Below are positions 1 to 64,000 of a stretch of DNA of 64,000 bases, piece after piece. Numbering within the stretch: position 1 is the first letter of the stretch; every line of letters begins with the position of its first letter. The notes below the pieces were generated by a model, which saw only the letters and a program-made list of their open reading frames with translations, had not been told where the DNA came from and did not search any database. The stretch comes from an uncultured Gammaproteobacteria bacterium. GTDB taxonomy: Bacteria; Patescibacteriota; Patescibacteriia; Magasanikbacterales; GWA2-37-8. A program made the translations under genes and the position numbers. The stretch covers positions 121,081 to 185,080 of the forward strand of contig CAZHYJ010000001.1 of assembly GCA_964536725.1 (NCBI GenBank), in the 5' to 3' direction.

Positions 1-5
1 ACTTT

Positions 6-1031
6 TTGCTTACTTCCCCAGTAATGGCGGCAGAGAATTTGAATTTTACTGAGCTGGGCGTGCGCGAAGTGTACAACAAACTGATCAACACTCTTTGGAA
101 CGTAGTGGAATTTTATAAGATGTATGCGGGCGACAATGTGGGTGAAGTAAAAAGTGAGAATGTTTTGGATAAATGGATTTTGACCAAGTTGCAGGTGTTG
201 ATTGGTGACGTAACTAAGGGAATGGAGTCATATCATTTAGTCGATGCTAGCCGTCCATTGGTTGAGTTTGTGACGGAGTTATCGCAGTGGTATGTGCGTC
301 GTTCACGTGATCGGTTTAAAGGTGAAGATGAGAGTGGTAAAAAAGCGGCAATAGCGACCTTGCACCATGTGCTGGTAGTTTTGGCGAAAACTTTGGCGCC
401 GTTTACTCCTTTTATTGCCGAGAAGATTTGGTTGGAATTAAGTGGCAAAAAAACCAGCGTGCATTTGGAAGCTTGGCCGGAAGTAGATGAAAAAATGTTG
501 GATGAAAAAGTTTTGAGTGAAATGGTATTGGCACGTAAAGTGGTAGAGTTAGGTCTAGCTGCTCGGGCGGAAACCGGAATTAAAGTGAAACAGCCGTTGC
601 AATACATCCGCTATCAATCCAACCAGCTTTCGGAACAGTTAGAAAAAATTATCGCCGAAGAGTTGAACGTAAAAGAGGTGAAACATATTCCAGAAATCCG
701 AGAGGAAAACAATTGGGTGATAAAGGAAGATGTTAATGTTCGTATTGGTATAAACACGGTGATCTCGGAAGAATTGCGTGATGAGGGTCTGGCGCGGGAG
801 TTTATTCGTTTAATTAATCTAAAACGCAAAGACCTGAATTTAACGGTTAGTGACCTGGCAGCCGTTACGTATTGGACCGATTCATTGGAATTGCAGCGAG
901 CGATAGCAAACAATGAAGCGGAAATATCACGCAAAACATTAAGTAAAAAACTATCCTTGGTTAGGGATTTGGAAGGTGCTAAAGAAGAGGTTGGTGGCGG
1001 TAAAATAGTAGTTAATGTAGAGCGATTATAG
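6..1031 (+). CDS. ileS: class I aminoacyl-tRNA synthetase C-terminal region, most likely isoleucyl-tRNA synthetase; the 5' end lies outside the window
   Basis: Reading frame is open to the window edge. It carries a WYVRRSRDRF motif and an anticodon-binding-like region typical of the Ile/Val-RS family, and there is no plausible start codon in the window. Confidence 0.55.
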   Translation: MLTSPVMAAENLNFTELGVREVYNKLINTLWNVVEFYKMYAGDNVGEVKSENVLDKWILTKLQVLIGDVTKGMESYHLVDASRPLVEFVTELSQWYVRRSRDRFKGEDESGKKAAIATLHHVLVVLAKTLAPFTPFIAEKIWLELSGKKTSVHLEAWPEVDEKMLDEKVLSEMVLARKVVELGLAARAETGIKVKQPLQYIRYQSNQLSEQLEKIIAEELNVKEVKHIPEIREENNWVIKEDVNVRIGINTVISEELRDEGLAREFIRLINLKRKDLNLTVSDLAAVTYWTDSLELQRAIANNEAEISRKTLSKKLSLVRDLEGAKEEVGGGKIVVNVERL

Positions 1032-1036
1032 AGCTA

Positions 1037-1064
1037 TTGACAGCCTTTTCAGCAGTGATACAAT
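1037..1064 (+). promoter_or_regulatory. sigma70-like promoter TTGACA-N16-TACAAT upstream of the ATP-grasp/KamA operon
   Basis: TTGACA at 1037-1042, a 16 nt spacer, and TACAAT at 1059-1064, all read directly from the sequence. Confidence 0.4.
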
Positions 1065-1164
1065 TAGCAAGAAGTTTAATCATTTTATGGACCAAAAGGT
1101 CTCTGACGACCCATTGAGTATATTTAATTTTTTTCACATAATACCCAAGATCAACTAGTTTGGC

Positions 1165-2244
1165 TTGGGTTTTTTTAATTGTCTTATGAATGGAAATGGT
1201 CACGATTTGTTTAAGGGGAAAAGGATAGCGATTTTGTACAGCGATGCCAAACGCGAATATTTTCCTACAGAACAACAATATATAACCGAGGCGGAAGTGA
1301 TTGATCGAGCAAAGATAATAGCACCGTATTTTGAAAAAATGGGTTGCGTGGTTGATTTGATACCGGGCAACGAAGAATTGACGGATATTTTGAAAAGTAA
1401 AAAACCAGATTTTGTTTTAAATTTAGTTGATTCGGTGCGTGGGGTTGAACATTTGTCCGCAATTATTCCTGCTACTTTGGAGTTGTTGAATATTCCTTAT
1501 GTCGGCACTGGTATGTTGGGGTTATCAATTAATTCGAATAAATTTTTGACCAAGAAGTTGATGGAACAGGTGGGATTACCGTTGCCGCGTTATCAATTAT
1601 TTTCTTCACCCAATGATCCATTGGATATTCATCTTAAGTTTCCATTAATTTCCAAACTGAATGAGATCCACGGAAGTGTGGCGATTGATCAAACAGCGGT
1701 GAGCGAAAATGAAGCACAGCTAAGAACGCGCATCCGTGAATTAATGGGTATTTATCACCAACCAATGTTGGTAGAAGAATTTATTGTCGGCAAAGAGTTC
1801 ACCGCTTTTATTTTGGAGGGTGCAACGCGCAAAGTTTATCTGGGGGAAAAAGTTTTTCAAGAAACGAGTGATAAATACAAAATCGCAACATTTGACGCAG
1901 TGTGGAATGATATTGGTAGCTACGATTATGCACGCGCTGATGGACACGGAATTTTGGAAAATTATGTGCGCTTGGCTTTTGATGTGTTGAAGATGGACGA
2001 CTATTCCAAGTTCGATGTGCGTCAGGATGAATCAGGGCGGTATTATTTTATCGATTGCAATGCCAATCCAGCTTTTGGTCCGATTGAGAGCGACTGTGCC
2101 ATCAGCCATGTTTTGAAAATGTATGGTATTGATTTTGACGAAATCTTGCGTCGTATTGTGGTGAATGTGGAGAAGGAAAATAATGTTAATAGCAGTAGCG
2201 ACTTCAGTTCTAATAATCCTAACTCAGAAAATATCAATAAATAA
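1165..2244 (+). CDS. ATP-grasp ligase of the D-Ala-D-Ala ligase (Ddl) family, paralog 1; the probable true start is the ATG at 1189
   Basis: 359 aa ORF. Motifs LNIPYVGTGMLGLSINSNKFLTKKLMEQVGLPLP and PMLVEEFIVGKEFTAFIL match the Ddl-family central and C-terminal ATP-grasp signatures (compare Ddl GIPYVGSGVL...KLLTKRLL and VLVEEFISGREVTVAVL). Confidence 0.7.
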   Translation: MGFFNCLMNGNGHDLFKGKRIAILYSDAKREYFPTEQQYITEAEVIDRAKIIAPYFEKMGCVVDLIPGNEELTDILKSKKPDFVLNLVDSVRGVEHLSAIIPATLELLNIPYVGTGMLGLSINSNKFLTKKLMEQVGLPLPRYQLFSSPNDPLDIHLKFPLISKLNEIHGSVAIDQTAVSENEAQLRTRIRELMGIYHQPMLVEEFIVGKEFTAFILEGATRKVYLGEKVFQETSDKYKIATFDAVWNDIGSYDYARADGHGILENYVRLAFDVLKMDDYSKFDVRQDESGRYYFIDCNANPAFGPIESDCAISHVLKMYGIDFDEILRRIVVNVEKENNVNSSSDFSSNNPNSENINK

Positions 2245-2246
2245 TT

Positions 2247-3269
2247 ATGCGCGTTGCGTTTACCTATAATGTTCGTCATGTTAAACCTGATATCAATAAT
2301 CCACAATACTTGAAAGAAGCGGAATTTGATGAGCCAGAAACAATCGAGGGGATTACTAAAGCTTTGAAAGAGTTGGGGCACGAAGTGATAAAAATAGAAG
2401 CGGATGAATTTGCTTTTGAAAAATTGCGAGCGGAAAAAAATAATATAGATATTGTTTTTAATATTGCCGAGGGGGCAAACGGAGCTGATCGCGAAGCGCA
2501 GTTGCCGGCAATTATGGAGATGTTGCAGATTCCATATACTGGACCGAAGCCGTTGGGCTATGCGGTTGGTTTGAATAAATCAGTGGCCAAAGAAATTTTG
2601 TCATATTATAAAATTGCGACACCGCATTGGATGACAGTAAATAAGATTGATTATCTGGATAGTCATGATTTTAAACATTTTCCGGCTATTGCGAAGCCGT
2701 TGGGCGAAGGTTCAAGTAAAGGAATTAGAGCTAAGAATTTTGTTAATAATGAAGAGGAGTTAAAAAAAGTAGTCAGTGATTTATTGGTTGAGTTTAATCA
2801 ACCAGTATTGGTAGAAGAGTTTCTTCCCGGACGTGAATTTACTGTGGCGGCGATTGGCCATCCGACACGAATTTTACCAATCGTGGAAATAGTTTTTGAT
2901 GCACTACCTGCTGGGATGCCAGCTTTTGACCATTATGAGGCCAAATGGATTTATGATAATCCGGAGGGGCCAGACCCACTAATTTGTCCGGCCAATATTT
3001 CTTCAGAATTAAAAGAGAAAATTGAACACCTGTGTTTAGAGGCTTTCAATGCTCTGGAAATGGAGGATTGGGCACGTTTTGATATTCGTTTGGATAAAAA
3101 TGGTGAGCCTAATTTTATTGAAGTAAATTGCCCGCCTGGGATTATTCCTGACCCCAAAGAAAATTCTCGTTTTCCTCGTGCAGCACGAGCGGGTGGTCTG
3201 GATTACGCCCAAATGATTGAAGAAATATTGCGATCATCCTGTTCGCGGTATGGGTTAGAATATAAATAA
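2247..3269 (+). CDS. ATP-grasp ligase of the Ddl family, paralog 2
   Basis: 340 aa ORF starting 3 nt after paralog 1. Carries LQIPYTGPKPLGYAVGLNKSVAKEIL, AIAKPLGEGSSKGI and PVLVEEFLPGREFTVAAIG, which match the Ddl KP..EGSS.G and VLVEEF.GRE.T motifs. Confidence 0.7.
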   Translation: MRVAFTYNVRHVKPDINNPQYLKEAEFDEPETIEGITKALKELGHEVIKIEADEFAFEKLRAEKNNIDIVFNIAEGANGADREAQLPAIMEMLQIPYTGPKPLGYAVGLNKSVAKEILSYYKIATPHWMTVNKIDYLDSHDFKHFPAIAKPLGEGSSKGIRAKNFVNNEEELKKVVSDLLVEFNQPVLVEEFLPGREFTVAAIGHPTRILPIVEIVFDALPAGMPAFDHYEAKWIYDNPEGPDPLICPANISSELKEKIEHLCLEAFNALEMEDWARFDIRLDKNGEPNFIEVNCPPGIIPDPKENSRFPRAARAGGLDYAQMIEEILRSSCSRYGLEYK

Positions 3270-3276
3270 CTGTTTT

Positions 3277-4212
3277 ATGCTTTTGTATACTCCATTATCT
3301 CCACAATTAAAAAAACTGTCGACTGTCTGTCGTGAGATTAACAAACAGTTTGTTCCAAGTAAAGTTGAAGGTCAGAATGAAAGTAAAACTTTTGTGGATC
3401 CATTATGTGAAGATGAGCACACTGTTTGTCGTGGTTTGGTCCACAAGTATCCTAATCGTGTATTGGTGTTGTTGACCATGCGTTGTGCCGCCTATTGTCG
3501 TTTTTGCACCCGACGAAGAATGGTTTCGGAGGTTGAGCAAGGTATGGTGACCGAACATGATTTGGACAAGATGGTGGTGTATATTAAAAAACACTCAGAG
3601 ATAAAAGAATTGATTTTTTCTGGCGGCGATCCTTTGGTGGTGCCGGATTTATTAAAACGTGCTTTGAAAAAATTAGGTGGTTTGCCACAAATTAAAATAA
3701 TCCGCGTGGGGACAAGATTGCATTTTTCTAACCCGGCATTGGTGGATAAAAAAGTTTTAGACGCCTTGCGAACAGTGAAAAACAAGCCATTGTATTTAAT
3801 GGTCCACTTTGAACATCCAAGTGAATTAACCGCGGCAACTAAACGTGCCGTTAAATTATTACAATCAGTTTCAACAATGTTATTGTCACAAACGGTTTCT
3901 TTGCATGGCGTAAATGATTCCGTTGACACTTTGTACAATCTTTTTTCTGGCTTGATTGAAATTGGAGTAAAGCCGTACTATCTATTTCGCTGTGATTTAG
4001 TTAAAGGAGCAGAACACTTTTTGGTTGATTTTAAAAAAGAACGAAAAATTGTTAGTGAACTGCGTCGGCAATTGAGTGGTATCGCTATGCCTTTGTATGT
4101 GATAGACGTTCCAGGTGGTAATGGTAAAATTCCAGTGCCACTTGATTTTTGGCCGCTGGCCGATGGAGTTAAATATCGTGATTTCTTGGGTAAATTAAAT
4201 AAAATCGTGTAG
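3277..4212 (+). CDS. KamA-family radical SAM (PLP-dependent) amino acid 2,3-aminomutase (lysine 2,3-aminomutase / EpmB-like)
   Basis: 311 aa ORF 8 nt downstream of the second ATP-grasp gene. Contains VHKYPNRVLVLLTMRCAAYCRFCTRRR, a CxxxCxxC cluster in the HKYP..RVL...C..YCR.CTRRR context diagnostic of the KamA family (compare LAM ...CSMYCRHCTRRR). Confidence 0.75.
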   Translation: MLLYTPLSPQLKKLSTVCREINKQFVPSKVEGQNESKTFVDPLCEDEHTVCRGLVHKYPNRVLVLLTMRCAAYCRFCTRRRMVSEVEQGMVTEHDLDKMVVYIKKHSEIKELIFSGGDPLVVPDLLKRALKKLGGLPQIKIIRVGTRLHFSNPALVDKKVLDALRTVKNKPLYLMVHFEHPSELTAATKRAVKLLQSVSTMLLSQTVSLHGVNDSVDTLYNLFSGLIEIGVKPYYLFRCDLVKGAEHFLVDFKKERKIVSELRRQLSGIAMPLYVIDVPGGNGKIPVPLDFWPLADGVKYRDFLGKLNKIV

Positions 4213-4237
4213 TTTATTTCCTATATCTTAGCTAAAA

Positions 4238-4263
4238 ATCGGGTTGACAGCCCGGTTTTTTTG
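4238..4263 (+). terminator. rho-independent terminator after the KamA-like gene
   Basis: Hairpin cggg-ttgacag-cccg followed by a T7 run. Confidence 0.5.
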
Positions 4264-5274
4264 CGTTATTATTCAGTTGTAATTCATGTTTTTAATAATG
4301 ATATGTTAAGTGTTAAAGAGGTTTTTGATTTGGCTGTAAAACTTGGCAAAGCAGCCGATCCACGTGGTGAAGCGGGTATTAAAGAATATTTGGCTGACAT
4401 CAAAAAAGATTATGATAATGCTAAGCCAAAAGATAAGGAATATTTAGACCAGGAACGTCTCCTGCATCCTTTTTCTGATAGTGGAGTGCATGTTGATATG
4501 GGTAAAACAGAAGTCAAACGTGTTTTGTCTGGTATTGATATTGATACTGGGGAAATACTTTTAGCTTCGCAACTGAGTGAGCGTGGCAAAAAAATTGATT
4601 TAGTAATCGGTCATCATCCGTTGGGGCGTGGGTTGGCTGATCTGCATGGTGTAATGGATATGCAGGTGGCAATTTTTGAACGTGCTGGTGTGCCGGTGCA
4701 TATTGCCGAAAAAATTATGGAGGAAAGAATAAGAGAAGTGGGGCGTGGTTTACATCCAATTAATCATTATCAAATTATTGATATAGCGCGATTATTAGGT
4801 GTAAATTTGATCAACACTCACACACCAACTGACAATTTGGTAAACAAGTTTTTAACAGAATTTTTTGCTAAGAAAAAAATGCGTACGGTAGGAGATCTAG
4901 TGGATGCTTTGTTAGAAATTCCAGAATATCAAGAAGCGAAGCGTCGAGGAGCTGGACCAAAACTTTTTGCTGGTAGTCCCAAGAATCGTTTAGGAAAATG
5001 GTTGTTAGAAATGACTGGTGGTACAGGCACTTCAGATTCAGTTTACGAATCGTTATCAAGTCATGGCATCAGTACGATTATTGGCATGCACATGCGTGAT
5101 AGTGCACGTATCAAAGCCAACGAACACCATATGAATGTGATAATTGCCGGTCATATTGCTTCAGATTCTTTGGGTATGAATTTGTATTTGGATGAATTAG
5201 AAAGAAAAGGGATCGAGATTGTGCCATGTAGTGGTTTAATCCGAGTGAGTCGCGTTAAAAAAGGCAAGAAATAA
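4261..5274 (+). CDS. Nif3-family (DUF34, GTP cyclohydrolase I type 2 homolog) dinuclear-metal protein; likely start at the ATG at 4303
   Basis: DLVIGHHPLG matches the NIF3 HHP motif, and the C-terminal AGHIASDSLGM matches the NIF3 C-terminal GHY.TE region. The upstream part of the listed ORF overlaps the terminator. Confidence 0.55.
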   Translation: MRYYSVVIHVFNNDMLSVKEVFDLAVKLGKAADPRGEAGIKEYLADIKKDYDNAKPKDKEYLDQERLLHPFSDSGVHVDMGKTEVKRVLSGIDIDTGEILLASQLSERGKKIDLVIGHHPLGRGLADLHGVMDMQVAIFERAGVPVHIAEKIMEERIREVGRGLHPINHYQIIDIARLLGVNLINTHTPTDNLVNKFLTEFFAKKKMRTVGDLVDALLEIPEYQEAKRRGAGPKLFAGSPKNRLGKWLLEMTGGTGTSDSVYESLSSHGISTIIGMHMRDSARIKANEHHMNVIIAGHIASDSLGMNLYLDELERKGIEIVPCSGLIRVSRVKKGKK

Positions 5275-5278
5275 TTTT

Positions 5279-5851
5279 ATGATTTCTTTGTTGCAGGGGA
5301 AAATAATCAACAACAAAAATGGGCAAGTACTGGTGATGACCGCTGGTGGTGTGGGGTATTCTGTTTATGGCAGTTTGTCAGGGTTGAAAAAATGGAAAGC
5401 CGGTAGCGAAGAAACTGTCCTAACATATCTGGTGGTGCGAGAAAATGCCCTAGATCTTTATGGTTTTGTCGACGAGGCAGAACGGGACTTATTTTTGCAC
5501 CTCATTCAAGTGAGTGGTGTTGGTCCGAAAACCGCATTGCACATTTTGTCTTTAGGCACGACAGCAGAAATTGGTTCGGCGATATCACGCGGTGATTTAA
5601 ATTACTTAACCAAAGTCAGCGGAATCGGTAAAAAAACTGCTGAGAGGATTATTATCGAACTGAGAGACAAGGTGTCGGTGTCTTTTGGTGATAGTAAAGA
5701 AGAAGTATCGGGAGTGTCTAGTGATGTAGTGGAAGGTCTGGTGTCTTTGGGTTATGCAGCTAATGATGCCCGTGAAGTAGTTAAAAAAATAAATGTTCAG
5801 GGTAAGACGACAGAACAGGTATTGCGTGAGGCGTTGCAGAATATAAAATAA
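5279..5851 (+). CDS. ruvA: Holliday junction branch-migration complex subunit RuvA
   Basis: 190 aa. N-terminal OB fold, HhH motifs LIQVSGVGPKTALHIL and LTKVSGIGKKTAERII, and a C-terminal domain III. Confidence 0.85.
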   Translation: MISLLQGKIINNKNGQVLVMTAGGVGYSVYGSLSGLKKWKAGSEETVLTYLVVRENALDLYGFVDEAERDLFLHLIQVSGVGPKTALHILSLGTTAEIGSAISRGDLNYLTKVSGIGKKTAERIIIELRDKVSVSFGDSKEEVSGVSSDVVEGLVSLGYAANDAREVVKKINVQGKTTEQVLREALQNIK

Positions 5852-5855
5852 GGAA

Positions 5856-5970
5856 TAAAAAAGACCGGCGTATTTGTAATTTTTTCGCTTTCCTCGGCCG
5901 CGAGGCCTCAGGAATGAAGTCTGTGGACTTCATAACCCGCTCAAAAAATACAAACACGCCGGTCTTTTTT
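5856..5970. repeat. nested-palindrome intergenic repeat, copy 1 (subfamily I)
   Basis: Outer inverted repeat aaaaagaccggcgtatttgtaatttttt / aaaaaatacaaacacgccggtctttttt encloses a GC-rich core cgctttcctcggccgcgaggcctcaggaatgaagtctgtggacttcataacccgctc. It lies between convergent ruvA and gatB. Confidence 0.7.
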
Positions 5971-5973
5971 TGT

Positions 5974-7524
5974 TTATTTTAACTTTTCTCTCAATAGTTT
6001 TTCAGCTACTGCTGGATCGGCACTTCCCTCAGTTGCCTTCATCACCATTCCTTTTAAAAACTGTAACAAAGGCTCTTTGCCGGCTTTAAATTGTGCTACT
6101 TGCACAGGGTTGTTTTTTATCACCTCATCAATAACTGATCCTAATTGCCCTTCATCACTGACCTGGCCGTAGCCTTTTTCTTCCATAATATGGGTAGGAT
6201 CGGTGTCGGTGTTGTTGTCTAGCATCTCTTCCAATATCTTCTGAGCATTGGTAGAGTTTACTCGCTGGGAATATGACAATGCTAAAAGTTCAGCAAAATT
6301 TTCCGCTTTTAATTTTAATATGCGAATATCAATTTTTCGCTCGGCCATTGCCCCCATTAATTTTGACGCAATCCAGCCGCCGATTAATTTACCGAGTTGT
6401 TGTCTCTTGTTCTCTAATATTGTGTCACTTTCTTTTTTGTTTTCTGGTAAAGAGTGTAACCATTCGATTAATTCGGTATATACTTCTTCAGTGTAGTTTG
6501 CCCAATGAGGATCAGAAGTTAGAAGATCAGCATCGGCGTAGGAAAGACCCAACTCAGTATGGAAGCGATTTCTCTTGGCCTGGGGAAGTTCTGGCAAAAT
6601 TGTTTTCTCTGCGATAGTGAGTGGTTCAAAAGGTGGAATATCTGGCTCGGGGAAATAGCGATAGTCGGCGGCAGTTTCTTTTTCACGCTGTAAAACCGTT
6701 TCGCCTTTGTTGTCATCCCAACCGCGAGTTTGTTGTTTCCAACTTTCGCCTTTTTCCAACATTGCAGTCTGGCGTTTTATTTCAAAATCAATTGCTTTTT
6801 CTACGGCACGGAAGGAATTAATATTTTTTACTTCAACTTTAGGGTTTAGGGTGTAACCCTCTACTGGTTTCACCACGCCGTTTTCAATCGTGAATTTTCC
6901 TTCCTCTTGAAGAGAGGTATTAGCTTCACAACGCATGTGGCCTTTTTCCATGTCAGCGTTGCTTACTTCCAAATAGCGGAAGATTGTTTGTAACTCTTGG
7001 CAATATAGTTTAGCCTCAATTCCGCTTTTAATGTCAGGGTCAGACACTATTTCCACTAAGGGTACCCCGGCGCGGTTAAAATCTACCAAAGTGTCGCCGC
7101 TGGCGGAGTGTGTCAGTTTAGCTGTGTCTTCTTCTAAATGCACACGGGTGATACCGATAGTGGCTTCTTCTCGAGCGTTCTTTCTGCCAATTAAATTTAA
7201 TTCAAGTTTGCCGTGTTCGCCAATTGGTTGGTCATATTGGGAAATTTGATAACCTTTTGGTAGGTCAGGATAAAAGTAATGTTTACGATCAAACTTGCTC
7301 AGTTTGCTTATTTCACACCCTAAAGCTCGGGCAATTTTTACTGTCCACTCAATCGCGGCTTTGTTGGGTATGGGTAAAGTTCCAGGGTGAGCAAGGCAGG
7401 TCGGGCAAATATTGGTGTTAGGCGTAGAACGATCGGGGTCATTAAAACAAGGGCAAAACATCTTGCTTTTGGTCTTTAGTTCGACGTGGACTTCTAGGCC
7501 GATAATGGGTATATATTTTGGCAT
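5974..7524 (-). CDS. gatB: aspartyl/glutamyl-tRNA(Asn/Gln) amidotransferase subunit B
   Basis: 516 aa. N-terminal IIGLEVHVELKTKSKMFCPC and a C-terminal GatB/YqeY domain. Confidence 0.9.
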   Translation of the reverse strand: MPKYIPIIGLEVHVELKTKSKMFCPCFNDPDRSTPNTNICPTCLAHPGTLPIPNKAAIEWTVKIARALGCEISKLSKFDRKHYFYPDLPKGYQISQYDQPIGEHGKLELNLIGRKNAREEATIGITRVHLEEDTAKLTHSASGDTLVDFNRAGVPLVEIVSDPDIKSGIEAKLYCQELQTIFRYLEVSNADMEKGHMRCEANTSLQEEGKFTIENGVVKPVEGYTLNPKVEVKNINSFRAVEKAIDFEIKRQTAMLEKGESWKQQTRGWDDNKGETVLQREKETAADYRYFPEPDIPPFEPLTIAEKTILPELPQAKRNRFHTELGLSYADADLLTSDPHWANYTEEVYTELIEWLHSLPENKKESDTILENKRQQLGKLIGGWIASKLMGAMAERKIDIRILKLKAENFAELLALSYSQRVNSTNAQKILEEMLDNNTDTDPTHIMEEKGYGQVSDEGQLGSVIDEVIKNNPVQVAQFKAGKEPLLQFLKGMVMKATEGSADPAVAEKLLREKLK

Positions 7525-7605
7525 ATTTGAGGGAAATTAACGTTGTAATTCTAACATTAAATAAAAAAAACGTCCACTTTTTTAAAGTAGACGTTTTTGG
7601 TGGGG

Positions 7606-8361
7606 TTAGATTGTGGGTGGCGGTGTATTAACTGTTGGTGTTTCTTTGGCGTTGATATAGAGACCGACCAGAGAGGTAATTAAAGCTGGGGTTATAATTA
7701 TATTAAACAATGACGCTAACGAGCTGTTTACAATTCCCAAAGTGGTAGTTGATATTCCTTTTGCATATCCAAGCACGGTCATGATAATTAGTTGTATGAT
7801 GGTCGAGATGATCGCATAGACAACAATGGTGACCAATATCCTCCAGGCAATTTTCCACCATCTTCCAACTACTAAAGATTTGCTGGCGGAAAATGAATTT
7901 TTCCAGTTTTTATTATCTAAAATTATTGCGTAAGAGGTAAAATTGTACCAAACAAAAAAGATTATACCAGGGATAACAAACAGAATTGAACCGAGGGCAA
8001 TTAGGAGTGTTACTAGGATCGAGTTGATAATCAAAGGAAAAATTAGACGGCTGTTGTTGGTCAGAGTTTCTTTCCATCCCAATGGAGTTTGGCCTGTCCA
8101 TGCGGCAGCAGCAGTTTGGATAATGCCAGTTGTAATCCACAGACTAAAAACTAATGAGGTGATGTAGACTAAAAATATGATCAAGTCGTTGATTAAACGG
8201 TTGGCTTTTAGACGGAGTTCGATTTCAATACCAATATATCCAGCCAAAAAGACAACTATTCCAGTTAGAGTTAGTAGGATTAGATAGGGGAGAAAATGGC
8301 GCCAGTAGCGACGATAGTTGCTCCAACCCTGGCCAATTAAATCTGTGGCACTTGTTAACAT
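7606..8361 (-). CDS. hypothetical polytopic membrane protein
   Basis: 251 aa with multiple hydrophobic helices and no recognisable catalytic motif. Confidence 0.35.
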   Translation of the reverse strand: MLTSATDLIGQGWSNYRRYWRHFLPYLILLTLTGIVVFLAGYIGIEIELRLKANRLINDLIIFLVYITSLVFSLWITTGIIQTAAAAWTGQTPLGWKETLTNNSRLIFPLIINSILVTLLIALGSILFVIPGIIFFVWYNFTSYAIILDNKNWKNSFSASKSLVVGRWWKIAWRILVTIVVYAIISTIIQLIIMTVLGYAKGISTTTLGIVNSSLASLFNIIITPALITSLVGLYINAKETPTVNTPPPTI

Positions 8362-9071
8362 ATATTTTTATTTAAAATTTTGTTTAGAAGATTGCTTGCT
8401 TCTTGTTTCATTATATCAATTTTCTGGTTTCCATTCAAATGAATTACTTTGGTACCGCGCTTAGTAAAAATATTTTTGAGCTCAGAAGAAAAAAATTGTT
8501 TGGCGGATTTTTTTAGGAAGGGTAAATTTTCAAAGATAGCGTCATCTTGTTTTCCGGTACGTGCACTTAGTCGGTGAGCTGCTTCAGTAGGGTCAATTTT
8601 AACTAAGACAAGAAAATCCGGGCGATTGGCCAGCGCTAATTTATTGCCTGGTAAAGCGCAGATTTTTTTCATAGTAAATTTGGGATCAGGCAGAGACTGA
8701 TAGGCAAGTGAGGTAGTAATACTACGATCTTGAATAATGCATTTGCCGGCTTTTAGTAGGGGAATGTGTATTTTAGTGTAAAGTATTAGACGGTCTAGGG
8801 AGTATGCTTCAGCTAGTGCTTGCACTGGATAGGCGGTGCCCTTTTTGATTAATTCTTGACGGATAACCGCTCCAACTCCAACATAGGTTGGTTCTGCAGA
8901 AAAGATAAAATCATAACCATTAAGTTCTGACAATTCTGGAAAACGTCCGGTCTCTTGCATGTATTTTTTTAAATCAAAAACAGCGTTTCCTTGTTTGGTT
9001 AATACTTCTTTCCAAGTTTCGATGATGGTACTTTTTCCTCCGCCGTCGATACTATCAACGATGATGAACAT
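8355..9071 (-). CDS. tmk: thymidylate kinase (dTMP kinase)
   Basis: P-loop IVDSIDGGGKST, an AEPTYVG region, and the DRS..TSLAYQ (DR[YH] lid) motif of Tmk. Confidence 0.65.
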   Translation of the reverse strand: MFIIVDSIDGGGKSTIIETWKEVLTKQGNAVFDLKKYMQETGRFPELSELNGYDFIFSAEPTYVGVGAVIRQELIKKGTAYPVQALAEAYSLDRLILYTKIHIPLLKAGKCIIQDRSITTSLAYQSLPDPKFTMKKICALPGNKLALANRPDFLVLVKIDPTEAAHRLSARTGKQDDAIFENLPFLKKSAKQFFSSELKNIFTKRGTKVIHLNGNQKIDIMKQEASNLLNKILNKNIC

Positions 9072-9073
9072 AT

Positions 9074-9565
9074 TTACTTTTTATAAATTACAAAAGAAAA
9101 ACCGTCATGATCTTCGCGCCAGGTTTCGTGCCAAATGTTTGGGTCTATTTCTGGAAAAAACACGTCGCCATCAAATTTTTGATGTACATGGGTAATGTAA
9201 AGAGTGTCGACGCGGTCGATTGTTTGACGGTAAATGCTTGCGCCACCACAAATAAAAATATCTTCATCTTTTAATTGAGTGAAAACATCGTCTAAATTAT
9301 TTAAAACTCGTACTCCTTCTGGTGCTTGGTAATTCTTATCTAAAGTAACTACTACAGTTTGTCTTCCGGGCAATGGTTTGCCTAAATATCCTAAGATTGA
9401 TTCGAATGTTGCTTGGCCCATAACACAAGTTTTGCCCAGGGTATTTCTTTTGAAATACTGGAAATCTTCTGGTATGTGCCAGGGTATTTTATTTTTTACT
9501 CCAATGCAGTTGTTGTCAGCGATAGCGGCAATTAAAGAAAAAGGCATATTAAACAGCGATATCAA
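9074..9565 (-). CDS. folA: dihydrofolate reductase
   Basis: 163 aa. LIAAIADNNCIGVKNKIPWHIPEDFQYFKRNTLGKTCVMGQATFESI is the canonical DHFR N-terminus. Confidence 0.85.
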   Translation of the reverse strand: MISLFNMPFSLIAAIADNNCIGVKNKIPWHIPEDFQYFKRNTLGKTCVMGQATFESILGYLGKPLPGRQTVVVTLDKNYQAPEGVRVLNNLDDVFTQLKDEDIFICGGASIYRQTIDRVDTLYITHVHQKFDGDVFFPEIDPNIWHETWREDHDGFSFVIYKK

Positions 9566-10421
9566 ATTTAATAGATGGGTAACTTTGATAATTTAAAACT
9601 TCAGTATCTGTATATTGCCAATCAAAAATAGAAGTGAAATTTTTTGTTTCTAGAGTGGGTAATGGATAAGTGGTGTAGTCGCGAGATAGCTGTTCTTTTG
9701 CTCCAGCAATGTGATTCTCATAAATATGGACATCACCCAAGAAACCGATCAACTTACCTTCCTTTAGTCCAGTTTCTTTTGCCAACAAATGTAGCATTGT
9801 AGCGTAGCTAGCAATATTAAATGGCAAACCAAGCATGGTGTCAACTGAGCGTTGATTCCACATCAAATTTATTTTTCCATTAATAACAGTTACCTGAAAA
9901 CCGTAATGACAATATGGTGGCATCGCTTTATCTACGTCTAGTGGGTTCCATGCCATTACAATCATGCGGCGATCACCGGGATCGGTTTTTAGTTTGTCTA
10001 CAACTTTCTTAAGTTGGTCAACTCCTTGTCCCGTATAATCAGTTTGGTAATCTTTGTAAGTTGCTCCAAAATGTCTCCACTCCCATCCATAAATAGTACC
10101 TAAATCTCTCTCTTCTAACATTTTTTGTTTTGTTTCTGGATCATTGGCGTATTTAATTTTTAAAGGTGTGCACCACTCATCCCAGATATGATTATTTCTA
10201 TCCTGGAGCCATTTTTTATCAGTTATGCCTTTGATAAAAAACTCTAGCTCTGAAGCAACTAGACGAAAGGGTACTTTTTTGGTGGTAAGAAGTGGAAAAC
10301 CATTGCTCATATCATGCTCGAACATCGCTCCGGCAATGGCTAGTGTATCAATACCCGTACGATTATGTTTTAATTCACCTTTCTCGAGTATTTGTTTTAC
10401 AATATCTAAGTATGCCTTCAT
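9549..10421 (-). CDS. thyA: thymidylate synthase (ThyA type)
   Basis: 290 aa. YLDIVKQILEKGELKHNRTGIDTLAIAGAMFEHDMSNGFPLLTTKKVPFRLVASELEFFIKG and the catalytic region PPYCHYGFQ. Confidence 0.9.
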   Translation of the reverse strand: MKAYLDIVKQILEKGELKHNRTGIDTLAIAGAMFEHDMSNGFPLLTTKKVPFRLVASELEFFIKGITDKKWLQDRNNHIWDEWCTPLKIKYANDPETKQKMLEERDLGTIYGWEWRHFGATYKDYQTDYTGQGVDQLKKVVDKLKTDPGDRRMIVMAWNPLDVDKAMPPYCHYGFQVTVINGKINLMWNQRSVDTMLGLPFNIASYATMLHLLAKETGLKEGKLIGFLGDVHIYENHIAGAKEQLSRDYTTYPLPTLETKNFTSIFDWQYTDTEVLNYQSYPSIKFDIAV

Positions 10422-10429
10422 ATATTTAC

Positions 10430-10855
10430 TTATTTACCCGTGGTGCCAAAGCCGCCACGACTATTATTATTCATCTGTTCTACTTCCTCCCATTCTGGTT
10501 TTTCTATTTTTACAAAAGCGGCCTGGCCTAATCTTTCGCTTTTTTCGATTATCACTTCTTGATTAGTGACGTTATAAACTTGTAAAAGTATTTCATCTTG
10601 CTCACCACAAAAATCCTGGTCAATATATCCAGTACTAACCATCAAGCCTTTGCGTTTCAGTGTGCTAGAGCGATCTTTTATCTGTAGCATATAGCCCTCA
10701 GGAATAGCGATAATAATATTAGTGGGTATCCTCTCCAAAGTTTTTGGCTGAATAGTTAAATCGATGCGGCTGTACAAATCAAATGCTACTGCGCCTGGGG
10801 TTTGATAGGTGGGAAGTGGTAGGGAAGTGTCAATTCTTTTAATTTTGACTTGCAT
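10430..10855 (-). CDS. dut: dUTP diphosphatase (dUTPase)
   Basis: 141 aa with a GAVAFDLY motif and the C-terminal motif V RGGFGTTG. Confidence 0.85.
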   Translation of the reverse strand: MQVKIKRIDTSLPLPTYQTPGAVAFDLYSRIDLTIQPKTLERIPTNIIIAIPEGYMLQIKDRSSTLKRKGLMVSTGYIDQDFCGEQDEILLQVYNVTNQEVIIEKSERLGQAAFVKIEKPEWEEVEQMNNNSRGGFGTTGK

Positions 10856-11432
10856 ACTTTATTTTATTTAAAACATCCTCAGTTTGATTGTACAATTCTT
10901 CAAAATCACCATTATTAGTAATGGTAAATTTGGCCGTACTGCCCAATTTTTTTGTTAGACTGTCGGCTTCTGCTTGTTCGTTAGCCAAAAATTCTTCATA
11001 GGTTTTTTCGCTATCACCTGGATTCTCTGCTCTCTTTACTAACCTTTCCCAACGAATCTTGGGATCAGCGGTGATATAGATCAAGTTAAATCCAGGCATC
11101 TTTTCTAGATAAATAATATCAGTGGGCCGGCGAATGCCGTCCACTATCACAACTTCGTTTGAGTCATTTTCGACATCAAACGCAATTACCTTGCTCATTA
11201 AATCTTGACCAAAATTCTCACGTAATACTTTTGATATTAATTGTAGGTTGTCGCGACTTTCTGGGATATATAGTCGTTGTACAACATCGCGCAACATGGT
11301 GGAGTAGCGGTAGGCGTTGATATTGTGTTTTTCTTTGAGATATTTACAGATCGTACCTTTGCCAGACGCGATGTCGCCGACAAATCCCAGGACTATCTTA
11401 TTGTTTGGCATATTTTGTACTTTTATATTCAC
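10839..11432 (-). CDS. P-loop nucleoside/nucleotide kinase (dNMP-kinase or dephospho-CoA-kinase-like)
   Basis: 197 aa with a Walker A motif GFVGDIASGKGT. It lies inside the thymidylate operon, and its family assignment is uncertain. Confidence 0.45.
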   Translation of the reverse strand: MNIKVQNMPNNKIVLGFVGDIASGKGTICKYLKEKHNINAYRYSTMLRDVVQRLYIPESRDNLQLISKVLRENFGQDLMSKVIAFDVENDSNEVVIVDGIRRPTDIIYLEKMPGFNLIYITADPKIRWERLVKRAENPGDSEKTYEEFLANEQAEADSLTKKLGSTAKFTITNNGDFEELYNQTEDVLNKIKYASQN

Positions 11433-11877
11433 GATATTTTACGCCGGCTAAATCCAACAACTTGCGCGAAACTTGCCAGATGGCAGCGTCGTGATATTTG
11501 TCGCTTTCATAAATTATTTCAGTAACACCTTTTTGGATAATAGTTTTTGCGCATTCGTTGCAAGGGAAGAGGGTGCAATATATCTTGCAATCCTTAGTTG
11601 GATTATTGGCATTATAGATAGCGTTTTCTTCGGCGTGGCAGATGTAGGCATATTTTGTCTCAGTAGTTCCGCCTTCTCTTTCCCAAGGCAATGCGTCGGT
11701 ATCGATGCCGCGTGGCCAACCATTATATCCCATCCCCATTACTACGTTGTTTTGATCTACCACCACCGCACCAGCCTGAGTGGATGGATCTTTGGAGCGT
11801 TCAGAGATAATATGCGCCATTTGCATAAAACACTCGTCCCAAGAGATGTAATCTTTTCTAGCTTCGGTCATATTCAA
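11398..11877 (-). CDS. dCMP deaminase (CMP/dCMP deaminase zinc-binding family)
   Basis: HAEENAI and PCNECAK zinc-ligand motifs; 159 aa. Confidence 0.85.
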   Translation of the reverse strand: MNMTEARKDYISWDECFMQMAHIISERSKDPSTQAGAVVVDQNNVVMGMGYNGWPRGIDTDALPWEREGGTTETKYAYICHAEENAIYNANNPTKDCKIYCTLFPCNECAKTIIQKGVTEIIYESDKYHDAAIWQVSRKLLDLAGVKYREYKSTKYAKQ

Positions 11878-12010
11878 AATGAATGAGAGAAATGGAAAAT
11901 GTAGTTTTCCATTTCCGAGTGAATGAGAATATATCGCTCTAGCGTATATATATTTTTTAGTTTAAAAGTACCTTAATTTTAGCAAAGTTAAGGTATTCTG
12001 CCAAGTAACA

Positions 12011-12036
12011 AAAAACCTCCATTTTATGGAGGTTTT
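12011..12036. terminator. bidirectional hairpin terminator at the 3' end of the 12035..13144 gene
   Basis: aaaaacctccat-ttt-atggaggtttt is a perfect 7 bp stem flanked by A and T runs. Confidence 0.5.
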
Positions 12037-13144
12037 AGTGGATAATTATTTTGCCTTGATCAGCATCAACTGTCACCCAATCGCCGTCTTTTAGTTTTTT
12101 CATCGCGTCTTTTACGTTGGCAACATAAGGTTTCTTTAGTTCTCGACTGACAATCGCGGCGTGTGACAAGACAGTGCCTTGCTCCGTGATTATTCCGCCT
12201 GCTTTTTTGATGTAGGGGAGATGTTGGAATGTTATTAATGGACTTACCAGAATTTCATTTTTTTGGAAGGCGATTTTAGTAGCACCATTTTTTACCTTTC
12301 TAATTTTTCCTTTAATTTTTCCAGGACCAATACAGATTCCGTGTAAGTAATCAGTGTGGCGAGTGATGGTAATTATGGTTTTATTAAGCAACTTGTCTAG
12401 TATGCGATTGTAATCGACAAAACTGATGTTTTTTTTATGGTCGACAATAAACTCAAAATAACCTTTTAAATAATTGTGAGTACTAAAAGTGGAGGATAAT
12501 TCTTTTTTTAGAAGATGCTGTTCTTGTTTTTTGTTAACCAATAGTTTTTTGACGGTTTGTTTGATCAGCTTTATCGTCTTCTTATCGTGGTTAGAAAAAT
12601 GCCATTTTTTATAATCATAGTAAAAGACCAGACTTTCTCCCCGATAAGTACCTTGAGAAAAATGGATGATGTGGTCTTTTATCAATTCTCCCCAGATTCC
12701 TTTGTTGTTTATACAGAAAACAGCAGAGTGAGTAATATTTGTGGGCTGCTTTACAAGTTCGTAGCGGAACTTTGTCGTATCAATTTTGGTTTTTTTTAAC
12801 CAAAACAGACATTGGTGTAGTGTTTTTTGTAGGCGAATCTTTGGGAGGTTGTTTTTTAGGGGAAGTAATTTAAAAAGGTACAAGCCGTTATCTTTTTTCT
12901 TAATTAAGGAGATTAATTGATTTTCTAACTCTTCTTTTTTGCTCGGTGCGATGTAGATAGCTGGCAAAAACGGAAGATTAATTATCCCATTTAATATTTT
13001 TAGTCGACCTCTTTTTGTGTAATCTTCTTTTTGGAATTTTTCGGTTCCAGGAATGTCAAGATGCCGCATCCACTCTGTTATAGAAGGAAATTGATTGTCC
13101 TTTTTATCTTCATTGGCCATATTGTGCTTTTTTGTATTTTTCAA
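12035..13144 (-). CDS. protein with a C-terminal PEP-utilising-enzyme mobile (phosphohistidine) domain and an uncharacterised N-terminal region
   Basis: The C-terminus GGIITEQGTVLSHAAIVSRELKKPYV matches the PEP-utilising mobile domain (PF00391) catalytic-His region; the N-terminal ~250 aa have no recognisable motif. The probable start is the internal Met at about 13120. Confidence 0.55.
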   Translation of the reverse strand: MKNTKKHNMANEDKKDNQFPSITEWMRHLDIPGTEKFQKEDYTKRGRLKILNGIINLPFLPAIYIAPSKKEELENQLISLIKKKDNGLYLFKLLPLKNNLPKIRLQKTLHQCLFWLKKTKIDTTKFRYELVKQPTNITHSAVFCINNKGIWGELIKDHIIHFSQGTYRGESLVFYYDYKKWHFSNHDKKTIKLIKQTVKKLLVNKKQEQHLLKKELSSTFSTHNYLKGYFEFIVDHKKNISFVDYNRILDKLLNKTIITITRHTDYLHGICIGPGKIKGKIRKVKNGATKIAFQKNEILVSPLITFQHLPYIKKAGGIITEQGTVLSHAAIVSRELKKPYVANVKDAMKKLKDGDWVTVDADQGKIIIH

Positions 13145-14159
13145 CCGTGTTGATTATCTTTTTTGCTACGGCTATTGGATAAGTTGGGCGATTGCCAGAA
13201 GATGTTTCTATACAAAACATTATTCCGTTTATATCGTCGAGAATCATATTGGTTAGATCTGTGATGTCAGAGCGAGAAGGCGTAAAGTTGTTTACTGTAC
13301 TTTCCAATATCTGGGTCGAGACAATTACAAGCCTATTTTGTTCTTTGGCGATTTTAGTAATCTCTTTCTGGTATATGCCAGTTTGTTCAAAAGGTATATT
13401 GACAGCTATTTCTCCGCGGTCGATTAATACATGGGAATAATCTTTGTTTTGGCAAATTTTAGTTAATTCTTCGCGATTATGATAGTTTTCGATTTTGACA
13501 ATAATTTTTGTATGTTGGAGCTCCTCCTTGGCTTTAATTAACTTTATTATTTTTTCATTTAAACCTTCTGATATATAAGAAATGGATATAAATTGCGGTT
13601 GCAGAGAGGCGATTTTGTCTATTGCATCCGTATATATTTTAAGGATTTCTATATCGTCTTTTTCGTGTTCTATATTAAATGTCTTCATGTAGTGGAAGAG
13701 CCCGTTATTCAAAAAACGTACCCCAATCGTGTCGCTATCAATTATATCAGTCACCTGTAATGATACTTCGCCATCACCAATTGTTACTGTCTGGTTGATA
13801 GCTACTTTTTCGCCTATTTTTTTTGTGTCCACTGGTATAAACAAATTGCAGTCTGGGCTATAGGTAGCTGATTTAATGGTGTGTTCATCGTTTTCTCGTA
13901 CGGTGAACATCTTAGAATCAAAGTCTCCTAACCTTATTTTTGTTAATGGTAGATCAATTAAAATACCGATATTAGCATGTAGATCGTCGATGATATTTTG
14001 CCCAGTTCTTACTAGTTCAAGATGTTCCTCGATTACTTTGTAGGAAAAATTATAACGCAAAACATCTGCTCCAGCGAGAATTATTTTGCGAATTTTATCT
14101 TCTCTTAGTGATCCGTGGCCGATGGTAGCGATAATCATCATAAATTGATGATAAAACAT
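13110..14159 (-). CDS. pyk: pyruvate kinase catalytic core (barrel domain), without the C-terminal regulatory domain
   Basis: IIATIGHGSL...ADVLRYNFSY, ILIDLPLTKIR and the PK signature KIIVKIENYHNRE; LIDRGEIAV corresponds to MVARGDLG. At 349 aa it is too short to include the PK C-terminal domain. Confidence 0.6.
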   Translation of the reverse strand: MFYHQFMMIIATIGHGSLREDKIRKIILAGADVLRYNFSYKVIEEHLELVRTGQNIIDDLHANIGILIDLPLTKIRLGDFDSKMFTVRENDEHTIKSATYSPDCNLFIPVDTKKIGEKVAINQTVTIGDGEVSLQVTDIIDSDTIGVRFLNNGLFHYMKTFNIEHEKDDIEILKIYTDAIDKIASLQPQFISISYISEGLNEKIIKLIKAKEELQHTKIIVKIENYHNREELTKICQNKDYSHVLIDRGEIAVNIPFEQTGIYQKEITKIAKEQNRLVIVSTQILESTVNNFTPSRSDITDLTNMILDDINGIMFCIETSSGNRPTYPIAVAKKIINTVEKYKKAQYGQ

Positions 14160-14186
14160 CCCGATTAAGTCGGGATGTTGTTGAGA

Positions 14187-14864
14187 TTACTTGTCACTGA
14201 TTTTGATAGCTGGTCCCATAGTGGAGCACAGTATCAGATTTTTAACATAAGTTCCTTTTGATCCAGCAGGCTTGGCTTTGCTGAGAGTGTCCATGAAAGC
14301 CGCTAGATTTTCTTTTAGTTGTTCTTCGGTAAAGCTGATGCGGCCAATTAGCTGGTGGATGTTAGCGGTATCATCATTTTTGAAAGTGATTTTACCTTTT
14401 TTCAACTCTTCAATCATCTTCTTAACATTTGGGCCAACAGTTTCGGTTTTTGGGTTTGGCATCAAACCGCGTGGGCCTAAAACCTTGGCGACAACTGCCA
14501 TTTTAGGCATCATGTCAGGTGTGGTAACAGCCACATCAAACTCGATCTTTCCTGTATCTTTAATTTTTTTAATATCCTCTTCGCCATAAACGAAATCAGC
14601 ACCAGCTTCTTTAGCTTCCTTCTCTTTTTCTGGGCCAACGAAAGCAGCTACCTTTTTTGTTTTACCCATACCATGTGGCAATACCACAGTGGCACGAATT
14701 TGCTGGTCGCCTTTTTTAGGATCGATACCCAAATTAGCGTGTACTTCTACACCAGCATCAAATTTCACACCGGAAGTTTCCTTGACGAGTTTGATGGCCT
14801 CGTCCCAGTTGTAGACCTTATTTTTTTCAACCTTGGTCTGAAGGTTATTCATGCGTTTTGACAT
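14187..14864 (-). CDS. rplA: 50S ribosomal protein L1
   Basis: 225 aa with a typical L1 sequence throughout. Confidence 0.9.
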   Translation of the reverse strand: MSKRMNNLQTKVEKNKVYNWDEAIKLVKETSGVKFDAGVEVHANLGIDPKKGDQQIRATVVLPHGMGKTKKVAAFVGPEKEKEAKEAGADFVYGEEDIKKIKDTGKIEFDVAVTTPDMMPKMAVVAKVLGPRGLMPNPKTETVGPNVKKMIEELKKGKITFKNDDTANIHQLIGRISFTEEQLKENLAAFMDTLSKAKPAGSKGTYVKNLILCSTMGPAIKISDK

Positions 14865-15010
14865 AAAAAATTTGTTACGTGGTACAAACTCCCTGGTGAC
14901 AGGGATCCCACATTTACACCGCTATTTTAGCTTAAAAACCCAAGGTTGTCAATATCCGCGGTCAGGGTAAGGAGATTGACTTTTGGACGGTAAAAATATA
15001 GAATGTTTTT

Positions 15011-16381
15011 ATGTCTATCAAGCCAAAATTCCATCTTCTTACCTTTGGATGTTCAATGAACAGGAACGACTCAGAGCGAGTCGTTAGTTTGCTTTTGGGT
15101 CTGGGATTTGAAGAGACAGCTAATCCAGCCGAGGCAGATTTATTAATGGTTAATACCTGCAGCGTACGTCAAAGTGCGGAGGATCGGGTGTGGGGATTTG
15201 TACGCAATTGGCAGGAGCTCAGAATTAAAAAGCCAAATTTGATTATTGCGATTACCGGTTGTATGCCCGGGCGTGATGAAAAGGGGGAGATAAAAAAGAG
15301 GTTGCCTGGGGTGGATCTGTTTTTTCCGATTGCTGAGTTGGCATATTTACCTGCACGATTAAAAGCGCTTAATCCGGATTTAATTGTTGGGGAAGTCGAC
15401 GACTTGGCAGACTATTTTTCTATCGATCCAAAACGGGTCGAAGCGCATCGGGTCTGTGTTGCCATTCAAACGGGTTGTAATAATTTTTGTACTTACTGTG
15501 TAGTGCCGAAGGCACGTGGCCCAGAACACAATCGTCCGGTTGAAGAAATAATGCGAGAGATAAAAATGGCGATTGCCAAGGGGGCGAAGGAGATAGTCTT
15601 GTTGGGGCAGGTGGTGAATAATTATCGGGCGCCAGATCCAGAAAATTTTTGTGGTTGCAATCCGTTTTTTAACGAAGCAATTCCGTTGGAGAAAAAAGAT
15701 GCTAGGTTTAACAAAGATTTTGCGGCGTTACTTTGGGAGGTCAATCAAGTTGAAGGGTTGGAACGACTACATTGGACTGCTGCTGATCCGCAGTATTTTA
15801 ATGAATACTTGATCCAAGCGCTTACTTTACCGAAGCAAATTAACTTCTTGCATTTGCCAGTACAAAGTGGTGATAATGAGATTTTAAAAAAGATGAATCG
15901 TCACTACACGCGCGAAGACTATATTACTTTGGTAAAGAAGATTAAAGCAGTATGCCCGACAATGGCGCTTGGCACTGATTTCATCGTTGGTTTTTGTGGT
16001 GAGACCGAAGAGCAGTTTGCCAACACTTTGGATTTATACAAACAGTGTGATTTTGATATCTCTTATCACGCACGTTACAGCGAACGGAGTGGTACAGCCG
16101 CCGCTAAAGCTTTTAAAGATGATGTGTCGCGAGCAGTAAAAAAAGAACGTTGGGACCGGGTGCAGGATTTGTTGAAAGAAACAACCGAAAGGAAGAACCG
16201 TGTATTTAAAGGGCAGGTTGTTTCGGTTTTAGTTGATAAATGCGAACAGGGGGTGTGTATGGGATATTCGTCGGAAATGAAACTGGTACACTTTGCGGGT
16301 AGTCAAGATTTGGTTGGAACCGTTGTTGATGTTAAAATAACGTGGACAGATACTTGGTTGTTGCGCGGAGAGGTTAGATAG
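15011..16381 (+). CDS. miaB: MiaB-family tRNA methylthiotransferase (radical SAM)
   Basis: N-terminal MTTase domain FGCSMNRNDSE, a radical-SAM CxxxCxxC cluster (CNNFCTYC), a C-terminal TRAM domain, and adjacency to miaA. Confidence 0.8.
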   Translation: MSIKPKFHLLTFGCSMNRNDSERVVSLLLGLGFEETANPAEADLLMVNTCSVRQSAEDRVWGFVRNWQELRIKKPNLIIAITGCMPGRDEKGEIKKRLPGVDLFFPIAELAYLPARLKALNPDLIVGEVDDLADYFSIDPKRVEAHRVCVAIQTGCNNFCTYCVVPKARGPEHNRPVEEIMREIKMAIAKGAKEIVLLGQVVNNYRAPDPENFCGCNPFFNEAIPLEKKDARFNKDFAALLWEVNQVEGLERLHWTAADPQYFNEYLIQALTLPKQINFLHLPVQSGDNEILKKMNRHYTREDYITLVKKIKAVCPTMALGTDFIVGFCGETEEQFANTLDLYKQCDFDISYHARYSERSGTAAAKAFKDDVSRAVKKERWDRVQDLLKETTERKNRVFKGQVVSVLVDKCEQGVCMGYSSEMKLVHFAGSQDLVGTVVDVKITWTDTWLLRGEVR

Positions 16382-16389
16382 TAATTTTA

Positions 16390-16492
16390 GGGGTTATGGG
16401 TTTGATAATTTTTTCGCTTTCCTCGGCTGCGAAGCCTCAGGGATGAGGCCTTGGCCTCATAACCCGCTCAAAAAATATCAAACCCATAACCG
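16390..16492. repeat. nested-palindrome intergenic repeat, copy 2 (subfamily I)
   Basis: Outer inverted repeat ggttatgggtttgataatttttt / aaaaaatatcaaacccataacc encloses the core cgctttcctcggctgcgaagcctcagggatgaggccttggcctcataacccgctc, about 85% identical to the copy 1 core. It lies between miaB and miaA. Confidence 0.7.
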
Positions 16493-16498
16493 ACTACT

Positions 16499-17428
16499 AT
16501 GCAAAACCTACCAAAAATAATCGCAGTCATCGGTCCAACCGCCTCAGGTAAAACAAATCTGGGAATCTTTTTGGCGAAGAAGTTTAATGGTGAAGTGGTA
16601 AATTTTGATTCACGACAGATCTATACCAAAATGAATATTGGTACAGCCAAGCCAGTAGGTGAGTGGAAAAATGTTGAAGGCAAAAAAGTGTTTGTTGTTG
16701 AAGATGTAATCCACCACCTGATGGATTTTGTTGACCCGGGCACGGATTATAGCCTGGCCAATTTCAAGGAAGACGCCTTTCGAGTGATTGATGATATTTT
16801 GTCCCGCGGGAAACTGCCAATTCTTGTAGGTGGTACCGGGCTATATTTCTGGGGCGTGATTGATAACTTGGATTTGACCAAAACCGAGCCAAACAAAGAA
16901 CTGCGCGAACAGCTGGAAAGTAAAACTCTAGAAGAGTTGGTTGAGATGTTAAAAGAAAAAGATCTTGAGTCAGCCACAATCATTGACTTAAAAAATCCGC
17001 GTCGGGTTTTGCGGGCTTTGGAAGTTGTATTATCCACCGGCGAATCGTTTGTTGCTCGTCGGGGAAAATCTGATCCGCGTTATGATGTTTTACAAATTGG
17101 TTTGTCGTGGCCACGTGAAGTGTTGAACACTAGAATTGACCAACGAGTGGAACAACAAATTAAAGATGGATTGGTTGAGGAAACACAAAAATTATCCAAG
17201 GAATATTCCTGGGAGTTGCCCAGTATGAGTGGTATTGGTTACCGCCAAATGGGATATTTTTTGCGCGGGGAGATGAGTTTGCCCGAAGCAGTTGAAATTT
17301 TAAAACGTGATACCAAGCGCTACGCTAAACGTCAGATGACTTGGTTTAAAAGAGATCAGAGAATTGTCTGGATAGACGGATTAGACGAGAGAAATGCAGA
17401 AGAGCTAGCGCGCGAATTTTTAGATTAG
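16499..17428 (+). CDS. miaA: tRNA dimethylallyltransferase
   Basis: P-loop GPTASGKT and the MiaA signature DSRQIYTKMNIGTAKP. Confidence 0.9.
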   Translation: MQNLPKIIAVIGPTASGKTNLGIFLAKKFNGEVVNFDSRQIYTKMNIGTAKPVGEWKNVEGKKVFVVEDVIHHLMDFVDPGTDYSLANFKEDAFRVIDDILSRGKLPILVGGTGLYFWGVIDNLDLTKTEPNKELREQLESKTLEELVEMLKEKDLESATIIDLKNPRRVLRALEVVLSTGESFVARRGKSDPRYDVLQIGLSWPREVLNTRIDQRVEQQIKDGLVEETQKLSKEYSWELPSMSGIGYRQMGYFLRGEMSLPEAVEILKRDTKRYAKRQMTWFKRDQRIVWIDGLDERNAEELAREFLD

Positions 17429-18691
17429 TTTCAAAACCGCCAAACCCTCGATATGGTCTGTACGAGGGAAGAAATTATAGAGTTGAATAAACTCTATTTT
17501 GTATTTTGGCAAAAGCAATGCCAAGTCACGTGCCTGAGTGGAGAGGTTACAAGAAAGATAGACAATCGTTTCGGGAAGTGTTTTTAAAACTTGTTCAACA
17601 ATTTTTTTATCCAGTCCGGCACGAGGTGGATCAAAGATAATGGTTTTGTCGCCAGTTATTAATTCGATTATTTTCTCTGCTGGCTGACAGGTGGTAGTGC
17701 AGTCGGTGAGTTTGTTTAATTCAATATTTTCATTAGCATAATCAATCGCTTCGGAGTTGCTTTCTACTAATTCCAAAGCTTGACCAGCTTTTTTTAAACC
17801 TAATCCAATTGTGCCAACGCCGCAGTAATAGTCAACAATCGGTTTTTCTTCGGGGATAAATTGCGCTATGTCTTTAAGTGTTTGAACAAACACTGGTGGG
17901 TTTACCTGGAAAAAACTAAACAAACCATAGCGTAGTTTTATTCCATTAATTTCTTCTTCTAAATATTTTTGTCCGGCAGAGTACAACTCTTTGGTGGGAA
18001 CAGAAGCAGGACTTTTGTGAGTAGAATAAAAAAATTGGAAGCCAACCATTTTTTTAGCAGTGGGGTAACTGGTAAATTTCATTTCGTCTTTAATGAACAA
18101 GCCAGCAATCACTTCACCTTTTTGGTTGGAACGGATGATGACGCTTTTTAAATTGTAAGCGGTGAGTTTTTGTTTCTTTGTCCAAGCCAAAATTTCTTCG
18201 GCGACAGCATTGATCTCTTCGTTTGCCAAACAACAAGGTGAGATCGGACGCTTATAATGGCTGCCACGTTCAAAGAAGGCAAGTGACAGTTCTCCTTTTT
18301 GATCAGCGGTAAAACTGTATTCAATTTTGTTGCGATAGTGGTACTCGGTGTCATTGCCAAAAATTTTTAAATCTGGCCATTCAAACCCGCCGATTTTTTT
18401 ATAGGTTTCGGCGGCGATGGTCACCTTCCAATCATTCTCAGTTTTGAGTGACATTATCTGCCAAGGCGAACAAGAGAGGTAGTGGTCTTCTTTTGGTTCC
18501 ACTCGGTCGGGGGAAGGTTGGATAATTTTGGTGGCCAAGGCTTCAGAAAAAGTTTTGGACTTTTTGAGGATTTTTATCTCCACCTCTTCGCCGGGTAAGG
18601 CATTCCAAACAAAGATGACTTTTTGGCCATCTCGCCCCAAACCTTGTCCGCCGAAGATTAGTTTGTCGATTTTGATTTGCATACTATTCAA
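17420..18691 (-). CDS. rlmD: 23S rRNA (uracil-5)-methyltransferase, RumA/RlmD family
   Basis: An N-terminal TRAM domain and a C-terminal SAM MTase domain with DYYCGVGTIGL and FDPPRAGL. Confidence 0.75.
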   Translation of the reverse strand: MNSMQIKIDKLIFGGQGLGRDGQKVIFVWNALPGEEVEIKILKKSKTFSEALATKIIQPSPDRVEPKEDHYLSCSPWQIMSLKTENDWKVTIAAETYKKIGGFEWPDLKIFGNDTEYHYRNKIEYSFTADQKGELSLAFFERGSHYKRPISPCCLANEEINAVAEEILAWTKKQKLTAYNLKSVIIRSNQKGEVIAGLFIKDEMKFTSYPTAKKMVGFQFFYSTHKSPASVPTKELYSAGQKYLEEEINGIKLRYGLFSFFQVNPPVFVQTLKDIAQFIPEEKPIVDYYCGVGTIGLGLKKAGQALELVESNSEAIDYANENIELNKLTDCTTTCQPAEKIIELITGDKTIIFDPPRAGLDKKIVEQVLKTLPETIVYLSCNLSTQARDLALLLPKYKIEFIQLYNFFPRTDHIEGLAVLKLI

Positions 18692-20777
18692 TAATTATCC
18701 GCGCGTCTAAAACTTCCACCCCCTTTTCAGTAACTAACAGCGGGTTGATATCCAGTTCTTTTATCTCCGGGAAATCAGTCAGGAGTTGCGATAATCTTGC
18801 GACACAATTGGTTAACGCCTCTCGATCAAGTGGTTTTTTACCGCGGGCGCCATCGAGTATTTTTTTGGATTTTAATTGCCCGATCATTTTATCAATGTCT
18901 TCTAACATGAGTGGGTTAATACCAAAGGTGACATCTTTAAAAATTTCTACATAAATTCCCCCTAGACCAACCATAATCATCGTGCCGAGAGAGGATTCAC
19001 GGGTGGCTCCAAGGATAAACTCGGCGCCATTTTCGGTAATCATTTCACTAACCAGTGCTCCCTCCAAAACTGCTTTGGGAGCATGTTTGTGGACAGTGTC
19101 ATACAACTCGACAAATTTCTTCTCGGCATTTTCGGGAGTGACGTTTAAGATAATGCCACCCACTTCACTTTTGTGTAAAATGTCAGGAGAGATAATCTTG
19201 ATAGCCGCTAATCCACCCACATATTTTACCGCTTCTTTAATTTCGGCTGGGTTTTGCACGGCCCGGCTTTTTACCAGCGGGAAATCATAGGCGGATAAAA
19301 TGCGAATGGCCTCAGCTTCAGGAAATGATGTTTTACCGGCAGCCTTGGCTGCATCGAAAATTTGCTTTACTTTTTTCTTGTCAATATTTCTAAAACTTAC
19401 TCCGTGCGTTTTAATCGGTCTGGTATTTTCGGCAAAATGAGTAAGAGCGGCCAAAGCACGTGCTCCTTGTTCAGGAAAATTAACTGTAGCCACATCGGCG
19501 TGTTGGAGAGCGTCAACTGCTTCGGCCACCATTTTTCCACCAATAAAACTGACGACTATTGGTTTTTTAGTATTTTGTTTTACATCAATAATCATCTCTG
19601 CAATTTTTTCCTCATCAGTCATTGATTGAGGGGTAAGGATGATTAGTAGACTGTCTATATCTGGATCGTTGGCCAATATTTTTAGTGTGTGATAATAACG
19701 ATCGGAACGGGCATCGCCCAAGATATCAATCGGATTATGCCAGTTGGCCGAAGGTGGTAATGCTTTTTTTAAGGCCACTTCAGTTTTTAAATTAATTGGT
19801 GCTAGTCTTAGTCCATTGGCGACACATTCATCGGTAGTCAAAACTCCTGGACCTCCAGCGTTGGTTACGATTGCCACCCGATTTCCTTTTGGTAGGGGGT
19901 TATGAGAGAAAACTCGAAGATGTTCAAAAAGTTCCACCATTGTACTAACGCGAATGATTCCAGCTTGATGAAAAAGCGCATCGTAGGCCGAATCATTTCC
20001 TGCTAATGCACCGGTATGTGAAGCGGAGGCGCTTGCGCCGGCCACGGTTCGGCCAGCCTTAATTGCAATAATTGGTTTGGGGTTGTGCCCGCTGGTGATT
20101 TTTTTTGCCAAATCAATCAATGCTGGAGCATTTTTCAATTGTTCAACATATAATGCGATCACCTTCGTGTTGTCGTCATCGGCCAAATATTTTAATAATT
20201 CCAATTCGTCGATCACTGCTTTATTGCCAACACTAATAAATTTAGAAAAACCCAAATTTAATTTTTTGGCATAGTCCAAAACAGCTGTACCCATCGCCCC
20301 ACTTTGGGAGATGAAAGCGATCTTTCCTGGGTTTGGCATTACCGGCGAAAAGGAAGCGTTGAGGTAGTTATCGGTATTAATCACCCCTAAACAGTTGGGG
20401 CCGATTAAAGCGATGTCATATTTTTTACTGATATTTTTCAGTTCGTTTTCTAAATCTTCGTTGCCCATTTCTTTAAAACCAGCTGAGATCACCACGGCTC
20501 CTTTAGCACCTTTTTTTGCGGCCTCTTCCAAAACACTAGGCACGATTTTGGCAGGAACAATAATTATTGCTAAGTCAATTTTTTCTGGTACAGCGGTAAC
20601 GCTAGGGTAGCAGGGCAAACCGTAAAGTTCAGTAGTTTTTGGATTAACCAAAAAAATCTTACCAGTGTGTTTTCCAGTAGTTAAATTTTTAGCGATGTCG
20701 TTACCGACACTGCCAATTTCAGTTGAGGCGCCAATAACGGCGATAGATTTTGGATTAAAAATCGCATCAAGTTTCAT
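18684..20777 (-). CDS. acetate--CoA ligase (ADP-forming), fused alpha/beta (NDP-forming acyl-CoA synthetase)
   Basis: 697 aa with an N-terminal CoA-binding domain, a succinyl-CoA-synthetase-like flavodoxin domain and a C-terminal ATP-grasp domain. Confidence 0.75.
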   Translation of the reverse strand: MKLDAIFNPKSIAVIGASTEIGSVGNDIAKNLTTGKHTGKIFLVNPKTTELYGLPCYPSVTAVPEKIDLAIIIVPAKIVPSVLEEAAKKGAKGAVVISAGFKEMGNEDLENELKNISKKYDIALIGPNCLGVINTDNYLNASFSPVMPNPGKIAFISQSGAMGTAVLDYAKKLNLGFSKFISVGNKAVIDELELLKYLADDDNTKVIALYVEQLKNAPALIDLAKKITSGHNPKPIIAIKAGRTVAGASASASHTGALAGNDSAYDALFHQAGIIRVSTMVELFEHLRVFSHNPLPKGNRVAIVTNAGGPGVLTTDECVANGLRLAPINLKTEVALKKALPPSANWHNPIDILGDARSDRYYHTLKILANDPDIDSLLIILTPQSMTDEEKIAEMIIDVKQNTKKPIVVSFIGGKMVAEAVDALQHADVATVNFPEQGARALAALTHFAENTRPIKTHGVSFRNIDKKKVKQIFDAAKAAGKTSFPEAEAIRILSAYDFPLVKSRAVQNPAEIKEAVKYVGGLAAIKIISPDILHKSEVGGIILNVTPENAEKKFVELYDTVHKHAPKAVLEGALVSEMITENGAEFILGATRESSLGTMIMVGLGGIYVEIFKDVTFGINPLMLEDIDKMIGQLKSKKILDGARGKKPLDREALTNCVARLSQLLTDFPEIKELDINPLLVTEKGVEVLDARIIIE

Positions 20778-20817
20778 AATTTCAAGATTCGTTTATAGTT
20801 TTAATTTTTGGATATTA

Positions 20818-21711
20818 TCACCTTCCCATTGTTCGAAGTTTGTTGATTCGATCTTCGATTGGAGGGTGAGTAGAGAATAAGGACTTAAATCCTTTGACTT
20901 TAAAGGGGCTGGCCAAGTAAAGATGGGCGGTGGCGGTGGCCGCGTGTTGCATCGGCAAATTTTCTTGGGAAATTTTTTCTAGGGCACTGGCTAATCCGTC
21001 AGGATAGCGGGTGAGTAGTGCGCCTGAAGCATCGGCTAAATATTCACGACGACGGGAGATGGCCAGTTTGATTAATTCTGCAATGATAGGGGATAAAATA
21101 GCAAAAACCACACCGATGATTAATATAATTGCACCGACTTGGCCACCGCCTTCGCTTCTGTCCGAGCGCCGTCCGCCAAACAAACGTACGCGCCACATCA
21201 TGTCAGATAAAAGTACGATCACACCCACCAACACGGCTACTAAAGTCATGAAGCGAATGTCGTAGTTTTTAATATGTGATAGTTCGTGGGCGATTACGCC
21301 CTCCAATTCTTCATTGGTTAGTTTTTCAATTGCACCTCGGCTTAAAGCGATTGATGCAAGCTCGGGTTTGCGTCCGGTGGCAAAGGCGTTAATCGCAGGG
21401 TCTTCAATAATGTAGATTTTTGGTACCGGTAGGCCAGCGGTGATGCAAAGATTTTCTACCAGATTGTAGGCGTAACGGTTGTCTTCCTTAGTTATTGGTT
21501 TTGCGCCATTAGTAAAGAGAGCGATTTTATCACCCTGAAAATATGAAATAGTGGTCATAAACAGGGAAATAACGATGGCAATCATCACTCCGCCGTATCC
21601 GCCCATTCCCCAGAGGCGATCATAAACATAGCCCAAAAGAACGATCACGGCGATAAAGACCGTTATTAAAATTACGGAACGGCGCTTGTTGGCGGCTATT
21701 TCGTTGTACAT
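20818..21711 (-). CDS. htpX: M48 zinc metalloprotease HtpX
   Basis: HELSH zinc-binding motif and TM helices. The downstream LemA partner is typical. Confidence 0.85.
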   Translation of the reverse strand: MYNEIAANKRRSVILITVFIAVIVLLGYVYDRLWGMGGYGGVMIAIVISLFMTTISYFQGDKIALFTNGAKPITKEDNRYAYNLVENLCITAGLPVPKIYIIEDPAINAFATGRKPELASIALSRGAIEKLTNEELEGVIAHELSHIKNYDIRFMTLVAVLVGVIVLLSDMMWRVRLFGGRRSDRSEGGGQVGAIILIIGVVFAILSPIIAELIKLAISRRREYLADASGALLTRYPDGLASALEKISQENLPMQHAATATAHLYLASPFKVKGFKSLFSTHPPIEDRINKLRTMGR

Positions 21712-21775
21712 ATAGAAGAATATTTAAAAATCAGAAGTCGGGATTTAAAAATTTTAAATCCCGTGCTTTTAACTT

Positions 21776-22342
21776 TTAGAATTTCACTTGAACATTTTGG
21801 CGTTCACCGTCAGCAGCAGCAAAGAATTCATATTTGGTGAATTTCAACATACCAGCGATCATATTGGTTGGGAAAACTTGAATCTTGGTGTTGAAGTCGC
21901 GTACGTTGCCATTGTAAAAACGGCGAGCGGCTTGGATTTTGTTTTCCGTGTCGGACAACTCATCTTGTAGTTGCAAAAAGTTTTGACTAGCTTTTAGATC
22001 AGGATAATTCTCGGTAACGGCAAAAAGTGATTTTAGAGTACTGGATAAAGCGTTTTCCGCCTGTTCACGTTCGGCCAATGTTGCGTTTTTGTTGTCGTGC
22101 ACTGCCATGGCCGCAGTTCTTGCCTCGGTTAATTTGACCAAGGTATTTTGTTCGTGAGTCATGTATCCTTTGACGGTTTCCATCAAGTTTGGAATCAAAT
22201 CATAACGGCGTTTGAGTTGGACATCAATATCTGATGTGGATTCGTCCACCTGATTTTTTGTGCGGATTAAGCCATTAAAGGTACCAATTACCCAAATGAC
22301 AACTACAACGATTATTCCTACTACTATATATGTTCCCGTCAT
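21776..22342 (-). CDS. lemA: LemA family protein
   Basis: An N-terminal TM helix followed by a characteristic LemA domain. Confidence 0.8.
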   Translation of the reverse strand: MTGTYIVVGIIVVVVIWVIGTFNGLIRTKNQVDESTSDIDVQLKRRYDLIPNLMETVKGYMTHEQNTLVKLTEARTAAMAVHDNKNATLAEREQAENALSSTLKSLFAVTENYPDLKASQNFLQLQDELSDTENKIQAARRFYNGNVRDFNTKIQVFPTNMIAGMLKFTKYEFFAAADGERQNVQVKF

Positions 22343-22445
22343 ATTTTATATATATGTATATTAGCCGGATGGCGGCTTGCTTTTTTAGCTTATTTTGTTG
22401 TATTATATACTATTATAAATAGATAATCAATATATTGATTAATTT

Positions 22446-23606
22446 ATGTTCACCCTCCTCATTTTTATTGCCGTTTTAGCAATCTTAGTTCTCTCGCACG
22501 AGTTTGGGCATTTTATCGCTGCCAAAAAATCTGGTATACGGGTGTATGAATTTGGTTTTGGCTTTCCACCCCGGGCGTTTGGTTGGTATCGTGATCCAAT
22601 TACTAAAAAATTTAAATTTGTAGATGGTAAGTTTGATCGTGAAAGTGCACCAGCCACAGTGTACTCGGTGAATTGGTTGCCGTTGGGTGGTTTTGTTCAG
22701 ATGAAAGGGGAGAATGATGCAAACAATGTTAACAACGATACTTTTGCTGGACAGAAAGTTTGGAAACGGGCAATTGTTTTAGTGGCGGGTGTGACGATGA
22801 ATATTTTGGTTGCGATGATCCTTCTCAGTATCGGATATATGATGGGTTTACCGCAAGCGACAAATGACATGGAAGACGTCGCGAATATTAAAGACCGTCG
22901 CACAGAAATTATTCAGATTATTGCTGGTAAGCCAGCCGCGGTTGCGGGTTTGGTGAGTGGGGATGTTATTGTGTCCGTTGGAAATGTTAACAACCCCCGT
23001 CTGAAAGAATTACAAAACTATATCAATGATCACAAGAGCGAAGAAATTGCTGTGGTGATAAAACGTGGTGAAGAAACTTTTACTAAAAATATTAAGCCGG
23101 CAATTTATGCAGATACAGGCAAAGCAGGAATTGGTGTGGGTATTGCTGAAATTGGCACAGTACAATATCCGTGGTATCGTGCGATCTATTATGGTGTAAC
23201 CGATACTTTTTGGTATTTAAAAGAAATTTTATTAGCTTTCTATACACTGATCGCCGGTCTGTTTGTCGGTGCAGGAACAGGTGAAGCGGTGGCTGGTCCA
23301 GTTGGGATTGCAATGATGACTGGTCGAGTAGCGCGCTTGGGGTTGGCATATTTGATTCAATTTACTGCCATGCTATCCTTGAATTTGGCGATCTTTAATA
23401 TTTTACCGCTACCGGCATTGGACGGTGGTCGGTTGTTGTTTTTATTGATTGGAAAAATCAAAGGCAGCCCAGTGAATCAGAAATGGGAACAGATTATTCA
23501 CAGCGTTGGTTTTTCTTTGTTGTTGCTTTTGGTGGTGGTAGTGACGGTAAAAGATTTGAGTGCCTTTCGTGGAGTGTTTGCGAATTTAGTACATAAGGTT
23601 TTTTAA
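22446..23606 (+). CDS. rseP: RIP site-2 protease RseP (M50 family) with a PDZ domain
   Basis: HEFGH motif near the N-terminus, a central PDZ domain, and the C-terminal LDGG motif. Confidence 0.85.
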   Translation: MFTLLIFIAVLAILVLSHEFGHFIAAKKSGIRVYEFGFGFPPRAFGWYRDPITKKFKFVDGKFDRESAPATVYSVNWLPLGGFVQMKGENDANNVNNDTFAGQKVWKRAIVLVAGVTMNILVAMILLSIGYMMGLPQATNDMEDVANIKDRRTEIIQIIAGKPAAVAGLVSGDVIVSVGNVNNPRLKELQNYINDHKSEEIAVVIKRGEETFTKNIKPAIYADTGKAGIGVGIAEIGTVQYPWYRAIYYGVTDTFWYLKEILLAFYTLIAGLFVGAGTGEAVAGPVGIAMMTGRVARLGLAYLIQFTAMLSLNLAIFNILPLPALDGGRLLFLLIGKIKGSPVNQKWEQIIHSVGFSLLLLLVVVVTVKDLSAFRGVFANLVHKVF

Positions 23607-23607
23607 T

Positions 23608-23970
23608 ATGGATGATAAAGGTAGAGTGATTGATATTGGAAGTTTACGGCCCGATCATGCGGTTGGGGCGGTGTTACCGATTGAAAACAGAAGCAAAATC
23701 TACACACAAGACATCTTAAAGGATTTAAAGGATCATTATAGATTAACCACAAAAGATGGTCAGACAGATCATCTTTTCGATGCTTTAGCTGAAGCGTTAG
23801 TAAAATATATTGACCAAAAGAGGCAAGGTGGAAATATCGCAGTTAGTTTTGAAAGTTTTTCTGTTGAATATATTTTTCCAGTTATGGAGAAAATGCGTGA
23901 GTTAAAAATGTTTTCCGAAGCGGCAGATTTGGCTGGTCTAGTTCGAGGAATAATTAATAAACAAGGTTAA
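23608..23970 (+). CDS. hypothetical protein
   Basis: 120 aa ORF beginning 2 nt after rseP, with no recognisable motifs. Confidence 0.3.
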   Translation: MDDKGRVIDIGSLRPDHAVGAVLPIENRSKIYTQDILKDLKDHYRLTTKDGQTDHLFDALAEALVKYIDQKRQGGNIAVSFESFSVEYIFPVMEKMRELKMFSEAADLAGLVRGIINKQG

Positions 23971-23998
23971 TTGAATACAACTATTGTAAATTTAAAAT

Positions 23999-25045
23999 AT
24001 GCTAGATAAATTAAAAAAAATAAAAGAGGAGGCGTTGGTGGCGATTAAAGCCGCGGCGGATAAATTGAGTTTGGAAGAACTAGAGAATCGTTTTTTGGGC
24101 CGCAAACAGGGTGAGTTGACGAACCTTTTAAAAGGTCTGAAAGATTTAGCTGATGACGCGCGCAAAGAAGCGGGGCAGTTGGCCAATGAAGTTAAGGTGG
24201 CGGTGGAAGAGGCGATTAATACTAAGCGACAAGAAATGCAGGGATCGGCGGGGGCGGAAATATTGGAAGCCGAGCGAGTGGATATTACCCAACCAGCGTT
24301 ACCAGTAAAAGAGCGTGGGCATTTTCATCCTAATACCATTATCCAACGCGACCTGGAAGATTTTTTTACCTCAATGGGTTTTATGGTTTTGGATGGACCA
24401 GAACTAGAAAGTGATTACTATAACTTTACCGCGGTAAATATTCCCGCCACTCATCCAGCCCGGGATATGCAGGATACTTTTTATATCAAAAATCATGGGC
24501 AGAATTCTGATTCACCATGGGTGATGCGGACACATACTTCAACAATGCAAGTGCGGTCGTTGCAAAAATATGGTGCACCACTTCGAATGATTGTCCCAGG
24601 GAAATGTTATCGCAACGAATCAACTGATGTTCGTCATGAACATACTTTCTATCAATTAGAAGGTGTAGTGGTGGACAAGGGAATTACATTTGCCGATATG
24701 AAAGGTATTTTGGAAGCAGTGGCCAAACATTTGTACGGGGCTGATACCGCGGTAAGATTACGACCAAAATTTTATCCTTTCGTTGAGCCGGGTGTAAACG
24801 GTGAGGTTACCTGTTTCTTGTGCAAAGGAAAAGGTTGTCGGTTGTGTAAAAATACCGGATGGTTAGAAATTTTTGGCGCTGGCATGATGCATCCGAATGT
24901 ATTAAAAGAAGGTAATATTGATCCGAATTCTTATCAGGGTTTTGCTTTTGGTTTTGGTTTGACCCGGTTGGTGATGTTAAAATATGGGATTGAGGATATT
25001 CGTTTGCTGGAAGCGGGTGATTTAAAGTTTCTAAAACAATTTTAA
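23999..25045 (+). CDS. pheS: phenylalanine--tRNA ligase alpha subunit
   Basis: Class II motifs and the FGFGLTRLVMLKYGIEDIR C-terminus. Confidence 0.9.
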   Translation: MLDKLKKIKEEALVAIKAAADKLSLEELENRFLGRKQGELTNLLKGLKDLADDARKEAGQLANEVKVAVEEAINTKRQEMQGSAGAEILEAERVDITQPALPVKERGHFHPNTIIQRDLEDFFTSMGFMVLDGPELESDYYNFTAVNIPATHPARDMQDTFYIKNHGQNSDSPWVMRTHTSTMQVRSLQKYGAPLRMIVPGKCYRNESTDVRHEHTFYQLEGVVVDKGITFADMKGILEAVAKHLYGADTAVRLRPKFYPFVEPGVNGEVTCFLCKGKGCRLCKNTGWLEIFGAGMMHPNVLKEGNIDPNSYQGFAFGFGLTRLVMLKYGIEDIRLLEAGDLKFLKQF

Positions 25046-25046
25046 T

Positions 25047-27497
25047 ATGTTAATAAGCTACAACTGGTTAAAACAATATCTAAATCTCCCTGATTCAATT
25101 ACCGCTGAAGAAGTGGGAAATAAATTAAAGGCGTCAACAGTTGAAGTGGAGGATATTAAAAGTTTAGGTAGTAATTTAGAAAATATTGTGGTTGGCAAAG
25201 TGGTGTCAGCCGAAAAACATCCGGGGGCGGATAAATTAAAACTATGTAAAGTTGATGTTGGCAATGAACAGTTGCAGATTGTTTGCGGTGGTTCGAATGT
25301 GGCGGAAGGCATGTTGGTGGCTTTAGCAAAAGTGGGGGCAAAGGTGCAGTGGCACGGAGAAGGTGGATTGGTAGAACTCGCACCGATCGCCATTCGTGGA
25401 GTGGAATCATTTGGTATGATCTGTGCATCGACGGAAATTGGTTTGGGTGAAATGTTTCCTCTTAAAAGCGAAAAAGAAATTTTGGATTTGACCAGTTACA
25501 ATCTTACTCCTGGCGAGTCGTTGGCAAAAGCATTGGATTTAACGGATGCCATTTTAGAAATCGACAACAAATCACTTTCCAATCGCCCCGACTTGTGGGG
25601 ACACTATGGTATCGCGCGCGAGGTGGCAGTTTTGTTTAACAAAGATTTGGCGGAATACAAAGCTGTGGAAATCAAAGAAGGGAAGGATATTAAAGTAAAG
25701 GTTAATATTGCAAACAAAGAATTATGCCCACGATATATGGCGGTAGCCATGTCGGGCGTGAAAGTTGGGCCATCACCAGATTGGTTGAAAAAGAAATTAA
25801 TGTCGGTAGGAGTGAATTCGATTAATAATATTGTTGACATTACTAATTACGTAATGTTAGATGTTGGCCAGCCTCTACACGCGTTTGACGCTAATTTGGT
25901 TAGTGGCGATAAAAAAACTAAAGAGATTAATGTGCGCTTGGCGGTGAGTGGTGAAAAAATTAAAGCATTGGATGGTAATGAATATGAATTGTCCGATATG
26001 GATTTAGTAATTGCTGATCCAGAAAAAGCATTAGCGATTGCCGGTGTAATTGGTGGTGAATACAGCGCGATCTCTTCCGAAACGACGACGATCATCTTTG
26101 AGGCAGCGAATTTTTCTGCAACCAGTATTCGCAAAACTTCTACCCGTCTGGGGGTGCGTACGGATTCGGCGCAAAGATTTGAAAAAAGCTTAGATCCAAA
26201 TTTGTGTGAGTTGGCGATTAAAAAGGCGGTAGAGTTGGTAGGTCAGCTTTGTTCGGAAGCAGTGGTGGCTAGTAAGGTAATTGACGAATCAGATTTTGTT
26301 TTACCGGTGGGTCCAATCGAAGTAGAAAAAGGTTTGTTTGAGAAAAAAATTGGCATTAATGTTCCAGAAAAAGAAATTATCAAAATTTTAGAAAAGCTGG
26401 GTTTTGAACTGAAAGATAAAAAGACTGCTTGGGCGATCAAGATTCCTACCTGGCGTGCCACCAAAGATGTTTCGTTGGCCGAAGATTTAGTGGAAGAGGT
26501 TTTGCGTGTCTATGGGTATGATAAAGTGGTGGGTACTTTACCTAGTTTTTCGATTGTTCCGCCGGCAATAAATGCACTCAGAAAATTGGAGCATCAAGTA
26601 GCGGATACGTTGGTTCGTGAATTTTCTTTTACTGAGGTTTATAATTATGCCTTTGTTAGTGCGGAGCAAATAAAAAACTTATCGGACGATTTAGATATGT
26701 ATATTGAGCTAGATAATCCATTGGCCAAGGATCGTCCGTTTTTGCGTCGTCGCCTTCTTCTTAATTTGTTAACCAATGTTGCTAATAATATTAACCAGAA
26801 TCAGGAAGTAAAGATTTTTGAGATTGGAAAAATATTTAAAACTGATAAGCCGGGCGCACGGGTGGAGGCTAATAGTGATGAATTATTACCTGGTCAAAAT
26901 GTTTGGTTTACCGCTTTGTATGTAAACAAAAAAGATCAAAATCCATATTGGGAAGCAAGACGAGTGATGGAGGCTTTGGGTGTTGAATTAGGACTAGATT
27001 GGGCCGCAGATTTTGATGCTAAAGTATTGCAATGTGAACATCCCACACGCACAGCTGTGGTTAAAACAGGGGAGTTGATTGTTGGGGCGGTCGGGGAGAT
27101 CTTGCCAAGTGTGGCAGAGAAATTTGGTATTAATTATCGTGTTGGATTTTTGCGGTTGAATTTGAGTGAGATACAGGAAGGTGGTAACTTTAAAGAAGTC
27201 GGTTATCAGCCTAGTTCAGTTTATCCAGAAATTGAACGCGATGTAGCGTTTTTAGTAGACAAGAAAGTCAGACACGAAGAAGTGATCGGTGTTTTAAACA
27301 TGCTTGATGTTCTGGTTAAAAAAGTAGAGTTATTTGATGTGTACATGGGAGAGAAGATTGCGGGTGATAAAAAGAGTGTGGCTTACCGAATAGTGTATGC
27401 GGATTCAACTCGGACTTTGACCGGCGAGGAAGTAGACAAGGTACACCAGAAAGTTATCACCACATTACAGAAAAAATTCGGTGCGGAAATTCGTTAA
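25047..27497 (+). CDS. pheT: phenylalanine--tRNA ligase beta subunit
   Basis: 816 aa with an N-terminal tRNA-binding domain plus B3/4, B5 and FDX-ACB domains. It directly follows pheS. Confidence 0.9.
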   Translation: MLISYNWLKQYLNLPDSITAEEVGNKLKASTVEVEDIKSLGSNLENIVVGKVVSAEKHPGADKLKLCKVDVGNEQLQIVCGGSNVAEGMLVALAKVGAKVQWHGEGGLVELAPIAIRGVESFGMICASTEIGLGEMFPLKSEKEILDLTSYNLTPGESLAKALDLTDAILEIDNKSLSNRPDLWGHYGIAREVAVLFNKDLAEYKAVEIKEGKDIKVKVNIANKELCPRYMAVAMSGVKVGPSPDWLKKKLMSVGVNSINNIVDITNYVMLDVGQPLHAFDANLVSGDKKTKEINVRLAVSGEKIKALDGNEYELSDMDLVIADPEKALAIAGVIGGEYSAISSETTTIIFEAANFSATSIRKTSTRLGVRTDSAQRFEKSLDPNLCELAIKKAVELVGQLCSEAVVASKVIDESDFVLPVGPIEVEKGLFEKKIGINVPEKEIIKILEKLGFELKDKKTAWAIKIPTWRATKDVSLAEDLVEEVLRVYGYDKVVGTLPSFSIVPPAINALRKLEHQVADTLVREFSFTEVYNYAFVSAEQIKNLSDDLDMYIELDNPLAKDRPFLRRRLLLNLLTNVANNINQNQEVKIFEIGKIFKTDKPGARVEANSDELLPGQNVWFTALYVNKKDQNPYWEARRVMEALGVELGLDWAADFDAKVLQCEHPTRTAVVKTGELIVGAVGEILPSVAEKFGINYRVGFLRLNLSEIQEGGNFKEVGYQPSSVYPEIERDVAFLVDKKVRHEEVIGVLNMLDVLVKKVELFDVYMGEKIAGDKKSVAYRIVYADSTRTLTGEEVDKVHQKVITTLQKKFGAEIR

Positions 27498-27506
27498 TAA
27501 ATTATC

Positions 27507-27540
27507 CCCAGTCTACTTGACTGGGGTTTTTTATTTTTTT
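27507..27540 (+). terminator. rho-independent terminator after pheT
   Basis: ccccagtc-tactt-gactgggg followed by a T-rich tract. Confidence 0.6.
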
Positions 27541-27571
27541 GTGGTATAATGTAGTTGTTAGTTTTAATTTT

Positions 27572-27596
27572 TTTTCGACACCATGCCTGTCGAAAA
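27572..27596 (+). promoter_or_regulatory. perfect 9 bp inverted repeat (candidate operator/attenuator) between an extended -10 element (tggtataat at 27542-27550) and the 27614 start codon
   Basis: ttttcgaca-ccatgcc-tgtcgaaaa. Confidence 0.35.
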
Positions 27597-27613
27597 ATAT
27601 TTAGAGGGGAATT

Positions 27614-28000
27614 ATGTTTGAAACTTCAAAAGATATCTTGTATCTTGTCATCTCGTTCTGCGTTTTGTGGACGACAGTGTTTTTGTGTTGGATGTTCTAT
27701 TACGTTATGCGCTTGCTGCGCAATACCAATCAGATCATCGAAGAGTTCCGCGTACGTTTACAATCTTTGACCGAGGCAATTAATTATATCCGTGGCAAAG
27801 TAGAACACATGTCCGGCCTGATGTCACTCATCACTGATGGTGCCGCTGGTCTAGTAAAAAATGTGATCAATCGTAAAACCGCACAGTGGTCAGAAAAAGG
27901 AACAGAAAAATTTAATGAGGCGGCGAAGGAAGCGGTAAGTAAGGCAGTGAATGCTACTGCGAAGAAAATGAAGAAGGTGGCGAAGAAAATGAAAAAATAG
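27614..28000 (+). CDS. hypothetical small membrane protein (N-terminal TM helix, Lys/Ala-rich C-terminus)
   Basis: 128 aa ORF with its own promoter-like element and a downstream terminator. Confidence 0.35.
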   Translation: MFETSKDILYLVISFCVLWTTVFLCWMFYYVMRLLRNTNQIIEEFRVRLQSLTEAINYIRGKVEHMSGLMSLITDGAAGLVKNVINRKTAQWSEKGTEKFNEAAKEAVSKAVNATAKKMKKVAKKMKK

Positions 28001-28015
28001 ATAGTAAATTTATAA

Positions 28016-28046
28016 CTGACCCCATCGATTGGGGTCGGTTTTTTTA
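28016..28046 (+). terminator. rho-independent terminator
   Basis: gaccccatcgattggggtc followed by a T7 run. Confidence 0.55.
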
Positions 28047-31000
28047 TGTTTGCGTTTTGGATTGTTTTGGGTTAAAATAGACCGGCTAAGCTTTAAGAAA
28101 CAATCTGCTGTTATGTCCGATTTTGTTCATCTGCACGTCCATAGCCACTATTCACTATTGGACGCCGTGCCGAAAATTGACGAGTTAGTTAAGGCCGCTA
28201 AAAAGCGGGGTTTTTCGGCGTTGGCTTTGACTGATCACGGTAACATGTATGGCGCGATTGAGTTTTATGAAACTTGTTTAAAAGAAGGTATCAAACCGAT
28301 TATCGGTGTGGAAGCATATGTTGCACCCGTTAGTCGTCTCGATAAAAATACTAATGAGCGTTACAACCATTTGGTTTTGTTGGCGCTTGATTATACTGGC
28401 TATAGAAACCTGATGAAGCTGGTATCAATCTCCAACATGGAAGGTTTTTACTATAAACCGCGAATGGACAAAGAGATCTTGCGTCAGTATCACGAAGGGT
28501 TAGTAGCATCCACCGCCTGTCTGGGCGGAGAAATTCCACGTTTGTTACAGGCCAATAATTACGAAGGAGCAAAAAAGGCGGCGCTTGAATATCAAGATAT
28601 TTTTGGCGAAGGGAATTTTTTCTTAGAATTGATGGATTTGCCCGCGAACGAAGGGCAGAACGAAGTGAATAGTCAATTAATTCAGCTTTCCAAAGACACT
28701 GGTATTCCGGTGATTGTGACGCGTGATGTGCACTACCTTAATCCAGAAGACTCTGAAGCACAAGATATTTTAACCTGTATCCGTGATGGACGAACTTTGG
28801 AAGAGCCAGATCGACAATCAATGAGCGGTATTGATTGCTCAATGGCAACGGGTAAAGATATTGCTAGTCGATTCAAACATATTCCCGAAGCCTTGGCGAA
28901 TACTGTAAAATTGGCCGATCGGGTAGATCTGAAATTGGAGTTGAACAAATGGAATTTCCCGCACGTGGATTTGCCAGAAGGGAAAACCGCCGATGAATAT
29001 TTGTGTGATTTAGTTTTTGAAAAACTGGCTAAGTTGATTGAGATAACTGAGGAAGTAAAAAAACGGGCAGAATATGAATTGGATATTATCGCCAAAAAAG
29101 GTTACTCACCATATTTCTTAGTAGTAGCGGATTACGTTAATTACGCACGTACGCACGACATTGTAGAAACTACTCGTGGATCAGGTGCCGGTTCAATCGT
29201 CGCCTATGCGATGGGTATCACTACGGTAAACCCGTTATATTTTAAACTTCCATTTGAACGCTTTTTAAATCCATTCCGCCCCTCACCACCCGATATCGAT
29301 GCGGATTTTGCCGACGATCGTCGTGATGATATGATTGCCTATGTTACCGAAAAATATGGGGCAGACAAAGTGGCGCAGATTATCACTTTCGGAACGATGG
29401 CTGCACGCGGTTCAATTCGCGATGTTGGTCGCGCGCTCGGCTACTCATATTCTTTTTGTGATCAAGTATCAAAGTTGATTCCGTTTGGCGCACAAGGCTT
29501 CCAGATGACAATTGCGAAGGCTTTGACTTTGGAACCGGAATTAAAAAAGAAATATAACGAAGATAGTCAGGTGCATCGTTTGATTGATTTGGCACAAAGG
29601 ATTGAAGGTTGTGCTCGTCACACTTCGATCCATGCGGCGGGCGTGGTGATTTCGAATGCACCCTTAACCGACTACACTCCGATACAACGTGAGGTTGGAG
29701 GAGAGCGTGTTACTACCCAATATGAAATGCATGCAGTGGAAGCGGCGGGTGTTTTGAAGATGGACTTTTTAGGTATCCGCAACCTGTCCATTTTGGGGCA
29801 CGCAGTGGAAATTATTGAAAAAACTACTGGTACAAAAATTGATATTTTTAAACTACCGTGGGATGATAAAAAAACCTACGAGATGTTAGCGCGTGGCGAA
29901 ACCATGGGTGTGTTTCAGTTGTCTAGTTCAGGTATGACGCGCTATTTACGCGAGCTTAAACCCAGCACCATCTTTGATATCATGGCGATGGTGGCACTTT
30001 TTCGTCCGGGTCCAATGGAACAGATTCCGGAATATATCCGACGCAAACATCATCCCGAAACGATTGAATATCTCGACCCCCGCATGGAGGACTATTTAGA
30101 TCAATCACTCGGCTTGATTGTTTATCAGGACGATGTGTTGTTAACTGCTATTAATTTAGGTGGATACAATTGGGAAGAGGCGGATAAGTTTCGAAAAGCG
30201 ATGGGTAAAAAAATTCCGGAAGAGATGGCTAAACAGAAAGAGAAGTTTTATAAAGGCTGTCGCGATTTTGGCAAGGTACCAAATGACAAAATTAATCGTT
30301 TGTGGGAATTAATTGAACCATTCGCGGCTTACGGGTTCAACAAGGCGCATGCTGCGAGTTATGGCATGGTAGCCTATCAAACCGCTTATTTGAAAGCCAA
30401 TTATCCCGTGCAATATATGACGGCGGTTTTGATTGCTGAATCGGGAGACATGGATAAGGTACCGGAAATTATTCATGAGTGTGAACACATGGGCGTCAAA
30501 GTGATGCCGCCGGATGTGAATGAGAGTTTTAAAAATTTCGCGATGGTGGGTTGGGAAAATGGCGGAACGGCACATATTCGTTTTGGTTTGAGTGGTATTA
30601 AAAATTTAGGCGAACACATCGCTGATGTTATTTACCGGGAAAGAAAGGCGAATGGTCGCTACCAAAATTTTGAAGAATTTCTCAAACGTGTGCAGGACAA
30701 GGACTTGAACAAAAAATCTTTAGAGAGTTTGATCAAATGTGGCGCGCTAGACGGTTTCGGATATGATCGGGGAGTGCTTTTGTCGAATAGTGAAAATATT
30801 CTTTCCTTTGTTCATCAATCAGATGCGCAAAAAAATACCCAACAAAATTCTTTGTTTGCCAATTCGACTATTGATCTATCCATGAAGTTGCGATTGGACC
30901 CAGGACCAGAAGCAACGGAAGATGAAAAACTGACCTGGGAGAAAGCGCTTTTGGGGTTATATATTACCGCTCATCCGTTTACTAAATTTCAGGAAGTATT

Positions 31001-31592
31001 GGGTAATATTTTGGTACCAATTAAAGAGCTGCCACAACAACCGAGAAATGCGTGGGTGGTAGTTGGTGGGGTGATTGATTCTACGAAAAAGAAAATCACC
31101 CGTTCGGGTAAGGCGATGATGTTTGTGACTATTCAAGATATTAGCAGCACTTTAGAGTTGTTGGTTTTTCCGAAGACTTATGAAATCACCAAGGATGTAT
31201 GGGTGGAAGGAAGAATTGTGTGTGTAATGGGCAAGACTTCGGAAGATGAAGAAGATGACAAGTTATTTGTAGAAAAAGCGTTTGAGATTACTCCGGATAA
31301 TGTACGCGCGCTGGCGTCACAATTGTCAGGGTATGCCAAGGCGAGTCCGGTGTCGGCTCCTCAGCCAGCAAAACCAACCGAATGGTATCAGAAATTTTTT
31401 GATCGAGTGGAAATAGCTGTGCCACCGGCGATAATTAAAACTCGTGCGGATGATATTAAGGCAGTCTTTGCCAAATATCCGGGTGACAAGGTGGTATTTT
31501 TAAATGTAGGGGATAAAAAAATAAAAACCTCCTTTAAGGTGGAGGTTAGCGATGAATTGTTAAGTGAGTTGAAGACGTTGTTATCGGCCTAG
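28029..31592 (+). CDS. dnaE: DNA polymerase III alpha subunit; likely start at the ATG at 28113
   Basis: PHP domain HLHVHSHYSLLD, followed by polymerase core, HhH and OB domains; 1187 aa. Confidence 0.9.
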   Translation: MGSVFLCLRFGLFWVKIDRLSFKKQSAVMSDFVHLHVHSHYSLLDAVPKIDELVKAAKKRGFSALALTDHGNMYGAIEFYETCLKEGIKPIIGVEAYVAPVSRLDKNTNERYNHLVLLALDYTGYRNLMKLVSISNMEGFYYKPRMDKEILRQYHEGLVASTACLGGEIPRLLQANNYEGAKKAALEYQDIFGEGNFFLELMDLPANEGQNEVNSQLIQLSKDTGIPVIVTRDVHYLNPEDSEAQDILTCIRDGRTLEEPDRQSMSGIDCSMATGKDIASRFKHIPEALANTVKLADRVDLKLELNKWNFPHVDLPEGKTADEYLCDLVFEKLAKLIEITEEVKKRAEYELDIIAKKGYSPYFLVVADYVNYARTHDIVETTRGSGAGSIVAYAMGITTVNPLYFKLPFERFLNPFRPSPPDIDADFADDRRDDMIAYVTEKYGADKVAQIITFGTMAARGSIRDVGRALGYSYSFCDQVSKLIPFGAQGFQMTIAKALTLEPELKKKYNEDSQVHRLIDLAQRIEGCARHTSIHAAGVVISNAPLTDYTPIQREVGGERVTTQYEMHAVEAAGVLKMDFLGIRNLSILGHAVEIIEKTTGTKIDIFKLPWDDKKTYEMLARGETMGVFQLSSSGMTRYLRELKPSTIFDIMAMVALFRPGPMEQIPEYIRRKHHPETIEYLDPRMEDYLDQSLGLIVYQDDVLLTAINLGGYNWEEADKFRKAMGKKIPEEMAKQKEKFYKGCRDFGKVPNDKINRLWELIEPFAAYGFNKAHAASYGMVAYQTAYLKANYPVQYMTAVLIAESGDMDKVPEIIHECEHMGVKVMPPDVNESFKNFAMVGWENGGTAHIRFGLSGIKNLGEHIADVIYRERKANGRYQNFEEFLKRVQDKDLNKKSLESLIKCGALDGFGYDRGVLLSNSENILSFVHQSDAQKNTQQNSLFANSTIDLSMKLRLDPGPEATEDEKLTWEKALLGLYITAHPFTKFQEVLGNILVPIKELPQQPRNAWVVVGGVIDSTKKKITRSGKAMMFVTIQDISSTLELLVFPKTYEITKDVWVEGRIVCVMGKTSEDEEDDKLFVEKAFEITPDNVRALASQLSGYAKASPVSAPQPAKPTEWYQKFFDRVEIAVPPAIIKTRADDIKAVFAKYPGDKVVFLNVGDKKIKTSFKVEVSDELLSELKTLLSA

Positions 31593-32582
31593 TTCCCAAT
31601 TAGGATTAGCGCGAAGACTTTGCCAATTGGCGAAGTCTTTTTTTAGAGTTTGGTTGTATCCAGCGACGGCAATCATAGCGGCGTTGTCCATACAATATTT
31701 AATCGCTGGGGTGCGGAATTGGGGGGTGGGTGATAAGGTTGCGATGGTGTCGGTTAGTACCTGGCGTAATTTTTTGTTGGCCGCTACACCACCGCAGAGA
31801 ATAATGGTTTGGGGTTTAAATTCTTTGGCCGCTTTTATTGTTTTACCAACCAATACGTCGATTATCGCCTGTTCGAAAGAAGCGCAAAAATCGTTAGTGG
31901 AAGTTATTTCATTATCTCTCAACCAATACAATGCCGCCGTTTTTAATCCAGAAAAACTAAAACTGTAATCATCGCTTCTTAACATCGGTCGAGGAAAATC
32001 GATTGCTCTGGTATTGCCGGTTTCTGCCAAGCGAGAAACTTGTGGTCCACCTGGATAGGGAAGGCCAAGTAATTTCGCCACCTTATCAAAACATTCACCT
32101 GCCGCATCGTCCAAGGTTGCGCCCAGTAGTTTTTGGTCACCCAGTTCGTTAATCAACATTAATTCGGTATGTCCACCGCTGGCGATTAAAGCGAGTGCTG
32201 GGTAAGATATTTTTTCTGCCTCAATTTCCGCGGCGTGGATATGTCCACTGATATGATTAACCGAAACCAGAGGAATATTTTTTGCCCAACACAAAGCACG
32301 TGCGGCTTCGGTGCCAACAATTAACCCGGTTATCAGTCCTGGTCCAGAAGTTACAGTGACGGCATCGGGGTCGGGCTGGTCTTTTAAAACTTCCTCAATC
32401 AAAGGAACAATCTTTTCTGCATGCATTCGGCCGGCAATCTCCGGTACCACTCCACCATATTTTTGGTGGATCTCAATTTGTGAGGCGGTAATTTCTTTAA
32501 TAGCAAAACAACCCTTGGCGGAGCAATCCATTAGGGCCACGGAGGTGTCATCGCAAGATGATTCAATACCGAGAATGCGCAT
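31581..32582 (-). CDS. tsaD: tRNA N6-adenosine threonylcarbamoyltransferase TsaD (Kae1/Gcp)
   Basis: MRILGIESSCDDTSVAL and HxxGH metal-binding motifs. Confidence 0.9.
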   Translation of the reverse strand: MRILGIESSCDDTSVALMDCSAKGCFAIKEITASQIEIHQKYGGVVPEIAGRMHAEKIVPLIEEVLKDQPDPDAVTVTSGPGLITGLIVGTEAARALCWAKNIPLVSVNHISGHIHAAEIEAEKISYPALALIASGGHTELMLINELGDQKLLGATLDDAAGECFDKVAKLLGLPYPGGPQVSRLAETGNTRAIDFPRPMLRSDDYSFSFSGLKTAALYWLRDNEITSTNDFCASFEQAIIDVLVGKTIKAAKEFKPQTIILCGGVAANKKLRQVLTDTIATLSPTPQFRTPAIKYCMDNAAMIAVAGYNQTLKKDFANWQSLRANPNWELGR

Positions 32583-32591
32583 ATAATAATG

Positions 32592-32665
32592 TGTCAGAGG
32601 AGAGGATCGAACTCTCGACCTTAGCGTTATGAGTGCTACGCTCTAACCAACTGAGCTACTCTGAC
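32592..32665 (-). tRNA. tRNA-Met (anticodon CAT; elongator Met or lysidine-modified Ile2)
   Basis: Reverse complement GTCAGAGTAGCTCAGTTGGTTAGAGCGTAGCACTCATAACGCTAAGGTCGAGAGTTCGATCCTCTCCTCTGACA folds as a cloverleaf with a 7 bp acceptor stem, a GCTC/GAGC D-stem, the CTCATAA anticodon loop and a TTCGATC T-loop. Confidence 0.8.
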
Positions 32666-32770
32666 AAAAAGATAATCAGTATATTAATACAAAAACAGGT
32701 AAAAGTCAATGTTTTTTACTTAACAAAAATCCCGACCAATTTGGCCGGGATTTGAATATTGTCGAGAAAC

Positions 32771-33052
32771 TTACAAAACAGCTTCTTTAGCAGCTTTGGC
32801 AACGCGGAATTTAACCACGGTCTTAGCTGGGATGTTGATACTCTCGTTGGTTGCTGGATTGCGACCAATACGAGCAGCACGCTGCATTTTCACCAATTTG
32901 CCAAGACCTGGCACGATGAATACACCACTCTTCTTCACCTCTTTGTAAGCCAACGTTACCATTGCGTCCATGAAGCCTGCAACGTCTTTTTTACTTAGGC
33001 CAGTTGTTTCTGCCATTGCAGAGATCAAGGCCGACTTGGTTAGACCTGCCAT
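32771..33052 (-). CDS. HU/IHF-family DNA-binding protein
   Basis: 93 aa. RAARIGRNPATNESINIPA matches the HU arm motif R.AR.GRNP.T...I.IPA. Confidence 0.8.
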   Translation of the reverse strand: MAGLTKSALISAMAETTGLSKKDVAGFMDAMVTLAYKEVKKSGVFIVPGLGKLVKMQRAARIGRNPATNESINIPAKTVVKFRVAKAAKEAVL

Positions 33053-33077
33053 AATTTTTATGGTTAAGAATAAAAAC

Positions 33078-33671
33078 CTAATTTATGGGGATATTATACA
33101 CTTTTTTCAAAAAGGGCGCAATAGGGGGCAGGTTGGAGGGGTTGTGTATAAAAACACCAATCAATAACCATGTCAATCCGACCAGGTATCCGACCAAAAC
33201 ATCGCTGGTATAATGTACCCCCAGATATAGGCGGCTAAAACCAATAGCCACTATTAAAACAAAGGTAACAGATATGATTAGTAAACGCAGTAACAAACTT
33301 TTTGTATTTTTAAATAATAAATAGGCGAGGAAACCATAGAATGCGACGGCAATGGTGGCGTGTCCGCTTGGGAAAGAGTTAGAAGTTTCTAAAATAGCAG
33401 CATTAAGTGGTCTTGGTCGGTCAAAAATTAATTTGGCAATAAAAGTGGATCCAGCGCTACCAGCGACAACGACCCAAAGCACAATGGACTGCCACTTTTT
33501 GTGGGCCAACCACAAAAGAATGAATGTTATTAGCGTGAGTGCTATTATCGTGGTACTTTCACCTAAAAAAGTTATCCAAGAAAATATTTTTAGTGCCGTG
33601 GTGTTGCGGGCATTATACAAGAGCGTGTTAACCCACATATCAAAACGCATGATTGTTTCAAATAGGTTCAT
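33078..33671 (-). CDS. PAP2-family membrane phosphatase (undecaprenyl-PP/phosphatidic acid phosphatase-like)
   Basis: KX6RP-like and PSGH motifs (NSFPSGHATIAVAF) plus TM helices. Confidence 0.7.
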   Translation of the reverse strand: MNLFETIMRFDMWVNTLLYNARNTTALKIFSWITFLGESTTIIALTLITFILLWLAHKKWQSIVLWVVVAGSAGSTFIAKLIFDRPRPLNAAILETSNSFPSGHATIAVAFYGFLAYLLFKNTKSLLLRLLIISVTFVLIVAIGFSRLYLGVHYTSDVLVGYLVGLTWLLIGVFIHNPSNLPPIAPFLKKVYNIPIN

Positions 33672-33784
33672 AATTTTTTAGTGGTTGTTTAAGGTGTCTG
33701 GGACGTATTTAATTTTAACACAATAACCGGATAATCGGAAGGCGAACTGTTCATGTTTACAGTTATCCATTTTTTTGGTATTCT

Positions 33785-35554
33785 TTGCCTGTTATGGCCA
33801 CGCTTTTAAATATTGAAAAATTGGCAAAATCCTACGGCCCGCGTGTTATTTTTAAAGACGTTACTTTTGCTGTTAATGAAAAACAAAAAATCGGCCTCAT
33901 CGGTCGCAATGGTGCAGGTAAGTCAACTTTGCTACGCATGATTCTTGGGGATGAGGAGGTAGATTCGGGTACGATATTTTTGCACGATATTGTACGTCTG
34001 GGCTATGTGGAACAACATGAAAAAATTGATCTCACCCAAACAGCTTTGAGTTATTTAGAAACGCAAACCAACCAACCAGCCTGGCAATGTGCAAAAGTGG
34101 CCGGTAAATTTGAATTAAAACCATATCATTTAGATCAGACTATTTCTGAGTTGTCCGGTGGCTATCGGATGCGTTTAAAGCTGGCATGCATGTTGCTCAA
34201 AGATCCAAATTTGTTTTTGCTGGATGAGCCGACCAATTACCTCGATGTGCATACCCAAATTTTATTAGAAAAGTTTTTGCAAAATTACAACGGTGCTTTT
34301 ATCATCGTTTCGCACGACCGTGAATTTCTTAAACGCACCTGTGAACAGACTTTGGAAATTGAACAGGGTGGTATCATCTTTTACCCACGGCCGATCGATG
34401 AATATTTAGAATACAAAAAAGAACGGTTGGTTTCGATTGAAAGTTATAACAAAAAAATTGACCGTGAGCAAAAACATTTGCAAGATTTCGTTGACCGTTT
34501 TCGCTACAAAGCCAGTAAAGCAAAGCAGGTGCAGAGTAAATTGAAAGCGATTGATCGTTTGGAAAAAATTGCGGTGAATGATCCGTTGGCGAATGTGCGT
34601 ATTAGTATTCCGGGAGTGGAGGATAGAAAGGGGATATTGTTCCGGGCGAAAGATTTGGTTATCGGCTATCCAGAAAAAACGGTAGCGACGAAGATAAATT
34701 TGGATATTGAGCGCAAAGAAAAAATTGCGGTTATCGGTGATAACGGTCAGGGCAAGACGACGTTGCTAAAAACTTTTGCCTCGGTTTTGTCACCGATCAG
34801 TGGTGTATATAAATGGGCGCCGGATACAAAGATTGCTTATTATGCTCAGCATGTGCCAGCAGAATTGGATAGTGCAGAGCTGGTTTGGAGATATTTGCGC
34901 AATAGTGCGCCGCTCGACATTGACGACGAGGAAGTAAAACGCATGGCGGGTAATTTTTTGTTTGATCGTGATGAATTAGAGAAAAATATTTCGATGTTGA
35001 GTGGTGGCGAACGCGCGCGACTTTGTCTGGCGGGATTGCTTTTAACCAAGAGCAATGTTTTACTATTGGATGAACCAACCAACCATTTGGATTTTGAAAC
35101 TGTAGAGGCGCTCGGTCGGGCACTGCGAAATTTTGTTGGTACAGTTATTTTTATCAGTCACAACCGAACTTTTGTAAACTCTATTGCCACTACTATCATA
35201 GAAGTAAAAGATGGGGGAGTCTTGCGCTATCCCGGTAGTTATGAGGATTATATCTATTACCTAGAAAATTCGGCAGCGCCAGTAAAGGTTGAAAAAGATG
35301 TTGAGACTGTCGAAGCAGTGGTTGCTCAACCAAAACAAATAGATGAACTTAAAAAACAAAAAAAGGAATTAAAAAAACTAGAGGAAGAAATTGTTGAATT
35401 AGAAAAAGAGAAAAATCGTCTAGCGAGAAAGCAAGCGAAAAATCCGGCTAAATTTGCGCATGAAGGCTATGTCCGTTTGGGTGAGGTGATAAAGATCATA
35501 GAAACCAAAGAAGCGGAGTGGATTAAATTGGAAGAATTAGTGGGTAAAAATTAA
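33785..35554 (+). CDS. ABC-F family ATPase (two tandem ABC domains, no TM domain)
   Basis: Two Walker A motifs (GRNGAGKST; GDNGQGKTT), two ABC signatures (LSGGYRMRL; LSGGERARL) and a C-terminal coiled coil. Confidence 0.85.
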   Translation: MPVMATLLNIEKLAKSYGPRVIFKDVTFAVNEKQKIGLIGRNGAGKSTLLRMILGDEEVDSGTIFLHDIVRLGYVEQHEKIDLTQTALSYLETQTNQPAWQCAKVAGKFELKPYHLDQTISELSGGYRMRLKLACMLLKDPNLFLLDEPTNYLDVHTQILLEKFLQNYNGAFIIVSHDREFLKRTCEQTLEIEQGGIIFYPRPIDEYLEYKKERLVSIESYNKKIDREQKHLQDFVDRFRYKASKAKQVQSKLKAIDRLEKIAVNDPLANVRISIPGVEDRKGILFRAKDLVIGYPEKTVATKINLDIERKEKIAVIGDNGQGKTTLLKTFASVLSPISGVYKWAPDTKIAYYAQHVPAELDSAELVWRYLRNSAPLDIDDEEVKRMAGNFLFDRDELEKNISMLSGGERARLCLAGLLLTKSNVLLLDEPTNHLDFETVEALGRALRNFVGTVIFISHNRTFVNSIATTIIEVKDGGVLRYPGSYEDYIYYLENSAAPVKVEKDVETVEAVVAQPKQIDELKKQKKELKKLEEEIVELEKEKNRLARKQAKNPAKFAHEGYVRLGEVIKIIETKEAEWIKLEELVGKN

Positions 35555-35567
35555 AGTAAAAATGAAG

Positions 35568-35595
35568 AGGGCGGAGCCGTAGTCGGCTCCGCCCT
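35568..35595. terminator. strong GC hairpin (bidirectional terminator) at the boundary of the GC-rich islet
   Basis: agggcggagccg-tagt-cggctccgccct is a 12 bp perfect stem, flanked by tttg on the plus strand and A runs on the minus strand. Confidence 0.55.
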
Positions 35596-35611
35596 TTGTT
35601 GTTCTCCTTTT

Positions 35612-36421
35612 TTAGCAGTTGATGATTCGCGTCGAGCGGTTGGCCAGCGCCAGCAGCTCTTCGTTTGTGTAGGTCTTGTGCACGACTTCCTTCCAGTCGT
35701 GACCCGCAAAGTTCGGGTCGAACGGGTTGACCGATCGAACCCAGCCCATGTGGGGCAGGACATGTTTGGAGTCGAACGGGTCGACCCGAGTGTAGTGTAT
35801 CACCTGACCGTTGCCGATCTTGAACCATGCCGGGTCCTCGATGTCGAGTGCATGGTATTCGTCGGCCATTATCCGGTCGAAGGTGACACGCAAGGCACGC
35901 ATGACGTCGCCGTGTGATACGATGATTACCTTCTTGTCCGCGAGCTCCCGGTGAAGGGTGCTGAGGATATTGTTGCGGAGTCGGTCACAGGTATCCGCCA
36001 TGGACTCTCCGTCAGGCCAGGGGGCGTAGAACAGATGTCGCCTCCGGTAAGCCAGATAGTCGGCGAACTGTTCCTGACGGACATCATCGGGGATGATGTC
36101 GACGCGTCCGTGGTCGCGTTCGCGGAGCTGGAAGTCAACGTACCAGTCAGCACCGGGGAGGTTGAGCAGGGCGGCAGTTTCGAGAGCGCGGGCGTACTCG
36201 GAGACGTAGTGGCGGTCGAACTGTGCCAGGCCGTTGTCCTTCAACCACTGCCCAGCAGCCTTGGCCTGCGCCTTGCCTTTCTCGGTGAGGCGGAGTCTGG
36301 CACTGTGGCGGTTGAGGAACTCGGGAGTGAAATCCCGGTTGTCCCCGTCGCGCGAGTGCTTGTTGGCGATGTTGCCCTCAGACTCGCCGTGACGAATCAG
36401 TACCAAGTCGAGCGGAAGCAT
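35612..36421 (-). CDS. histidine phosphatase superfamily protein (phosphoglycerate mutase-like), encoded in a GC-rich islet
   Basis: N-terminal LIRHGESEGN (RHG catalytic motif) and a later SHGDVMRAL; 269 aa. Local GC is about 58%, against about 38-40% in the flanks. Confidence 0.7.
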   Translation of the reverse strand: MLPLDLVLIRHGESEGNIANKHSRDGDNRDFTPEFLNRHSARLRLTEKGKAQAKAAGQWLKDNGLAQFDRHYVSEYARALETAALLNLPGADWYVDFQLRERDHGRVDIIPDDVRQEQFADYLAYRRRHLFYAPWPDGESMADTCDRLRNNILSTLHRELADKKVIIVSHGDVMRALRVTFDRIMADEYHALDIEDPAWFKIGNGQVIHYTRVDPFDSKHVLPHMGWVRSVNPFDPNFAGHDWKEVVHKTYTNEELLALANRSTRIINC

Positions 36422-36514
36422 GTGTACTCCTGCGTTTTTAGAGATCTGGCGAGATGTTACTATATTAGAAGTAAATAGTCAAAGGCTTAGTTTAGTTGAG
36501 AGTGTAAAAACCAC

Positions 36515-36541
36515 GTTGACAGTTAACTGTTGACTGTCAAC
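36515..36541. promoter_or_regulatory. 27 bp palindrome gttgacagttaactgttgactgtcaac (candidate operator or recombination site) adjacent to the GC-rich islet
   Basis: Two 9 bp arms, gttgacagt and actgtcaac, flank the central cagttaactg; it contains two TTGACA hexamers. Confidence 0.35.
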
Positions 36542-36560
36542 CTTTCTTGGTTTATCAATA

Positions 36561-36657
36561 AAACAAAAAAGAGACTTTGTTTTCACAAAATCCCTTTTGG
36601 TAGACCACCCCATTGACCGTTGGAACCTTTTCTTTAGGGAGATAAAGGAATGGGCTA
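36561..36657. repeat. modular intergenic element, copy A (aaaacaaaaa box + hairpin + conserved gtagaccac...ccattgaccgttggaacctttt block)
   Basis: Shares a block of about 55 nt, ~85% identical with a 22 nt perfect run, with copy B at 38100-38155. On the minus strand it reads as a hairpin plus gtttttgtttt immediately after the MTase stop codon. Confidence 0.6.
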
Positions 36658-36666
36658 ATTTAATTT

Positions 36667-37284
36667 CTACTTTTTCTTTGCCAGTATGATTAGTTTGTTG
36701 TAAGGTAGCTCTCCTTTTAGGTGTGGTGTTTTTTTATCAACAGACAAAATTTCAAAATCAGATGACAATATTTGTTTGGCCTGTTCTTCTGTGTAAAGAT
36801 TTAGAAATAGTTTTTCACCAGGTAATAAAGGCTCGTCTACAAATACTTCGCCTTCTCCTTCCTGTAATATCAAAAAAATAATCCCACTTGTTTTTAATAG
36901 TGAAGTGATTTTTTCTATAATTTTTGAAACATCCTTCTTCTCTAGATGAAATAGGGAATATGCCAGAGATATTCCGTCAAAAGTGTCGTTAAAGTTTATT
37001 TTCCGAATATCTCCTAATCTAAAGTCGATTTTAGGATATTTGTTTTTTGCTATCTCCAGCATTTTTGGTGACAAATCAACACCTGTTACGTCAAATCCTT
37101 TATCGAAATAATATGAGGTGACTCTACCTGTACCACACCCCAAATCTAAAATTTTATTTCCGGTGGTAATTTTTGATAAAAATTTATCCATGTATGGGTT
37201 ATCTGATAGGTCATTATCAAAAAGGTTGGCGTATTGAGTTGCAATTTTGTTATATACATCTATAGAACTTTTTGAGTTATCCAT
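36667..37284 (-). CDS. class I SAM-dependent methyltransferase (Methyltransf_11/UbiE-like)
   Basis: Motif I ILDLGCGTGRVT, then post I DVTGVDLS, motif II/III. Confidence 0.7.
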   Translation of the reverse strand: MDNSKSSIDVYNKIATQYANLFDNDLSDNPYMDKFLSKITTGNKILDLGCGTGRVTSYYFDKGFDVTGVDLSPKMLEIAKNKYPKIDFRLGDIRKINFNDTFDGISLAYSLFHLEKKDVSKIIEKITSLLKTSGIIFLILQEGEGEVFVDEPLLPGEKLFLNLYTEEQAKQILSSDFEILSVDKKTPHLKGELPYNKLIILAKKK

Positions 37285-37435
37285 ATAATAATTTATTTTA
37301 ATATATTTTACATGAGTTTATATTCAAAATCAAACAACAAATTTAGTAAGTTCGATTATAGTTCGGTCATTCAAGTGTTTTGGCTAAAATATCACGTTCC
37401 ATAAAAAGCGTAATCGAACCCGATATTTTCTCTAT

Positions 37436-37500
37436 AACAAAACAAAAACTTCACTTAATTAAGTGAAGTTTTTGAGTGGTAGACCCTACCGAGACGCTAG
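37436..37500. repeat. modular intergenic element, copy C (degenerate)
   Basis: aaaacaaaaac + hairpin ttcacttaattaagtgaa + gtttttgagtggtagacc shares the A-box, a hairpin and the gtagacc box with copies A and B. Confidence 0.45.
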
Positions 37501-37526
37501 GCAAACTTTTTTTAAATTAATTAGCG

Positions 37527-37961
37527 CTACATGTTCTTTAAATTATCCACAATAGATTGGGCAGCTTCAACTTGCTTTTTGTATAATTCAAAGCCTTCAT
37601 TAGAATCGACCAGTTTTCTCGCGGTATTAACTTTGGCTTCTAAAACAAGTACAGCGTTTTTCATTTCAGAAATTCTTCGTTGCTGATTTTTATATCCCCC
37701 ACCATACTTCTCATCCTCATGAAATACAATAATAAAACTGTTGCGAAACAATTCAATATCTGTTTTAATTTCACTTATAGCTTTTTGAATAGAGGAAAAA
37801 TCTGGTGCTGTTTCCTGAAATAAATCGTTTCCTTCAAAAAAACGTTTACTTATTTCCTCTAATTTTGACTCTTCGGCTGTGACTTTCACATCACCTGTTG
37901 CCACTTCTACTGGAGGATGCCAATTTGCATGATCCTCATTTCCAAGTATTTTATCAATCAT
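37527..37961 (-). CDS. hypothetical protein
   Basis: 144 aa ORF with no recognisable motif, bracketed by copies B and C of the modular element. Confidence 0.3.
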   Translation of the reverse strand: MIDKILGNEDHANWHPPVEVATGDVKVTAEESKLEEISKRFFEGNDLFQETAPDFSSIQKAISEIKTDIELFRNSFIIVFHEDEKYGGGYKNQQRRISEMKNAVLVLEAKVNTARKLVDSNEGFELYKKQVEAAQSIVDNLKNM

Positions 37962-38058
37962 ATAAGTATATATTTTATATTAACATTATATATAATAATA
38001 TCATTTTGTAATGTTAAACGCAATACTTCGAATGGCAAACTCTATTTCTTCTCTTAAC

Positions 38059-38157
38059 CAAAACAAAAACTGCACCATTTTGAAGATGCAGTCCTTTAAA
38101 GTAGACCACTCCATTGACCGTTGGAACCTTTTGTTTGAAGAGATAAAGTATTGGAAT
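38059..38157. repeat. modular intergenic element, copy B
   Basis: aaaacaaaaac + hairpin ctgcaccattttgaagatgcag + agtagaccactccattgaccgttggaaccttttgtttgaagagataaag. Confidence 0.6.
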
Positions 38158-38187
38158 ATTGTTATAAATAGCATGTTTGTCATTTAG

Positions 38188-38637
38188 TTGATGTGGACGT
38201 TGAAGAATGTTCGTAATAATGTTAAACTATTTTTATGGCAAATACTTAATAAATTTATTATGAAATCGCTAGTTGATTTTTTAAAAAGAAAAAAACAACA
38301 ATACAAAGTTATTAAAACGGATCAAAAAAATTTTAATTTTACCGGAGAACCATCTGGGGAGGTGGCGATATTAAAAGGATACCTTGAAACGGCTTTGCGT
38401 TTTGATACTGGTGCAAAGAATGCGTATCTTTCGAAAATAAAGTATGAGAAGGATAGTAATATCAGGGTCGCACTTTGTGTAGATACTTTGTCGCAACCTA
38501 AAGATGTGATACAAACATTATCGAAGCATTGTTCAGAAATTGTCTCCAGTATCGACATTATTTATTTTTACGATTTGAGTGACTACCACATAAAGCAACT
38601 ACTATCTTTGGTCAAACCTTTTTATTCTAAAGAATAA
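38188..38637 (+). CDS. hypothetical protein
   Basis: 149 aa ORF with no motif, supported only by ORF length and its position downstream of copy B. Confidence 0.3.
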   Translation: MMWTLKNVRNNVKLFLWQILNKFIMKSLVDFLKRKKQQYKVIKTDQKNFNFTGEPSGEVAILKGYLETALRFDTGAKNAYLSKIKYEKDSNIRVALCVDTLSQPKDVIQTLSKHCSEIVSSIDIIYFYDLSDYHIKQLLSLVKPFYSKE

Positions 38638-38704
38638 TAAAAAGTTCGATTTCCCCGATAGTCATCCCAATTTTGATACAAAAAATCCGCTAATTATGGC
38701 GGAT

Positions 38705-38776
38705 TTTTTTCTTGTAGCCCCAACGAGAATCGAACTCGTATTTTCTCATTGAAAGCGAGATGTCCTAACCATTAGA
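38705..38776 (-). tRNA. tRNA-Glu (anticodon TTC)
   Basis: Reverse complement GGCCTCATCGTCTAATGGTTAGGACATCTCGCTTTCAATGAGAAAATACGAGTTCGATTCTCGTTGGGGCTA shows the TCGTCTA..GG..AGGAC and CTTTCAA anticodon-loop pattern typical of bacterial tRNA-Glu, plus a T-arm ACGAG/TTCGATT/CTCGT. Confidence 0.8.
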
Positions 38777-38887
38777 CGATGAGGCCGTTTGTCGATGTTG
38801 CATAGTATATCAAAATTTACGAAAAGGTCAAGTCTGGTGAAAACAAAAAAATCCCCACGAGCGTTCTCTTGGGGATTTTTAAACTAT

Positions 38888-39169
38888 TTAACTGTGTTTT
38901 AAGGCATCTTTGAGAGCCTTGCCGGCTTTGAATTTTGGAACTTTTACTGGTGGGATTTGAATCTTTTCCGTAGGTCTTTGTGGGTTCACACCAGTGCGTC
39001 CAGCGCGTTGTTTTACCGAGAAAGCGCCGAAACCAGTCAACACAACTTCCTCGCCTTTTTTCAAGGTATCCATGATAGTGTCAACCAAAGTGTTGATCAT
39101 ATCTTCGGCTTCACGTTTGGAAACGTTTAACTTCTCTGCTAAAACTTGTGCTAATTCAGCTTTGTTCAT
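38888..39169 (-). CDS. hup: DNA-binding protein HU
   Basis: 93 aa. LTGFGAFSVKQRAGRTGVNPQRPTEKIQIPPVKVPKF is canonical HU. Confidence 0.85.
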   Translation of the reverse strand: MNKAELAQVLAEKLNVSKREAEDMINTLVDTIMDTLKKGEEVVLTGFGAFSVKQRAGRTGVNPQRPTEKIQIPPVKVPKFKAGKALKDALKHS

Positions 39170-39315
39170 AGATTCACCCCCTTTCTTATTAAAGGTATAA
39201 TATTTCTCTTCACATTATATCATCCCGTCTTTTTTTTGGCTATATTAGCCAAAAAGTTGTCCACAGTCCTTCGCTCTGCGAGCTTCGGCCATGCGAGGCA
39301 TTCCTTCTTTTCGTT

Positions 39316-40857
39316 TTAACGGGCATATTCGATTACGCGAGTTTCACGGATAATGGTAACGCGAATCTCACCAGGGTATTGTAACTCTTCTTCAATTTTG
39401 TGAGCGATATCTTTGGACAATTGAACGGCGGCGTAATCATCAATTTCATTTGGTTTAACAAAGACGCGGATTTCACGGCCAGCCTGGATAGCGTACACCT
39501 TATCAACACCAGGGAAGCCAGTAGCAGTCTTTTCCAATTCTTCCAAACGAGCAACAAAGTGTTCATAAGTATCCTTGCGGGCACCAATGCGTGAGCCAGA
39601 GATGGCATCAGCGGCTTTGACGATGGTTGCATAGACGCTCTGGGGTTTATCAAGATGGTGATCGCGTGCGGCCTGGCAGATATCTTCGTCAGCATTAAAT
39701 TTCTTCAAAATGGTATAGCCAATCTCTGGGTGAGAGCCTTGGGTTTCTTGGTCGACAGCTTTTCCGATATCGTGGAACAAACCAGCTTTCTTGGCCTTGG
39801 CCTGGTCTAAGCCGAGTTCAGCGGCGATCAAAGAGGAAAGGTGACCAACCTCCATGGAATGGTTCAAAATGTTTTGACCGTAGGAAGTACGATATTTCAA
39901 ACGACCAACAATGTTTACCAGTTTTGGATCGATACCGGTGATGGCCATTTTGTACAAAGCCTCTTCGCCGGCTTTTTTAATATCTAGTGATAAATCCTGT
40001 TTGGCTTTTTCTACAAACTCTTCAATGCGAGCCGGTTGGATGCGACCGTCCGCCATTAATTTTTCTAACGACAAACGTGCCACCTCGCGGCGGATAGGGG
40101 AGAAACAGGAAATCATGATGGACTCAGGAGTGTCGTCGATGATCAATTCACAGCCGGTTAATTTTTCAATGGTTTTAATATTGCGTCCTTCTTTGCCGAT
40201 AATACGCCCCTTCATTTCTTCACTTGGTAAGGTGACGATAGAGGAGGTAGTTTCTGCAGCGTGGGAGGAGGCGGTGCGTTGGATGGCGTCGAGAATAATC
40301 TCGCGAGCCTTGTCTTCAAATTTTTCTGAGGATTCGCGGTCGAGTTTAATCATGCGTGCCAACAAGTCATTTTGACTTTCTTCTTCTACCATTTTCAAGA
40401 GCTCCATTCGGGCTTCTTCGTTGGTCATGTTTGCCACGGTTTGGAGTTTATCAAGTTGCTGTTGTTTTAAATCCTCGATCTCTTGTTTGATTAGTTTTAC
40501 GCGTTCGATCTTTTCTTGCAATTTGGTCTGATTGTCTTGTAACTCCAAAAGTTTTTGGTCAAAAGCATTCTCACGTTTTTCCAAACGTTGTTTTTCGTTG
40601 TGTAATTCTTGGTTGATCTGCTTTTCTTCACGTTTGGCTTCCTCGATGATTTTAACGGCTTTTTCTTTGGCTTCCAAGATGTATTCTTGTTGCTTAGTTT
40701 TGGCCTCAATCAGCATGCGTTCGGCCTTGGCTTCCACCGAATTGGCTTGGGCCTGGGCTAGTTTCTTGCGTAAAAAGTAGCCAAACACAAAACCACCGCC
40801 TACGCCGACGATAGCGACTATCAAATTAATTAATCCATTCATATACAAAAATTTCAA
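39316..40857 (-). CDS. rny: ribonuclease Y
   Basis: An N-terminal TM helix, a coiled coil, a KH domain and an HD domain (LFHDIGKA); 513 aa. Confidence 0.85.
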   Translation of the reverse strand: MKFLYMNGLINLIVAIVGVGGGFVFGYFLRKKLAQAQANSVEAKAERMLIEAKTKQQEYILEAKEKAVKIIEEAKREEKQINQELHNEKQRLEKRENAFDQKLLELQDNQTKLQEKIERVKLIKQEIEDLKQQQLDKLQTVANMTNEEARMELLKMVEEESQNDLLARMIKLDRESSEKFEDKAREIILDAIQRTASSHAAETTSSIVTLPSEEMKGRIIGKEGRNIKTIEKLTGCELIIDDTPESIMISCFSPIRREVARLSLEKLMADGRIQPARIEEFVEKAKQDLSLDIKKAGEEALYKMAITGIDPKLVNIVGRLKYRTSYGQNILNHSMEVGHLSSLIAAELGLDQAKAKKAGLFHDIGKAVDQETQGSHPEIGYTILKKFNADEDICQAARDHHLDKPQSVYATIVKAADAISGSRIGARKDTYEHFVARLEELEKTATGFPGVDKVYAIQAGREIRVFVKPNEIDDYAAVQLSKDIAHKIEEELQYPGEIRVTIIRETRVIEYAR

Positions 40858-41123
40858 AGGTTGTTGCCTTTGGCTAGGGAGAAATACAAATAGAGAAGAG
40901 TCTTATGACTTTCCTTTGAGGGTTTCTTCTAGAGAAGAAAATGAGTTCAAAAGGGTAAAAAACATGTAAAAAATCACATTTATCCGCTCCAGCAGACAGA
41001 ATTTGGGATGGCGGAAGTTGCTCTTAACTATCGCTTTCTCTGCAGCTTGAGGCAGAGGACAACCGTATTAATAATATTTTAACCATCAATACTATAGCAC
41101 AAAGTACCCTCTGCTGTCAATCA

Positions 41124-41152
41124 TTGACAAACCCCCGAAAATGTTGTATAAT
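41124..41152 (+). promoter_or_regulatory. consensus sigma70 promoter TTGACA-N17-TATAAT upstream of typA
   Basis: ttgacaaacccccgaaaatgttgtataat, with a perfect -35 and -10 and a 17 nt spacer. Confidence 0.55.
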
Positions 41153-41205
41153 CGAGCTAAGTTAATTTTTCAAATTGGCTGGTATGGCCAATTTTTGTTT
41201 ATCCC

Positions 41206-43017
41206 ATGTTAAATATCCGTAATGTCGCTATTATCGCCCACGTTGACCACGGCAAAACCACGCTCGTGGATGCCTTGTTGCGCCAGTCCAAAACTTCCCT
41301 TAAAAAAGAGGTAGTTGATCAGGTCTGTATTATGGACAGCAACGACTTGGAGCGTGAGCGTGGTATTACCATTTTCTCCAAGAATGCAGCGGTAGAATGG
41401 GAAGGTACTAAAATTAATATTATCGACACCCCCGGCCATGCTGACTTTGGTGGTGAGGTAGAACGTGTTTTGAAGATGGCTGATGGCTGTCTACTTTTGG
41501 TTGATGCGCAAGAAGGTCCGATGCCTCAGACTCGTTTTGTTTTGAAGAAAGCTTTGCAGATGGGCCACAAGATTATCGTGGTAATCAACAAGATTGATAA
41601 ACCGGCTGCACGCATTAGTTATGTTTTAGACAAAACTTTAGAATTGTTTTTAGAATTAGGTGCGAGTGATGAGATTGCAAATTTTCCGGTGGTATATGCA
41701 GTAGCCAAACAAGGTAAGGCTGGTCTTGACTCGGACATGGAAAAAATGACTGATATCAGTCCGATTTTTGAAGCCATTTTAAAATATGTACCGGCACCAA
41801 GTGGAGATGTGAATGCTCCTTTGCAGATGTTGGCAGTATCCACCAACTACGACAACTATCTTGGTCGTATTGCGATTGGTCGCATCTACAATGGTGTCTT
41901 GAAAGCCAATCAGGATGTGATGCATATTAACCGTGAGGGTGTGATGAAAAAATGTCGTTTGACTTCCATCATGTCTTTTTCTGGTTTAGAAAAAATTTCA
42001 GTTACCGAAGCTTCAACAGGCGATATTGTCGCTGTCTCAGGTATTACTGAGGTTACTATTGGTGACACGATTGCCGCATTGGATAATCCGATTGCTTTGC
42101 CAGTTATCAATATTGAAGAACCTACCGTTAAAATGACCTTCATGGTCAATGATTCTCCGTTTGCTGGCCAAGAAGGGGATTTTACCACTTCGCGCCAGAT
42201 TCGTGAGCGTCTTTACAAAGAGCTCGAACGCGACGTTGCTTTGCAGGTGGAAGATGGTACGAATGGTGATTGGATTGTAGCTGGGCGCGGTGAATTGCAT
42301 TTGGCAATTTTAATTGAACGTTTGCGTCGTGAAGGTTATGAACTACAGGTTTCACGTCCACGGGTGATTATGAAAGAAGTAAATGGGAAAATGCTAGCAC
42401 CGTTTGAACAGGTATTTATCGAAACTCCGGAAGCCACTTCTGGTATCGTGATTCAAAAACTTGGTTCACGTCATGGTGTTTTAAAAAATATTCAAAATGT
42501 TGATGGAATCGCTTCGCTCGAATTTTTAATTCCGACCAAAGGTTTGTTTGGTTTCCGTCATGAGTTTATCACCGACACACGCGGGTTGGGAATTATCAAC
42601 ACTATGTTTGCCGGATACGACGAAGATCCGGGTAATTGGAAAGAGCGTGAACAAGGATCGCTTGTCGCGCACGAGACGGGTGTGACTAATATGTATGGTT
42701 TGTTAAATATTCAAGAACGCGGCGAATTGTTTTTTGGTGTAGCGGTGAAGGTATACAAAGGACAGGTAGTGGGACAGAATTCACACACCGGTGATCTACG
42801 CGTGAATGTTTGTAAGACCAAAGCATTGTCGAACATGCGTTCGAAAGGTGATGGTGTATCTGAATGGTTTAATGCTCCGCGCACGATGGGGTTGGAAGAT
42901 GCATTGGAGTATATCAGTGATGATGAATTGGTAGAAGCGACACCCAAAAGTGTGCGTATTCGCAAGATGGTTTTGGATGAGAATGAAGCAAAGAGAAAAT
43001 CAAGAGGGATGGAATAA
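41206..43017 (+). CDS. typA: translational GTPase BipA/TypA
   Basis: [17 protein letters not shown] plus EF-G-like domains and the BipA C-terminal domain; 603 aa. Confidence 0.9.
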
Positions 43018-43070
43018 AAGTTTCAAAAAGAAAAACACCAATCGAAATTGATTGGTGTTTTTTTGTTAGT

Positions 43071-43703
43071 TTATTTTATCTCCTGCGCATTTTTCAGATC
43101 ATATTTCCCAATTCTAGTACGCACCAGTTCCTCGCAGTACGCGCCACAACCCAATTTTTGTCCGATGTCATGTCCGATGGTGCGGATATATGTTCCCGTG
43201 GAACAGTCCACGCGAATTTTTAAGCGGGGATAAGTGTAATCCATTAATTCGATGTTATATATCTCAATCGCGCTTGGTTTTCTCTCCACCTCAATTCCTT
43301 TGCGTGCCAAGTCGTAAAGTTTTTGACCATTAATTTTTTTAGCAGAATACATTGGCGGGATTTGTAGTTGGGGGCCAATAAAGGTTTTTATGACTTCCTT
43401 GATTTCTTCTTCGGTATATTCTTTTCCTATACCAGTCGGAGTTATTACACCATCCCGGTCTTGTGTATCTGTGGTGGCGCCCAAAAACAAAACCGCCTCG
43501 TAGGTTTTGGGGAGATTTTTAAACTCATCCAATCGTTTGGTAGCATCGCGTCCCACCCCGACAATCAAAAGTCCAGTAGCAAAAGGATCAAGTGTACCGG
43601 CATGGCCCACCTTGGTGCCTTTGGGGTATTGGCGGCGTAGACGACCCACGACATCGAAACTCGTCCAGCCGACGGGTTTATTGATAAGTAGAAATTCTTC
43701 CAT
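43071..43703 (-). CDS. truB: tRNA pseudouridine(55) synthase
   Basis: LINKPVGWTSFDVV and the catalytic GHAGTLDP motif. Confidence 0.85.
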   Translation of the reverse strand: MEEFLLINKPVGWTSFDVVGRLRRQYPKGTKVGHAGTLDPFATGLLIVGVGRDATKRLDEFKNLPKTYEAVLFLGATTDTQDRDGVITPTGIGKEYTEEEIKEVIKTFIGPQLQIPPMYSAKKINGQKLYDLARKGIEVERKPSAIEIYNIELMDYTYPRLKIRVDCSTGTYIRTIGHDIGQKLGCGAYCEELVRTRIGKYDLKNAQEIK

Positions 43704-43797
43704 AGTGGGATTATCTTAGCAGGTTAGCCCAAAATTTACCAGCTTTGTTTGACTTATCCGTTATTATCATATATAATGAACGCACTAAATATATCCC

Positions 43798-45810
43798 ATG
43801 AACGTAACCGAACTCGCGCGACAATTAAAAGTACATCCGAAAAAACTCTTGGAAATTTTACCAGAGTTTGGTTTTGATATCGGTGCAAAATCGATTAAAA
43901 TCGATGATCGGGTAGCACAACAGATCCAACGTTCTTGGCGCAAGATTAAGTTTGTTTTGGAAGAACGTGAAGCCAAAGAACTGGAAAAGCAAAAAGAATT
44001 AGAAAAAGAAATGCGTCGCGAGAGTGGGGTAGAGATTGTTTTACCCGCGGTTTTAACGGTGCGTGAATTTGCGGATAAATTACAGATGCCAATCAACAAG
44101 CTGATGTTGGAGTTGATGAAGAACGGAATTTTGGCGGCACAGAATGAAAATATTGATCGTGATACTGCCACTATTCTTGCTGGTGAAATGGGTTTTAAAG
44201 TACGAGCAGAAGATGGTGTAGCCAAAACTACTGACACAACGGTGCACGTTGATGATTTGGCGAGTGCATTAAAAGAAGGAGCGATTACTGCGCGTCCACC
44301 GGTGGTAGTGGTAATGGGCCATGTTGATCATGGGAAAACAAAGTTGTTGGATGCAATTCGTAGTACCGATGTAGTTTCGACTGAAGCGGGTGGTATCACT
44401 CAGCACATTGGTGCCTATCAAGTTATCTGGATCAATCCTAAAACAAAAGAAAAAAGTCCTCTGACTTTTATCGACACCCCTGGCCACGAAGCGTTCACTG
44501 TAATGCGTAGTCGTGGTGCTAAAGTGGCCGATATCGCTGTGTTGGTAGTGGCAGCTGATGATGGTGTAAAACCACAAACTGTCGAAGCGATTGGTATTAT
44601 CAAAGCAGCCAAACTTCCAGTGGTAGTGGCAATTAACAAAATTGATAAACCAGGATCTGATCCGAAACGCGTGCGTACCGAATTGGCGCAATATGATCTG
44701 TTGGCGGATGATTGGGGTGGAGAAGTGCCGATGGTAGAAATTTCTGCCAAGAACAATACTAATATTGATAAAATTTTGGATACTTTGTTGTTGGTCGCAG
44801 AGATGAACAAAGAAGCAATCATGGCCAACCCGGAGCGTGCTGCTGCGGGTACTGTGATCGAAGCACATGTGGACAAAGGTGAAGGACCAGTAGCGAGTGT
44901 TTTAATCCAGACTGGAACTTTGAAAATTAACGATCCACTGATTGTAAACGGTGAGAACTATGGTAGAGTACGCGCGATGAAAAATTATCGTGGTGAAATG
45001 TTAAAAACTGCGTTGCCTTCAACTCCAATTCGTATTTTAGGTTTTAAAACTGCTCCACAAGTGGGAGATGTATTGGATGTTGGGAAATCTGTTGGTGCAA
45101 CAGATGTTAATTTGAAAAGTAAGCGAGCGCAACAATCAGGTGCAGAATTGCGACCGATAACCGACAATGATACCGAAGAAGAGGGTCATCAATGGTTGAA
45201 TGTGGTGGTGAAGGCCGATGTACTCGGATCGCTCGAAGCGGTTTGTGCGTCTTTGGAAAAATTAAAAAATGATGAAATTGGTGTGAAGGTGGTTGGTAAA
45301 GGTTTGGGCAATATTATGGCCGACGATGTTTCGATGGCGCAAACGACGGGTGCGATAATTTACGGCTTCAATGTTAATGCGACACCGGTAGCCAATGAAA
45401 TGATTAGAAGTAACAATATTGAATTTGTACAATACCGCATCATTTACGATTTGTTAGACAATGTAAAAGAACGTTTAGAAAAATTATTAAATCCAGAGTT
45501 AGTCACTACCGAACTTGGTATCTTTAAATTGGTGTCCATTTTCCGTACGGACCACAATTCAATGATTGTTGGTGGACGGGTTGAACAGGGTAAGTTGATA
45601 CGTGATTGTTTGGTGCGCGTGAAACGTGATAAAGAAATTATCGGTAAAGGAAAGTTGACTAAGTTGCAAATTTCTAAACAAGAAATGAGCGAGATTAAGG
45701 AAGGTAGTGAATGTGGTGTGCAATTTGATGGTAAGTTAAAATTGGAAGAGGGTGATGTGTTGGAGGCCTACAAAGAAGAGAAGGTTGTGAAGAAATTGGT
45801 TTTGAGTTAA
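43798..45810 (+). CDS. infB: translation initiation factor IF-2
   Basis: G-domain VVVVMGHVDHGKTKLLD and the C-terminal beta-barrel domains; 670 aa. Confidence 0.9.
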   Translation: MNVTELARQLKVHPKKLLEILPEFGFDIGAKSIKIDDRVAQQIQRSWRKIKFVLEEREAKELEKQKELEKEMRRESGVEIVLPAVLTVREFADKLQMPINKLMLELMKNGILAAQNENIDRDTATILAGEMGFKVRAEDGVAKTTDTTVHVDDLASALKEGAITARPPVVVVMGHVDHGKTKLLDAIRSTDVVSTEAGGITQHIGAYQVIWINPKTKEKSPLTFIDTPGHEAFTVMRSRGAKVADIAVLVVAADDGVKPQTVEAIGIIKAAKLPVVVAINKIDKPGSDPKRVRTELAQYDLLADDWGGEVPMVEISAKNNTNIDKILDTLLLVAEMNKEAIMANPERAAAGTVIEAHVDKGEGPVASVLIQTGTLKINDPLIVNGENYGRVRAMKNYRGEMLKTALPSTPIRILGFKTAPQVGDVLDVGKSVGATDVNLKSKRAQQSGAELRPITDNDTEEEGHQWLNVVVKADVLGSLEAVCASLEKLKNDEIGVKVVGKGLGNIMADDVSMAQTTGAIIYGFNVNATPVANEMIRSNNIEFVQYRIIYDLLDNVKERLEKLLNPELVTTELGIFKLVSIFRTDHNSMIVGGRVEQGKLIRDCLVRVKRDKEIIGKGKLTKLQISKQEMSEIKEGSECGVQFDGKLKLEEGDVLEAYKEEKVVKKLVLS

Positions 45811-45836
45811 AATTAATATTTTTTAAATTTTTTCAT

Positions 45837-46157
45837 ATGGAACATGTATTTACCGATGCAAATTTTGATGCGGAAGTTTTAAAATCCACCGTGCCAGTGT
45901 TGGTTGATTTTTGGGCACCTTGGTGTGGTCCTTGTCAGATGATGGGGCCAATCGTAGCTGGTTTGGCGGAAGAATATGAAGGGAAGAATATTAAGATCGG
46001 TAAATGCAATGTGGATGAGAATCAAAATATTGCCGGTCAGTACAATGTGATGAGTATTCCAACCTTTTTGGTTTTCAAAGGCGGACAGGTGGTAGATCAG
46101 ATGACGGGTGGGGTACAGAAGGAACGACTGAAAGAGATGATTGATAAGGCGATATAA
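45837..46157 (+). CDS. trxA: thioredoxin
   Basis: WAPWCGPCQ active site; 106 aa. Confidence 0.85.
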   Translation: MEHVFTDANFDAEVLKSTVPVLVDFWAPWCGPCQMMGPIVAGLAEEYEGKNIKIGKCNVDENQNIAGQYNVMSIPTFLVFKGGQVVDQMTGGVQKERLKEMIDKAI

Positions 46158-46185
46158 TACAAATTTTTACTCTTAATTTAAACAT

Positions 46186-47148
46186 ATGCCAAGGTGGGCA
46201 AAAATTTCACTGGGAATAGTGGTTGCTATTCTCGTAGTTTTGGTTTTAACCGTTGTTGGTTTGAAATGGTATGACGGTGAGTTCAGTTCGAGTGGTACAA
46301 CATTTGGGTTAGGAAATGGTTCGTATGGTACCTCTCCGATGGTGGAGGTGGGGTTGGGCGTGCGCGCAGGAGTGGCGCAGGATAGTTACAAGACGATGGC
46401 AAACGAAAATATTGTTTCGACTCCAGCTTCTTTGCCAGCACTTCCAGCGGAACGTTTGATTATTAAAACCGGAGAAATGACGCTGGTGGTTACTGATGTG
46501 CCAGCAACAGTTAAAAATATTGTTGCTTATGCAGAAAAGAATGGTGGTTTTGTGGTGGTCAATCAAATTTACAAAAACGGTTTGATTCCTTATGGTGAAG
46601 TTACTGTACGTATTCCATCCAAAGCATTTGAAGGTGGTATGTTGGAAGTGAAAGCTTTGGGCGATGTCCAAAGAGAGAATGTGGTGGGGCAAGATGTGAC
46701 TGAAGAATATGTTGATTTGGGTGCGCGATTGAATAATTTGCAAGCAACCGAAAAACAATTTTTGGCAATCATGGCAAAAGCGACAAAGATTACCGATATT
46801 TTGGCAGTACAACGTGAACTTTCACAGGTACGGGGTGAGATTGAATCTATGCAAGGTCGTATGAAATATTTAAAGACCAGTGCGGACATGTCGTCTTTGA
46901 CAGTATATCTTTCTACTGATCCAAGTGTACTTCCAACGATTGAAGATTCCAATGAATGGAAGCCTTTGGCAGTATTAAAGAGTGCTGCACGAGGACTGAT
47001 CGCGGTGGGCAAGGGTTTGGCTAATGCTGTTATATATATTGCGGTATTTATTCCGCTTTGGATTCTGATCGCTTTGATAGTTTGGGGCATTCGTGCACTG
47101 GCACGCCGCCGTCGTGCTCGTGCAGAAGGGATGAATTTTAAGAGGTAA
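46186..47148 (+). CDS. hypothetical membrane-anchored protein (N- and C-terminal TM helices, Arg-rich tail)
   Basis: 320 aa with TM helices at both ends and no catalytic motif recognised. Confidence 0.35.
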   Translation: MPRWAKISLGIVVAILVVLVLTVVGLKWYDGEFSSSGTTFGLGNGSYGTSPMVEVGLGVRAGVAQDSYKTMANENIVSTPASLPALPAERLIIKTGEMTLVVTDVPATVKNIVAYAEKNGGFVVVNQIYKNGLIPYGEVTVRIPSKAFEGGMLEVKALGDVQRENVVGQDVTEEYVDLGARLNNLQATEKQFLAIMAKATKITDILAVQRELSQVRGEIESMQGRMKYLKTSADMSSLTVYLSTDPSVLPTIEDSNEWKPLAVLKSAARGLIAVGKGLANAVIYIAVFIPLWILIALIVWGIRALARRRRARAEGMNFKR

Positions 47149-47241
47149 TTAAAGGAAAAACATGTCGATCAAATCGGCATGTTTTTTTGTCTCTTGACGC
47201 CGATTGGGGAAGGCGTAAAATGAAGTTACCCTGATATCTGC

Positions 47242-47270
47242 TTGACGGGTTTTTAGAACTGATATATTAT
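47242..47270 (+). promoter_or_regulatory. sigma70-like promoter TTGACG-N17-TATTAT upstream of gdh
   Basis: Read directly from the sequence; the start codon is at 47304. Confidence 0.35.
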
Positions 47271-47303
47271 ATATCATACTTAATTAGTATAACTTAAATA
47301 CAT

Positions 47304-48533
47304 ATGGAAAACAGCAATCCGTTTTTAAATGCGATGGCCCAGCTTGATAAGGCTGCCAAGATTATGAGCTTGGACAAAAATATTCATGCCGTGCTGCGCC
47401 AACCGGATCGAATATTAACCGTCTCAGTGCCAGTGCGCATGGATAATGGTGAGGTAAATGTATTCACTGGTTATCGTTCGCAATTTAATGATTCACTCGG
47501 CCCTTACAAGGGTGGTATTCGTTATCACGCCAACGTGACACTTGATGAAGTGAAGGCATTGTCTTTCTGGATGATGGTAAAGTGTGCCACGGTAAATATC
47601 CCGATGGGCGGCGGTAAAGGCGGAATTATTGTGGATTCGAAGAAATTATCTATTGGAGAATTGGAAAGAATGTCTCGTGGATATATTCAAAAAATTTGGC
47701 GTGAAATTGGTTCGGACAAAGATGTACCGGCACCCGATATGTATACCACCCCACAGATCATGGGTTGGATGCGTGATGAATTTGAAAAACTATTAGGTCA
47801 TGCCGATCCCGGAGTGATCACTGGTAAAGCAATTGCTGATGGCGGATCAGAAGGACGCGAGACCGCGACTGCACAAGGCGGTGTGTATGTAGCAAAAGAA
47901 TTGGCCAAGAAATTAGGGTTGGTTCCTAGTGCAACCAAAGTGGCTATCCAAGGCATGGGCAATGTTGGTGGCTTTATGGGGAAGATCTTGAAGAGTGAAG
48001 GGTATCAAGTAGTAGCCATTAGTGATTCTAAAGGTGGTGTGTATTCTGAAAGTTTGGATTTGGACGCGGTATTTAAACACAAAGAAGAAACCGGTTCAGT
48101 GCAAAATTTAGTGGGCACACAAAATGTGACCAACGCTGAGTTGTTGGAGTTACCAGTAGATATTTTAGTGCCAGCGGCAATGGAAAATCAGATTACTAAA
48201 GACAATGTCAATAACATTAAAGCCAAGGTGATTATCGAAATGGCGAATGGTCCAACTACACCGGAGGCGGACGAAGTCTTGAGCAGTCGTAGAATTGTTT
48301 TAGTACCAGATGTCTTGTCTAACGCTGGTGGTGTGACAGTTTCATATTTTGAATGGGAACAAAATGTCAAAGGTGAAAAATGGAGCGAAACGGATGTGTT
48401 TGCGAAATTGGAACCGATTATGGTAAACGCCTTCAACGAAGTTTGGGAGGCAAAAGAAAAATATACCATTGATTTACGTACCGCGGCATTTGTTAAAGCG
48501 ATTGAACGGGTGGCGAGTAAGATAAAAGTTTAA
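47304..48533 (+). CDS. gdhA: glutamate dehydrogenase (Glu/Leu/Phe/Val dehydrogenase family)
   Basis: The catalytic KGGIR-type region IPMGGGKGG and the Rossmann motif GMGNVGG. Confidence 0.85.
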   Translation: MENSNPFLNAMAQLDKAAKIMSLDKNIHAVLRQPDRILTVSVPVRMDNGEVNVFTGYRSQFNDSLGPYKGGIRYHANVTLDEVKALSFWMMVKCATVNIPMGGGKGGIIVDSKKLSIGELERMSRGYIQKIWREIGSDKDVPAPDMYTTPQIMGWMRDEFEKLLGHADPGVITGKAIADGGSEGRETATAQGGVYVAKELAKKLGLVPSATKVAIQGMGNVGGFMGKILKSEGYQVVAISDSKGGVYSESLDLDAVFKHKEETGSVQNLVGTQNVTNAELLELPVDILVPAAMENQITKDNVNNIKAKVIIEMANGPTTPEADEVLSSRRIVLVPDVLSNAGGVTVSYFEWEQNVKGEKWSETDVFAKLEPIMVNAFNEVWEAKEKYTIDLRTAAFVKAIERVASKIKV

Positions 48534-48535
48534 AC

Positions 48536-49399
48536 ATGCCTGAGTTGCCAGAAGTGGAAACAATTAAACGCGATTTGGCAAAAAAGATTGTTGGCAAAAA
48601 AATTACCACTATTTTAATTTTACAGAAAAAGTCCGTACATTATCCGACGGACAAATTTAAGGAAGTTTTGGTAGGGGATAAAATATCTTCAATTAATCGT
48701 CGAGGAAAACTGTTGTATTGTTCTTTTCAAAAGAGCCCGTTGTTTTTGTTGGTGCATTTGAAAATGACCGGACAGTTAATCTACCGCCAAAAAGAAAAAA
48801 TTACCGCTGGTGGGCATAGTCTGGGTAAAATTGATTTTGAGTTGCCGAATAAGTTTACACGGGCAGTGTTTGGTTTTGTTGATGGTTCGGAGCTGTTTTT
48901 TAACGACATGCGTCGTTTTGGATATTTAAAATTGGTGACCGCGGAAGAGAAAGACAAGATATTACAGAAGAGTTTTGGGATTGAGCCATTAACACCAGAT
49001 TTCAAATATCAATCATTTGCCCAGCTGTTTGTTAAAAGAAAAACAGCTGTGAAGGCGTTGTTAATGAATCAAAAATTAATTGCCGGCCTGGGTAATATTT
49101 ATGCTGACGAAGTTTGTTTTTGTGCGGGCATTAAACCGGACCGGCGCGTGGAGAAGATTAGCGAAAGCGAAAAGAAAAAGTTATTTAGTTGTATTAACAA
49201 AGTTTTGTTGTTGTCGATCAAGCATCGGGGGACGACTTTTAATAGCTACGTTGATTGTGATGGTAACAAAGGAAATTTTGTTCACCTGTTAAAAGTGTAT
49301 GGTCGGGATGGGGAAAAGTGTTATCGTTGTAAAAGTATTATTAAAAAAATTCGGGCGGCTGGAAGGGGTACACATTTTTGTCTGCAGTGCCAAAAGTAG
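48536..49399 (+). CDS. mutM: formamidopyrimidine-DNA glycosylase (Fpg/MutM)
   Basis: N-terminal MPELPEVE, an H2TH domain and a C-terminal zinc finger CYRC...CLQC. Confidence 0.85.
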   Translation: MPELPEVETIKRDLAKKIVGKKITTILILQKKSVHYPTDKFKEVLVGDKISSINRRGKLLYCSFQKSPLFLLVHLKMTGQLIYRQKEKITAGGHSLGKIDFELPNKFTRAVFGFVDGSELFFNDMRRFGYLKLVTAEEKDKILQKSFGIEPLTPDFKYQSFAQLFVKRKTAVKALLMNQKLIAGLGNIYADEVCFCAGIKPDRRVEKISESEKKKLFSCINKVLLLSIKHRGTTFNSYVDCDGNKGNFVHLLKVYGRDGEKCYRCKSIIKKIRAAGRGTHFCLQCQK

Positions 49400-49436
49400 C
49401 TTTCTTGCCTTTTTTCCGTTATTTTAGTAAAATTAG

Positions 49437-49460
49437 ATTACCTTTAAAGGTAATTTTTTT
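49437..49460 (+). terminator. rho-independent terminator after mutM
   Basis: Perfect palindrome attacctttaaaggtaat followed by a T6 run. Confidence 0.45.
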
Positions 49461-49463
49461 CTT

Positions 49464-49937
49464 ATGGACAATGAACACAAAACTCAATATTGTTTCCAAA
49501 ATTGTCAGAAATTGGTAGTTTTTTCAACCGACGGATCAGCGGTACTTTTGGCCAAGCGCAAAGGGGAAAATGACTTTGACGAGGTGTATTCTTTTATTGG
49601 CGGGAAAATGGAAGTAATGGACGACTCCGTGGTTGCTGGTATGCAACGGGAGAAAAACGAAGAAGTGGGTGTCGAGTTTAAAATTAAGTTATATCCGGTC
49701 TTTAATACCGTGGTATATTTTCATAAAAAAGACGGTAGCTGTATGGTTTTGCCCCACTATTATTGTCAGCATGTCAGCGGAGAAATTAAATTGAACGAAG
49801 AGTATTCGGACTACAAGTGGGTGCCGTTGAGCGAATTAAAAAGTTTTGCACCAAAGATTTTTTCTATTGATGACATGGTAGAAAAACTTTTGCGGCTCAA
49901 ACCATTAATGAAAGAGGAAGAGTTTGTAATAATATAG
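49464..49937 (+). CDS. NUDIX hydrolase
   Basis: Nudix box GGKMEVMDDSVVAGMQREKNEEVG (G.5E.7REUXEEXGU). Confidence 0.7.
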   Translation: MDNEHKTQYCFQNCQKLVVFSTDGSAVLLAKRKGENDFDEVYSFIGGKMEVMDDSVVAGMQREKNEEVGVEFKIKLYPVFNTVVYFHKKDGSCMVLPHYYCQHVSGEIKLNEEYSDYKWVPLSELKSFAPKIFSIDDMVEKLLRLKPLMKEEEFVII

Positions 49938-49940
49938 TGT

Positions 49941-52370
49941 ATGAAAAAATACGATCACAAATCAATTGAAAAAAAATGGCAGAAATATTGGGAGAAAAAC
50001 GAAACATATAAAACCAAAGAGGGTGGCGACAAGCCAAAATATTATATTCTAGATATGTTTCCGTATCCGTCTGGCGTCGGTTTGCATGTCGGTCATCCGA
50101 AAGGATATATCGCAACCGACGTTGTAGCACGAATGAAAATGATGCAAGGATATAACGTACTCCATCCAATGGGTTGGGACGCGTTTGGTTTACCAGCGGA
50201 AAATTACGCCTTGAAAAACAAGGTCCATCCAGCAATCTCAACCGAACATAATGTTGAAAATTACAAAAATCAACTCAGTTTACTTGGTCTGACATATGAT
50301 TGGAGCCGAGAATTAAACACCACTGATCCGAAGTTCTACAAATGGACACAATGGGCATTCGTTCAAATGTTTAAACGCGGTTTAGCGTTTGAATCTTATG
50401 AACCAATTAATTGGTGTCCAGAGTGTAAGACTGGTTTGGCAAATGAAGATTTGGAAAATGGGTTGTGCGAACGCTGCGGTAGTCAGGTGGAGCAGAAGCC
50501 AATGCGCCAGTGGGTTTTAAAAATTACTGATTACGCAGAACGCTTGCTTAAAGATTTAGATCAATTGAAAGATTGGCCAGAGTCGATAAAAACAATGCAG
50601 AAGGAATGGATTGGAAAAAGTGAAGGAGCGTTGGTGAGTTTTGGTATCAAAGGATTAGAAGAAAAGTTGGCAGTGTTTACTACGCGGCCTGATACTTTGT
50701 TTGGAGCGACATATTGTGTGTTGGCACCAGAACATGCTTTGGTGCAAAAGTTGAGTGAGAAGATTGAAAATTGGGACAGTGTTGAAAAATATATTGCTCA
50801 AGCCCAAAAGAAAACTTCTTTAGAGCGTACTGAGTTACAAAAAGAAAAAACTGGTGTCGAACTAAAGGGGGTTAAGGCAGTGAATCCAGTTAACAATGAG
50901 GAATTGCCAATTTTCATTGCTGATTATGTTTTGACTGGCTATGGCACCGGTGCGATCATGGCAGTGCCGGCGCACGATGAGCGTGATTTTGAATTTGCGA
51001 AGAAATATGAATTACCAATCAAGGAAGTTTTGAAAGGTGGAGACGTAAACGTTGCTGCTTTTACTGAAGACGGTGTCCATGTTAGTTCTGAATTTTTAGA
51101 TGGGCTTAAAAAAACAGAGGCGTTAGAAAAAATAATCACCTGGTTAGAGGAAAAAGGATTAGGACAAAGAAAAATACAATACAAATTGCGTGATTGGGTA
51201 TTTTCTCGCCAGCGTTATTGGGGCGAACCAATTCCGCTTGTCCATTGTGAAAAATGTGGTTGGGTATCGGTTCCGGAAAATGAGCTACCTTTAGAATTGC
51301 CAAAAGTAAAAAATTACGAACCAAGTGGAACAGGGGAATCACCATTGGTAAATATTACGGATTGGGTAAATACCAAGTGCCCAACATGTGGTGGTCCAGC
51401 TAAACGTGAAACCAACACGATGCCGCAGTGGGCGGGTTCTTCTTGGTATTACTTAAGATATATTGATCCACAAAATGATGCGGCGTTGGTTGACAAAGAA
51501 AAAGAAAAATATTGGCTTGGCTCGCCGAAGCTGGGCGAAGGCGGCGTGGATTTGTATGTGGGCGGTGCTGAGCATGCCACACGTCATTTAATCTATGCGC
51601 GTTTTTGGCATAAGTTTTTGTTTGACATTGGTGTGGTAAGTTATTCCGAACCATTCACTCGTTTACAAAATGTTGGCTTGGTTTTGGCTAGTGACGGCAG
51701 AAAGATGAGTAAGCGTTGGGACAATGTAATCAATCCGGATGATGTGGTAGAAGAATACGGTGCTGATTCTATGCGCCTGTACGAAATGTTTATGGGCCCA
51801 TTTGATCAACCATGTTCTTGGAGCATGCAAGGATTAGTGGGGATGAAAAGATTTTTAGAAAAAGTTTGGTTATTGCAGGAAAAAGTTGGCGAGAAAGTCG
51901 AGGTTGATTCCAAACTAACTGTTCTTTTGCACCAGACGATTAAAAAAGTTACCGAAGATATTGAATCACTACGGTTCAATACCGCCATTTCTCAACTCAT
52001 GATTCTTGTTAACGAATTAGCAAAAACAGAATCGGTTAGCGAAGAGATGTATTCGACTTTGATCAAATTACTTTCTCCGTTTGTACCGCATTTTTCTGAT
52101 GAGCTATTTGAGCAGTTAAACGGTAAAGGCACAGTATTTGAATCCGATTGGCCAAAGTATGATGTTGATCTAACAAAAAATGAGACGATGACTTTGGCGG
52201 TACAGATCAATGGGAAATTGCGCGATACTTTGGAAGTGTCAGCTGATATTTCTGAAGAGGATGCGAAGAAGATGTCTTTGGAATCAGAAAAAGTTATCAA
52301 GTGGTTGGAAGGTAAAGAGCCCAAGAAAGTTATTTACGTTAAAGGTAAGTTGGTGAGTATTGTGGTGTAA
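49941..52370 (+). CDS. leuS: leucine--tRNA ligase
   Basis: The HIGH motif region PYPSGVGLHVGHPKGY and the KMSKR-type region KMSKRW; 809 aa. Confidence 0.9.
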   Translation: MKKYDHKSIEKKWQKYWEKNETYKTKEGGDKPKYYILDMFPYPSGVGLHVGHPKGYIATDVVARMKMMQGYNVLHPMGWDAFGLPAENYALKNKVHPAISTEHNVENYKNQLSLLGLTYDWSRELNTTDPKFYKWTQWAFVQMFKRGLAFESYEPINWCPECKTGLANEDLENGLCERCGSQVEQKPMRQWVLKITDYAERLLKDLDQLKDWPESIKTMQKEWIGKSEGALVSFGIKGLEEKLAVFTTRPDTLFGATYCVLAPEHALVQKLSEKIENWDSVEKYIAQAQKKTSLERTELQKEKTGVELKGVKAVNPVNNEELPIFIADYVLTGYGTGAIMAVPAHDERDFEFAKKYELPIKEVLKGGDVNVAAFTEDGVHVSSEFLDGLKKTEALEKIITWLEEKGLGQRKIQYKLRDWVFSRQRYWGEPIPLVHCEKCGWVSVPENELPLELPKVKNYEPSGTGESPLVNITDWVNTKCPTCGGPAKRETNTMPQWAGSSWYYLRYIDPQNDAALVDKEKEKYWLGSPKLGEGGVDLYVGGAEHATRHLIYARFWHKFLFDIGVVSYSEPFTRLQNVGLVLASDGRKMSKRWDNVINPDDVVEEYGADSMRLYEMFMGPFDQPCSWSMQGLVGMKRFLEKVWLLQEKVGEKVEVDSKLTVLLHQTIKKVTEDIESLRFNTAISQLMILVNELAKTESVSEEMYSTLIKLLSPFVPHFSDELFEQLNGKGTVFESDWPKYDVDLTKNETMTLAVQINGKLRDTLEVSADISEEDAKKMSLESEKVIKWLEGKEPKKVIYVKGKLVSIVV

Positions 52371-53304
52371 GATGAAATTTTTTAATAGACATAAAAATAT
52401 AAAATGGATATTGCTCCTGGGTGCAGTGTTGTTTGTTGTCGCTGGACTTTTAGTTTGGTGGAGCAATTTTTGGTCTTCTGGTCAGGATGTAGAAGATTAC
52501 GCTGTGGATCAGCAGTTGTCAGAATTGCGCCAAACCGAACAAAATTTGTTGGAAAATTCTTCCACTTTAAAAATGCAGGCTTCATCTACCTATCCAGAAA
52601 AATATCAGACAAATTTTGGTATTCTAATGTACCATCGTGTTAGCGATAATCCAAAATATAGTCGTACTCGCTGGTCAGTAACGCCGACGAGTTTTGAGAA
52701 TCAAATTAAATATTTACAGGACAACGGATATAGTTTTGTAAAAATGACAGAAGCTTATCAAAAATATCTAAGCACCTCCTCAACGACTTCCTCTCCATAT
52801 TACAAAACACTCGCTTTAACTTTTGATGATGGTTATCGTGAATTCTATACGATCGCGTTTCCGCTTTTGAAAAAATATAATATACCGGCAACAGTATTTG
52901 TGATTACTAGTGATGTGGGGAAAAATGGCAATGTCACTTGGGAGATGTTGAAAGAGATGGTGACTACTGGTTTGGTAGAAGTTGGTTCGCATACTGTTGG
53001 TCATAAAGATTCAACGCGTATTTCAAACAATACTTTGTTAAAGGAGTTTGTTGACAGTAAATCAATTATTGAAAAAAACATCGGTACGCCAATTTTTATC
53101 TTGGCATATCCGTATGGTTCGGCCAATGCTTCAGTGTATGAAACGGCGAAACAGGCTGGGTATTTAGGGGCGGTGCGAGTGTTAGCTGGTGGACGGCCAA
53201 GTGTGAACAATCTTTTTTCTTGGCGGCGAATGGTGGTAGACAATGCTGATGCCGGTCCGCTATTTTTAAAGAAAATATTCACCGCTTTTCAAGTGATTAA
53301 GTAA
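52360..53304 (+). CDS. polysaccharide deacetylase (NodB/CE4 family) with an N-terminal TM anchor
   Basis: TFDDGY motif and the following His-containing motifs. Confidence 0.75.
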   Translation: MWCKMKFFNRHKNIKWILLLGAVLFVVAGLLVWWSNFWSSGQDVEDYAVDQQLSELRQTEQNLLENSSTLKMQASSTYPEKYQTNFGILMYHRVSDNPKYSRTRWSVTPTSFENQIKYLQDNGYSFVKMTEAYQKYLSTSSTTSSPYYKTLALTFDDGYREFYTIAFPLLKKYNIPATVFVITSDVGKNGNVTWEMLKEMVTTGLVEVGSHTVGHKDSTRISNNTLLKEFVDSKSIIEKNIGTPIFILAYPYGSANASVYETAKQAGYLGAVRVLAGGRPSVNNLFSWRRMVVDNADAGPLFLKKIFTAFQVIK

Positions 53305-53306
53305 TT

Positions 53307-54797
53307 ATGGATTTAAGGGAGGGGATTAATTTAGTTATCAATTCTAAAAGCCGTACTTTTTTATTAGGGTGCGGTCTTTTTATTCTGGGTATTTTTTTAA
53401 GTTTATTGTTGGTCACCGAGCGTCAAACTTTTTTGGTAGCGGGTTATTGGGTGATTTTATCTTTGTTGTTTCTTTTTTCTTGGTTGGGCAGGGATTACAA
53501 AATACGTATGGTTGTTTTGTTCTTGTTGTTATTCGCCTTCGGTTTTTTACGCGGTGTTTGGTCAATGCCCAAATTGGCCCCCGATCACGTGTCTGCCTTA
53601 GTGGGCAAGAAAATTGAAGTGGTGGGCACGGTGTCTGATGTTCAAGGTGGTGTCGAGGGTGTTTCGTACGTTTTCAAGCCCGAGGGATATCGCGGGAATA
53701 TTTTAATTTCCGCTGCGCTTTATCCGCGGTATGTTTATGGCGATAAATTAAAAATATTGTGTCAGTTTGATTTTCCCGATGGCGACTCGGCCGGTTACGC
53801 GCGATATTTATCAACGCGAGATATTTTTGCGACTTGTGGCTTTGCTAAGATAGAAAAAGTGGGTAGTGGTGGGGGAAATATTTTGGGAAGAACTTTGTTC
53901 AATTGGCGAATATTGCTTGGTGAAAAAATTAATTCTTTATGGCCAGAACCACGAGCGTCATTAATGGCGGGAATTTTGTACGGTGAGCGGGGGAGTATGC
54001 CAAAAAGTTTAAAGAATGATTTTAGTAATTCGGGATTGTCACACATTGTCGCAGTGTCCGGGTACAACACCAGTGTTATCGCACTAGTAATGATGGCAGT
54101 TTTTATTTTCATCGGCTGCTGGCGACGACAATCTTTTTGGTTATCGTCTGTCAGCTTGGTTTTATTTACTCTCTTCACCGGTGCCACCGCTTCAGTGGTG
54201 CGTGCGGCCGTGATGGCGATATTTGTAATGTCGGGCAGTTATCTAGGTCGACCAGCGCGGATGTTAAACTCACTTTTGTTTGCCGCCGCGTTAATGCTGT
54301 TGTTTAATCCGCGTATACTTTTTGATGTGGGCTTTCAGTTGTCCTTTGTTGCAACCGTTGGCGTCTCATATGTCGGACCGTTGTTGAATAAATATTTTAT
54401 TGGCAATCGAGAATTATCTGGAGTTAAAAAGTTAGTGTCCGAGCTTTTCTTTACCACTCTTGGAGCACTAGTGATTACACTGCCCATGACTATCTACTAT
54501 TTTGGCAAATTGCCGATCCTAGCGATCTTGGCAAATATTTTAGTGGTGGGTTTCATTCCGGTGGTGATGTTATTGGGTTTTTTGGCGTTACTTTTGAGTT
54601 TTGTTCTTTTTCCCTTAGGATTATCAGTAGCATTTGCCGGCGACCTCGGTTTACGCTATATTATATTGGTTGCCGAGCAATTAGCGGTTGGCAGTGTCGC
54701 TGTTAGTTTACCGTTTATTATAGTAATATTAATTTACCTGTTAATTTTTTTCTGGCTTTATCGATTAAACATATATGTCAAAAAAAGCGAAAGTTAA
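53307..54797 (+). CDS. comEC: ComEC/Rec2-family competence membrane protein (DUF4131 + competence domain only; no MBL domain in this ORF)
   Basis: Polytopic membrane protein carrying the ComEC competence-domain motif SGLSHIVAVSGYNTSV. Confidence 0.75.
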   Translation: MDLREGINLVINSKSRTFLLGCGLFILGIFLSLLLVTERQTFLVAGYWVILSLLFLFSWLGRDYKIRMVVLFLLLFAFGFLRGVWSMPKLAPDHVSALVGKKIEVVGTVSDVQGGVEGVSYVFKPEGYRGNILISAALYPRYVYGDKLKILCQFDFPDGDSAGYARYLSTRDIFATCGFAKIEKVGSGGGNILGRTLFNWRILLGEKINSLWPEPRASLMAGILYGERGSMPKSLKNDFSNSGLSHIVAVSGYNTSVIALVMMAVFIFIGCWRRQSFWLSSVSLVLFTLFTGATASVVRAAVMAIFVMSGSYLGRPARMLNSLLFAAALMLLFNPRILFDVGFQLSFVATVGVSYVGPLLNKYFIGNRELSGVKKLVSELFFTTLGALVITLPMTIYYFGKLPILAILANILVVGFIPVVMLLGFLALLLSFVLFPLGLSVAFAGDLGLRYIILVAEQLAVGSVAVSLPFIIVILIYLLIFFWLYRLNIYVKKSES

Positions 54798-55389
54798 AAT
54801 TTTGTCTTCTGCCATTGGATATGATTTGGCGGCGAGCGGGTATGATAAAAAAGAAGGGTATTTGAATAGTTTTGAAAAAGAGAAGGTTGTTGAAATATTA
54901 GGTAGTCTGAAAGGTAAAAAAGTTTTGGATGTCGGAGCTGGCACTGGCCGATTATCTTTAGATTTATCATCTGCTGGTGCTAAAGTAATTGCCTTAGATG
55001 TGTCGGAAGAAATGCTGAAAGTTTTGAAACGAAAAAATGTACGGATTGAAACGGTTGTGGGCGATGCGGAGTCATTGCCATTTGAGGATAATTCTTTCGA
55101 TGTTGTCACAGCCGCTTTCTTAATTGTTCATCTGAAAGATCCCGCCAGTTTTTTTGATGAGGTATATCGAGTATTAAAACCCGGAGGTAAGTTTTTGGTG
55201 ACCAATATTAATCAGAAAGAACCGCCCGAAGTGCAAACCAAAACGGGGGCAATAAAAATCGAATCATATTATCATCGCCCGGAGAGTGTGAGGGAAAAAT
55301 TGGAAGAGTTGGCGTTCAATATTGAACGCGAGGAATTTGTGAAAGAAAATGGTGTTTGGGTTAATCAGATTATTTTGGCGACCAAGTAG
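54775..55389 (+). CDS. class I SAM-dependent methyltransferase (Methyltransf_11-like)
   Basis: Motif I VLDVGAGTGRLS and the acidic post-I residue in ALDVSEEM. It overlaps the ComEC end by 23 nt. Confidence 0.7.
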   Translation: MSKKAKVKILSSAIGYDLAASGYDKKEGYLNSFEKEKVVEILGSLKGKKVLDVGAGTGRLSLDLSSAGAKVIALDVSEEMLKVLKRKNVRIETVVGDAESLPFEDNSFDVVTAAFLIVHLKDPASFFDEVYRVLKPGGKFLVTNINQKEPPEVQTKTGAIKIESYYHRPESVREKLEELAFNIEREEFVKENGVWVNQIILATK

Positions 55390-55390
55390 T

Positions 55391-56248
55391 ATGGATAAAA
55401 AATGGAGGGCATATCTTTTGTTGGTATCACTTGGTTTAGTAATTTTCTTTTGTTATTGGCAATATTTTGAAAACAAAAAATACCACTTTAGTGTGGTATT
55501 TTTTGATGTCGGACAGGGTGATTCAGCATTAATTAATTTTTCTAATGGTAAAAAAATGTTGGTCGATTGTGGAATAAATGGAAATATTTTGTCGAAACTA
55601 GGTAGTCGTCTGCCATTTTATGATCGCACCATCGACTATCTAGTTGTGACTCATCCGGATCTGGATCACTACGGCGGCTGTATTGATGTGCTCAAGCGTT
55701 ATCAAGTTAAAAACATTATTGAAAATGGCATACAAAAACCGTCTGATAATTTTTGGTTAAGTTGGAACAGTGTTGCAAAAAATGAAGGTGCTGTGCGTAG
55801 TGTAATAGATGAGCCGCGCGTTTCTTTGGTATTTGGTCAGGAGAAGGTTGATTTTTTTAAGCCTGATTCGAAGTTTTTGCCTAGCGAAGATGGTGGGGGA
55901 AATAACGGTTCATTGGTTTTCACCCTGCGTACCCCACAACATTCTTTTATATTTTCTGGAGACGCTGAAGTGTTATTGGAGTTGGCACTGATTAAAACTT
56001 TTTGTCCAAGCGGCTTAATCAGTTGTGGTAGCTTTCGTGCAGATTATCTAAAGGTGGGCCATCATGGCAGTGATAGCTCAACTGGTGATGAGTGGTTGGA
56101 GGTGGTGCGTCCGAAGACTGCAATTGTGTCGGTAGGGAAAAACAAGTTCGGCCACCCATCGCTGCGAGTAATGCGAAAACTAGAGAGGATGGGGATAGGT
56201 ATATGGCGAACAGATGATAAAGGTGATATAATAGTAGGCAAGGAGTAG
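55391..56248 (+). CDS. membrane-anchored metallo-beta-lactamase-fold protein (ComEC C-terminal domain-like), with the start refined to the ATG at 55391
   Basis: A TM helix followed by VVFFDVGQGDSALI, VVTHPDLDHYGG and later GHHGS, the MBL motifs characteristic of the ComEC C-terminal nuclease domain. Confidence 0.7.
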   Translation: MDKKWRAYLLLVSLGLVIFFCYWQYFENKKYHFSVVFFDVGQGDSALINFSNGKKMLVDCGINGNILSKLGSRLPFYDRTIDYLVVTHPDLDHYGGCIDVLKRYQVKNIIENGIQKPSDNFWLSWNSVAKNEGAVRSVIDEPRVSLVFGQEKVDFFKPDSKFLPSEDGGGNNGSLVFTLRTPQHSFIFSGDAEVLLELALIKTFCPSGLISCGSFRADYLKVGHHGSDSSTGDEWLEVVRPKTAIVSVGKNKFGHPSLRVMRKLERMGIGIWRTDDKGDIIVGKE

Positions 56249-56264
56249 CTGTCTAATTTTTAAA

Positions 56265-56642
56265 GTGTATATGGTGAAAAAGAAAATTTTAATTGCGGAG
56301 GACGAAAGACCGATGGCGCGTGCGTTGGAATTAAAATTCAACAACTCTGGTTTTGAAGCCAAAGCTGTTTATGATGGCGAGGAAGCGGTGGTTGAATTGA
56401 TTAAAGGCAAATATGATTTATTGTTGCTTGATATTATGATGCCAAAAAAAGACGGCTTTGGTGTTTTGGAAGATATAAAAAATAAGAAAATTAATGTGAA
56501 GGTTATTGTTTCGAGCAATCTTAGTCAGTCTGAGGATCTGGATAAAGCTAAAAAAATGGGGGCGATAGGTTATTTTGTAAAGTCTGATACCCCAATCAGC
56601 CAGGTAGTTGAACAAGTTAAACAGGCCTTAAGTATTAAATAA
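56265..56642 (+). CDS. stand-alone response-regulator receiver domain (CheY-like)
   Basis: 125 aa with an acidic pocket in IAEDE, a phospho-acceptor in LLLLDIMMP, and a conserved Lys near the C-terminus. Confidence 0.75.
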   Translation: MYMVKKKILIAEDERPMARALELKFNNSGFEAKAVYDGEEAVVELIKGKYDLLLLDIMMPKKDGFGVLEDIKNKKINVKVIVSSNLSQSEDLDKAKKMGAIGYFVKSDTPISQVVEQVKQALSIK

Positions 56643-56748
56643 AGGGGGTATGAAAATCCAAGATCAAAAACTAAAAGAGCTCCTCTAGATACTATTATTG
56701 CAGAGATAAATTCTATCTTAAAGAAAATATAACCCACCTTGAATAATT

Positions 56749-57366
56749 ATGTTGCTTTTGCAGAAAATATTTTTTTTCAGTCTTTGTCTCTTCGTCTTTA
56801 GTTTTTTTGTTACACCAGTTCTGGCGAAAGATATCGATACGGACAAAGATGGGTTATCAGATATGATTGAAGAAAAATTGGGGACCAATCTGATCGTTTT
56901 TGATACCGACGGCGATGGTCATGGTGATGGTCAAGAAGTATCGCGCGGTTTTGATCCGTTGAATGCGGAAAAGGTGCGGTTAAAAAATAAAAATGTTAAA
57001 GTTGATTTAACTACCCAGCAACTATCATATTATGTGGGTGAAATTAAAATAGGTTCGATGCCGGTTTCGACCGGTGTGTTAAGCTCGCCAACACCAACAG
57101 GCGATTTTAAAATTATTCGTGAGCTCAAATCTCATCTGTATGCCGGTCCGGGATATTATCTGCCCAACACCAAATGGAACATGGAGTTTAAGCGCAGTTT
57201 TTATCTACATGGCGCTTATTGGCATAATCAATTTGGTATCAAGCCGATGAGTCACGGTTGTGTAAATATTGGATACAAAGACGCGGAAAAATTGTACTGG
57301 TTTTTGGATGTGGGCGACAATGTAAAAATTGTGGGAAAAACCCCGCGTGTGGTAGCAAAAAAGTGA
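56749..57366 (+). CDS. secreted L,D-transpeptidase (YkuD domain) with N-terminal Asp-rich calcium-binding-type repeats
   Basis: Signal peptide, DTDKDGLSD/DTDGDGHGDG repeats, and the catalytic region HGAYWHNQFG...SHGCVN. Confidence 0.7.
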   Translation: MLLLQKIFFFSLCLFVFSFFVTPVLAKDIDTDKDGLSDMIEEKLGTNLIVFDTDGDGHGDGQEVSRGFDPLNAEKVRLKNKNVKVDLTTQQLSYYVGEIKIGSMPVSTGVLSSPTPTGDFKIIRELKSHLYAGPGYYLPNTKWNMEFKRSFYLHGAYWHNQFGIKPMSHGCVNIGYKDAEKLYWFLDVGDNVKIVGKTPRVVAKK

Positions 57367-57471
57367 TGCGCTCTTGACAATCTTTAGTGATTTGATATAA
57401 TATTTGACATCAGTAACATCAAATAAGATGTTGCTTTTTTTTAACTTAAATTTAATATTTAAATATAGTAT

Positions 57472-58692
57472 ATGTCCGAGATTACAAAGGCAATTCAAGC
57501 GTTGTGTGACGAAAAGGGTTTGTCGTATGATGCAGTAATGGAAACGATTGAATCGGCGTTGGCCGCTGCTTATCGTAAGGATTTTGGTAATAAACAGCAA
57601 AATATCAAGGTAAAATTTGATCCTGAAACTGGCGATATGCAGGCTTGGGATATAAAAACTGTGGTGGAAGATATCGAGGAAGAGGTGCTAGAAAAGGCCC
57701 AAGAAGAGGCTAACGCTCGTCGTGAGAAAGCACGCGAAGAGGGGCGTGATTTGACTCCGGAAGAATTGGAAGATTTGCCAAAGTTCAACCCTAAAACTGA
57801 AATGATGTTAACTGCTGCCAAAGAGGTGAGTAAAAAAGCTAAGGTGGGAGAAGTCTTGGAAATTGTTTTGGAAATTCCAGGTTCTTTTGGAAGAATGGCA
57901 GCCCAAACCGCTAAACAGGTAATTATCCAAAAAATTCGTGAAGCGGAACGCTCTTCAGTGTTTGATGACTTCAAGAAACAAGAAGGTCAAATTATCGTTG
58001 GTACTATCCAACGAGCGGAGAACCGCAAAGTGTTGATTGACTTGGGTAAAATTACTGGTATTTTGTTGTTTGAAGAACAGATTGCCCGCGAACAATATCG
58101 CCCAGGTGCGCGTATGAAGTTTTTTGTCCTATCTGTCGGTATGACCGTGCGTGGTCCAGAGATTGTTTTGTCTCGCGCTAACGGCGGAATGGTAAAAGAA
58201 ATTTTCCGTCAAGAAATTCCAGAAATTGAAAGCGGTTCGGTAGAAATTAAAGGTGTAGCACGTGATGCTGGTTGGCGTTCGAAGGTGGCAGTAGCGACCG
58301 ATGACGGAGCAATCGATCCAGTAGGCGCCTGTATCGGTCAGCGTGGTGCACGTATCAATACTATTATCGAAGAATTGGGTGGAGAAAAAATTGATATTAT
58401 CACTTGGAGTGAAAAGGCAGAAGAGTATATTGCCAAATCACTTTCTCCTGCTAAAGTGTTACATGTAAAATTAAACGATGTAGAAAAGACCGCTGAAGTA
58501 TTTGTTGCTCCTGATCAATTCTCTTTAGCAATTGGTCGCAACGGTCAGAACGTACGCTTGGCTTCTGAGTTGACTGGTTGGCGTCTTAATGTAAAAGAAG
58601 AGGGTGGTAGTCTAGAGATGTCGAGTGACGATGCTGTTGTCCCAGCAGAAATTGCCGACGAGTCAAAAGATGAGGTTGAAGAAAGTAAATAA
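57472..58692 (+). CDS. nusA: transcription termination/antitermination factor NusA
   Basis: N-terminal domain, S1, and two KH domains (GACIGQRGARI; AIGRNGQNVRLASELTG). Confidence 0.85.
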   Translation: MSEITKAIQALCDEKGLSYDAVMETIESALAAAYRKDFGNKQQNIKVKFDPETGDMQAWDIKTVVEDIEEEVLEKAQEEANARREKAREEGRDLTPEELEDLPKFNPKTEMMLTAAKEVSKKAKVGEVLEIVLEIPGSFGRMAAQTAKQVIIQKIREAERSSVFDDFKKQEGQIIVGTIQRAENRKVLIDLGKITGILLFEEQIAREQYRPGARMKFFVLSVGMTVRGPEIVLSRANGGMVKEIFRQEIPEIESGSVEIKGVARDAGWRSKVAVATDDGAIDPVGACIGQRGARINTIIEELGGEKIDIITWSEKAEEYIAKSLSPAKVLHVKLNDVEKTAEVFVAPDQFSLAIGRNGQNVRLASELTGWRLNVKEEGGSLEMSSDDAVVPAEIADESKDEVEESK

Positions 58693-58698
58693 AATATT

Positions 58699-59442
58699 AT
58701 GTCATCAATTTTTAACACAATTCTGTTTCAACCTTTATTCAATATTTTTGTTGGTCTATACAATCTTGTGCCGGGCCACGATGTTGGTGTGGTAATTTTG
58801 ATTATCACTGTATTGATTCGTTTAGTTTTGTATCCGCTAACCAATCACTCGATCAAATCACAAAAAGCAATGCAAGAGTTACAACCTAAACTGGAAGAGA
58901 TTAAAAAACAATATGCTGGTGATCAACAGAAGCAGGCGCAAGCTACAATGGAGTTGTATAAAACTGGCAAAGTAAATCCATTGGCTTCTTGTTTGCCACT
59001 ATTAATTCAGTTGCCGATTTTGATCGCGCTGTATTGGGTGTTTTCTTCTAGTTTAGATGCCAAGACAATCGCCAAGACTTTACAAGACAACCTCTATCCT
59101 TTTATCGCCAATCCTGGTTCAATTAACCCGGTAACGATGTGGGTATTCAATTTGGCAGTAGCTAGTCCGGTGCTGGCAGTTTTGGCCGGCGCCGCCCAAT
59201 ATTTGCAGGCTAAAACAATGATGAAAAAAACTCCGGCAGTTGCTACGACTGATGCTCCAAGCAAAGAACAGAGCATGGCTTCGATGATGAACAAACAGAT
59301 GTTGTATTTCATGCCAGCCTTAACAGTTTTGATCGGTTTTAGTTTGCCTGCTGGTTTGACCTTGTATTGGTTCTGGAGTACATTATTGATGGCGGGACAA
59401 CAGTGGTTGGTCAATCGAATTACTCCTGAAAAAAAATCTTAA
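58699..59442 (+). CDS. yidC: membrane protein insertase YidC (short Oxa1-like form)
   Basis: 247 aa with 5 TM helices and the conserved LPLLIQLPILIALY region. Confidence 0.7.
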   Translation: MSSIFNTILFQPLFNIFVGLYNLVPGHDVGVVILIITVLIRLVLYPLTNHSIKSQKAMQELQPKLEEIKKQYAGDQQKQAQATMELYKTGKVNPLASCLPLLIQLPILIALYWVFSSSLDAKTIAKTLQDNLYPFIANPGSINPVTMWVFNLAVASPVLAVLAGAAQYLQAKTMMKKTPAVATTDAPSKEQSMASMMNKQMLYFMPALTVLIGFSLPAGLTLYWFWSTLLMAGQQWLVNRITPEKKS

Positions 59443-59446
59443 AAAT

Positions 59447-59710
59447 ATGTTAATGGACTGGCGCAAGGTAAATGGTTTGCCGGTTTATACAGTCTCTGGT
59501 AGTAAATTAGGAAAAATATCATCGGTTGTTTTTGATATTGATTCAAATGTAGTTTTTCAATATGAAGTGCGAACGCGCCCTATTGGCGGTCGCACTTTTT
59601 TAATTAATCCAAGCCAGATCGTGGAGTGGGGTGGCGACAAAGTTGTTGTTGAGGATAGCATATCGAAAGATTTTTCACCCATTAGTTTGGCTAGTGATGT
59701 TAACGCTTAA
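59447..59710 (+). CDS. small PRC-barrel-like protein (YlmC/YmxH-like)
   Basis: 87 aa with a G..LG.I.....D.......Y pattern, assigned with low confidence. Confidence 0.35.
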   Translation: MLMDWRKVNGLPVYTVSGSKLGKISSVVFDIDSNVVFQYEVRTRPIGGRTFLINPSQIVEWGGDKVVVEDSISKDFSPISLASDVNA

Positions 59711-59714
59711 ATAT

Positions 59715-60539
59715 ATGGTAGATAAAATGGAAACAGAGGCGGGGTATTTCAGCAATGAAAAAACGGGGGACAAAGAAATATCAAAAGGCGATCAAAGTGC
59801 CTGGCAGGGCATTCCTGGGTTAACAGAATATCGACATATTGATCGCATTCGTAAGGATCGAATCAATCGTTGGCTCGGGCCAGACGGCGCAGCGGTGGCG
59901 ACGGAGGAATTTGATTGGAATAAATCATTTGCCCCGGTGATTGAGCAGCTGAGCCGAGTAAAAGAGGAGGAGTTGCTGGCGCAAAAACAAGCCGAGGCCG
60001 AAAAGGAGGGGGTAGATGTGTCTGATGTAATGAAGAGAGCAGAGATTGCGCACCAAGTAAGCGCTGAAGTCGCTGATGAATTTAGTGATGTTAATGCTTT
60101 ATATAATACAATTAGCAAGAACCGTGAACGATTGAAGATAATAGCAGGAGGTGTTCCGCCTGAGTTCCAAAATTTGGCGGGCGTTAAGGGGGCGGATAAT
60201 TATTTCCTTGTGCAAGGTGGATCGCGCGCGGATAATGAAAAGGAGGTTTTCACAAATTTAGAGAGCCTGAACAATGCCGGAGGTAACATTAAATTGGATC
60301 GGATTTTTTCGCACTTGGGTGGTGTGACTGAGGGGCATGGTGACAAGGATTTTTTTGGTTGGAAATTAACTGTGGGTGGCCACGAATTTGTTTTTGTCTG
60401 GAATCCAGATGAGAGTGATGATAAAGAAGGTTCTAAGAAAGATGTTCTGGGCAAAGAGGTGCCTGAGCAAGAAGTTGACGGGGGAGATAAAAATCCGAGC
60501 GACAGTGAACAGGCAGATGAATTCAAAATAGCCGCTTAG
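59715..60539 (+). CDS. hypothetical acidic protein; start refined from the listed 59631 ORF to the ATG at 59715, after the stop of the preceding gene
   Basis: 274 aa, rich in Glu, Asp and Gly, with no recognisable motif. Confidence 0.3.
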   Translation: MVDKMETEAGYFSNEKTGDKEISKGDQSAWQGIPGLTEYRHIDRIRKDRINRWLGPDGAAVATEEFDWNKSFAPVIEQLSRVKEEELLAQKQAEAEKEGVDVSDVMKRAEIAHQVSAEVADEFSDVNALYNTISKNRERLKIIAGGVPPEFQNLAGVKGADNYFLVQGGSRADNEKEVFTNLESLNNAGGNIKLDRIFSHLGGVTEGHGDKDFFGWKLTVGGHEFVFVWNPDESDDKEGSKKDVLGKEVPEQEVDGGDKNPSDSEQADEFKIAA

Positions 60540-60540
60540 C

Positions 60541-60618
60541 TATTTTCAAAACTTTCATTGAGGAGCTTAGGGAGTCTCGCGACGACCGCGGCTCTGAAAT
60601 GAAAGTTTTGAAAAGATA
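60541..60618. repeat. nested-palindrome intergenic repeat, copy 3 (subfamily II)
   Basis: Outer inverted repeat ttttcaaaactttcat / atgaaagttttgaaaa encloses the core tgaggagcttagggagtctcgcgacgaccgcggctctga, which is the reverse complement of the copy 4 core at about 85% identity. Confidence 0.65.
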
Positions 60619-60624
60619 AAACCT

Positions 60625-61590
60625 ATGAATACTGACGCTCTCGAAAAAACAATTTTACGAACTCTTGTGTATTTTGATATTTTTTCTTTACCCTTAAAAG
60701 GCGAGGAACTTTTTAATTTTCTTTGGCGCCCGCCGGCTTTGAATAAAAATGAATTTTTTTCTGGTCTGGAAATTTTAGTGGGACAAGGAAAGGTTGGTAG
60801 ACAAGATGGGTATTATTTTCTTCCCAACAAAGAATCGATTGTTAGTGACCACCTGATCAAAAAAGAAATCTGTGCAAAAAAAATGAAGCGAGCTAAGCGT
60901 GCCGCGCGGCTTTTGAGTTTTGTTCCTTTTTTGAATGCGATATTTTTGTGTAATAGTGTGGCGGCCGGTACGGCAACGGAAAAAAGTGATATTGATTTTT
61001 TAATTGTTGTTACTCCGGGTCGTTTGTGGTTAGTACGGGCGATAGTAAATTTTCTGTTACGATTAACTGGTAAACGCACCTATGGCAAAAAACTTGCCAA
61101 CCGAATTTGCTTATCTTTTTTTGTCGATGAAAAAAGTTTGGATTTTTCTAATTTACGTTCCACCGAAGAAGACATCCACTTTGCTTATTGGACTCACCAA
61201 ACTGTTCCGTTGTTTGACCCGTATTATCTCTGGCGTGAGTTTATCAAAGCAAATCAATGGACAGTACGATATTTGCCACATGTGCGGGACAACAAATGGA
61301 CACCGCCATTGGTGATGTTGGGTAATGGGAAAAGAATTTGGCGTCGGACATGGGAAAAATTTTGGACAGGTTGGTATGGTGATTTATTGGAGCGCCAAGC
61401 CGATGGTTTGGGACGGCAGGGGATGAAGTTGAGTCTAAAAGGAAAAGCGGAGTTGAACGATAAAGGAGTGGTATTGAGTAAAAAAGTAATTAAGTTACAT
61501 GAAGATGATAAACGATTGGCAGTGAGGGAAGAATGGGTTAAAAGATTGGATGCAGAAAAACAACAGGCATTCGCAATCTGCGAGGCTTAA
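60625..61590 (+). CDS. Pol-beta-superfamily nucleotidyltransferase (PF01909 NTP_transf_2-type motif) with N- and C-terminal extensions
   Basis: NSVAAGTATEKSDIDFLIVV matches the GS.ARG.AT..SDIDLLVV motif of minimal and aminoglycoside-type nucleotidyltransferases. At 321 aa it is too large for a minimal MNT. Confidence 0.55.
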   Translation: MNTDALEKTILRTLVYFDIFSLPLKGEELFNFLWRPPALNKNEFFSGLEILVGQGKVGRQDGYYFLPNKESIVSDHLIKKEICAKKMKRAKRAARLLSFVPFLNAIFLCNSVAAGTATEKSDIDFLIVVTPGRLWLVRAIVNFLLRLTGKRTYGKKLANRICLSFFVDEKSLDFSNLRSTEEDIHFAYWTHQTVPLFDPYYLWREFIKANQWTVRYLPHVRDNKWTPPLVMLGNGKRIWRRTWEKFWTGWYGDLLERQADGLGRQGMKLSLKGKAELNDKGVVLSKKVIKLHEDDKRLAVREEWVKRLDAEKQQAFAICEA

Positions 61591-61638
61591 GAGTACAGCC
61601 GATGAAAAAAGATTTGAATTGAGCAACACATAACTAGT

Positions 61639-62259
61639 ATGAACATTTACCTCGACGAATCATACAACCTACAAAAATCCAAAGGCAAAATGTTTATTAG
61701 TATTAATGGTTTTGCGGTTTTAGATGACCATGCACTTCGTAAACGCTGGAAAATGATTCGTAAGTCTTATTCCCAATCAAAACGCAGGATTCACGCTGTG
61801 GATTCTCATTTTGAAGAGTTAAGAGATAAAAGCATCAAACTACTTGATAAACATGATGTAAATATTCTGTCAGTGTTTCAATTGATTCAAGAAATCCCTT
61901 ATGATTATTTTGATAAAGAGGGTATGGATTTTGATTTTGTGTATATTGATTTACTAAAAAAATTATTTGTGGAATCAACTCTGGGAGAGTATCGAAAAGT
62001 TAAAATTATTATAGATGCACGAAAGCACAAGGGTGGAAAACTGGTGGAAAAAAAATTCCAAAAAGAAGTTGAGATTTTTCTTAAAAATCAATTTCCTCAC
62101 ACCAGCTGCATTTACAAAGCTACACCATCATACTTGGATATTCTGGTTGAATTAGCCGACTTTGTTTCCAATACTTTTTATAAAAGCTACCAAAATGATT
62201 CCGACCAAATATTTGAAAACATTAGTTTTAGATTAATACAAATCAAAAACCCGCTATAA
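61639..62259 (+). CDS. DUF3800-like hypothetical protein
   Basis: N-terminal MNIYLDES resembles the DUF3800 (Y/F)IDESG start motif; nothing else is recognisable. Confidence 0.35.
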   Translation: MNIYLDESYNLQKSKGKMFISINGFAVLDDHALRKRWKMIRKSYSQSKRRIHAVDSHFEELRDKSIKLLDKHDVNILSVFQLIQEIPYDYFDKEGMDFDFVYIDLLKKLFVESTLGEYRKVKIIIDARKHKGGKLVEKKFQKEVEIFLKNQFPHTSCIYKATPSYLDILVELADFVSNTFYKSYQNDSDQIFENISFRLIQIKNPL

Positions 62260-62273
62260 AAGCGGATTCTTAT

Positions 62274-62636
62274 AAAAGAGCCTTTTGGGAATGTCTTCGT
62301 TTCAACGGGATGTTCCTGGTAGAGAACGCCCTCCACGAAGCTTTACCCTAAGGACTTATCTTCTAAAGACATTATATCAAACCAACGGGCTTTTTGTCAA
62401 TAACTGCGGATTTACTTACGTATCATACCCTTAGCTTCATTGTGTGGTTGCAACCACAACCACAGGGTGTTGACACGGTTGCGATAGGGAGGTAAAATAT
62501 AGGCTCCAATGAAAAAGCTTAGAGATAGAGGCAGACGCTTTGGCCCGCCATCGTTTATGCTCACACCTAGACAGGCATGAGTTTAAACAAATATGGACGA
62601 CCGAAAGAGTTCGCCTCTATCCCTGGGCTTTTTTTA
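62274..62636 (+). ncRNA. candidate structured ncRNA of about 360 nt, possibly RNase P RNA (rnpB); identity unverified
   Basis: A non-coding, relatively GC-rich stretch ending in ccctgggc + T8. The 3' part CCTAGACAGGCATGAG...GGACGACCGAAAGAGTTCG resembles the bacterial RNase P CCTAGATGAATGACTG...CCACGACAGAACCCGGCTTA region, and a possible long-range helix joins 5' CCTGGTAGAG/AAAAGAGCC to 3' CTCTATCCCTGGGC. No convincing ORF covers it. Confidence 0.3.
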
Positions 62637-62718
62637 AATCCGTTAAAATTTGGTTGTGGATAATGCGTGGATAGGGTTTCTTGACAATCCATGATAATGT
62701 TGTAAAATGATAATGTTA

Positions 62719-62745
62719 TTATCACTCGAATAATTAGAGTGATAA
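62719..62745 (+). promoter_or_regulatory. CIRCE operator (HrcA binding site) upstream of groES
   Basis: TTATCACTC-N9-GAGTGATAA, against the consensus TTAGCACTC-N9-GAGTGCTAA. It sits 42 nt upstream of the groES start codon. Confidence 0.7.
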
Positions 62746-62786
62746 AAAGTCGGTTTAATTTATGTTTATTCTTAAACATTAAATAT

Positions 62787-64000
<1,214 letters not shown>

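Follow-up and report, generated by a model that had tools for sequence, protein, structure and literature searches.

To our knowledge, the fates of beta-lysine outside antibiotic biosynthesis and fermentation are few and comprise one osmolyte and one protein modification. In pyrrolysine biosynthesis (PylB/PylC), lysine is rearranged to a non-standard amino acid by a radical-SAM enzyme, and the product is coupled via an amide bond by an ATP-grasp ligase of the Ddl superfamily; PylB belongs to a different radical-SAM family and makes methylornithine without PLP. Paired ATP-grasp/Ddl-like ligases are known from MysC/MysD (mycosporine-like amino acids) and Ngg (N-acetylglutaminylglutamine amide), where common amino acids are joined into a small cytoplasmic amide by two ATP-dependent condensations in succession, whether or not a GNAT takes part. 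Proteins are the targets of other ATP-grasp enzymes, such as RimK and those of the tubulin-tyrosine-ligase-like group. In the AblA/AblB compatible-solute pathway (N-epsilon-acetyl-beta-lysine), synthesis of beta-lysine by a KamA-family enzyme is followed by its derivatisation by a neighbouring gene's product (PMC9128505, PMC11337218). The EpmA/EpmB pathway (YjeA/YjeK), which acts on Lys34 of EF-P, relies on a short KamA-family lysine 2,3-aminomutase, and YjeK is without a C-terminal multimerisation domain (PMC2821294).

The window studied here, the whole 64,000-nt stretch of DNA that was analysed, harbors a three-gene unit in which two Ddl-like ligases, designated G1 and G2, are packed against a KamA-family mutase, whereas the E. 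coli EpmA/EpmB pathway contains no such ligases. We lean towards reading the genes as the form that a widespread cassette takes in Patescibacteria; this cassette may make beta-lysine and ligate it into a small amide or peptide. The three ORFs are all on the plus strand and tightly packed (1186-2244, 2247-3269 and 3277-4212), with a promoter close to the consensus ahead of them and a strong terminator behind. The arrangement given in the original prediction is thus confirmed, except that the gaps from stop to start are 2 nt between ORF1 and ORF2 and 7 nt between ORF2 and ORF3, not 3 and 8 nt as it had stated. ORF1 could start at 1165 or 1186, and the ATG at 1186 is the start common to its relatives.

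ORF3 (3277-4212, + strand) encodes a protein of 311 aa that is predicted to be a short KamA-family radical-SAM/PLP lysine 2,3-aminomutase. The protein matches Radical_SAM/LAM_C, passes the KamA family model TIGR00238 (209.3 bits vs. a cut-off of 199.2) and matches the C. subterminale LAM structure 2A5H at 1e-59; both the family and the EpmB-like size had been anticipated correctly. However, it remains below the cut-offs of the equivalog models for AblA (TIGR03820; 237.8 vs. 525.4 bits) and EpmB (TIGR03821; 214.1 vs. 369.3 bits), as well as those for the glutamate and arginine enzymes, and its model scores decrease from AblA_like_2 (258) through AblA (238) to EpmB (214). The BLOSUM distance between the aminomutase and E. 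coli EpmB is 0.72, and that between LAM and EpmB is 0.69. By these comparisons, the predicted enzyme forms a clade of its own, outside the EpmB and AblA clades.

Residues C70/C74/C77, R79, D240, D277 and K284 correspond to C125/C129/C132, R134, D293, D330 and K337 of 2A5H. The CxxxCxxC cysteines and the PLP lysine are invariant in 15 homologs, and all 121 of 121 KamAs compared (CPR and cassette types) keep the cluster cysteines, R134, D293, D330 and the PLP lysine K337. In LAM, Asp293 and Asp330 are ligands of the lysine epsilon-ammonium group, and Arg134 is the ligand of the carboxylate. Since both lysine-binding aspartates are invariant, a glutamate- or arginine-type mutase was rejected, and the conversion of L-lysine to beta-lysine by this KamA-family enzyme is well supported by sequence. 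The original prediction had also proposed a check of the PLP lysine and the Zn-binding cysteines of LAM; the former is kept, and the LAM Zn site is absent from the aminomutase, which has Ser at the Cys268 position and no C-terminal CxCxxC. The protein continues for only ~ 27 residues after the PLP lysine and, like YjeK, lacks the C-terminal multimerisation domain.

Both ligase genes encode predicted Ddl-superfamily ATP-grasp amide ligases, G1 (1186-2244, + strand, 352 aa) and G2 (2247-3269, + strand, 340 aa), with HMM matches to Dala_Dala_lig_C (PF07478) of 40 and 109 bits, respectively. Ddl membership was judged against the curated NF002378/TIGR01205 cut-off, and with NF002378, the scores of 86 bits for G1 and 181 bits for G2 are both below the required 243. 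G2 falls into a clade of 98 sequences (A), and G1 groups with the ligase that comes second in the wider cassette (B); E. coli DdlB, whose sequence was checked, lies outside both. In DdlB numbering, which is used throughout, the two clades conserve the ATP/Mg catalytic residues K97, K144, E180, E187, D257, E/D270 and N272, of which G1 keeps K97, K144, E180, E187, D257, D270 and N272, and the likeness to Ddl/Van ligases extends over the ATP/Mg and transition-state residues K97, K144, E180, E187, R255, D257, E270 and N272. The AF2 model of G2 (pLDDT 92) has the same three-domain ATP-grasp fold, and its best PDB folds are Ddl (TM 0.73-0.82, 24-26% identity). In contrast, the substrate-site signature of Ddl (His63, Glu68, Ser150, Tyr216 and Ser281-Leu282) is altered: Trp replaces Tyr216 in 96 of the 98 A-type and 65 of the 69 B-type sequences, and His63 by Glu in both types and Glu68 by Arg in the A type are near-invariant replacements. 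G1 and G2 both carry Y216W and H63E, and G2 also E68R; S150 is A or G in the B type, and Leu282 is variable. Of the ATP-grasp motifs ascribed to both ORFs, KP..EGSS.G is present only in ORF2, while ORF1 has SKLNEIHGSVAI there.

No mur or dcw genes flank any ligase locus examined, and the cassette ligases are present in Methanothrix, an archaeon without murein. The sub-cut-off scores, the altered signature residues, the lack of mur neighbours and the presence in Methanothrix together indicate that G1 and G2 share the Ddl fold yet are not Ddl, and argue against an ordinary ddl that has been duplicated. Judging by their clades, they come from paralogous families that separated anciently, B and A, which refutes the reading of the tandem ligases as duplicates of one another. 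A peptidoglycan-stem variant, suggested earlier as a product, received no direct support. Cassette ligases are routinely labelled 'D-alanine--D-alanine ligase', the name that NCBI gives to some A-type homologs. A survey of CPR genomes contains many divergent van-type matches, and such divergent Ddl-like matches were counted into CPR glycopeptide-resistance repertoires (PMC8651080); the cassette ligases may be among them.

Is the grouping of these genes a chance adjacency, or does it recur? Among genome loci seeded with KamA, Ddl-like genes adjoin KamA in 32 of 78 distinct loci, and the B-A-KamA trio is present in ~ 20 of those 32. The reciprocal metagenome count took in A-type-seeded loci whose flank amounted to 3.5 kb or more (n = 32): KamA was present in 24/32, two or more Ddl-like genes in 27/32 and a small GNAT in 18/32. 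Hosts of the cassette include Ignavibacteria, Ca. Saccharicenans, Planctomycetota and Methanothrix, and the usual order outside the CPR is A-B-GNAT-KamA. At least seven CPR loci contain A+KamA pairs without B, and it is the A type, represented by G2, that most constantly accompanies KamA. In addition, a KamA–A-type ligase fusion of 698 aa was found (L097; the same protein was called on two contigs), and Methanothrix harundinacea possesses a B-type ligase–GNAT fusion. The KamA-ligase grouping is not due to chance, and the proposed synteny check was thus answered by recurrence across many lineages and by fusion proteins. L090 is the closest relative with a long contig, and its G2 protein shows 85% identity; it has lost KamA by deletion except for a 127-nt remnant, whereas G1, G2 and EpmA are intact; ligases can thus persist without an adjacent mutase. 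Beyond lineage-specific synteny, the metagenome set contained no transporter, peptidase or other constant partner, which argues for common intracellular substrates. The placement of U467 and U501 in one family was rejected, as they have no mutual similarity; U467 has a faint GSP_synth match (E = 0.02) and no PDB match, and U501 has a weak MurL-like match (51 bits).

These data have to be weighed against the possibility that the mutase does no more than take the place of EpmB in the CPR, serving EpmA and EF-P only, with G1 and G2 as unrelated neighbours (e.g., cell-wall D-amino-acid ligases) retained by inherited gene order. The source organism does have an EpmA-like gene, which the original prediction had suggested looking for; it lies ~ 9 kb upstream of ORF1 (277 bits, just below the cut-off of 287). 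Moreover, epmA and the trio share one gene string in two loci (L011 and L016), where epmA passes the equivalog cut-off (300.8 > 286.9) and where the flanks, IleRS … NIF3-RuvA, match those of the window; KamA and EpmA are adjacent in a third locus (L083), and in CPR relatives epmA is located beside an efp of the PGKG type. The short, YjeK-like form of the mutase and the survival of both ligases after KamA loss in L090 are also consistent with such a role, as are the many CPR loci with KamA alone. Roughly half of all loci seeded with KamA, most of them from other Patescibacteria lineages and Armatimonadota, have no Ddl-like neighbours, and there EF-P modification would suffice as an explanation for the mutase. 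However, the adjacency of KamA and ligase holds across unrelated contexts and phyla, including Methanothrix, which has no EF-P, EpmA or murein; the two activities are fused in one protein; none of the ligase loci adjoins mur or dcw genes; and the mutase scores lower with EpmB than with either AblA_like_2 or AblA and is as far from E. coli EpmB as LAM is. We therefore regard an exclusive EpmB role as unlikely. In the source organism, the aminomutase probably feeds EpmA-dependent EF-P beta-lysylation as well, given the EpmA-like gene upstream and the CPR epmA-efp(PGKG) pairs, and these same genes leave the earlier suggestion of a route that bypasses or replaces EpmA unsupported. Two further candidates were discarded on reading their sequences: c39, beside KamA, is not EF-P and reads as a nucleoside-diphosphate kinase, and the neighbouring 472-aa protein, tentatively taken for EpmA, is an AspRS-like synthetase.

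A role of G1 and G2 as protein-modifying ligases, whereby a target such as EF-P or a ribosomal protein would receive beta-lysine or further residues, much as with RimK or EpmA, appears improbable. Their co-operonic position with epmA in L011 and L016, the RimI-like nature of the accompanying GNATs, the lack of an exporter in the cassette and the precedent of protein-modifying ATP-grasp enzymes would agree with it, but the nearest fold and sequence are those of Ddl, a ligase that makes a small-molecule dipeptide, rather than those of the RimK type, no conserved target or carrier gene travels with the cassette, and archaea without EF-P and EpmA possess it. Least probable of all, and in our opinion very much so, is a variant of the AblA/AblB pathway with the ligases as peripheral genes. 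A GNAT does lie directly upstream of KamA in most non-CPR cassettes, whose KamA scores nearest AblA (476 vs. a cut-off of 525), and the KamA of Methanothrix was interpreted as an ablA for the synthesis of this osmolyte, with the adjacent ligases left unremarked (PMC9128505). Nevertheless, no GNAT was found at positions 1-5851 of the window, the GNATs of the other cassettes are small (~ 160 aa) and RimI-like, with no match to an AblB model in NCBIfam, and neither the two conserved families of ligases nor the fusion of KamA with a ligase would have a role in a two-enzyme pathway.

The reading that we prefer, the synthesis of beta-lysine and its ligation into a small amide or peptide, suggests the following pathway. 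With the help of SAM, a [4Fe-4S] cluster and PLP, the KamA-family enzyme would turn L-lysine into beta-lysine (3,6-diaminohexanoate). As the fusion and the constant adjacency suggest, G2 would then use ATP to form an acyl-phosphate and, from it, an amide bond involving beta-lysine, and G1 may make a second amide bond; compared with AblA/AblB, the two added ATP-grasp ligases imply amide-bond formation beyond acetylation. In most non-CPR versions, the small GNAT would also acetylate a free amine, a step for which the window has no gene. The candidate product is a small beta-lysine-containing amide, peptide or oligomer, which could serve as a cytoplasmic solute, an envelope building block or otherwise, and the beta-lysine pool would probably be shared with EpmA-dependent EF-P beta-lysylation. 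More broadly, and tentatively, A and B ligases, KamA and usually a GNAT might make an undescribed beta-lysine-containing, often N-acetylated, peptide or oligomer common to Patescibacteria, Ignavibacteria, Ca. Saccharicenans, Planctomycetota and Methanothrix, with the Patescibacteria version drawing on the mutase that feeds EpmA.

The analogy with PylB/PylC drawn in the original prediction, a radical-SAM lysine mutase with a Ddl-like ligase, is a fair one, although the cassette mutase is of the KamA type and has no PylD, tRNA or synthetase context. PylC was not matched by G1 or G2 in PDB sequence searches and was absent from the best 50 fold matches of G2, and neither the PylB nor the PylC family was among the best 25 NCBIfam or Pfam matches listed per protein. 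From MysC/MysD and Ngg, to which it is likened by description and family-level matches only, the cassette differs in its substrates and in the presence of an aminomutase. Literature searches supported the original impression of an undescribed arrangement: no description of the cassette was found in the full-text literature, in a search that did not cover the 2009 Iyer/Aravind amidoligase survey, the likeliest earlier prediction. The conserved coupling of beta-lysine synthesis to a pair of dedicated amide ligases suggests an undescribed metabolite in very different anaerobes, including bacteria with some of the smallest genomes, in which few biosynthetic pathways are kept. With three to four genes and common substrates, the system is small and therefore open to direct heterologous expression.

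Expression of the unit would begin at a strong promoter right after ileS and proceed past a terminator-like hairpin in a 120-nt leader. The sigma-70-type promoter-like site (1037-1064, + strand) comprises TTGACA (1037-1042), a 16-nt spacer and TACAAT (1059-1064) with a TG extended -10, as predicted; with 11/12 matches, it has the top score within 800-4500, begins 6 nt past the ileS stop codon and is also kept in L090. It is followed by a putative leader ORF of 23 codons, MDQKVSDDPLSIFNFFHIIPKIN (1087-1158, + strand), whose ATG and first codons are kept in L090, and by a terminator-like hairpin of 11 bp with a U7 run (1143-1177, + strand) that ends 9 nt short of the ORF1 ATG. The hairpin appears in the MFE and centroid folds alike, and its stem and U-run are kept in L090; the leader as a whole is no more stable than its shuffles (z = -0.45), the terminal hairpin alone being robust. 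Since this hairpin stands between the promoter and ORF1, transcription must read through it, and it is a candidate attenuator or leaky ileS terminator. The unit is thus not quite as self-contained as predicted, with the uORF and the terminator-like hairpin intervening before ORF1. No riboswitch or other known RNA was matched by Rfam in the 120-nt leader at gathering or permissive thresholds. The idea that a gene upstream of G1 encodes a precursor peptide or a carrier protein (RiPP or LysW type) was dropped because the small ORFs there, a 60-aa ORF in Kuenenbacteria and the 23-codon uORF in the window, are not conserved across loci. At the other end, the predicted hairpin-T7 terminator was verified as an intrinsic terminator with a GC-rich hairpin and a U7 run (4234-4262, + strand; -18.1 kcal/mol, z = -3.95), and 0/200 shuffles fold equally well. 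Its loop contains the -35 hexamer of the promoter-like site of the next gene (TTGACA at 4244, a 17-nt spacer and TATTAT).

The genome from which the window comes belongs to the Patescibacteria (CPR) and is close to Magasanikbacteria. The window carries three plus-strand ORFs flanked upstream by the 3' end of ileS and downstream by a NIF3-like gene and ruvA. They encode two Ddl-like ATP-grasp ligases, G1 (1186-2244) and G2 (2247-3269), and a short radical-SAM/PLP aminomutase, KamA (3277-4212), with intergenic gaps of 2 nt (G1/G2) and 7 nt (G2/KamA). The KamA protein has a 100% identical copy on a 201-kb contig, and its close homologs all carry the name Patescibacteria or Magasanikbacteria. The promoter and terminator of the original prediction were recovered: the site at 1037-1064 (TTGACA, 16-nt spacer, TACAAT, with a TG) is the best-scoring promoter-like site in the region, and a strong terminator (z = -3.95) lies at 4234-4262. 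Two elements of the 120-nt leader had been missed, namely, a uORF of 23 codons (1087-1158) and a hairpin of 11 bp followed by U7 (1143-1177), which ends 9 nt 5' of the ORF1 ATG. Both are kept in L090, a relative with an 85% identical G2 protein. No Rfam match was found for the leader, and no Shine-Dalgarno sequence is visible for ORF1. The hairpin and U7 resemble either an attenuator or an ileS terminator that leaks; thus, trio transcripts, whether from their own promoter or from ileS, must cross a terminator-like structure. A near-consensus promoter-like site at 4244-4272 (TTGACA, 17-nt spacer, TATTAT), whose -35 lies inside the loop of the trio terminator, appears to drive the NIF3-like gene (4303-5274), a gene that comes after KamA in 12 related loci.

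One question was whether this mutase belongs with EpmB, with lysine 2,3-aminomutase (LAM) or in a separate clade. Profile searches upheld the KamA-family assignment (209 bits vs a cut-off of 199), while all equivalog models stayed below their cut-offs: AblA_like_2 (258/396), AblA (238/525), EpmB (214/369), glutamate (213/650) and arginine (206/600). The protein forms its own clade, and its distance to the reference sequence, E. coli EpmB, is 0.72, compared with 0.69 for LAM; KamA thus falls outside both the EpmB and the AblA equivalogs. Its only solved relative is 2A5H, the C. subterminale LAM (E = 1e-59), with which it shares the cluster cysteines, Arg134, the PLP lysine K337 and D293 and D330, the aspartates that grip the lysine epsilon-ammonium in LAM. 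The Zn cysteine, whose conservation had been in question together with that of the PLP lysine, is absent, as is the C-terminal domain. The shared residues are invariant in 15 KamA homologs and essentially invariant in 121 KamAs, the exceptions being one D293→Glu (L037, a Magasanikbacteria MAG locus) and two truncated sequences. To judge from its sequence, KamA very probably acts as a lysine 2,3-aminomutase.

The two tandem ligases were originally assigned to the Ddl family. At the level of fold this stands: sequence searches of the PDB matched both to Ddl and Van structures only, and the predicted structure of G2 (pLDDT 92) superposes on Ddl with a TM of 0.73-0.82 at 24-26% identity. Both proteins nevertheless score under the Ddl cut-off of 243 bits (G1, 86; G2, 181). 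A neighbour-joining tree of the Ddl-like proteins encoded next to KamA (175 in all) separates into two clades without overlap, namely, the A type (n=98, with G2) and the B type (n=69, with G1), and E. coli DdlB, whose sequence was verified, lies outside both. The ATP-grasp catalytic residues are retained in both clades and the Ddl substrate-site signature is altered (DdlB numbering): Y216W in 96/98 A-type and 65/69 B-type sequences and H63E in both clades. The A type further shows E68R, the B type has A or G in place of S150, and position 282 varies. The clade split and the altered signature therefore mark G1 and G2 as two old, distinct paralogs; on sequence grounds, they are neither a recent tandem duplicate nor Ddl proper.

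The gene neighbourhood proved to be conserved well beyond the window. In a KamA-seeded survey of 80 GTDB species loci (78 distinct), Ddl-like genes stood beside KamA in 32 of the 78, about 20 of these 32 with the order B-A-KamA and at least seven with A-KamA only. A reciprocal survey seeded with the A-type ligase covered 80 metagenome loci; among the 32 whose flanks reached 3.5 kb or more, KamA was present in 24, two or more Ddl-like genes in 27 and a small RimI-like GNAT in 18. The commonest order in this set was A-B-GNAT-KamA; another was KamA-A with a divergent B. The KamAs of these cassettes are nearer AblA (476/525), with the lysine pocket kept. Exact look-ups placed the cassette in Ca. 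Saccharicenans, Ignavibacteria and Methanothrix harundinacea, and its hosts further include Planctomycetota. Two fusions were found: KamA with an A-type ligase (L097, 5954-8050, 698 aa, called independently on two contigs) and a B-type ligase with GNAT (L133 of M. harundinacea, 8005-9573, 522 aa). No further constant partner gene was found in the loci examined. In L037, two ~793-aa double ATP-grasp fusion proteins (6215-8596 and 11137-13524), which join an L-amino-acid-ligase-type part to a Ddl-like part, lie on either side of KamA.

We lean slightly towards a pathway in which KamA makes beta-lysine and the A-type and then the B-type ligase form amide bonds. By its residues, KamA would turn lysine into beta-lysine; the A-type ligase, which is its fusion partner and most constant neighbour, would make an amide bond involving beta-lysine via an acyl-phosphate; the B-type ligase would add a second amide bond; and the GNAT, in cassettes having one, would cap an amine. 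That the cassette lacks an exporter and makes do with four genes speaks for common intracellular substrates. PylB/PylC, the parallel originally drawn, and AblA/AblB follow the same logic of making an odd lysine isomer and then derivatising it, and the EpmA/EF-P route has the mutase in common; the trio fell outside Ddl, AblA, EpmB and PylC alike. A plain AblA/AblB osmolyte pathway is very improbable. Osmolyte papers on Methanothrix (PMC9128505) and ANME treat kamA/ablB and leave the ligases unmentioned. A full-text literature search found no description of the cassette, although an earlier in silico prediction may exist. Methanothrix is known to lack murein as well as EF-P/EpmA, and what the ligases do in general can therefore be neither the synthesis of D-Ala-D-Ala nor the modification of EF-P. 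That G1 and G2 modify proteins is a doubtful alternative. An EpmB-only role for KamA, with the ligases unrelated, is unlikely, although somewhat less so.

An EpmA-like gene of 344 aa lies ~9 kb upstream of G1, on a contig whose trio region is identical to that of the window, at 277 bits vs a cut-off of 287. L011 and L016 share the flanking genes of the trio and are arranged as ileS-epmA-SanA-like-CxxCxxCC-G1-G2-KamA, with epmA above both equivalog cut-offs, and in L083 KamA adjoins EpmA. Other Patescibacteria (L173, 10001-11708; L174; L175) carry a conserved string rpsF-ssb-rpsR-epmA-efp, and their EF-P has the PGKG loop, a hallmark of beta-lysylated EF-P (PMC2821294); this route appears to be common in Patescibacteria. 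KamA would be the obvious source of beta-lysine for EpmA, and the non-EpmA route once suggested for attaching beta-lysine is therefore unneeded. In L090 (GCA_964535515.1), the closest long-contig relative, KamA is deleted between G2 and NIF3, leaving a 127-nt remnant (11032-11158) in which the ATG of KamA and 14 nt matching the KamA 3' end survive; G1, G2, NIF3 and the upstream EpmA are intact. We read this as the recent loss of only the mutase, and it weakens the case for ligases that depend strictly on the adjoining mutase.

Several other neighbours were observed. The SanA-like DUF218 membrane protein and the CxxCxxCC (PF03692) protein lie between epmA and the ligases in the Patescibacteria loci L011 (6516-7734), L016 and L009; L001 and L009 carry a third ligase and a 269-aa GNAT-like protein, with M17 and U32 peptidases after KamA. 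An unannotated ~470-aa protein is encoded directly upstream of a short KamA in Armatimonadota and some other MAGs (L051, L054, L055, L058, L062-L064, L068, L071-L073, L077-L079, L081 and L082), often with glutaredoxin after and trypsin-like peptidases upstream. It has only a faint GSP_synth pre-ATP-grasp match (E = 0.02) and may be a different amide ligase paired with the same mutase. A ~500-aa protein encoded directly upstream of a ligase, of either the A or the B type, in six loci (L026, L037, L059, L069, L095 and L157) weakly matches MurL, the UDP-MurNAc-L-Ala-L-Glu epimerase (51 bits, far under the cut-off of 700). Finally, the window carries DHFR and ThyA beside tmk (9074-10421, minus strand), and at the matching position L090 has a 485-aa ThyX (Thy1) gene (15931-17388); the type of thymidylate synthase has evidently been swapped between these close relatives.

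Follow-up and report, generated by a model that had tools for sequence, protein, structure and literature searches.

An old resident phosphatase gene of Magasanikbacteria that probably imitates recent gene transfer by its GC-rich codon usage

On compositional grounds, recent horizontal transfer is by convention diagnosed from atypical GC content and codon usage, a criterion in routine use on metagenome-assembled genomes. The amelioration of compositionally atypical transferred genes is described by the model of Lawrence and Ochman (1997), as cited in PMC12455944. The locus described here lies in a window of 64 kb (the whole stretch of DNA analysed) from a Magasanikbacteria (CPR) genome, in which the best named LeuRS matches are to Ca. 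Magasanikbacteria. Like transferred islets, it consists of a single gene far from the GC content and codon usage of its genome, in a variable interval between tRNA genes and with a very GC-rich inferred ancestor. Unlike them, it shares its anomaly with all orthologs of its clade at syntenic positions, and the anomaly has outlasted the near-saturation of synonymous sites. It also departs from ameliorating islets, as the inferred equilibrium is ~0.6-0.7 and not the host's ~0.38, and the adjacent, co-inherited TrmB gene is free of the anomaly. We consider it probable that the gene is an old, vertically inherited Magasanikbacteria resident, with a gene-specific GC-rich codon usage that persists beside AT-rich co-inherited neighbours, and so imitates recent gene transfer without being recent.

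The gene concerned is the following:

35612..36421, minus strand: coding sequence of a branch-1 histidine phosphatase (HisPhos), 269 aa, identified from the ORF list, Pfam PF00300, alignments and an AlphaFold model

Its GC content is 0.599, compared to 0.403 elsewhere in the window. The sequence-only reading had placed an abrupt change of composition right after the ABC-F stop and proposed a sliding-window plot. In 300-nt windows the step persists, from 0.36 (35250-35549) to 0.55-0.63 (35550-36449) and back to 0.34 (36450-36749), and all 1-kb blocks stay at or below 0.453, apart from the two containing the islet. The high GC covers almost exactly the coding sequence and the hairpin, with AT-rich intergenic flanks on both sides. 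GC at the three codon positions is 0.64/0.38/0.78 (GC1/2/3), and this GC3 lies 8.9 standard deviations above that of the 37 other genes of the window (0.379 +/- 0.045, maximum 0.469). The codon usage is high-GC-bacterial in type (CTC/CTG, CGC, GAC, AAC, AAG). In composition and codon usage, the gene therefore has the atypical profile of a recent genomic island. The 269-aa minus-strand ORF had correctly been recognized as a histidine phosphatase (Pfam His_Phos_1, E=3.4e-28), and the overlapping six-frame ORFs are, as supposed, by-products of high GC; orthologs do not conserve the codon-aligned antisense ORF.

A foreign high-GC fragment joined into a low-GC contig during assembly would also give a sharp change of composition, which is the sole support for such a chimera. 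The same islet sequence is found in six independent Logan assemblies (six SRA runs, at least three run series), whose contigs span one or both islet junctions at 99.8-100% identity. The ABC-F junction is crossed by L001 (100% identity) and L002 (99.84%), and the palindrome-side flank is included in all six contigs (L001-L006). With gene and flanks present at 99.84-100% identity in six independently assembled contigs, and with the low-high-low GC pattern repeated in at least 12 further assemblies at the orthologous locus, the probability of the chimeric assembly that had been offered as an alternative is practically nil.

The islet had been described as bordered by a hairpin and a palindrome. 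These and the other elements around the coding sequence are:

35568..35595, no strand: GC-rich hairpin with a 12-bp stem and a 4-nt loop, in the gap that separates the convergent ABC-F gene from the phosphatase gene
36427..36431, minus strand: Shine-Dalgarno sequence AGGAG, 5 nt upstream of the ATG at 36421
36454..36482, minus strand: candidate sigma-70-like promoter, TTGACT-17 nt-TAACAT (consensus scan, 9/12 matches)
36515..36541, no strand: imperfect 27-bp palindrome GTTGACAGTTAAC-T-GTTGACTGTCAAC, a putative operator
36567..36598, minus strand: terminator-like hairpin that follows the upstream methyltransferase gene (dG -14.9 kcal/mol, z -3.4)

The first hairpin is found where it had been reported. 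Its stem has 10 G-C pairs among 12 bp, with a dG of ~-29 kcal/mol on the minus strand and -30.4 kcal/mol on the plus strand (z = -7.2 and -5.9, respectively). It lies between the purine-rich AAAAAGGAGA and a U/C-rich tract, and passes a terminator scan on both strands. In this, it resembles the bidirectional Rho-independent terminators of convergent genes, which are likewise GC-rich with A-rich and T-rich flanks, and it lies, as they do, between two stop codons, here 57 nt apart. Unlike typical bidirectional terminators, it arose, according to the comparative data, as the terminator of the phosphatase alone. Eleven orthologs have a hairpin in the matching position behind their stop codon, with 92.9% of cells paired, compared to 78% in shuffles (0/500) and 30-46% in slid controls, and with 20 double-change cells, compared to 6.4 in shuffles. 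Instead of a border of the islet, these compensatory changes point to the gene's own conserved intrinsic terminator, ancestrally serving the phosphatase and now predicted to be bidirectional. The ABC-F gene adjoins the phosphatase only in the window lineage and is a later neighbour. It would have been inserted downstream of the phosphatase, and the terminator would therefore now serve both convergent genes.

The candidate promoter lies ~33 nt upstream of the phosphatase start codon, in a region with three promoter-like sites for 0.8 expected, and orthologs carry AAAGGAG(G/A) at the matching Shine-Dalgarno place. The palindrome is indeed present at 36515-36541, but as an imperfect and not an exact one: its 13-nt arms are 92% complementary around a 1-nt spacer, with three mismatches to its own reverse complement. 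An alternative reading is that of four GTYRAC hexamers following one another in 7-nt phase. Its centre is ~60 bp upstream of the -10 hexamer, and the position between the terminator-like hairpin of the upstream gene and the candidate promoter fits the regulator site that had been proposed. The search for further copies that had been suggested gave none in the 64-kb window (0 expected), nor any further half-site there, and neither the palindrome nor a half-site was found in the orthologous loci; among the loci compared, the palindrome occurs only in the same-strain contigs L001-L006. The palindrome looks like a lineage-specific, operator-like site. The hairpin at 36567..36598 is predicted to isolate the phosphatase as a monocistronic unit, and the islet would thus be a self-contained one-gene unit made of an operator-like palindrome, a candidate promoter, a Shine-Dalgarno sequence, the coding sequence and its own terminator. 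In a scan of 35500-36700 against Rfam 15, only sub-threshold, hairpin-driven matches were obtained (L20_leader, 27.9 bits for 58.7 required).

Recent horizontal transfer from a high-GC donor, with the gene acquired as a one-gene islet between hairpin and palindrome, would agree with the abrupt +20% GC step limited to one gene, with a codon usage typical of high-GC bacteria and with the position of the gene in an interval of variable content that two tRNA genes delimit. This interval is bounded by tRNA-Met (32591-32665) and tRNA-Glu (38714-38786), which lie 2.9 and 2.2 kb from the islet, and the immediate neighbours of the phosphatase are the ABC-F and methyltransferase genes. The segment had been called accessory-looking, and the interval is indeed variable: in the relative L093, the tRNA-Glu..tRNA-Met interval contains a large serine-recombinase island, while the serine recombinase is not in the window. 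At the islet itself, unlike in transferred islets, no direct repeats bracket 35560-36545, and no integrase or other mobility genes were found around it, nor was a donor.

The related genomes make a recent acquisition very improbable. Orthologs of 77-82% identity in other genomes have a matching neighbourhood and a matching GC anomaly. The distribution is not patchy, as the phosphatase is present, syntenic and GC-rich in 12 of the 12 clade members sampled, exceeding its flanks in GC by +0.11 to +0.22. The TrmB|HisPhos, HisPhos..PAP2-HU and tRNA-Glu..tRNA-Met synteny is common to these relatives; HisPhos..PAP2-HU is seen in the window, L090, L091 and L092, and L093 has the order RNase Y-HU-tRNA-Glu ... 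HisPhos-tRNA-Met. The hairpin was inherited together with the gene. Over 109 loci, the GC3 of the gene minus that of the neighbouring ORFs (dGC3) has a median of +0.04, with the window as the largest value (+0.37). The members with a large excess all belong to one clade of a neighbour-joining (NJ) tree, and the excess extends over this whole clade. Its sister taxa L174 and L176 are near host composition (+0.03 to +0.07), and in L091 and L011 the phosphatase is clearly decaying or already near host composition.

The high-GC donor that had been suggested was searched for in NJ trees of 85 family members and then of 22 clade members, built from proteins of 40-80% identity. In neither tree is a high-GC lineage sister to the clade; the high-GC hosts carrying the family sit elsewhere, and the window phosphatase nests among Patescibacteria homologs. 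Its best database matches are all of Patescibacteria type, none above 82% identity. As for a phage reservoir, a tblastn search against phage records returned no match, and the best relative on viral contigs (IMG/VR) reaches 34% identity. The synonymous divergence of the phosphatase also matches that of neighbouring host genes, its four-fold sites having diverged as much as theirs. At these sites, HisPhos shows an excess identity of 0.18-0.34, and the host genes of matching genome pairs one of 0.09-0.15; the neighbouring host genes are near saturation over those splits. Sliding-window identity showed no clear breakpoints indicative of mosaicism or inter-allele recombination.

The closest neighbour in the relatives is a regulator gene. 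In 10 related loci, a 240-aa protein with the domain of the sugar-responsive TrmB family (PF01978) is encoded directly upstream of HisPhos and divergent from it, and the intergenic region contains two TGTAT-N9-ATACA-like inverted repeats, one near each gene. TrmB and HisPhos diverge together: their pairwise identities correlate with r=0.88 over 28 pairs, in which HisPhos identity ranges from 39 to 81%. The phosphatase is thus resident, syntenic and co-diverging with its neighbours. In composition, the two genes differ, with a GC3 of 0.30-0.51 for TrmB and 0.51-0.90 for the adjacent HisPhos, and TrmB is host-like in nine of the nine pairs measured, down to 39% HisPhos identity. The window differs from these loci, as TrmB and TGTAT-N9-ATACA-type repeats are absent from it and the 27-bp GTTGAC-type palindrome stands in their place. 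In the window lineage, the palindrome-bearing region may have replaced the ancestral TrmB control region.

A single ancient transfer from a very GC-rich donor into the clade ancestor, followed by slow, neutral and incomplete amelioration with no maintaining force, is a clearly less probable alternative. It was weighed with a non-stationary two-state ML model of the synonymous third positions of HisPhos, which assumes branch lengths proportional to protein distances and a single equilibrium f* on all branches. The root S frequency is ~1.0 in both the rooted and the rate-heterogeneity fits, which speaks for such a transfer, and the variation of GC3 among lineages (0.59-0.90), with sister lineages near host composition, points in the same direction. 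Parsimony polarisation gives an S-to-W excess in L091, L015 and L092, which also agrees with amelioration; this polarisation was judged unreliable because the outgroups are near saturation, and the ML model was used instead.

The equilibrium itself argues against amelioration alone. For HisPhos, f* is 0.58-0.68, and a host-like value of 0.38-0.40 is rejected with p=9e-10 (nine taxa) and p=2e-5 (seven taxa with low-GC hosts, +Gamma). The same outcome is obtained for 4-fold, NNY and NNR sites taken one class at a time; in every codon class, and whether or not rate heterogeneity is allowed for, the host level is rejected (p=1e-9 to 2e-5). The PAP2 control gene has an f* of 0.26. With only four taxa and invariant sites, f*=0.40 is not rejected (p=0.08), a fit that favours the slow-amelioration alternative. 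The synonymous-site GC equilibrium of the phosphatase is thus ~0.6-0.7, far above host level. A root of ~1.0 together with decaying lineages means that amelioration does occur, and the "plateau" of f* could therefore be partly a modelling artefact. Against this alternative also stand the adjacent, co-diverging TrmB, host-like in every pair, the host genes, near 4-fold saturation over matching splits, and the lack of a high-GC donor lineage sister to the clade.

For the preferred reading, that of an old resident gene, we infer a very GC-rich ancestor, possibly obtained by ancient transfer, after which a force on synonymous sites would have resisted amelioration. The GC-rich codon usage would then have persisted through speciation, beside adjacent co-inherited genes at AT-rich host composition. 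We further propose, tentatively and with somewhat less conviction than the residency itself, that in the TrmB-linked lineage synonymous sites are actively held 0.2-0.4 GC3 above the genome, by selection or conversion, in a way that mimics horizontal transfer. Such holding would have lasted long enough for the proteins to diverge to ~40% identity. The preferred candidate for the force is selection for an mRNA that folds stably and is long-lived; alternatively, GC-biased conversion or codon-mediated translational control may be at work. Host translational selection was rejected as the cause of the GC excess, as HU genes prefer NNC, A-ending NNR and T-ending four-fold codons, and HisPhos differs from them.

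The folding of the transcript is in line with the preferred candidate. The window HisPhos mRNA has a z of -3.85 relative to dinucleotide-preserving synonymous shuffles, none of 80 being as stable, while 16 other window genes lie between -2 and +2. Among 36 genes, the mean folding z is ~-2.9 for members with GC excess and ~-0.4 for the others (MWU p=3.5e-5), and in eight of eight the sense strand gives a lower z than the antisense strand. Given this excess, the trait under selection may be a transcript with strong folding, a long life or slow translation. The signal is absent in the GC-excess members L175, L021, L012, L011 and L007 (z -0.6 to -1.1), and it could arise neutrally if unpaired bases mutate faster. 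RNAalifold on 10 orthologs detected no conserved base-pairing in the coding sequence (covariation term -0.08 kcal/mol), and z-scores in 90-nt windows are diffuse, with no position in common.

A high GC3 could also be imposed by an overlapping gene on the opposite strand, for which a 175-aa ORF (35951-36478) was considered. This ORF is codon-aligned with the sense gene, sense third positions being antisense first positions; its frame is open over 155-168 codons also in L093 and L007, and the sense codons TTA/CTA/TCA are depleted (41 observed, 85 expected). Family members without GC excess are similarly depleted (92 for 133), and the antisense stops are scattered (L091 at 23, 60 and 85; L011 at 36, 60, 65, 130 and 156; L015 at 99, 123 and 130), leaving no open region common to the orthologs. 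These scattered stops contradict the antisense gene, to which we give hardly any probability.

The textbook signature of horizontal transfer would here be a false positive for recency, given by an old, syntenic gene that co-diverges with host-like neighbours. Should the GC of this gene truly be maintained, one protein-coding gene would be able to keep a compositional equilibrium of its own within a small AT-rich genome, which bears on methods for HGT detection and on synonymous-site constraint in CPR bacteria. Properties of the TrmB-associated phosphatase transcript, beyond the protein, may then be under selection. If transcript folding is the selected trait, a metabolic coding sequence in a streamlined CPR genome would carry a second, RNA-level layer of function or control. 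A full-text literature search returned nothing on this phosphatase family in CPR, nor on a persistent GC-rich gene of this kind.

The encoded protein begins with MLPLDLVLIRHGESEGN. Its PF00300 match (99.1 bits for a gathering cut-off of 21.7) aligns residues 6-195 with profile positions 1-172 of 194. The catalytic set consists of R10-H11-G12, N17, R78, E101 and H170-G171; R10, H11, N17, R78, E101, H170 and G171 are invariant in a 27-sequence family alignment, and among 36 clade sequences the same holds, G171 being nearly so. The AlphaFold (AF2) model (pLDDT 94.7, pTM 0.91) has the alpha/beta/alpha phosphoglycerate-mutase-like fold, with a Foldseek probability of 1.00 (E ~1e-13) to the structures of dPGMs, F26BPase, Rv2419c and PspA, a set to which HMM matches point as well. 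The protein shares with the branch-1 histidine phosphatases this fold, the His of the RHG motif, the second His, two Arg and the Glu proton donor. Known members include the cofactor-dependent phosphoglycerate mutase GpmA, the fructose-2,6-bisphosphatase domain of PFKFB, PhoE, the glucosyl-3-phosphoglycerate phosphatase Rv2419c and the phosphoserine phosphatase PspA; solved members are only 20-25% identical to the window protein. Among PDB sequences, it matches the Fru-2,6-bisphosphatase domain of PFKFB best (E=1.4e-18, residues 44-180, ~25% identity), and it has no kinase domain. The N-terminal RHGESEGN resembles the RHGESE(L)N of F26BPase. A beta-rich, family-specific extension bearing GWVRSVNP...AGHDW forms the C-terminus (~residues 205-269); no PDB match covers these ~65 residues, and the query-normalised TM-score is ~0.6.

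The scores stay far below every NCBIfam equivalog cut-off (best NF002339, 74.2 bits for 316), and the GpmA equivalog TIGR01258 gives 52.1 bits for a cut-off of 81.7. In a comparison by eye with dPGM, the window protein reads E101-R102-D103-H104-G105 and H170-G171-D172. The dPGMs of E. coli and yeast have a Tyr two residues after ER and an Asn after HG, where H104 and D172 are found here. The protein is presumably active, and more probably a phosphatase of sugar phosphates or phospho-metabolites than a phosphoglycerate mutase. PADLOC defence models did not match it, and its sole match in PHROGs is phrog_12933, a generic His_Phos family of unknown function. It is an intact member of a branch-1 family widespread in Patescibacteria, with 344 protein-database matches and at least 485 loci in species-representative genomes, mostly of Patescibacteria.

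The GC content, calculated per 300-nt window, rises from 0.36 before the stop codon of the ABC-F gene to 0.55-0.63 over positions 35550-36449 and returns to 0.34. The phosphatase ORF (35612-36421, minus strand, 269 aa) has a GC content of 0.599 (0.64, 0.38 and 0.78 at the three codon positions), against 0.403 in the remaining window; the GC3 of 37 other window genes is 0.379 ± 0.045 and does not exceed 0.469. Its codon usage resembles that of a high-GC organism, with fractions of 0.81 for Leu CTC+CTG, 0.85 for Asp GAC and 0.82 for Lys AAG, compared to 0.13, 0.28 and 0.24 in host genes. The GC-rich stretch corresponds approximately to the CDS and the hairpin, flanked by AT-rich intergenic DNA. 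The GC-rich islet with an abrupt shift, proposed in the sequence-only reading, is thus confirmed by windowed GC and codon usage. The hairpin described there lies at 35568-35595 as reported. The 27-bp palindrome is correctly placed at 36515-36541 and single in the window, but is imperfect (13-nt arms, 92% complementary).

The housekeeping genes of the window (DnaE, PheT, LeuRS, IF-2, TypA, RNase Y and TsaD) and the best named relatives of LeuRS, which are Candidatus Magasanikbacteria (~72% identity), identify the host as a CPR/Patescibacteria genome of ~40% GC. Many LeuRS homologs from Magasanikbacteria have 940-1320 aa and extra NUDIX (PF00293) and/or alpha/beta-hydrolase (PF00561, PF06821, PF12146) domains; the window LeuRS (49941-52370, 809 aa) has no such fusion. 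RNase Y (39316-40857) shows a strong C-over-G bias at four-fold sites (C 0.47, G 0.06), absent from the other tabulated genes.

The phosphatase belongs to branch 1 of the histidine phosphatases (PF00300, E=3.4e-28; predicted structure with pLDDT 94.7), whose catalytic residues are invariant across the family alignments. Its nearest solved structures (20-25% identity) are the Fru-2,6-bisphosphatase domain (E=1.4e-18), dPGMs, Rv2419c and PspA. None of these covers its C-terminal extension of ~65 residues, and it falls below every dPGM equivalog cut-off. The family, mostly Patescibacterial, is large: 344 protein matches were obtained, and species-representative genomes carry at least 485 loci. 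Several homologs bear the JGI name “NAD+ kinase”, which finds no support and probably reflects the spread of a misannotation, since PF00300 is the sole domain detected on them.

A chimeric assembly, one of the origins initially considered, is not supported. The identical protein is encoded by contigs of six sequencing runs, all six containing the palindrome-side flank. One 4.8-kb contig (L001) matches the window at 100% identity from the methyltransferase gene through phosphatase, ABC-F and PAP2 to HU, and another, from a different run series (L002), crosses the ABC-F junction at 99.84% identity.

The compositional anomaly is a property of a clade and not of the window genome in particular. 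In a set of 80 loci taken from species-representative genomes, the mean GC excess of the gene over its flanks is +0.04, and the closest relatives show +0.10 to +0.16. All large-excess members fall in one clade of an NJ tree; family members from truly high-GC bacteria match their hosts in composition and are placed elsewhere. After the addition of loci, all 12 members of this core clade have an excess of +0.11 to +0.22, compared to +0.03 to +0.08 in the sister groups, with the exception of L012 (+0.16). The GC3 excess over neighboring ORFs has a median of +0.04 in 109 loci, and the window has the largest (+0.37).

Gene order is likewise shared. In the window and three relatives (L090, L091, L092; proteins 77-82% identical), PAP2 and HU orthologs follow downstream of the phosphatase gene, separated from it by ABC-F, by a metallo-beta-lactamase-fold gene (alone or together with an MFS gene), or by nothing. 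A further relative, L093 (phosphatase 78%, RNase Y 76% and HU 80% identical to those of the window), has the order RNase Y, HU, tRNA-Glu, serine-recombinase island, TrmB, phosphatase, tRNA-Met, and the tRNA-Glu to tRNA-Met interval houses the phosphatase gene in both genomes. In 10 loci, among them the distant L012, L021 and L172, the gene of a 240-aa TrmB-family regulator is the divergent neighbor of the phosphatase gene; the pairwise identities of this regulator follow those of the phosphatase (r=0.88, 28 pairs). For the same genome pairs, four-fold-site identity beyond the compositional expectation is 0.09-0.15 in host RNase Y, PAP2 and TrmB versus 0.18-0.34 in the phosphatase, indicating that the latter co-diverged with its neighbors, its silent sites changing slightly more slowly. 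The recent acquisition suggested earlier is therefore unsupported and the gene is read as vertically inherited, as the anomaly is clade-wide, the synteny common to relatives and the divergence concerted with that of TrmB.

In every TrmB-phosphatase pair measured, TrmB has a GC3 of 0.30-0.51, which does not exceed the host level, and the phosphatase 0.51-0.90; these neighbors diverged in step and differ in composition. This argues against slow neutral amelioration as the whole account of the GC excess. Synonymous third positions were fitted on the clade tree with a two-state (G/C versus A/T) non-stationary model, in which branch lengths are tied to protein distances and a single equilibrium holds over all branches; ancestral host GC may have differed from the present values. 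The root G/C frequency is ~1.0 in the rooted nine-taxon fit and in every rate-heterogeneity fit, and the equilibrium of the phosphatase is 0.58-0.68, compared to 0.26 for the control gene PAP2. A host-level equilibrium (0.38-0.40) is rejected with nine taxa (LR 38-39, p about 1e-9), with seven taxa from hosts of 37-43% GC under gamma rate variation (LR 18, p=2e-5), and for four-fold, NNY and NNR sites each alone. With four taxa and invariant sites, where power is reduced, it gives p=0.08, and L091 and L011 are visibly decaying, sister lineages being nearly equilibrated. Slow neutral amelioration is probably not enough, and the codon composition is apparently maintained as well as extraordinary. 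The ancestral gene would have been very GC-rich, possibly through an old transfer, and its amelioration would then have been resisted. A GC anomaly persisting beside host-like, co-inherited neighbors runs contrary to current thinking on amelioration and is directly testable.

Several forces could act on the synonymous sites. Host codon selection, as read from the HU genes, favors NNC while retaining A-ending NNR and T-ending four-fold codons; this does not account for the phosphatase gene (G-ending NNR 0.76, four-fold G+C 0.73) and was rejected. An overlapping antisense gene was excluded by ortholog comparison. The folding of the native mRNA was compared with synonymous shuffles holding protein, codon usage and exact dinucleotide counts. 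The window phosphatase has z = -3.85 (none of 80 shuffles equally stable); the z values of sixteen other window genes lie between -2.05 and +2.1. Members with a GC excess of at least +0.11 have a mean z of about -2.9 (10/15 at z <= -2), versus about -0.4 in the remaining members (3/29). Folding is associated with GC excess (Mann-Whitney p=3.5e-5; Spearman rho=-0.63; 36 genes for both), and L071 and L020, GC-excess lineages outside the clade, behave likewise. The sense strand has a lower z than the antisense strand in 8 of 8 comparisons. Five GC-excess members have no folding excess. No shared local RNA element or covariation was found within the CDS, the extra stability being diffuse. Faster mutation of unpaired bases could produce such an excess neutrally, and mRNA stability as the maintaining force is a lead rather than a demonstration.

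The protein and its regulatory elements are conventional. Each of the 11 orthologs examined has a GC-rich hairpin behind its stop codon, and compensatory changes are seen: paired cells make up 92.9%, versus 78% in shuffles (0/500) and 30-46% in slid controls, and 20 cells are double changes versus 6.4 expected. The hairpin is the predicted terminator of the phosphatase gene itself. In the window, where the convergent ABC-F gene is inserted, its A-rich and T-rich flanks would let it act for both genes. A Shine-Dalgarno-like AAGGAGG is conserved right after the stop, 5' of the stem (window 35596-35611; equivalent position in L090, L091, L092, L093, L175, L010 and L015), and pairs with a CUUCUUC/CCUCUUC tract 3' of the stem, extending the helix. 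Upstream, the intergenic regions of L090, L092, L093, L011, L173, L010 and L015 contain two TGTAT-N9-ATACA-like inverted repeats, for example ATGTATATTAAAAGATACAC beside the TrmB start and TTGTATATATTTTAATACATA closer to the phosphatase. These are probable TrmB operators, suggesting TrmB autoregulation and phosphatase control. The window has neither a TrmB gene nor these repeats, and the region upstream of the phosphatase gene reads as follows.

Upstream region of the phosphatase gene in the window, in minus-strand order
37527-37961, minus strand: hypothetical gene, 144 aa
36667-37284, minus strand: SAM-methyltransferase gene, ending at its stop codon
36598-36567, minus strand: terminator-like hairpin
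36515-36541: 27-bp palindrome
36482-36454, minus strand: promoter-like TTGACT-17-TAACAT, followed by AGGAG and the phosphatase ATG

Among the loci compared, the palindrome occurs in same-strain contigs only and would thus be a lineage-specific, operator-like site; its position upstream of the promoter candidate makes the regulatory role first suggested for it reasonable.

The first two genes listed lie in a 1.5-kb AT-rich module (GC 0.28-0.34), flanked by a 74-nt direct repeat (36591-36664 and 38092-38165; identity 78% overall and 97% over a 32-nt core). This module, rather than the GC-rich gene, looks like a recent insertion, and its repeat might mark a cassette junction or serve as a shared leader. 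One copy of its ~46-nt core (GTAGACCACyCCATTGACCGTTGGAACCTTTT...) is found in L093 (7353-7401), in the same tRNA interval and orientation. Over its SAM-MTase core, the methyltransferase is hit by the PADLOC model mad2 (mads_2; E=3.2e-22), probably a generic methyltransferase similarity. In L093, a large serine recombinase (2369-3889, 506 aa; Resolvase, Recombinase and Zn_ribbon_recom domains) adjoins tRNA-Glu (2335-2409), with NUDIX, DUF488 and deoxyribosyltransferase-like genes coming after it, where the window has the methyltransferase module. The tRNA-Glu side thus appears to be an integration hotspot, and the description of an accessory interval near tRNAs is reasonable. Two divergent HU-family (Bac_DNA_binding) paralogs (32771-33052 and 38888-39169) bracket this variable interval, each adjoining a tRNA gene (tRNA-Met, tRNA-Glu). 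Their NNC preference (0.67-0.69 versus 0.22-0.29 in typical genes) is consistent with high expression.

Most clade members have a tRNA gene at a distance of ~90 nt to 2.2 kb from the stop codon of the phosphatase gene. Three loci carry tRNA-Val(CAC) and tRNA-Arg(GCG) downstream, one carries tRNA-Met, and another has tRNA-Ser(CGA) on the opposite strand.

tRNA genes near the phosphatase gene
L010: 6749-6823 and 7837-7911
L015: 10920-10994 and 11598-11670
L012: 11469-12549
L093: 10904-10980
L011: 13045-13130

Several of these tRNAs decode codons ending in G or C, which may be a coincidence.
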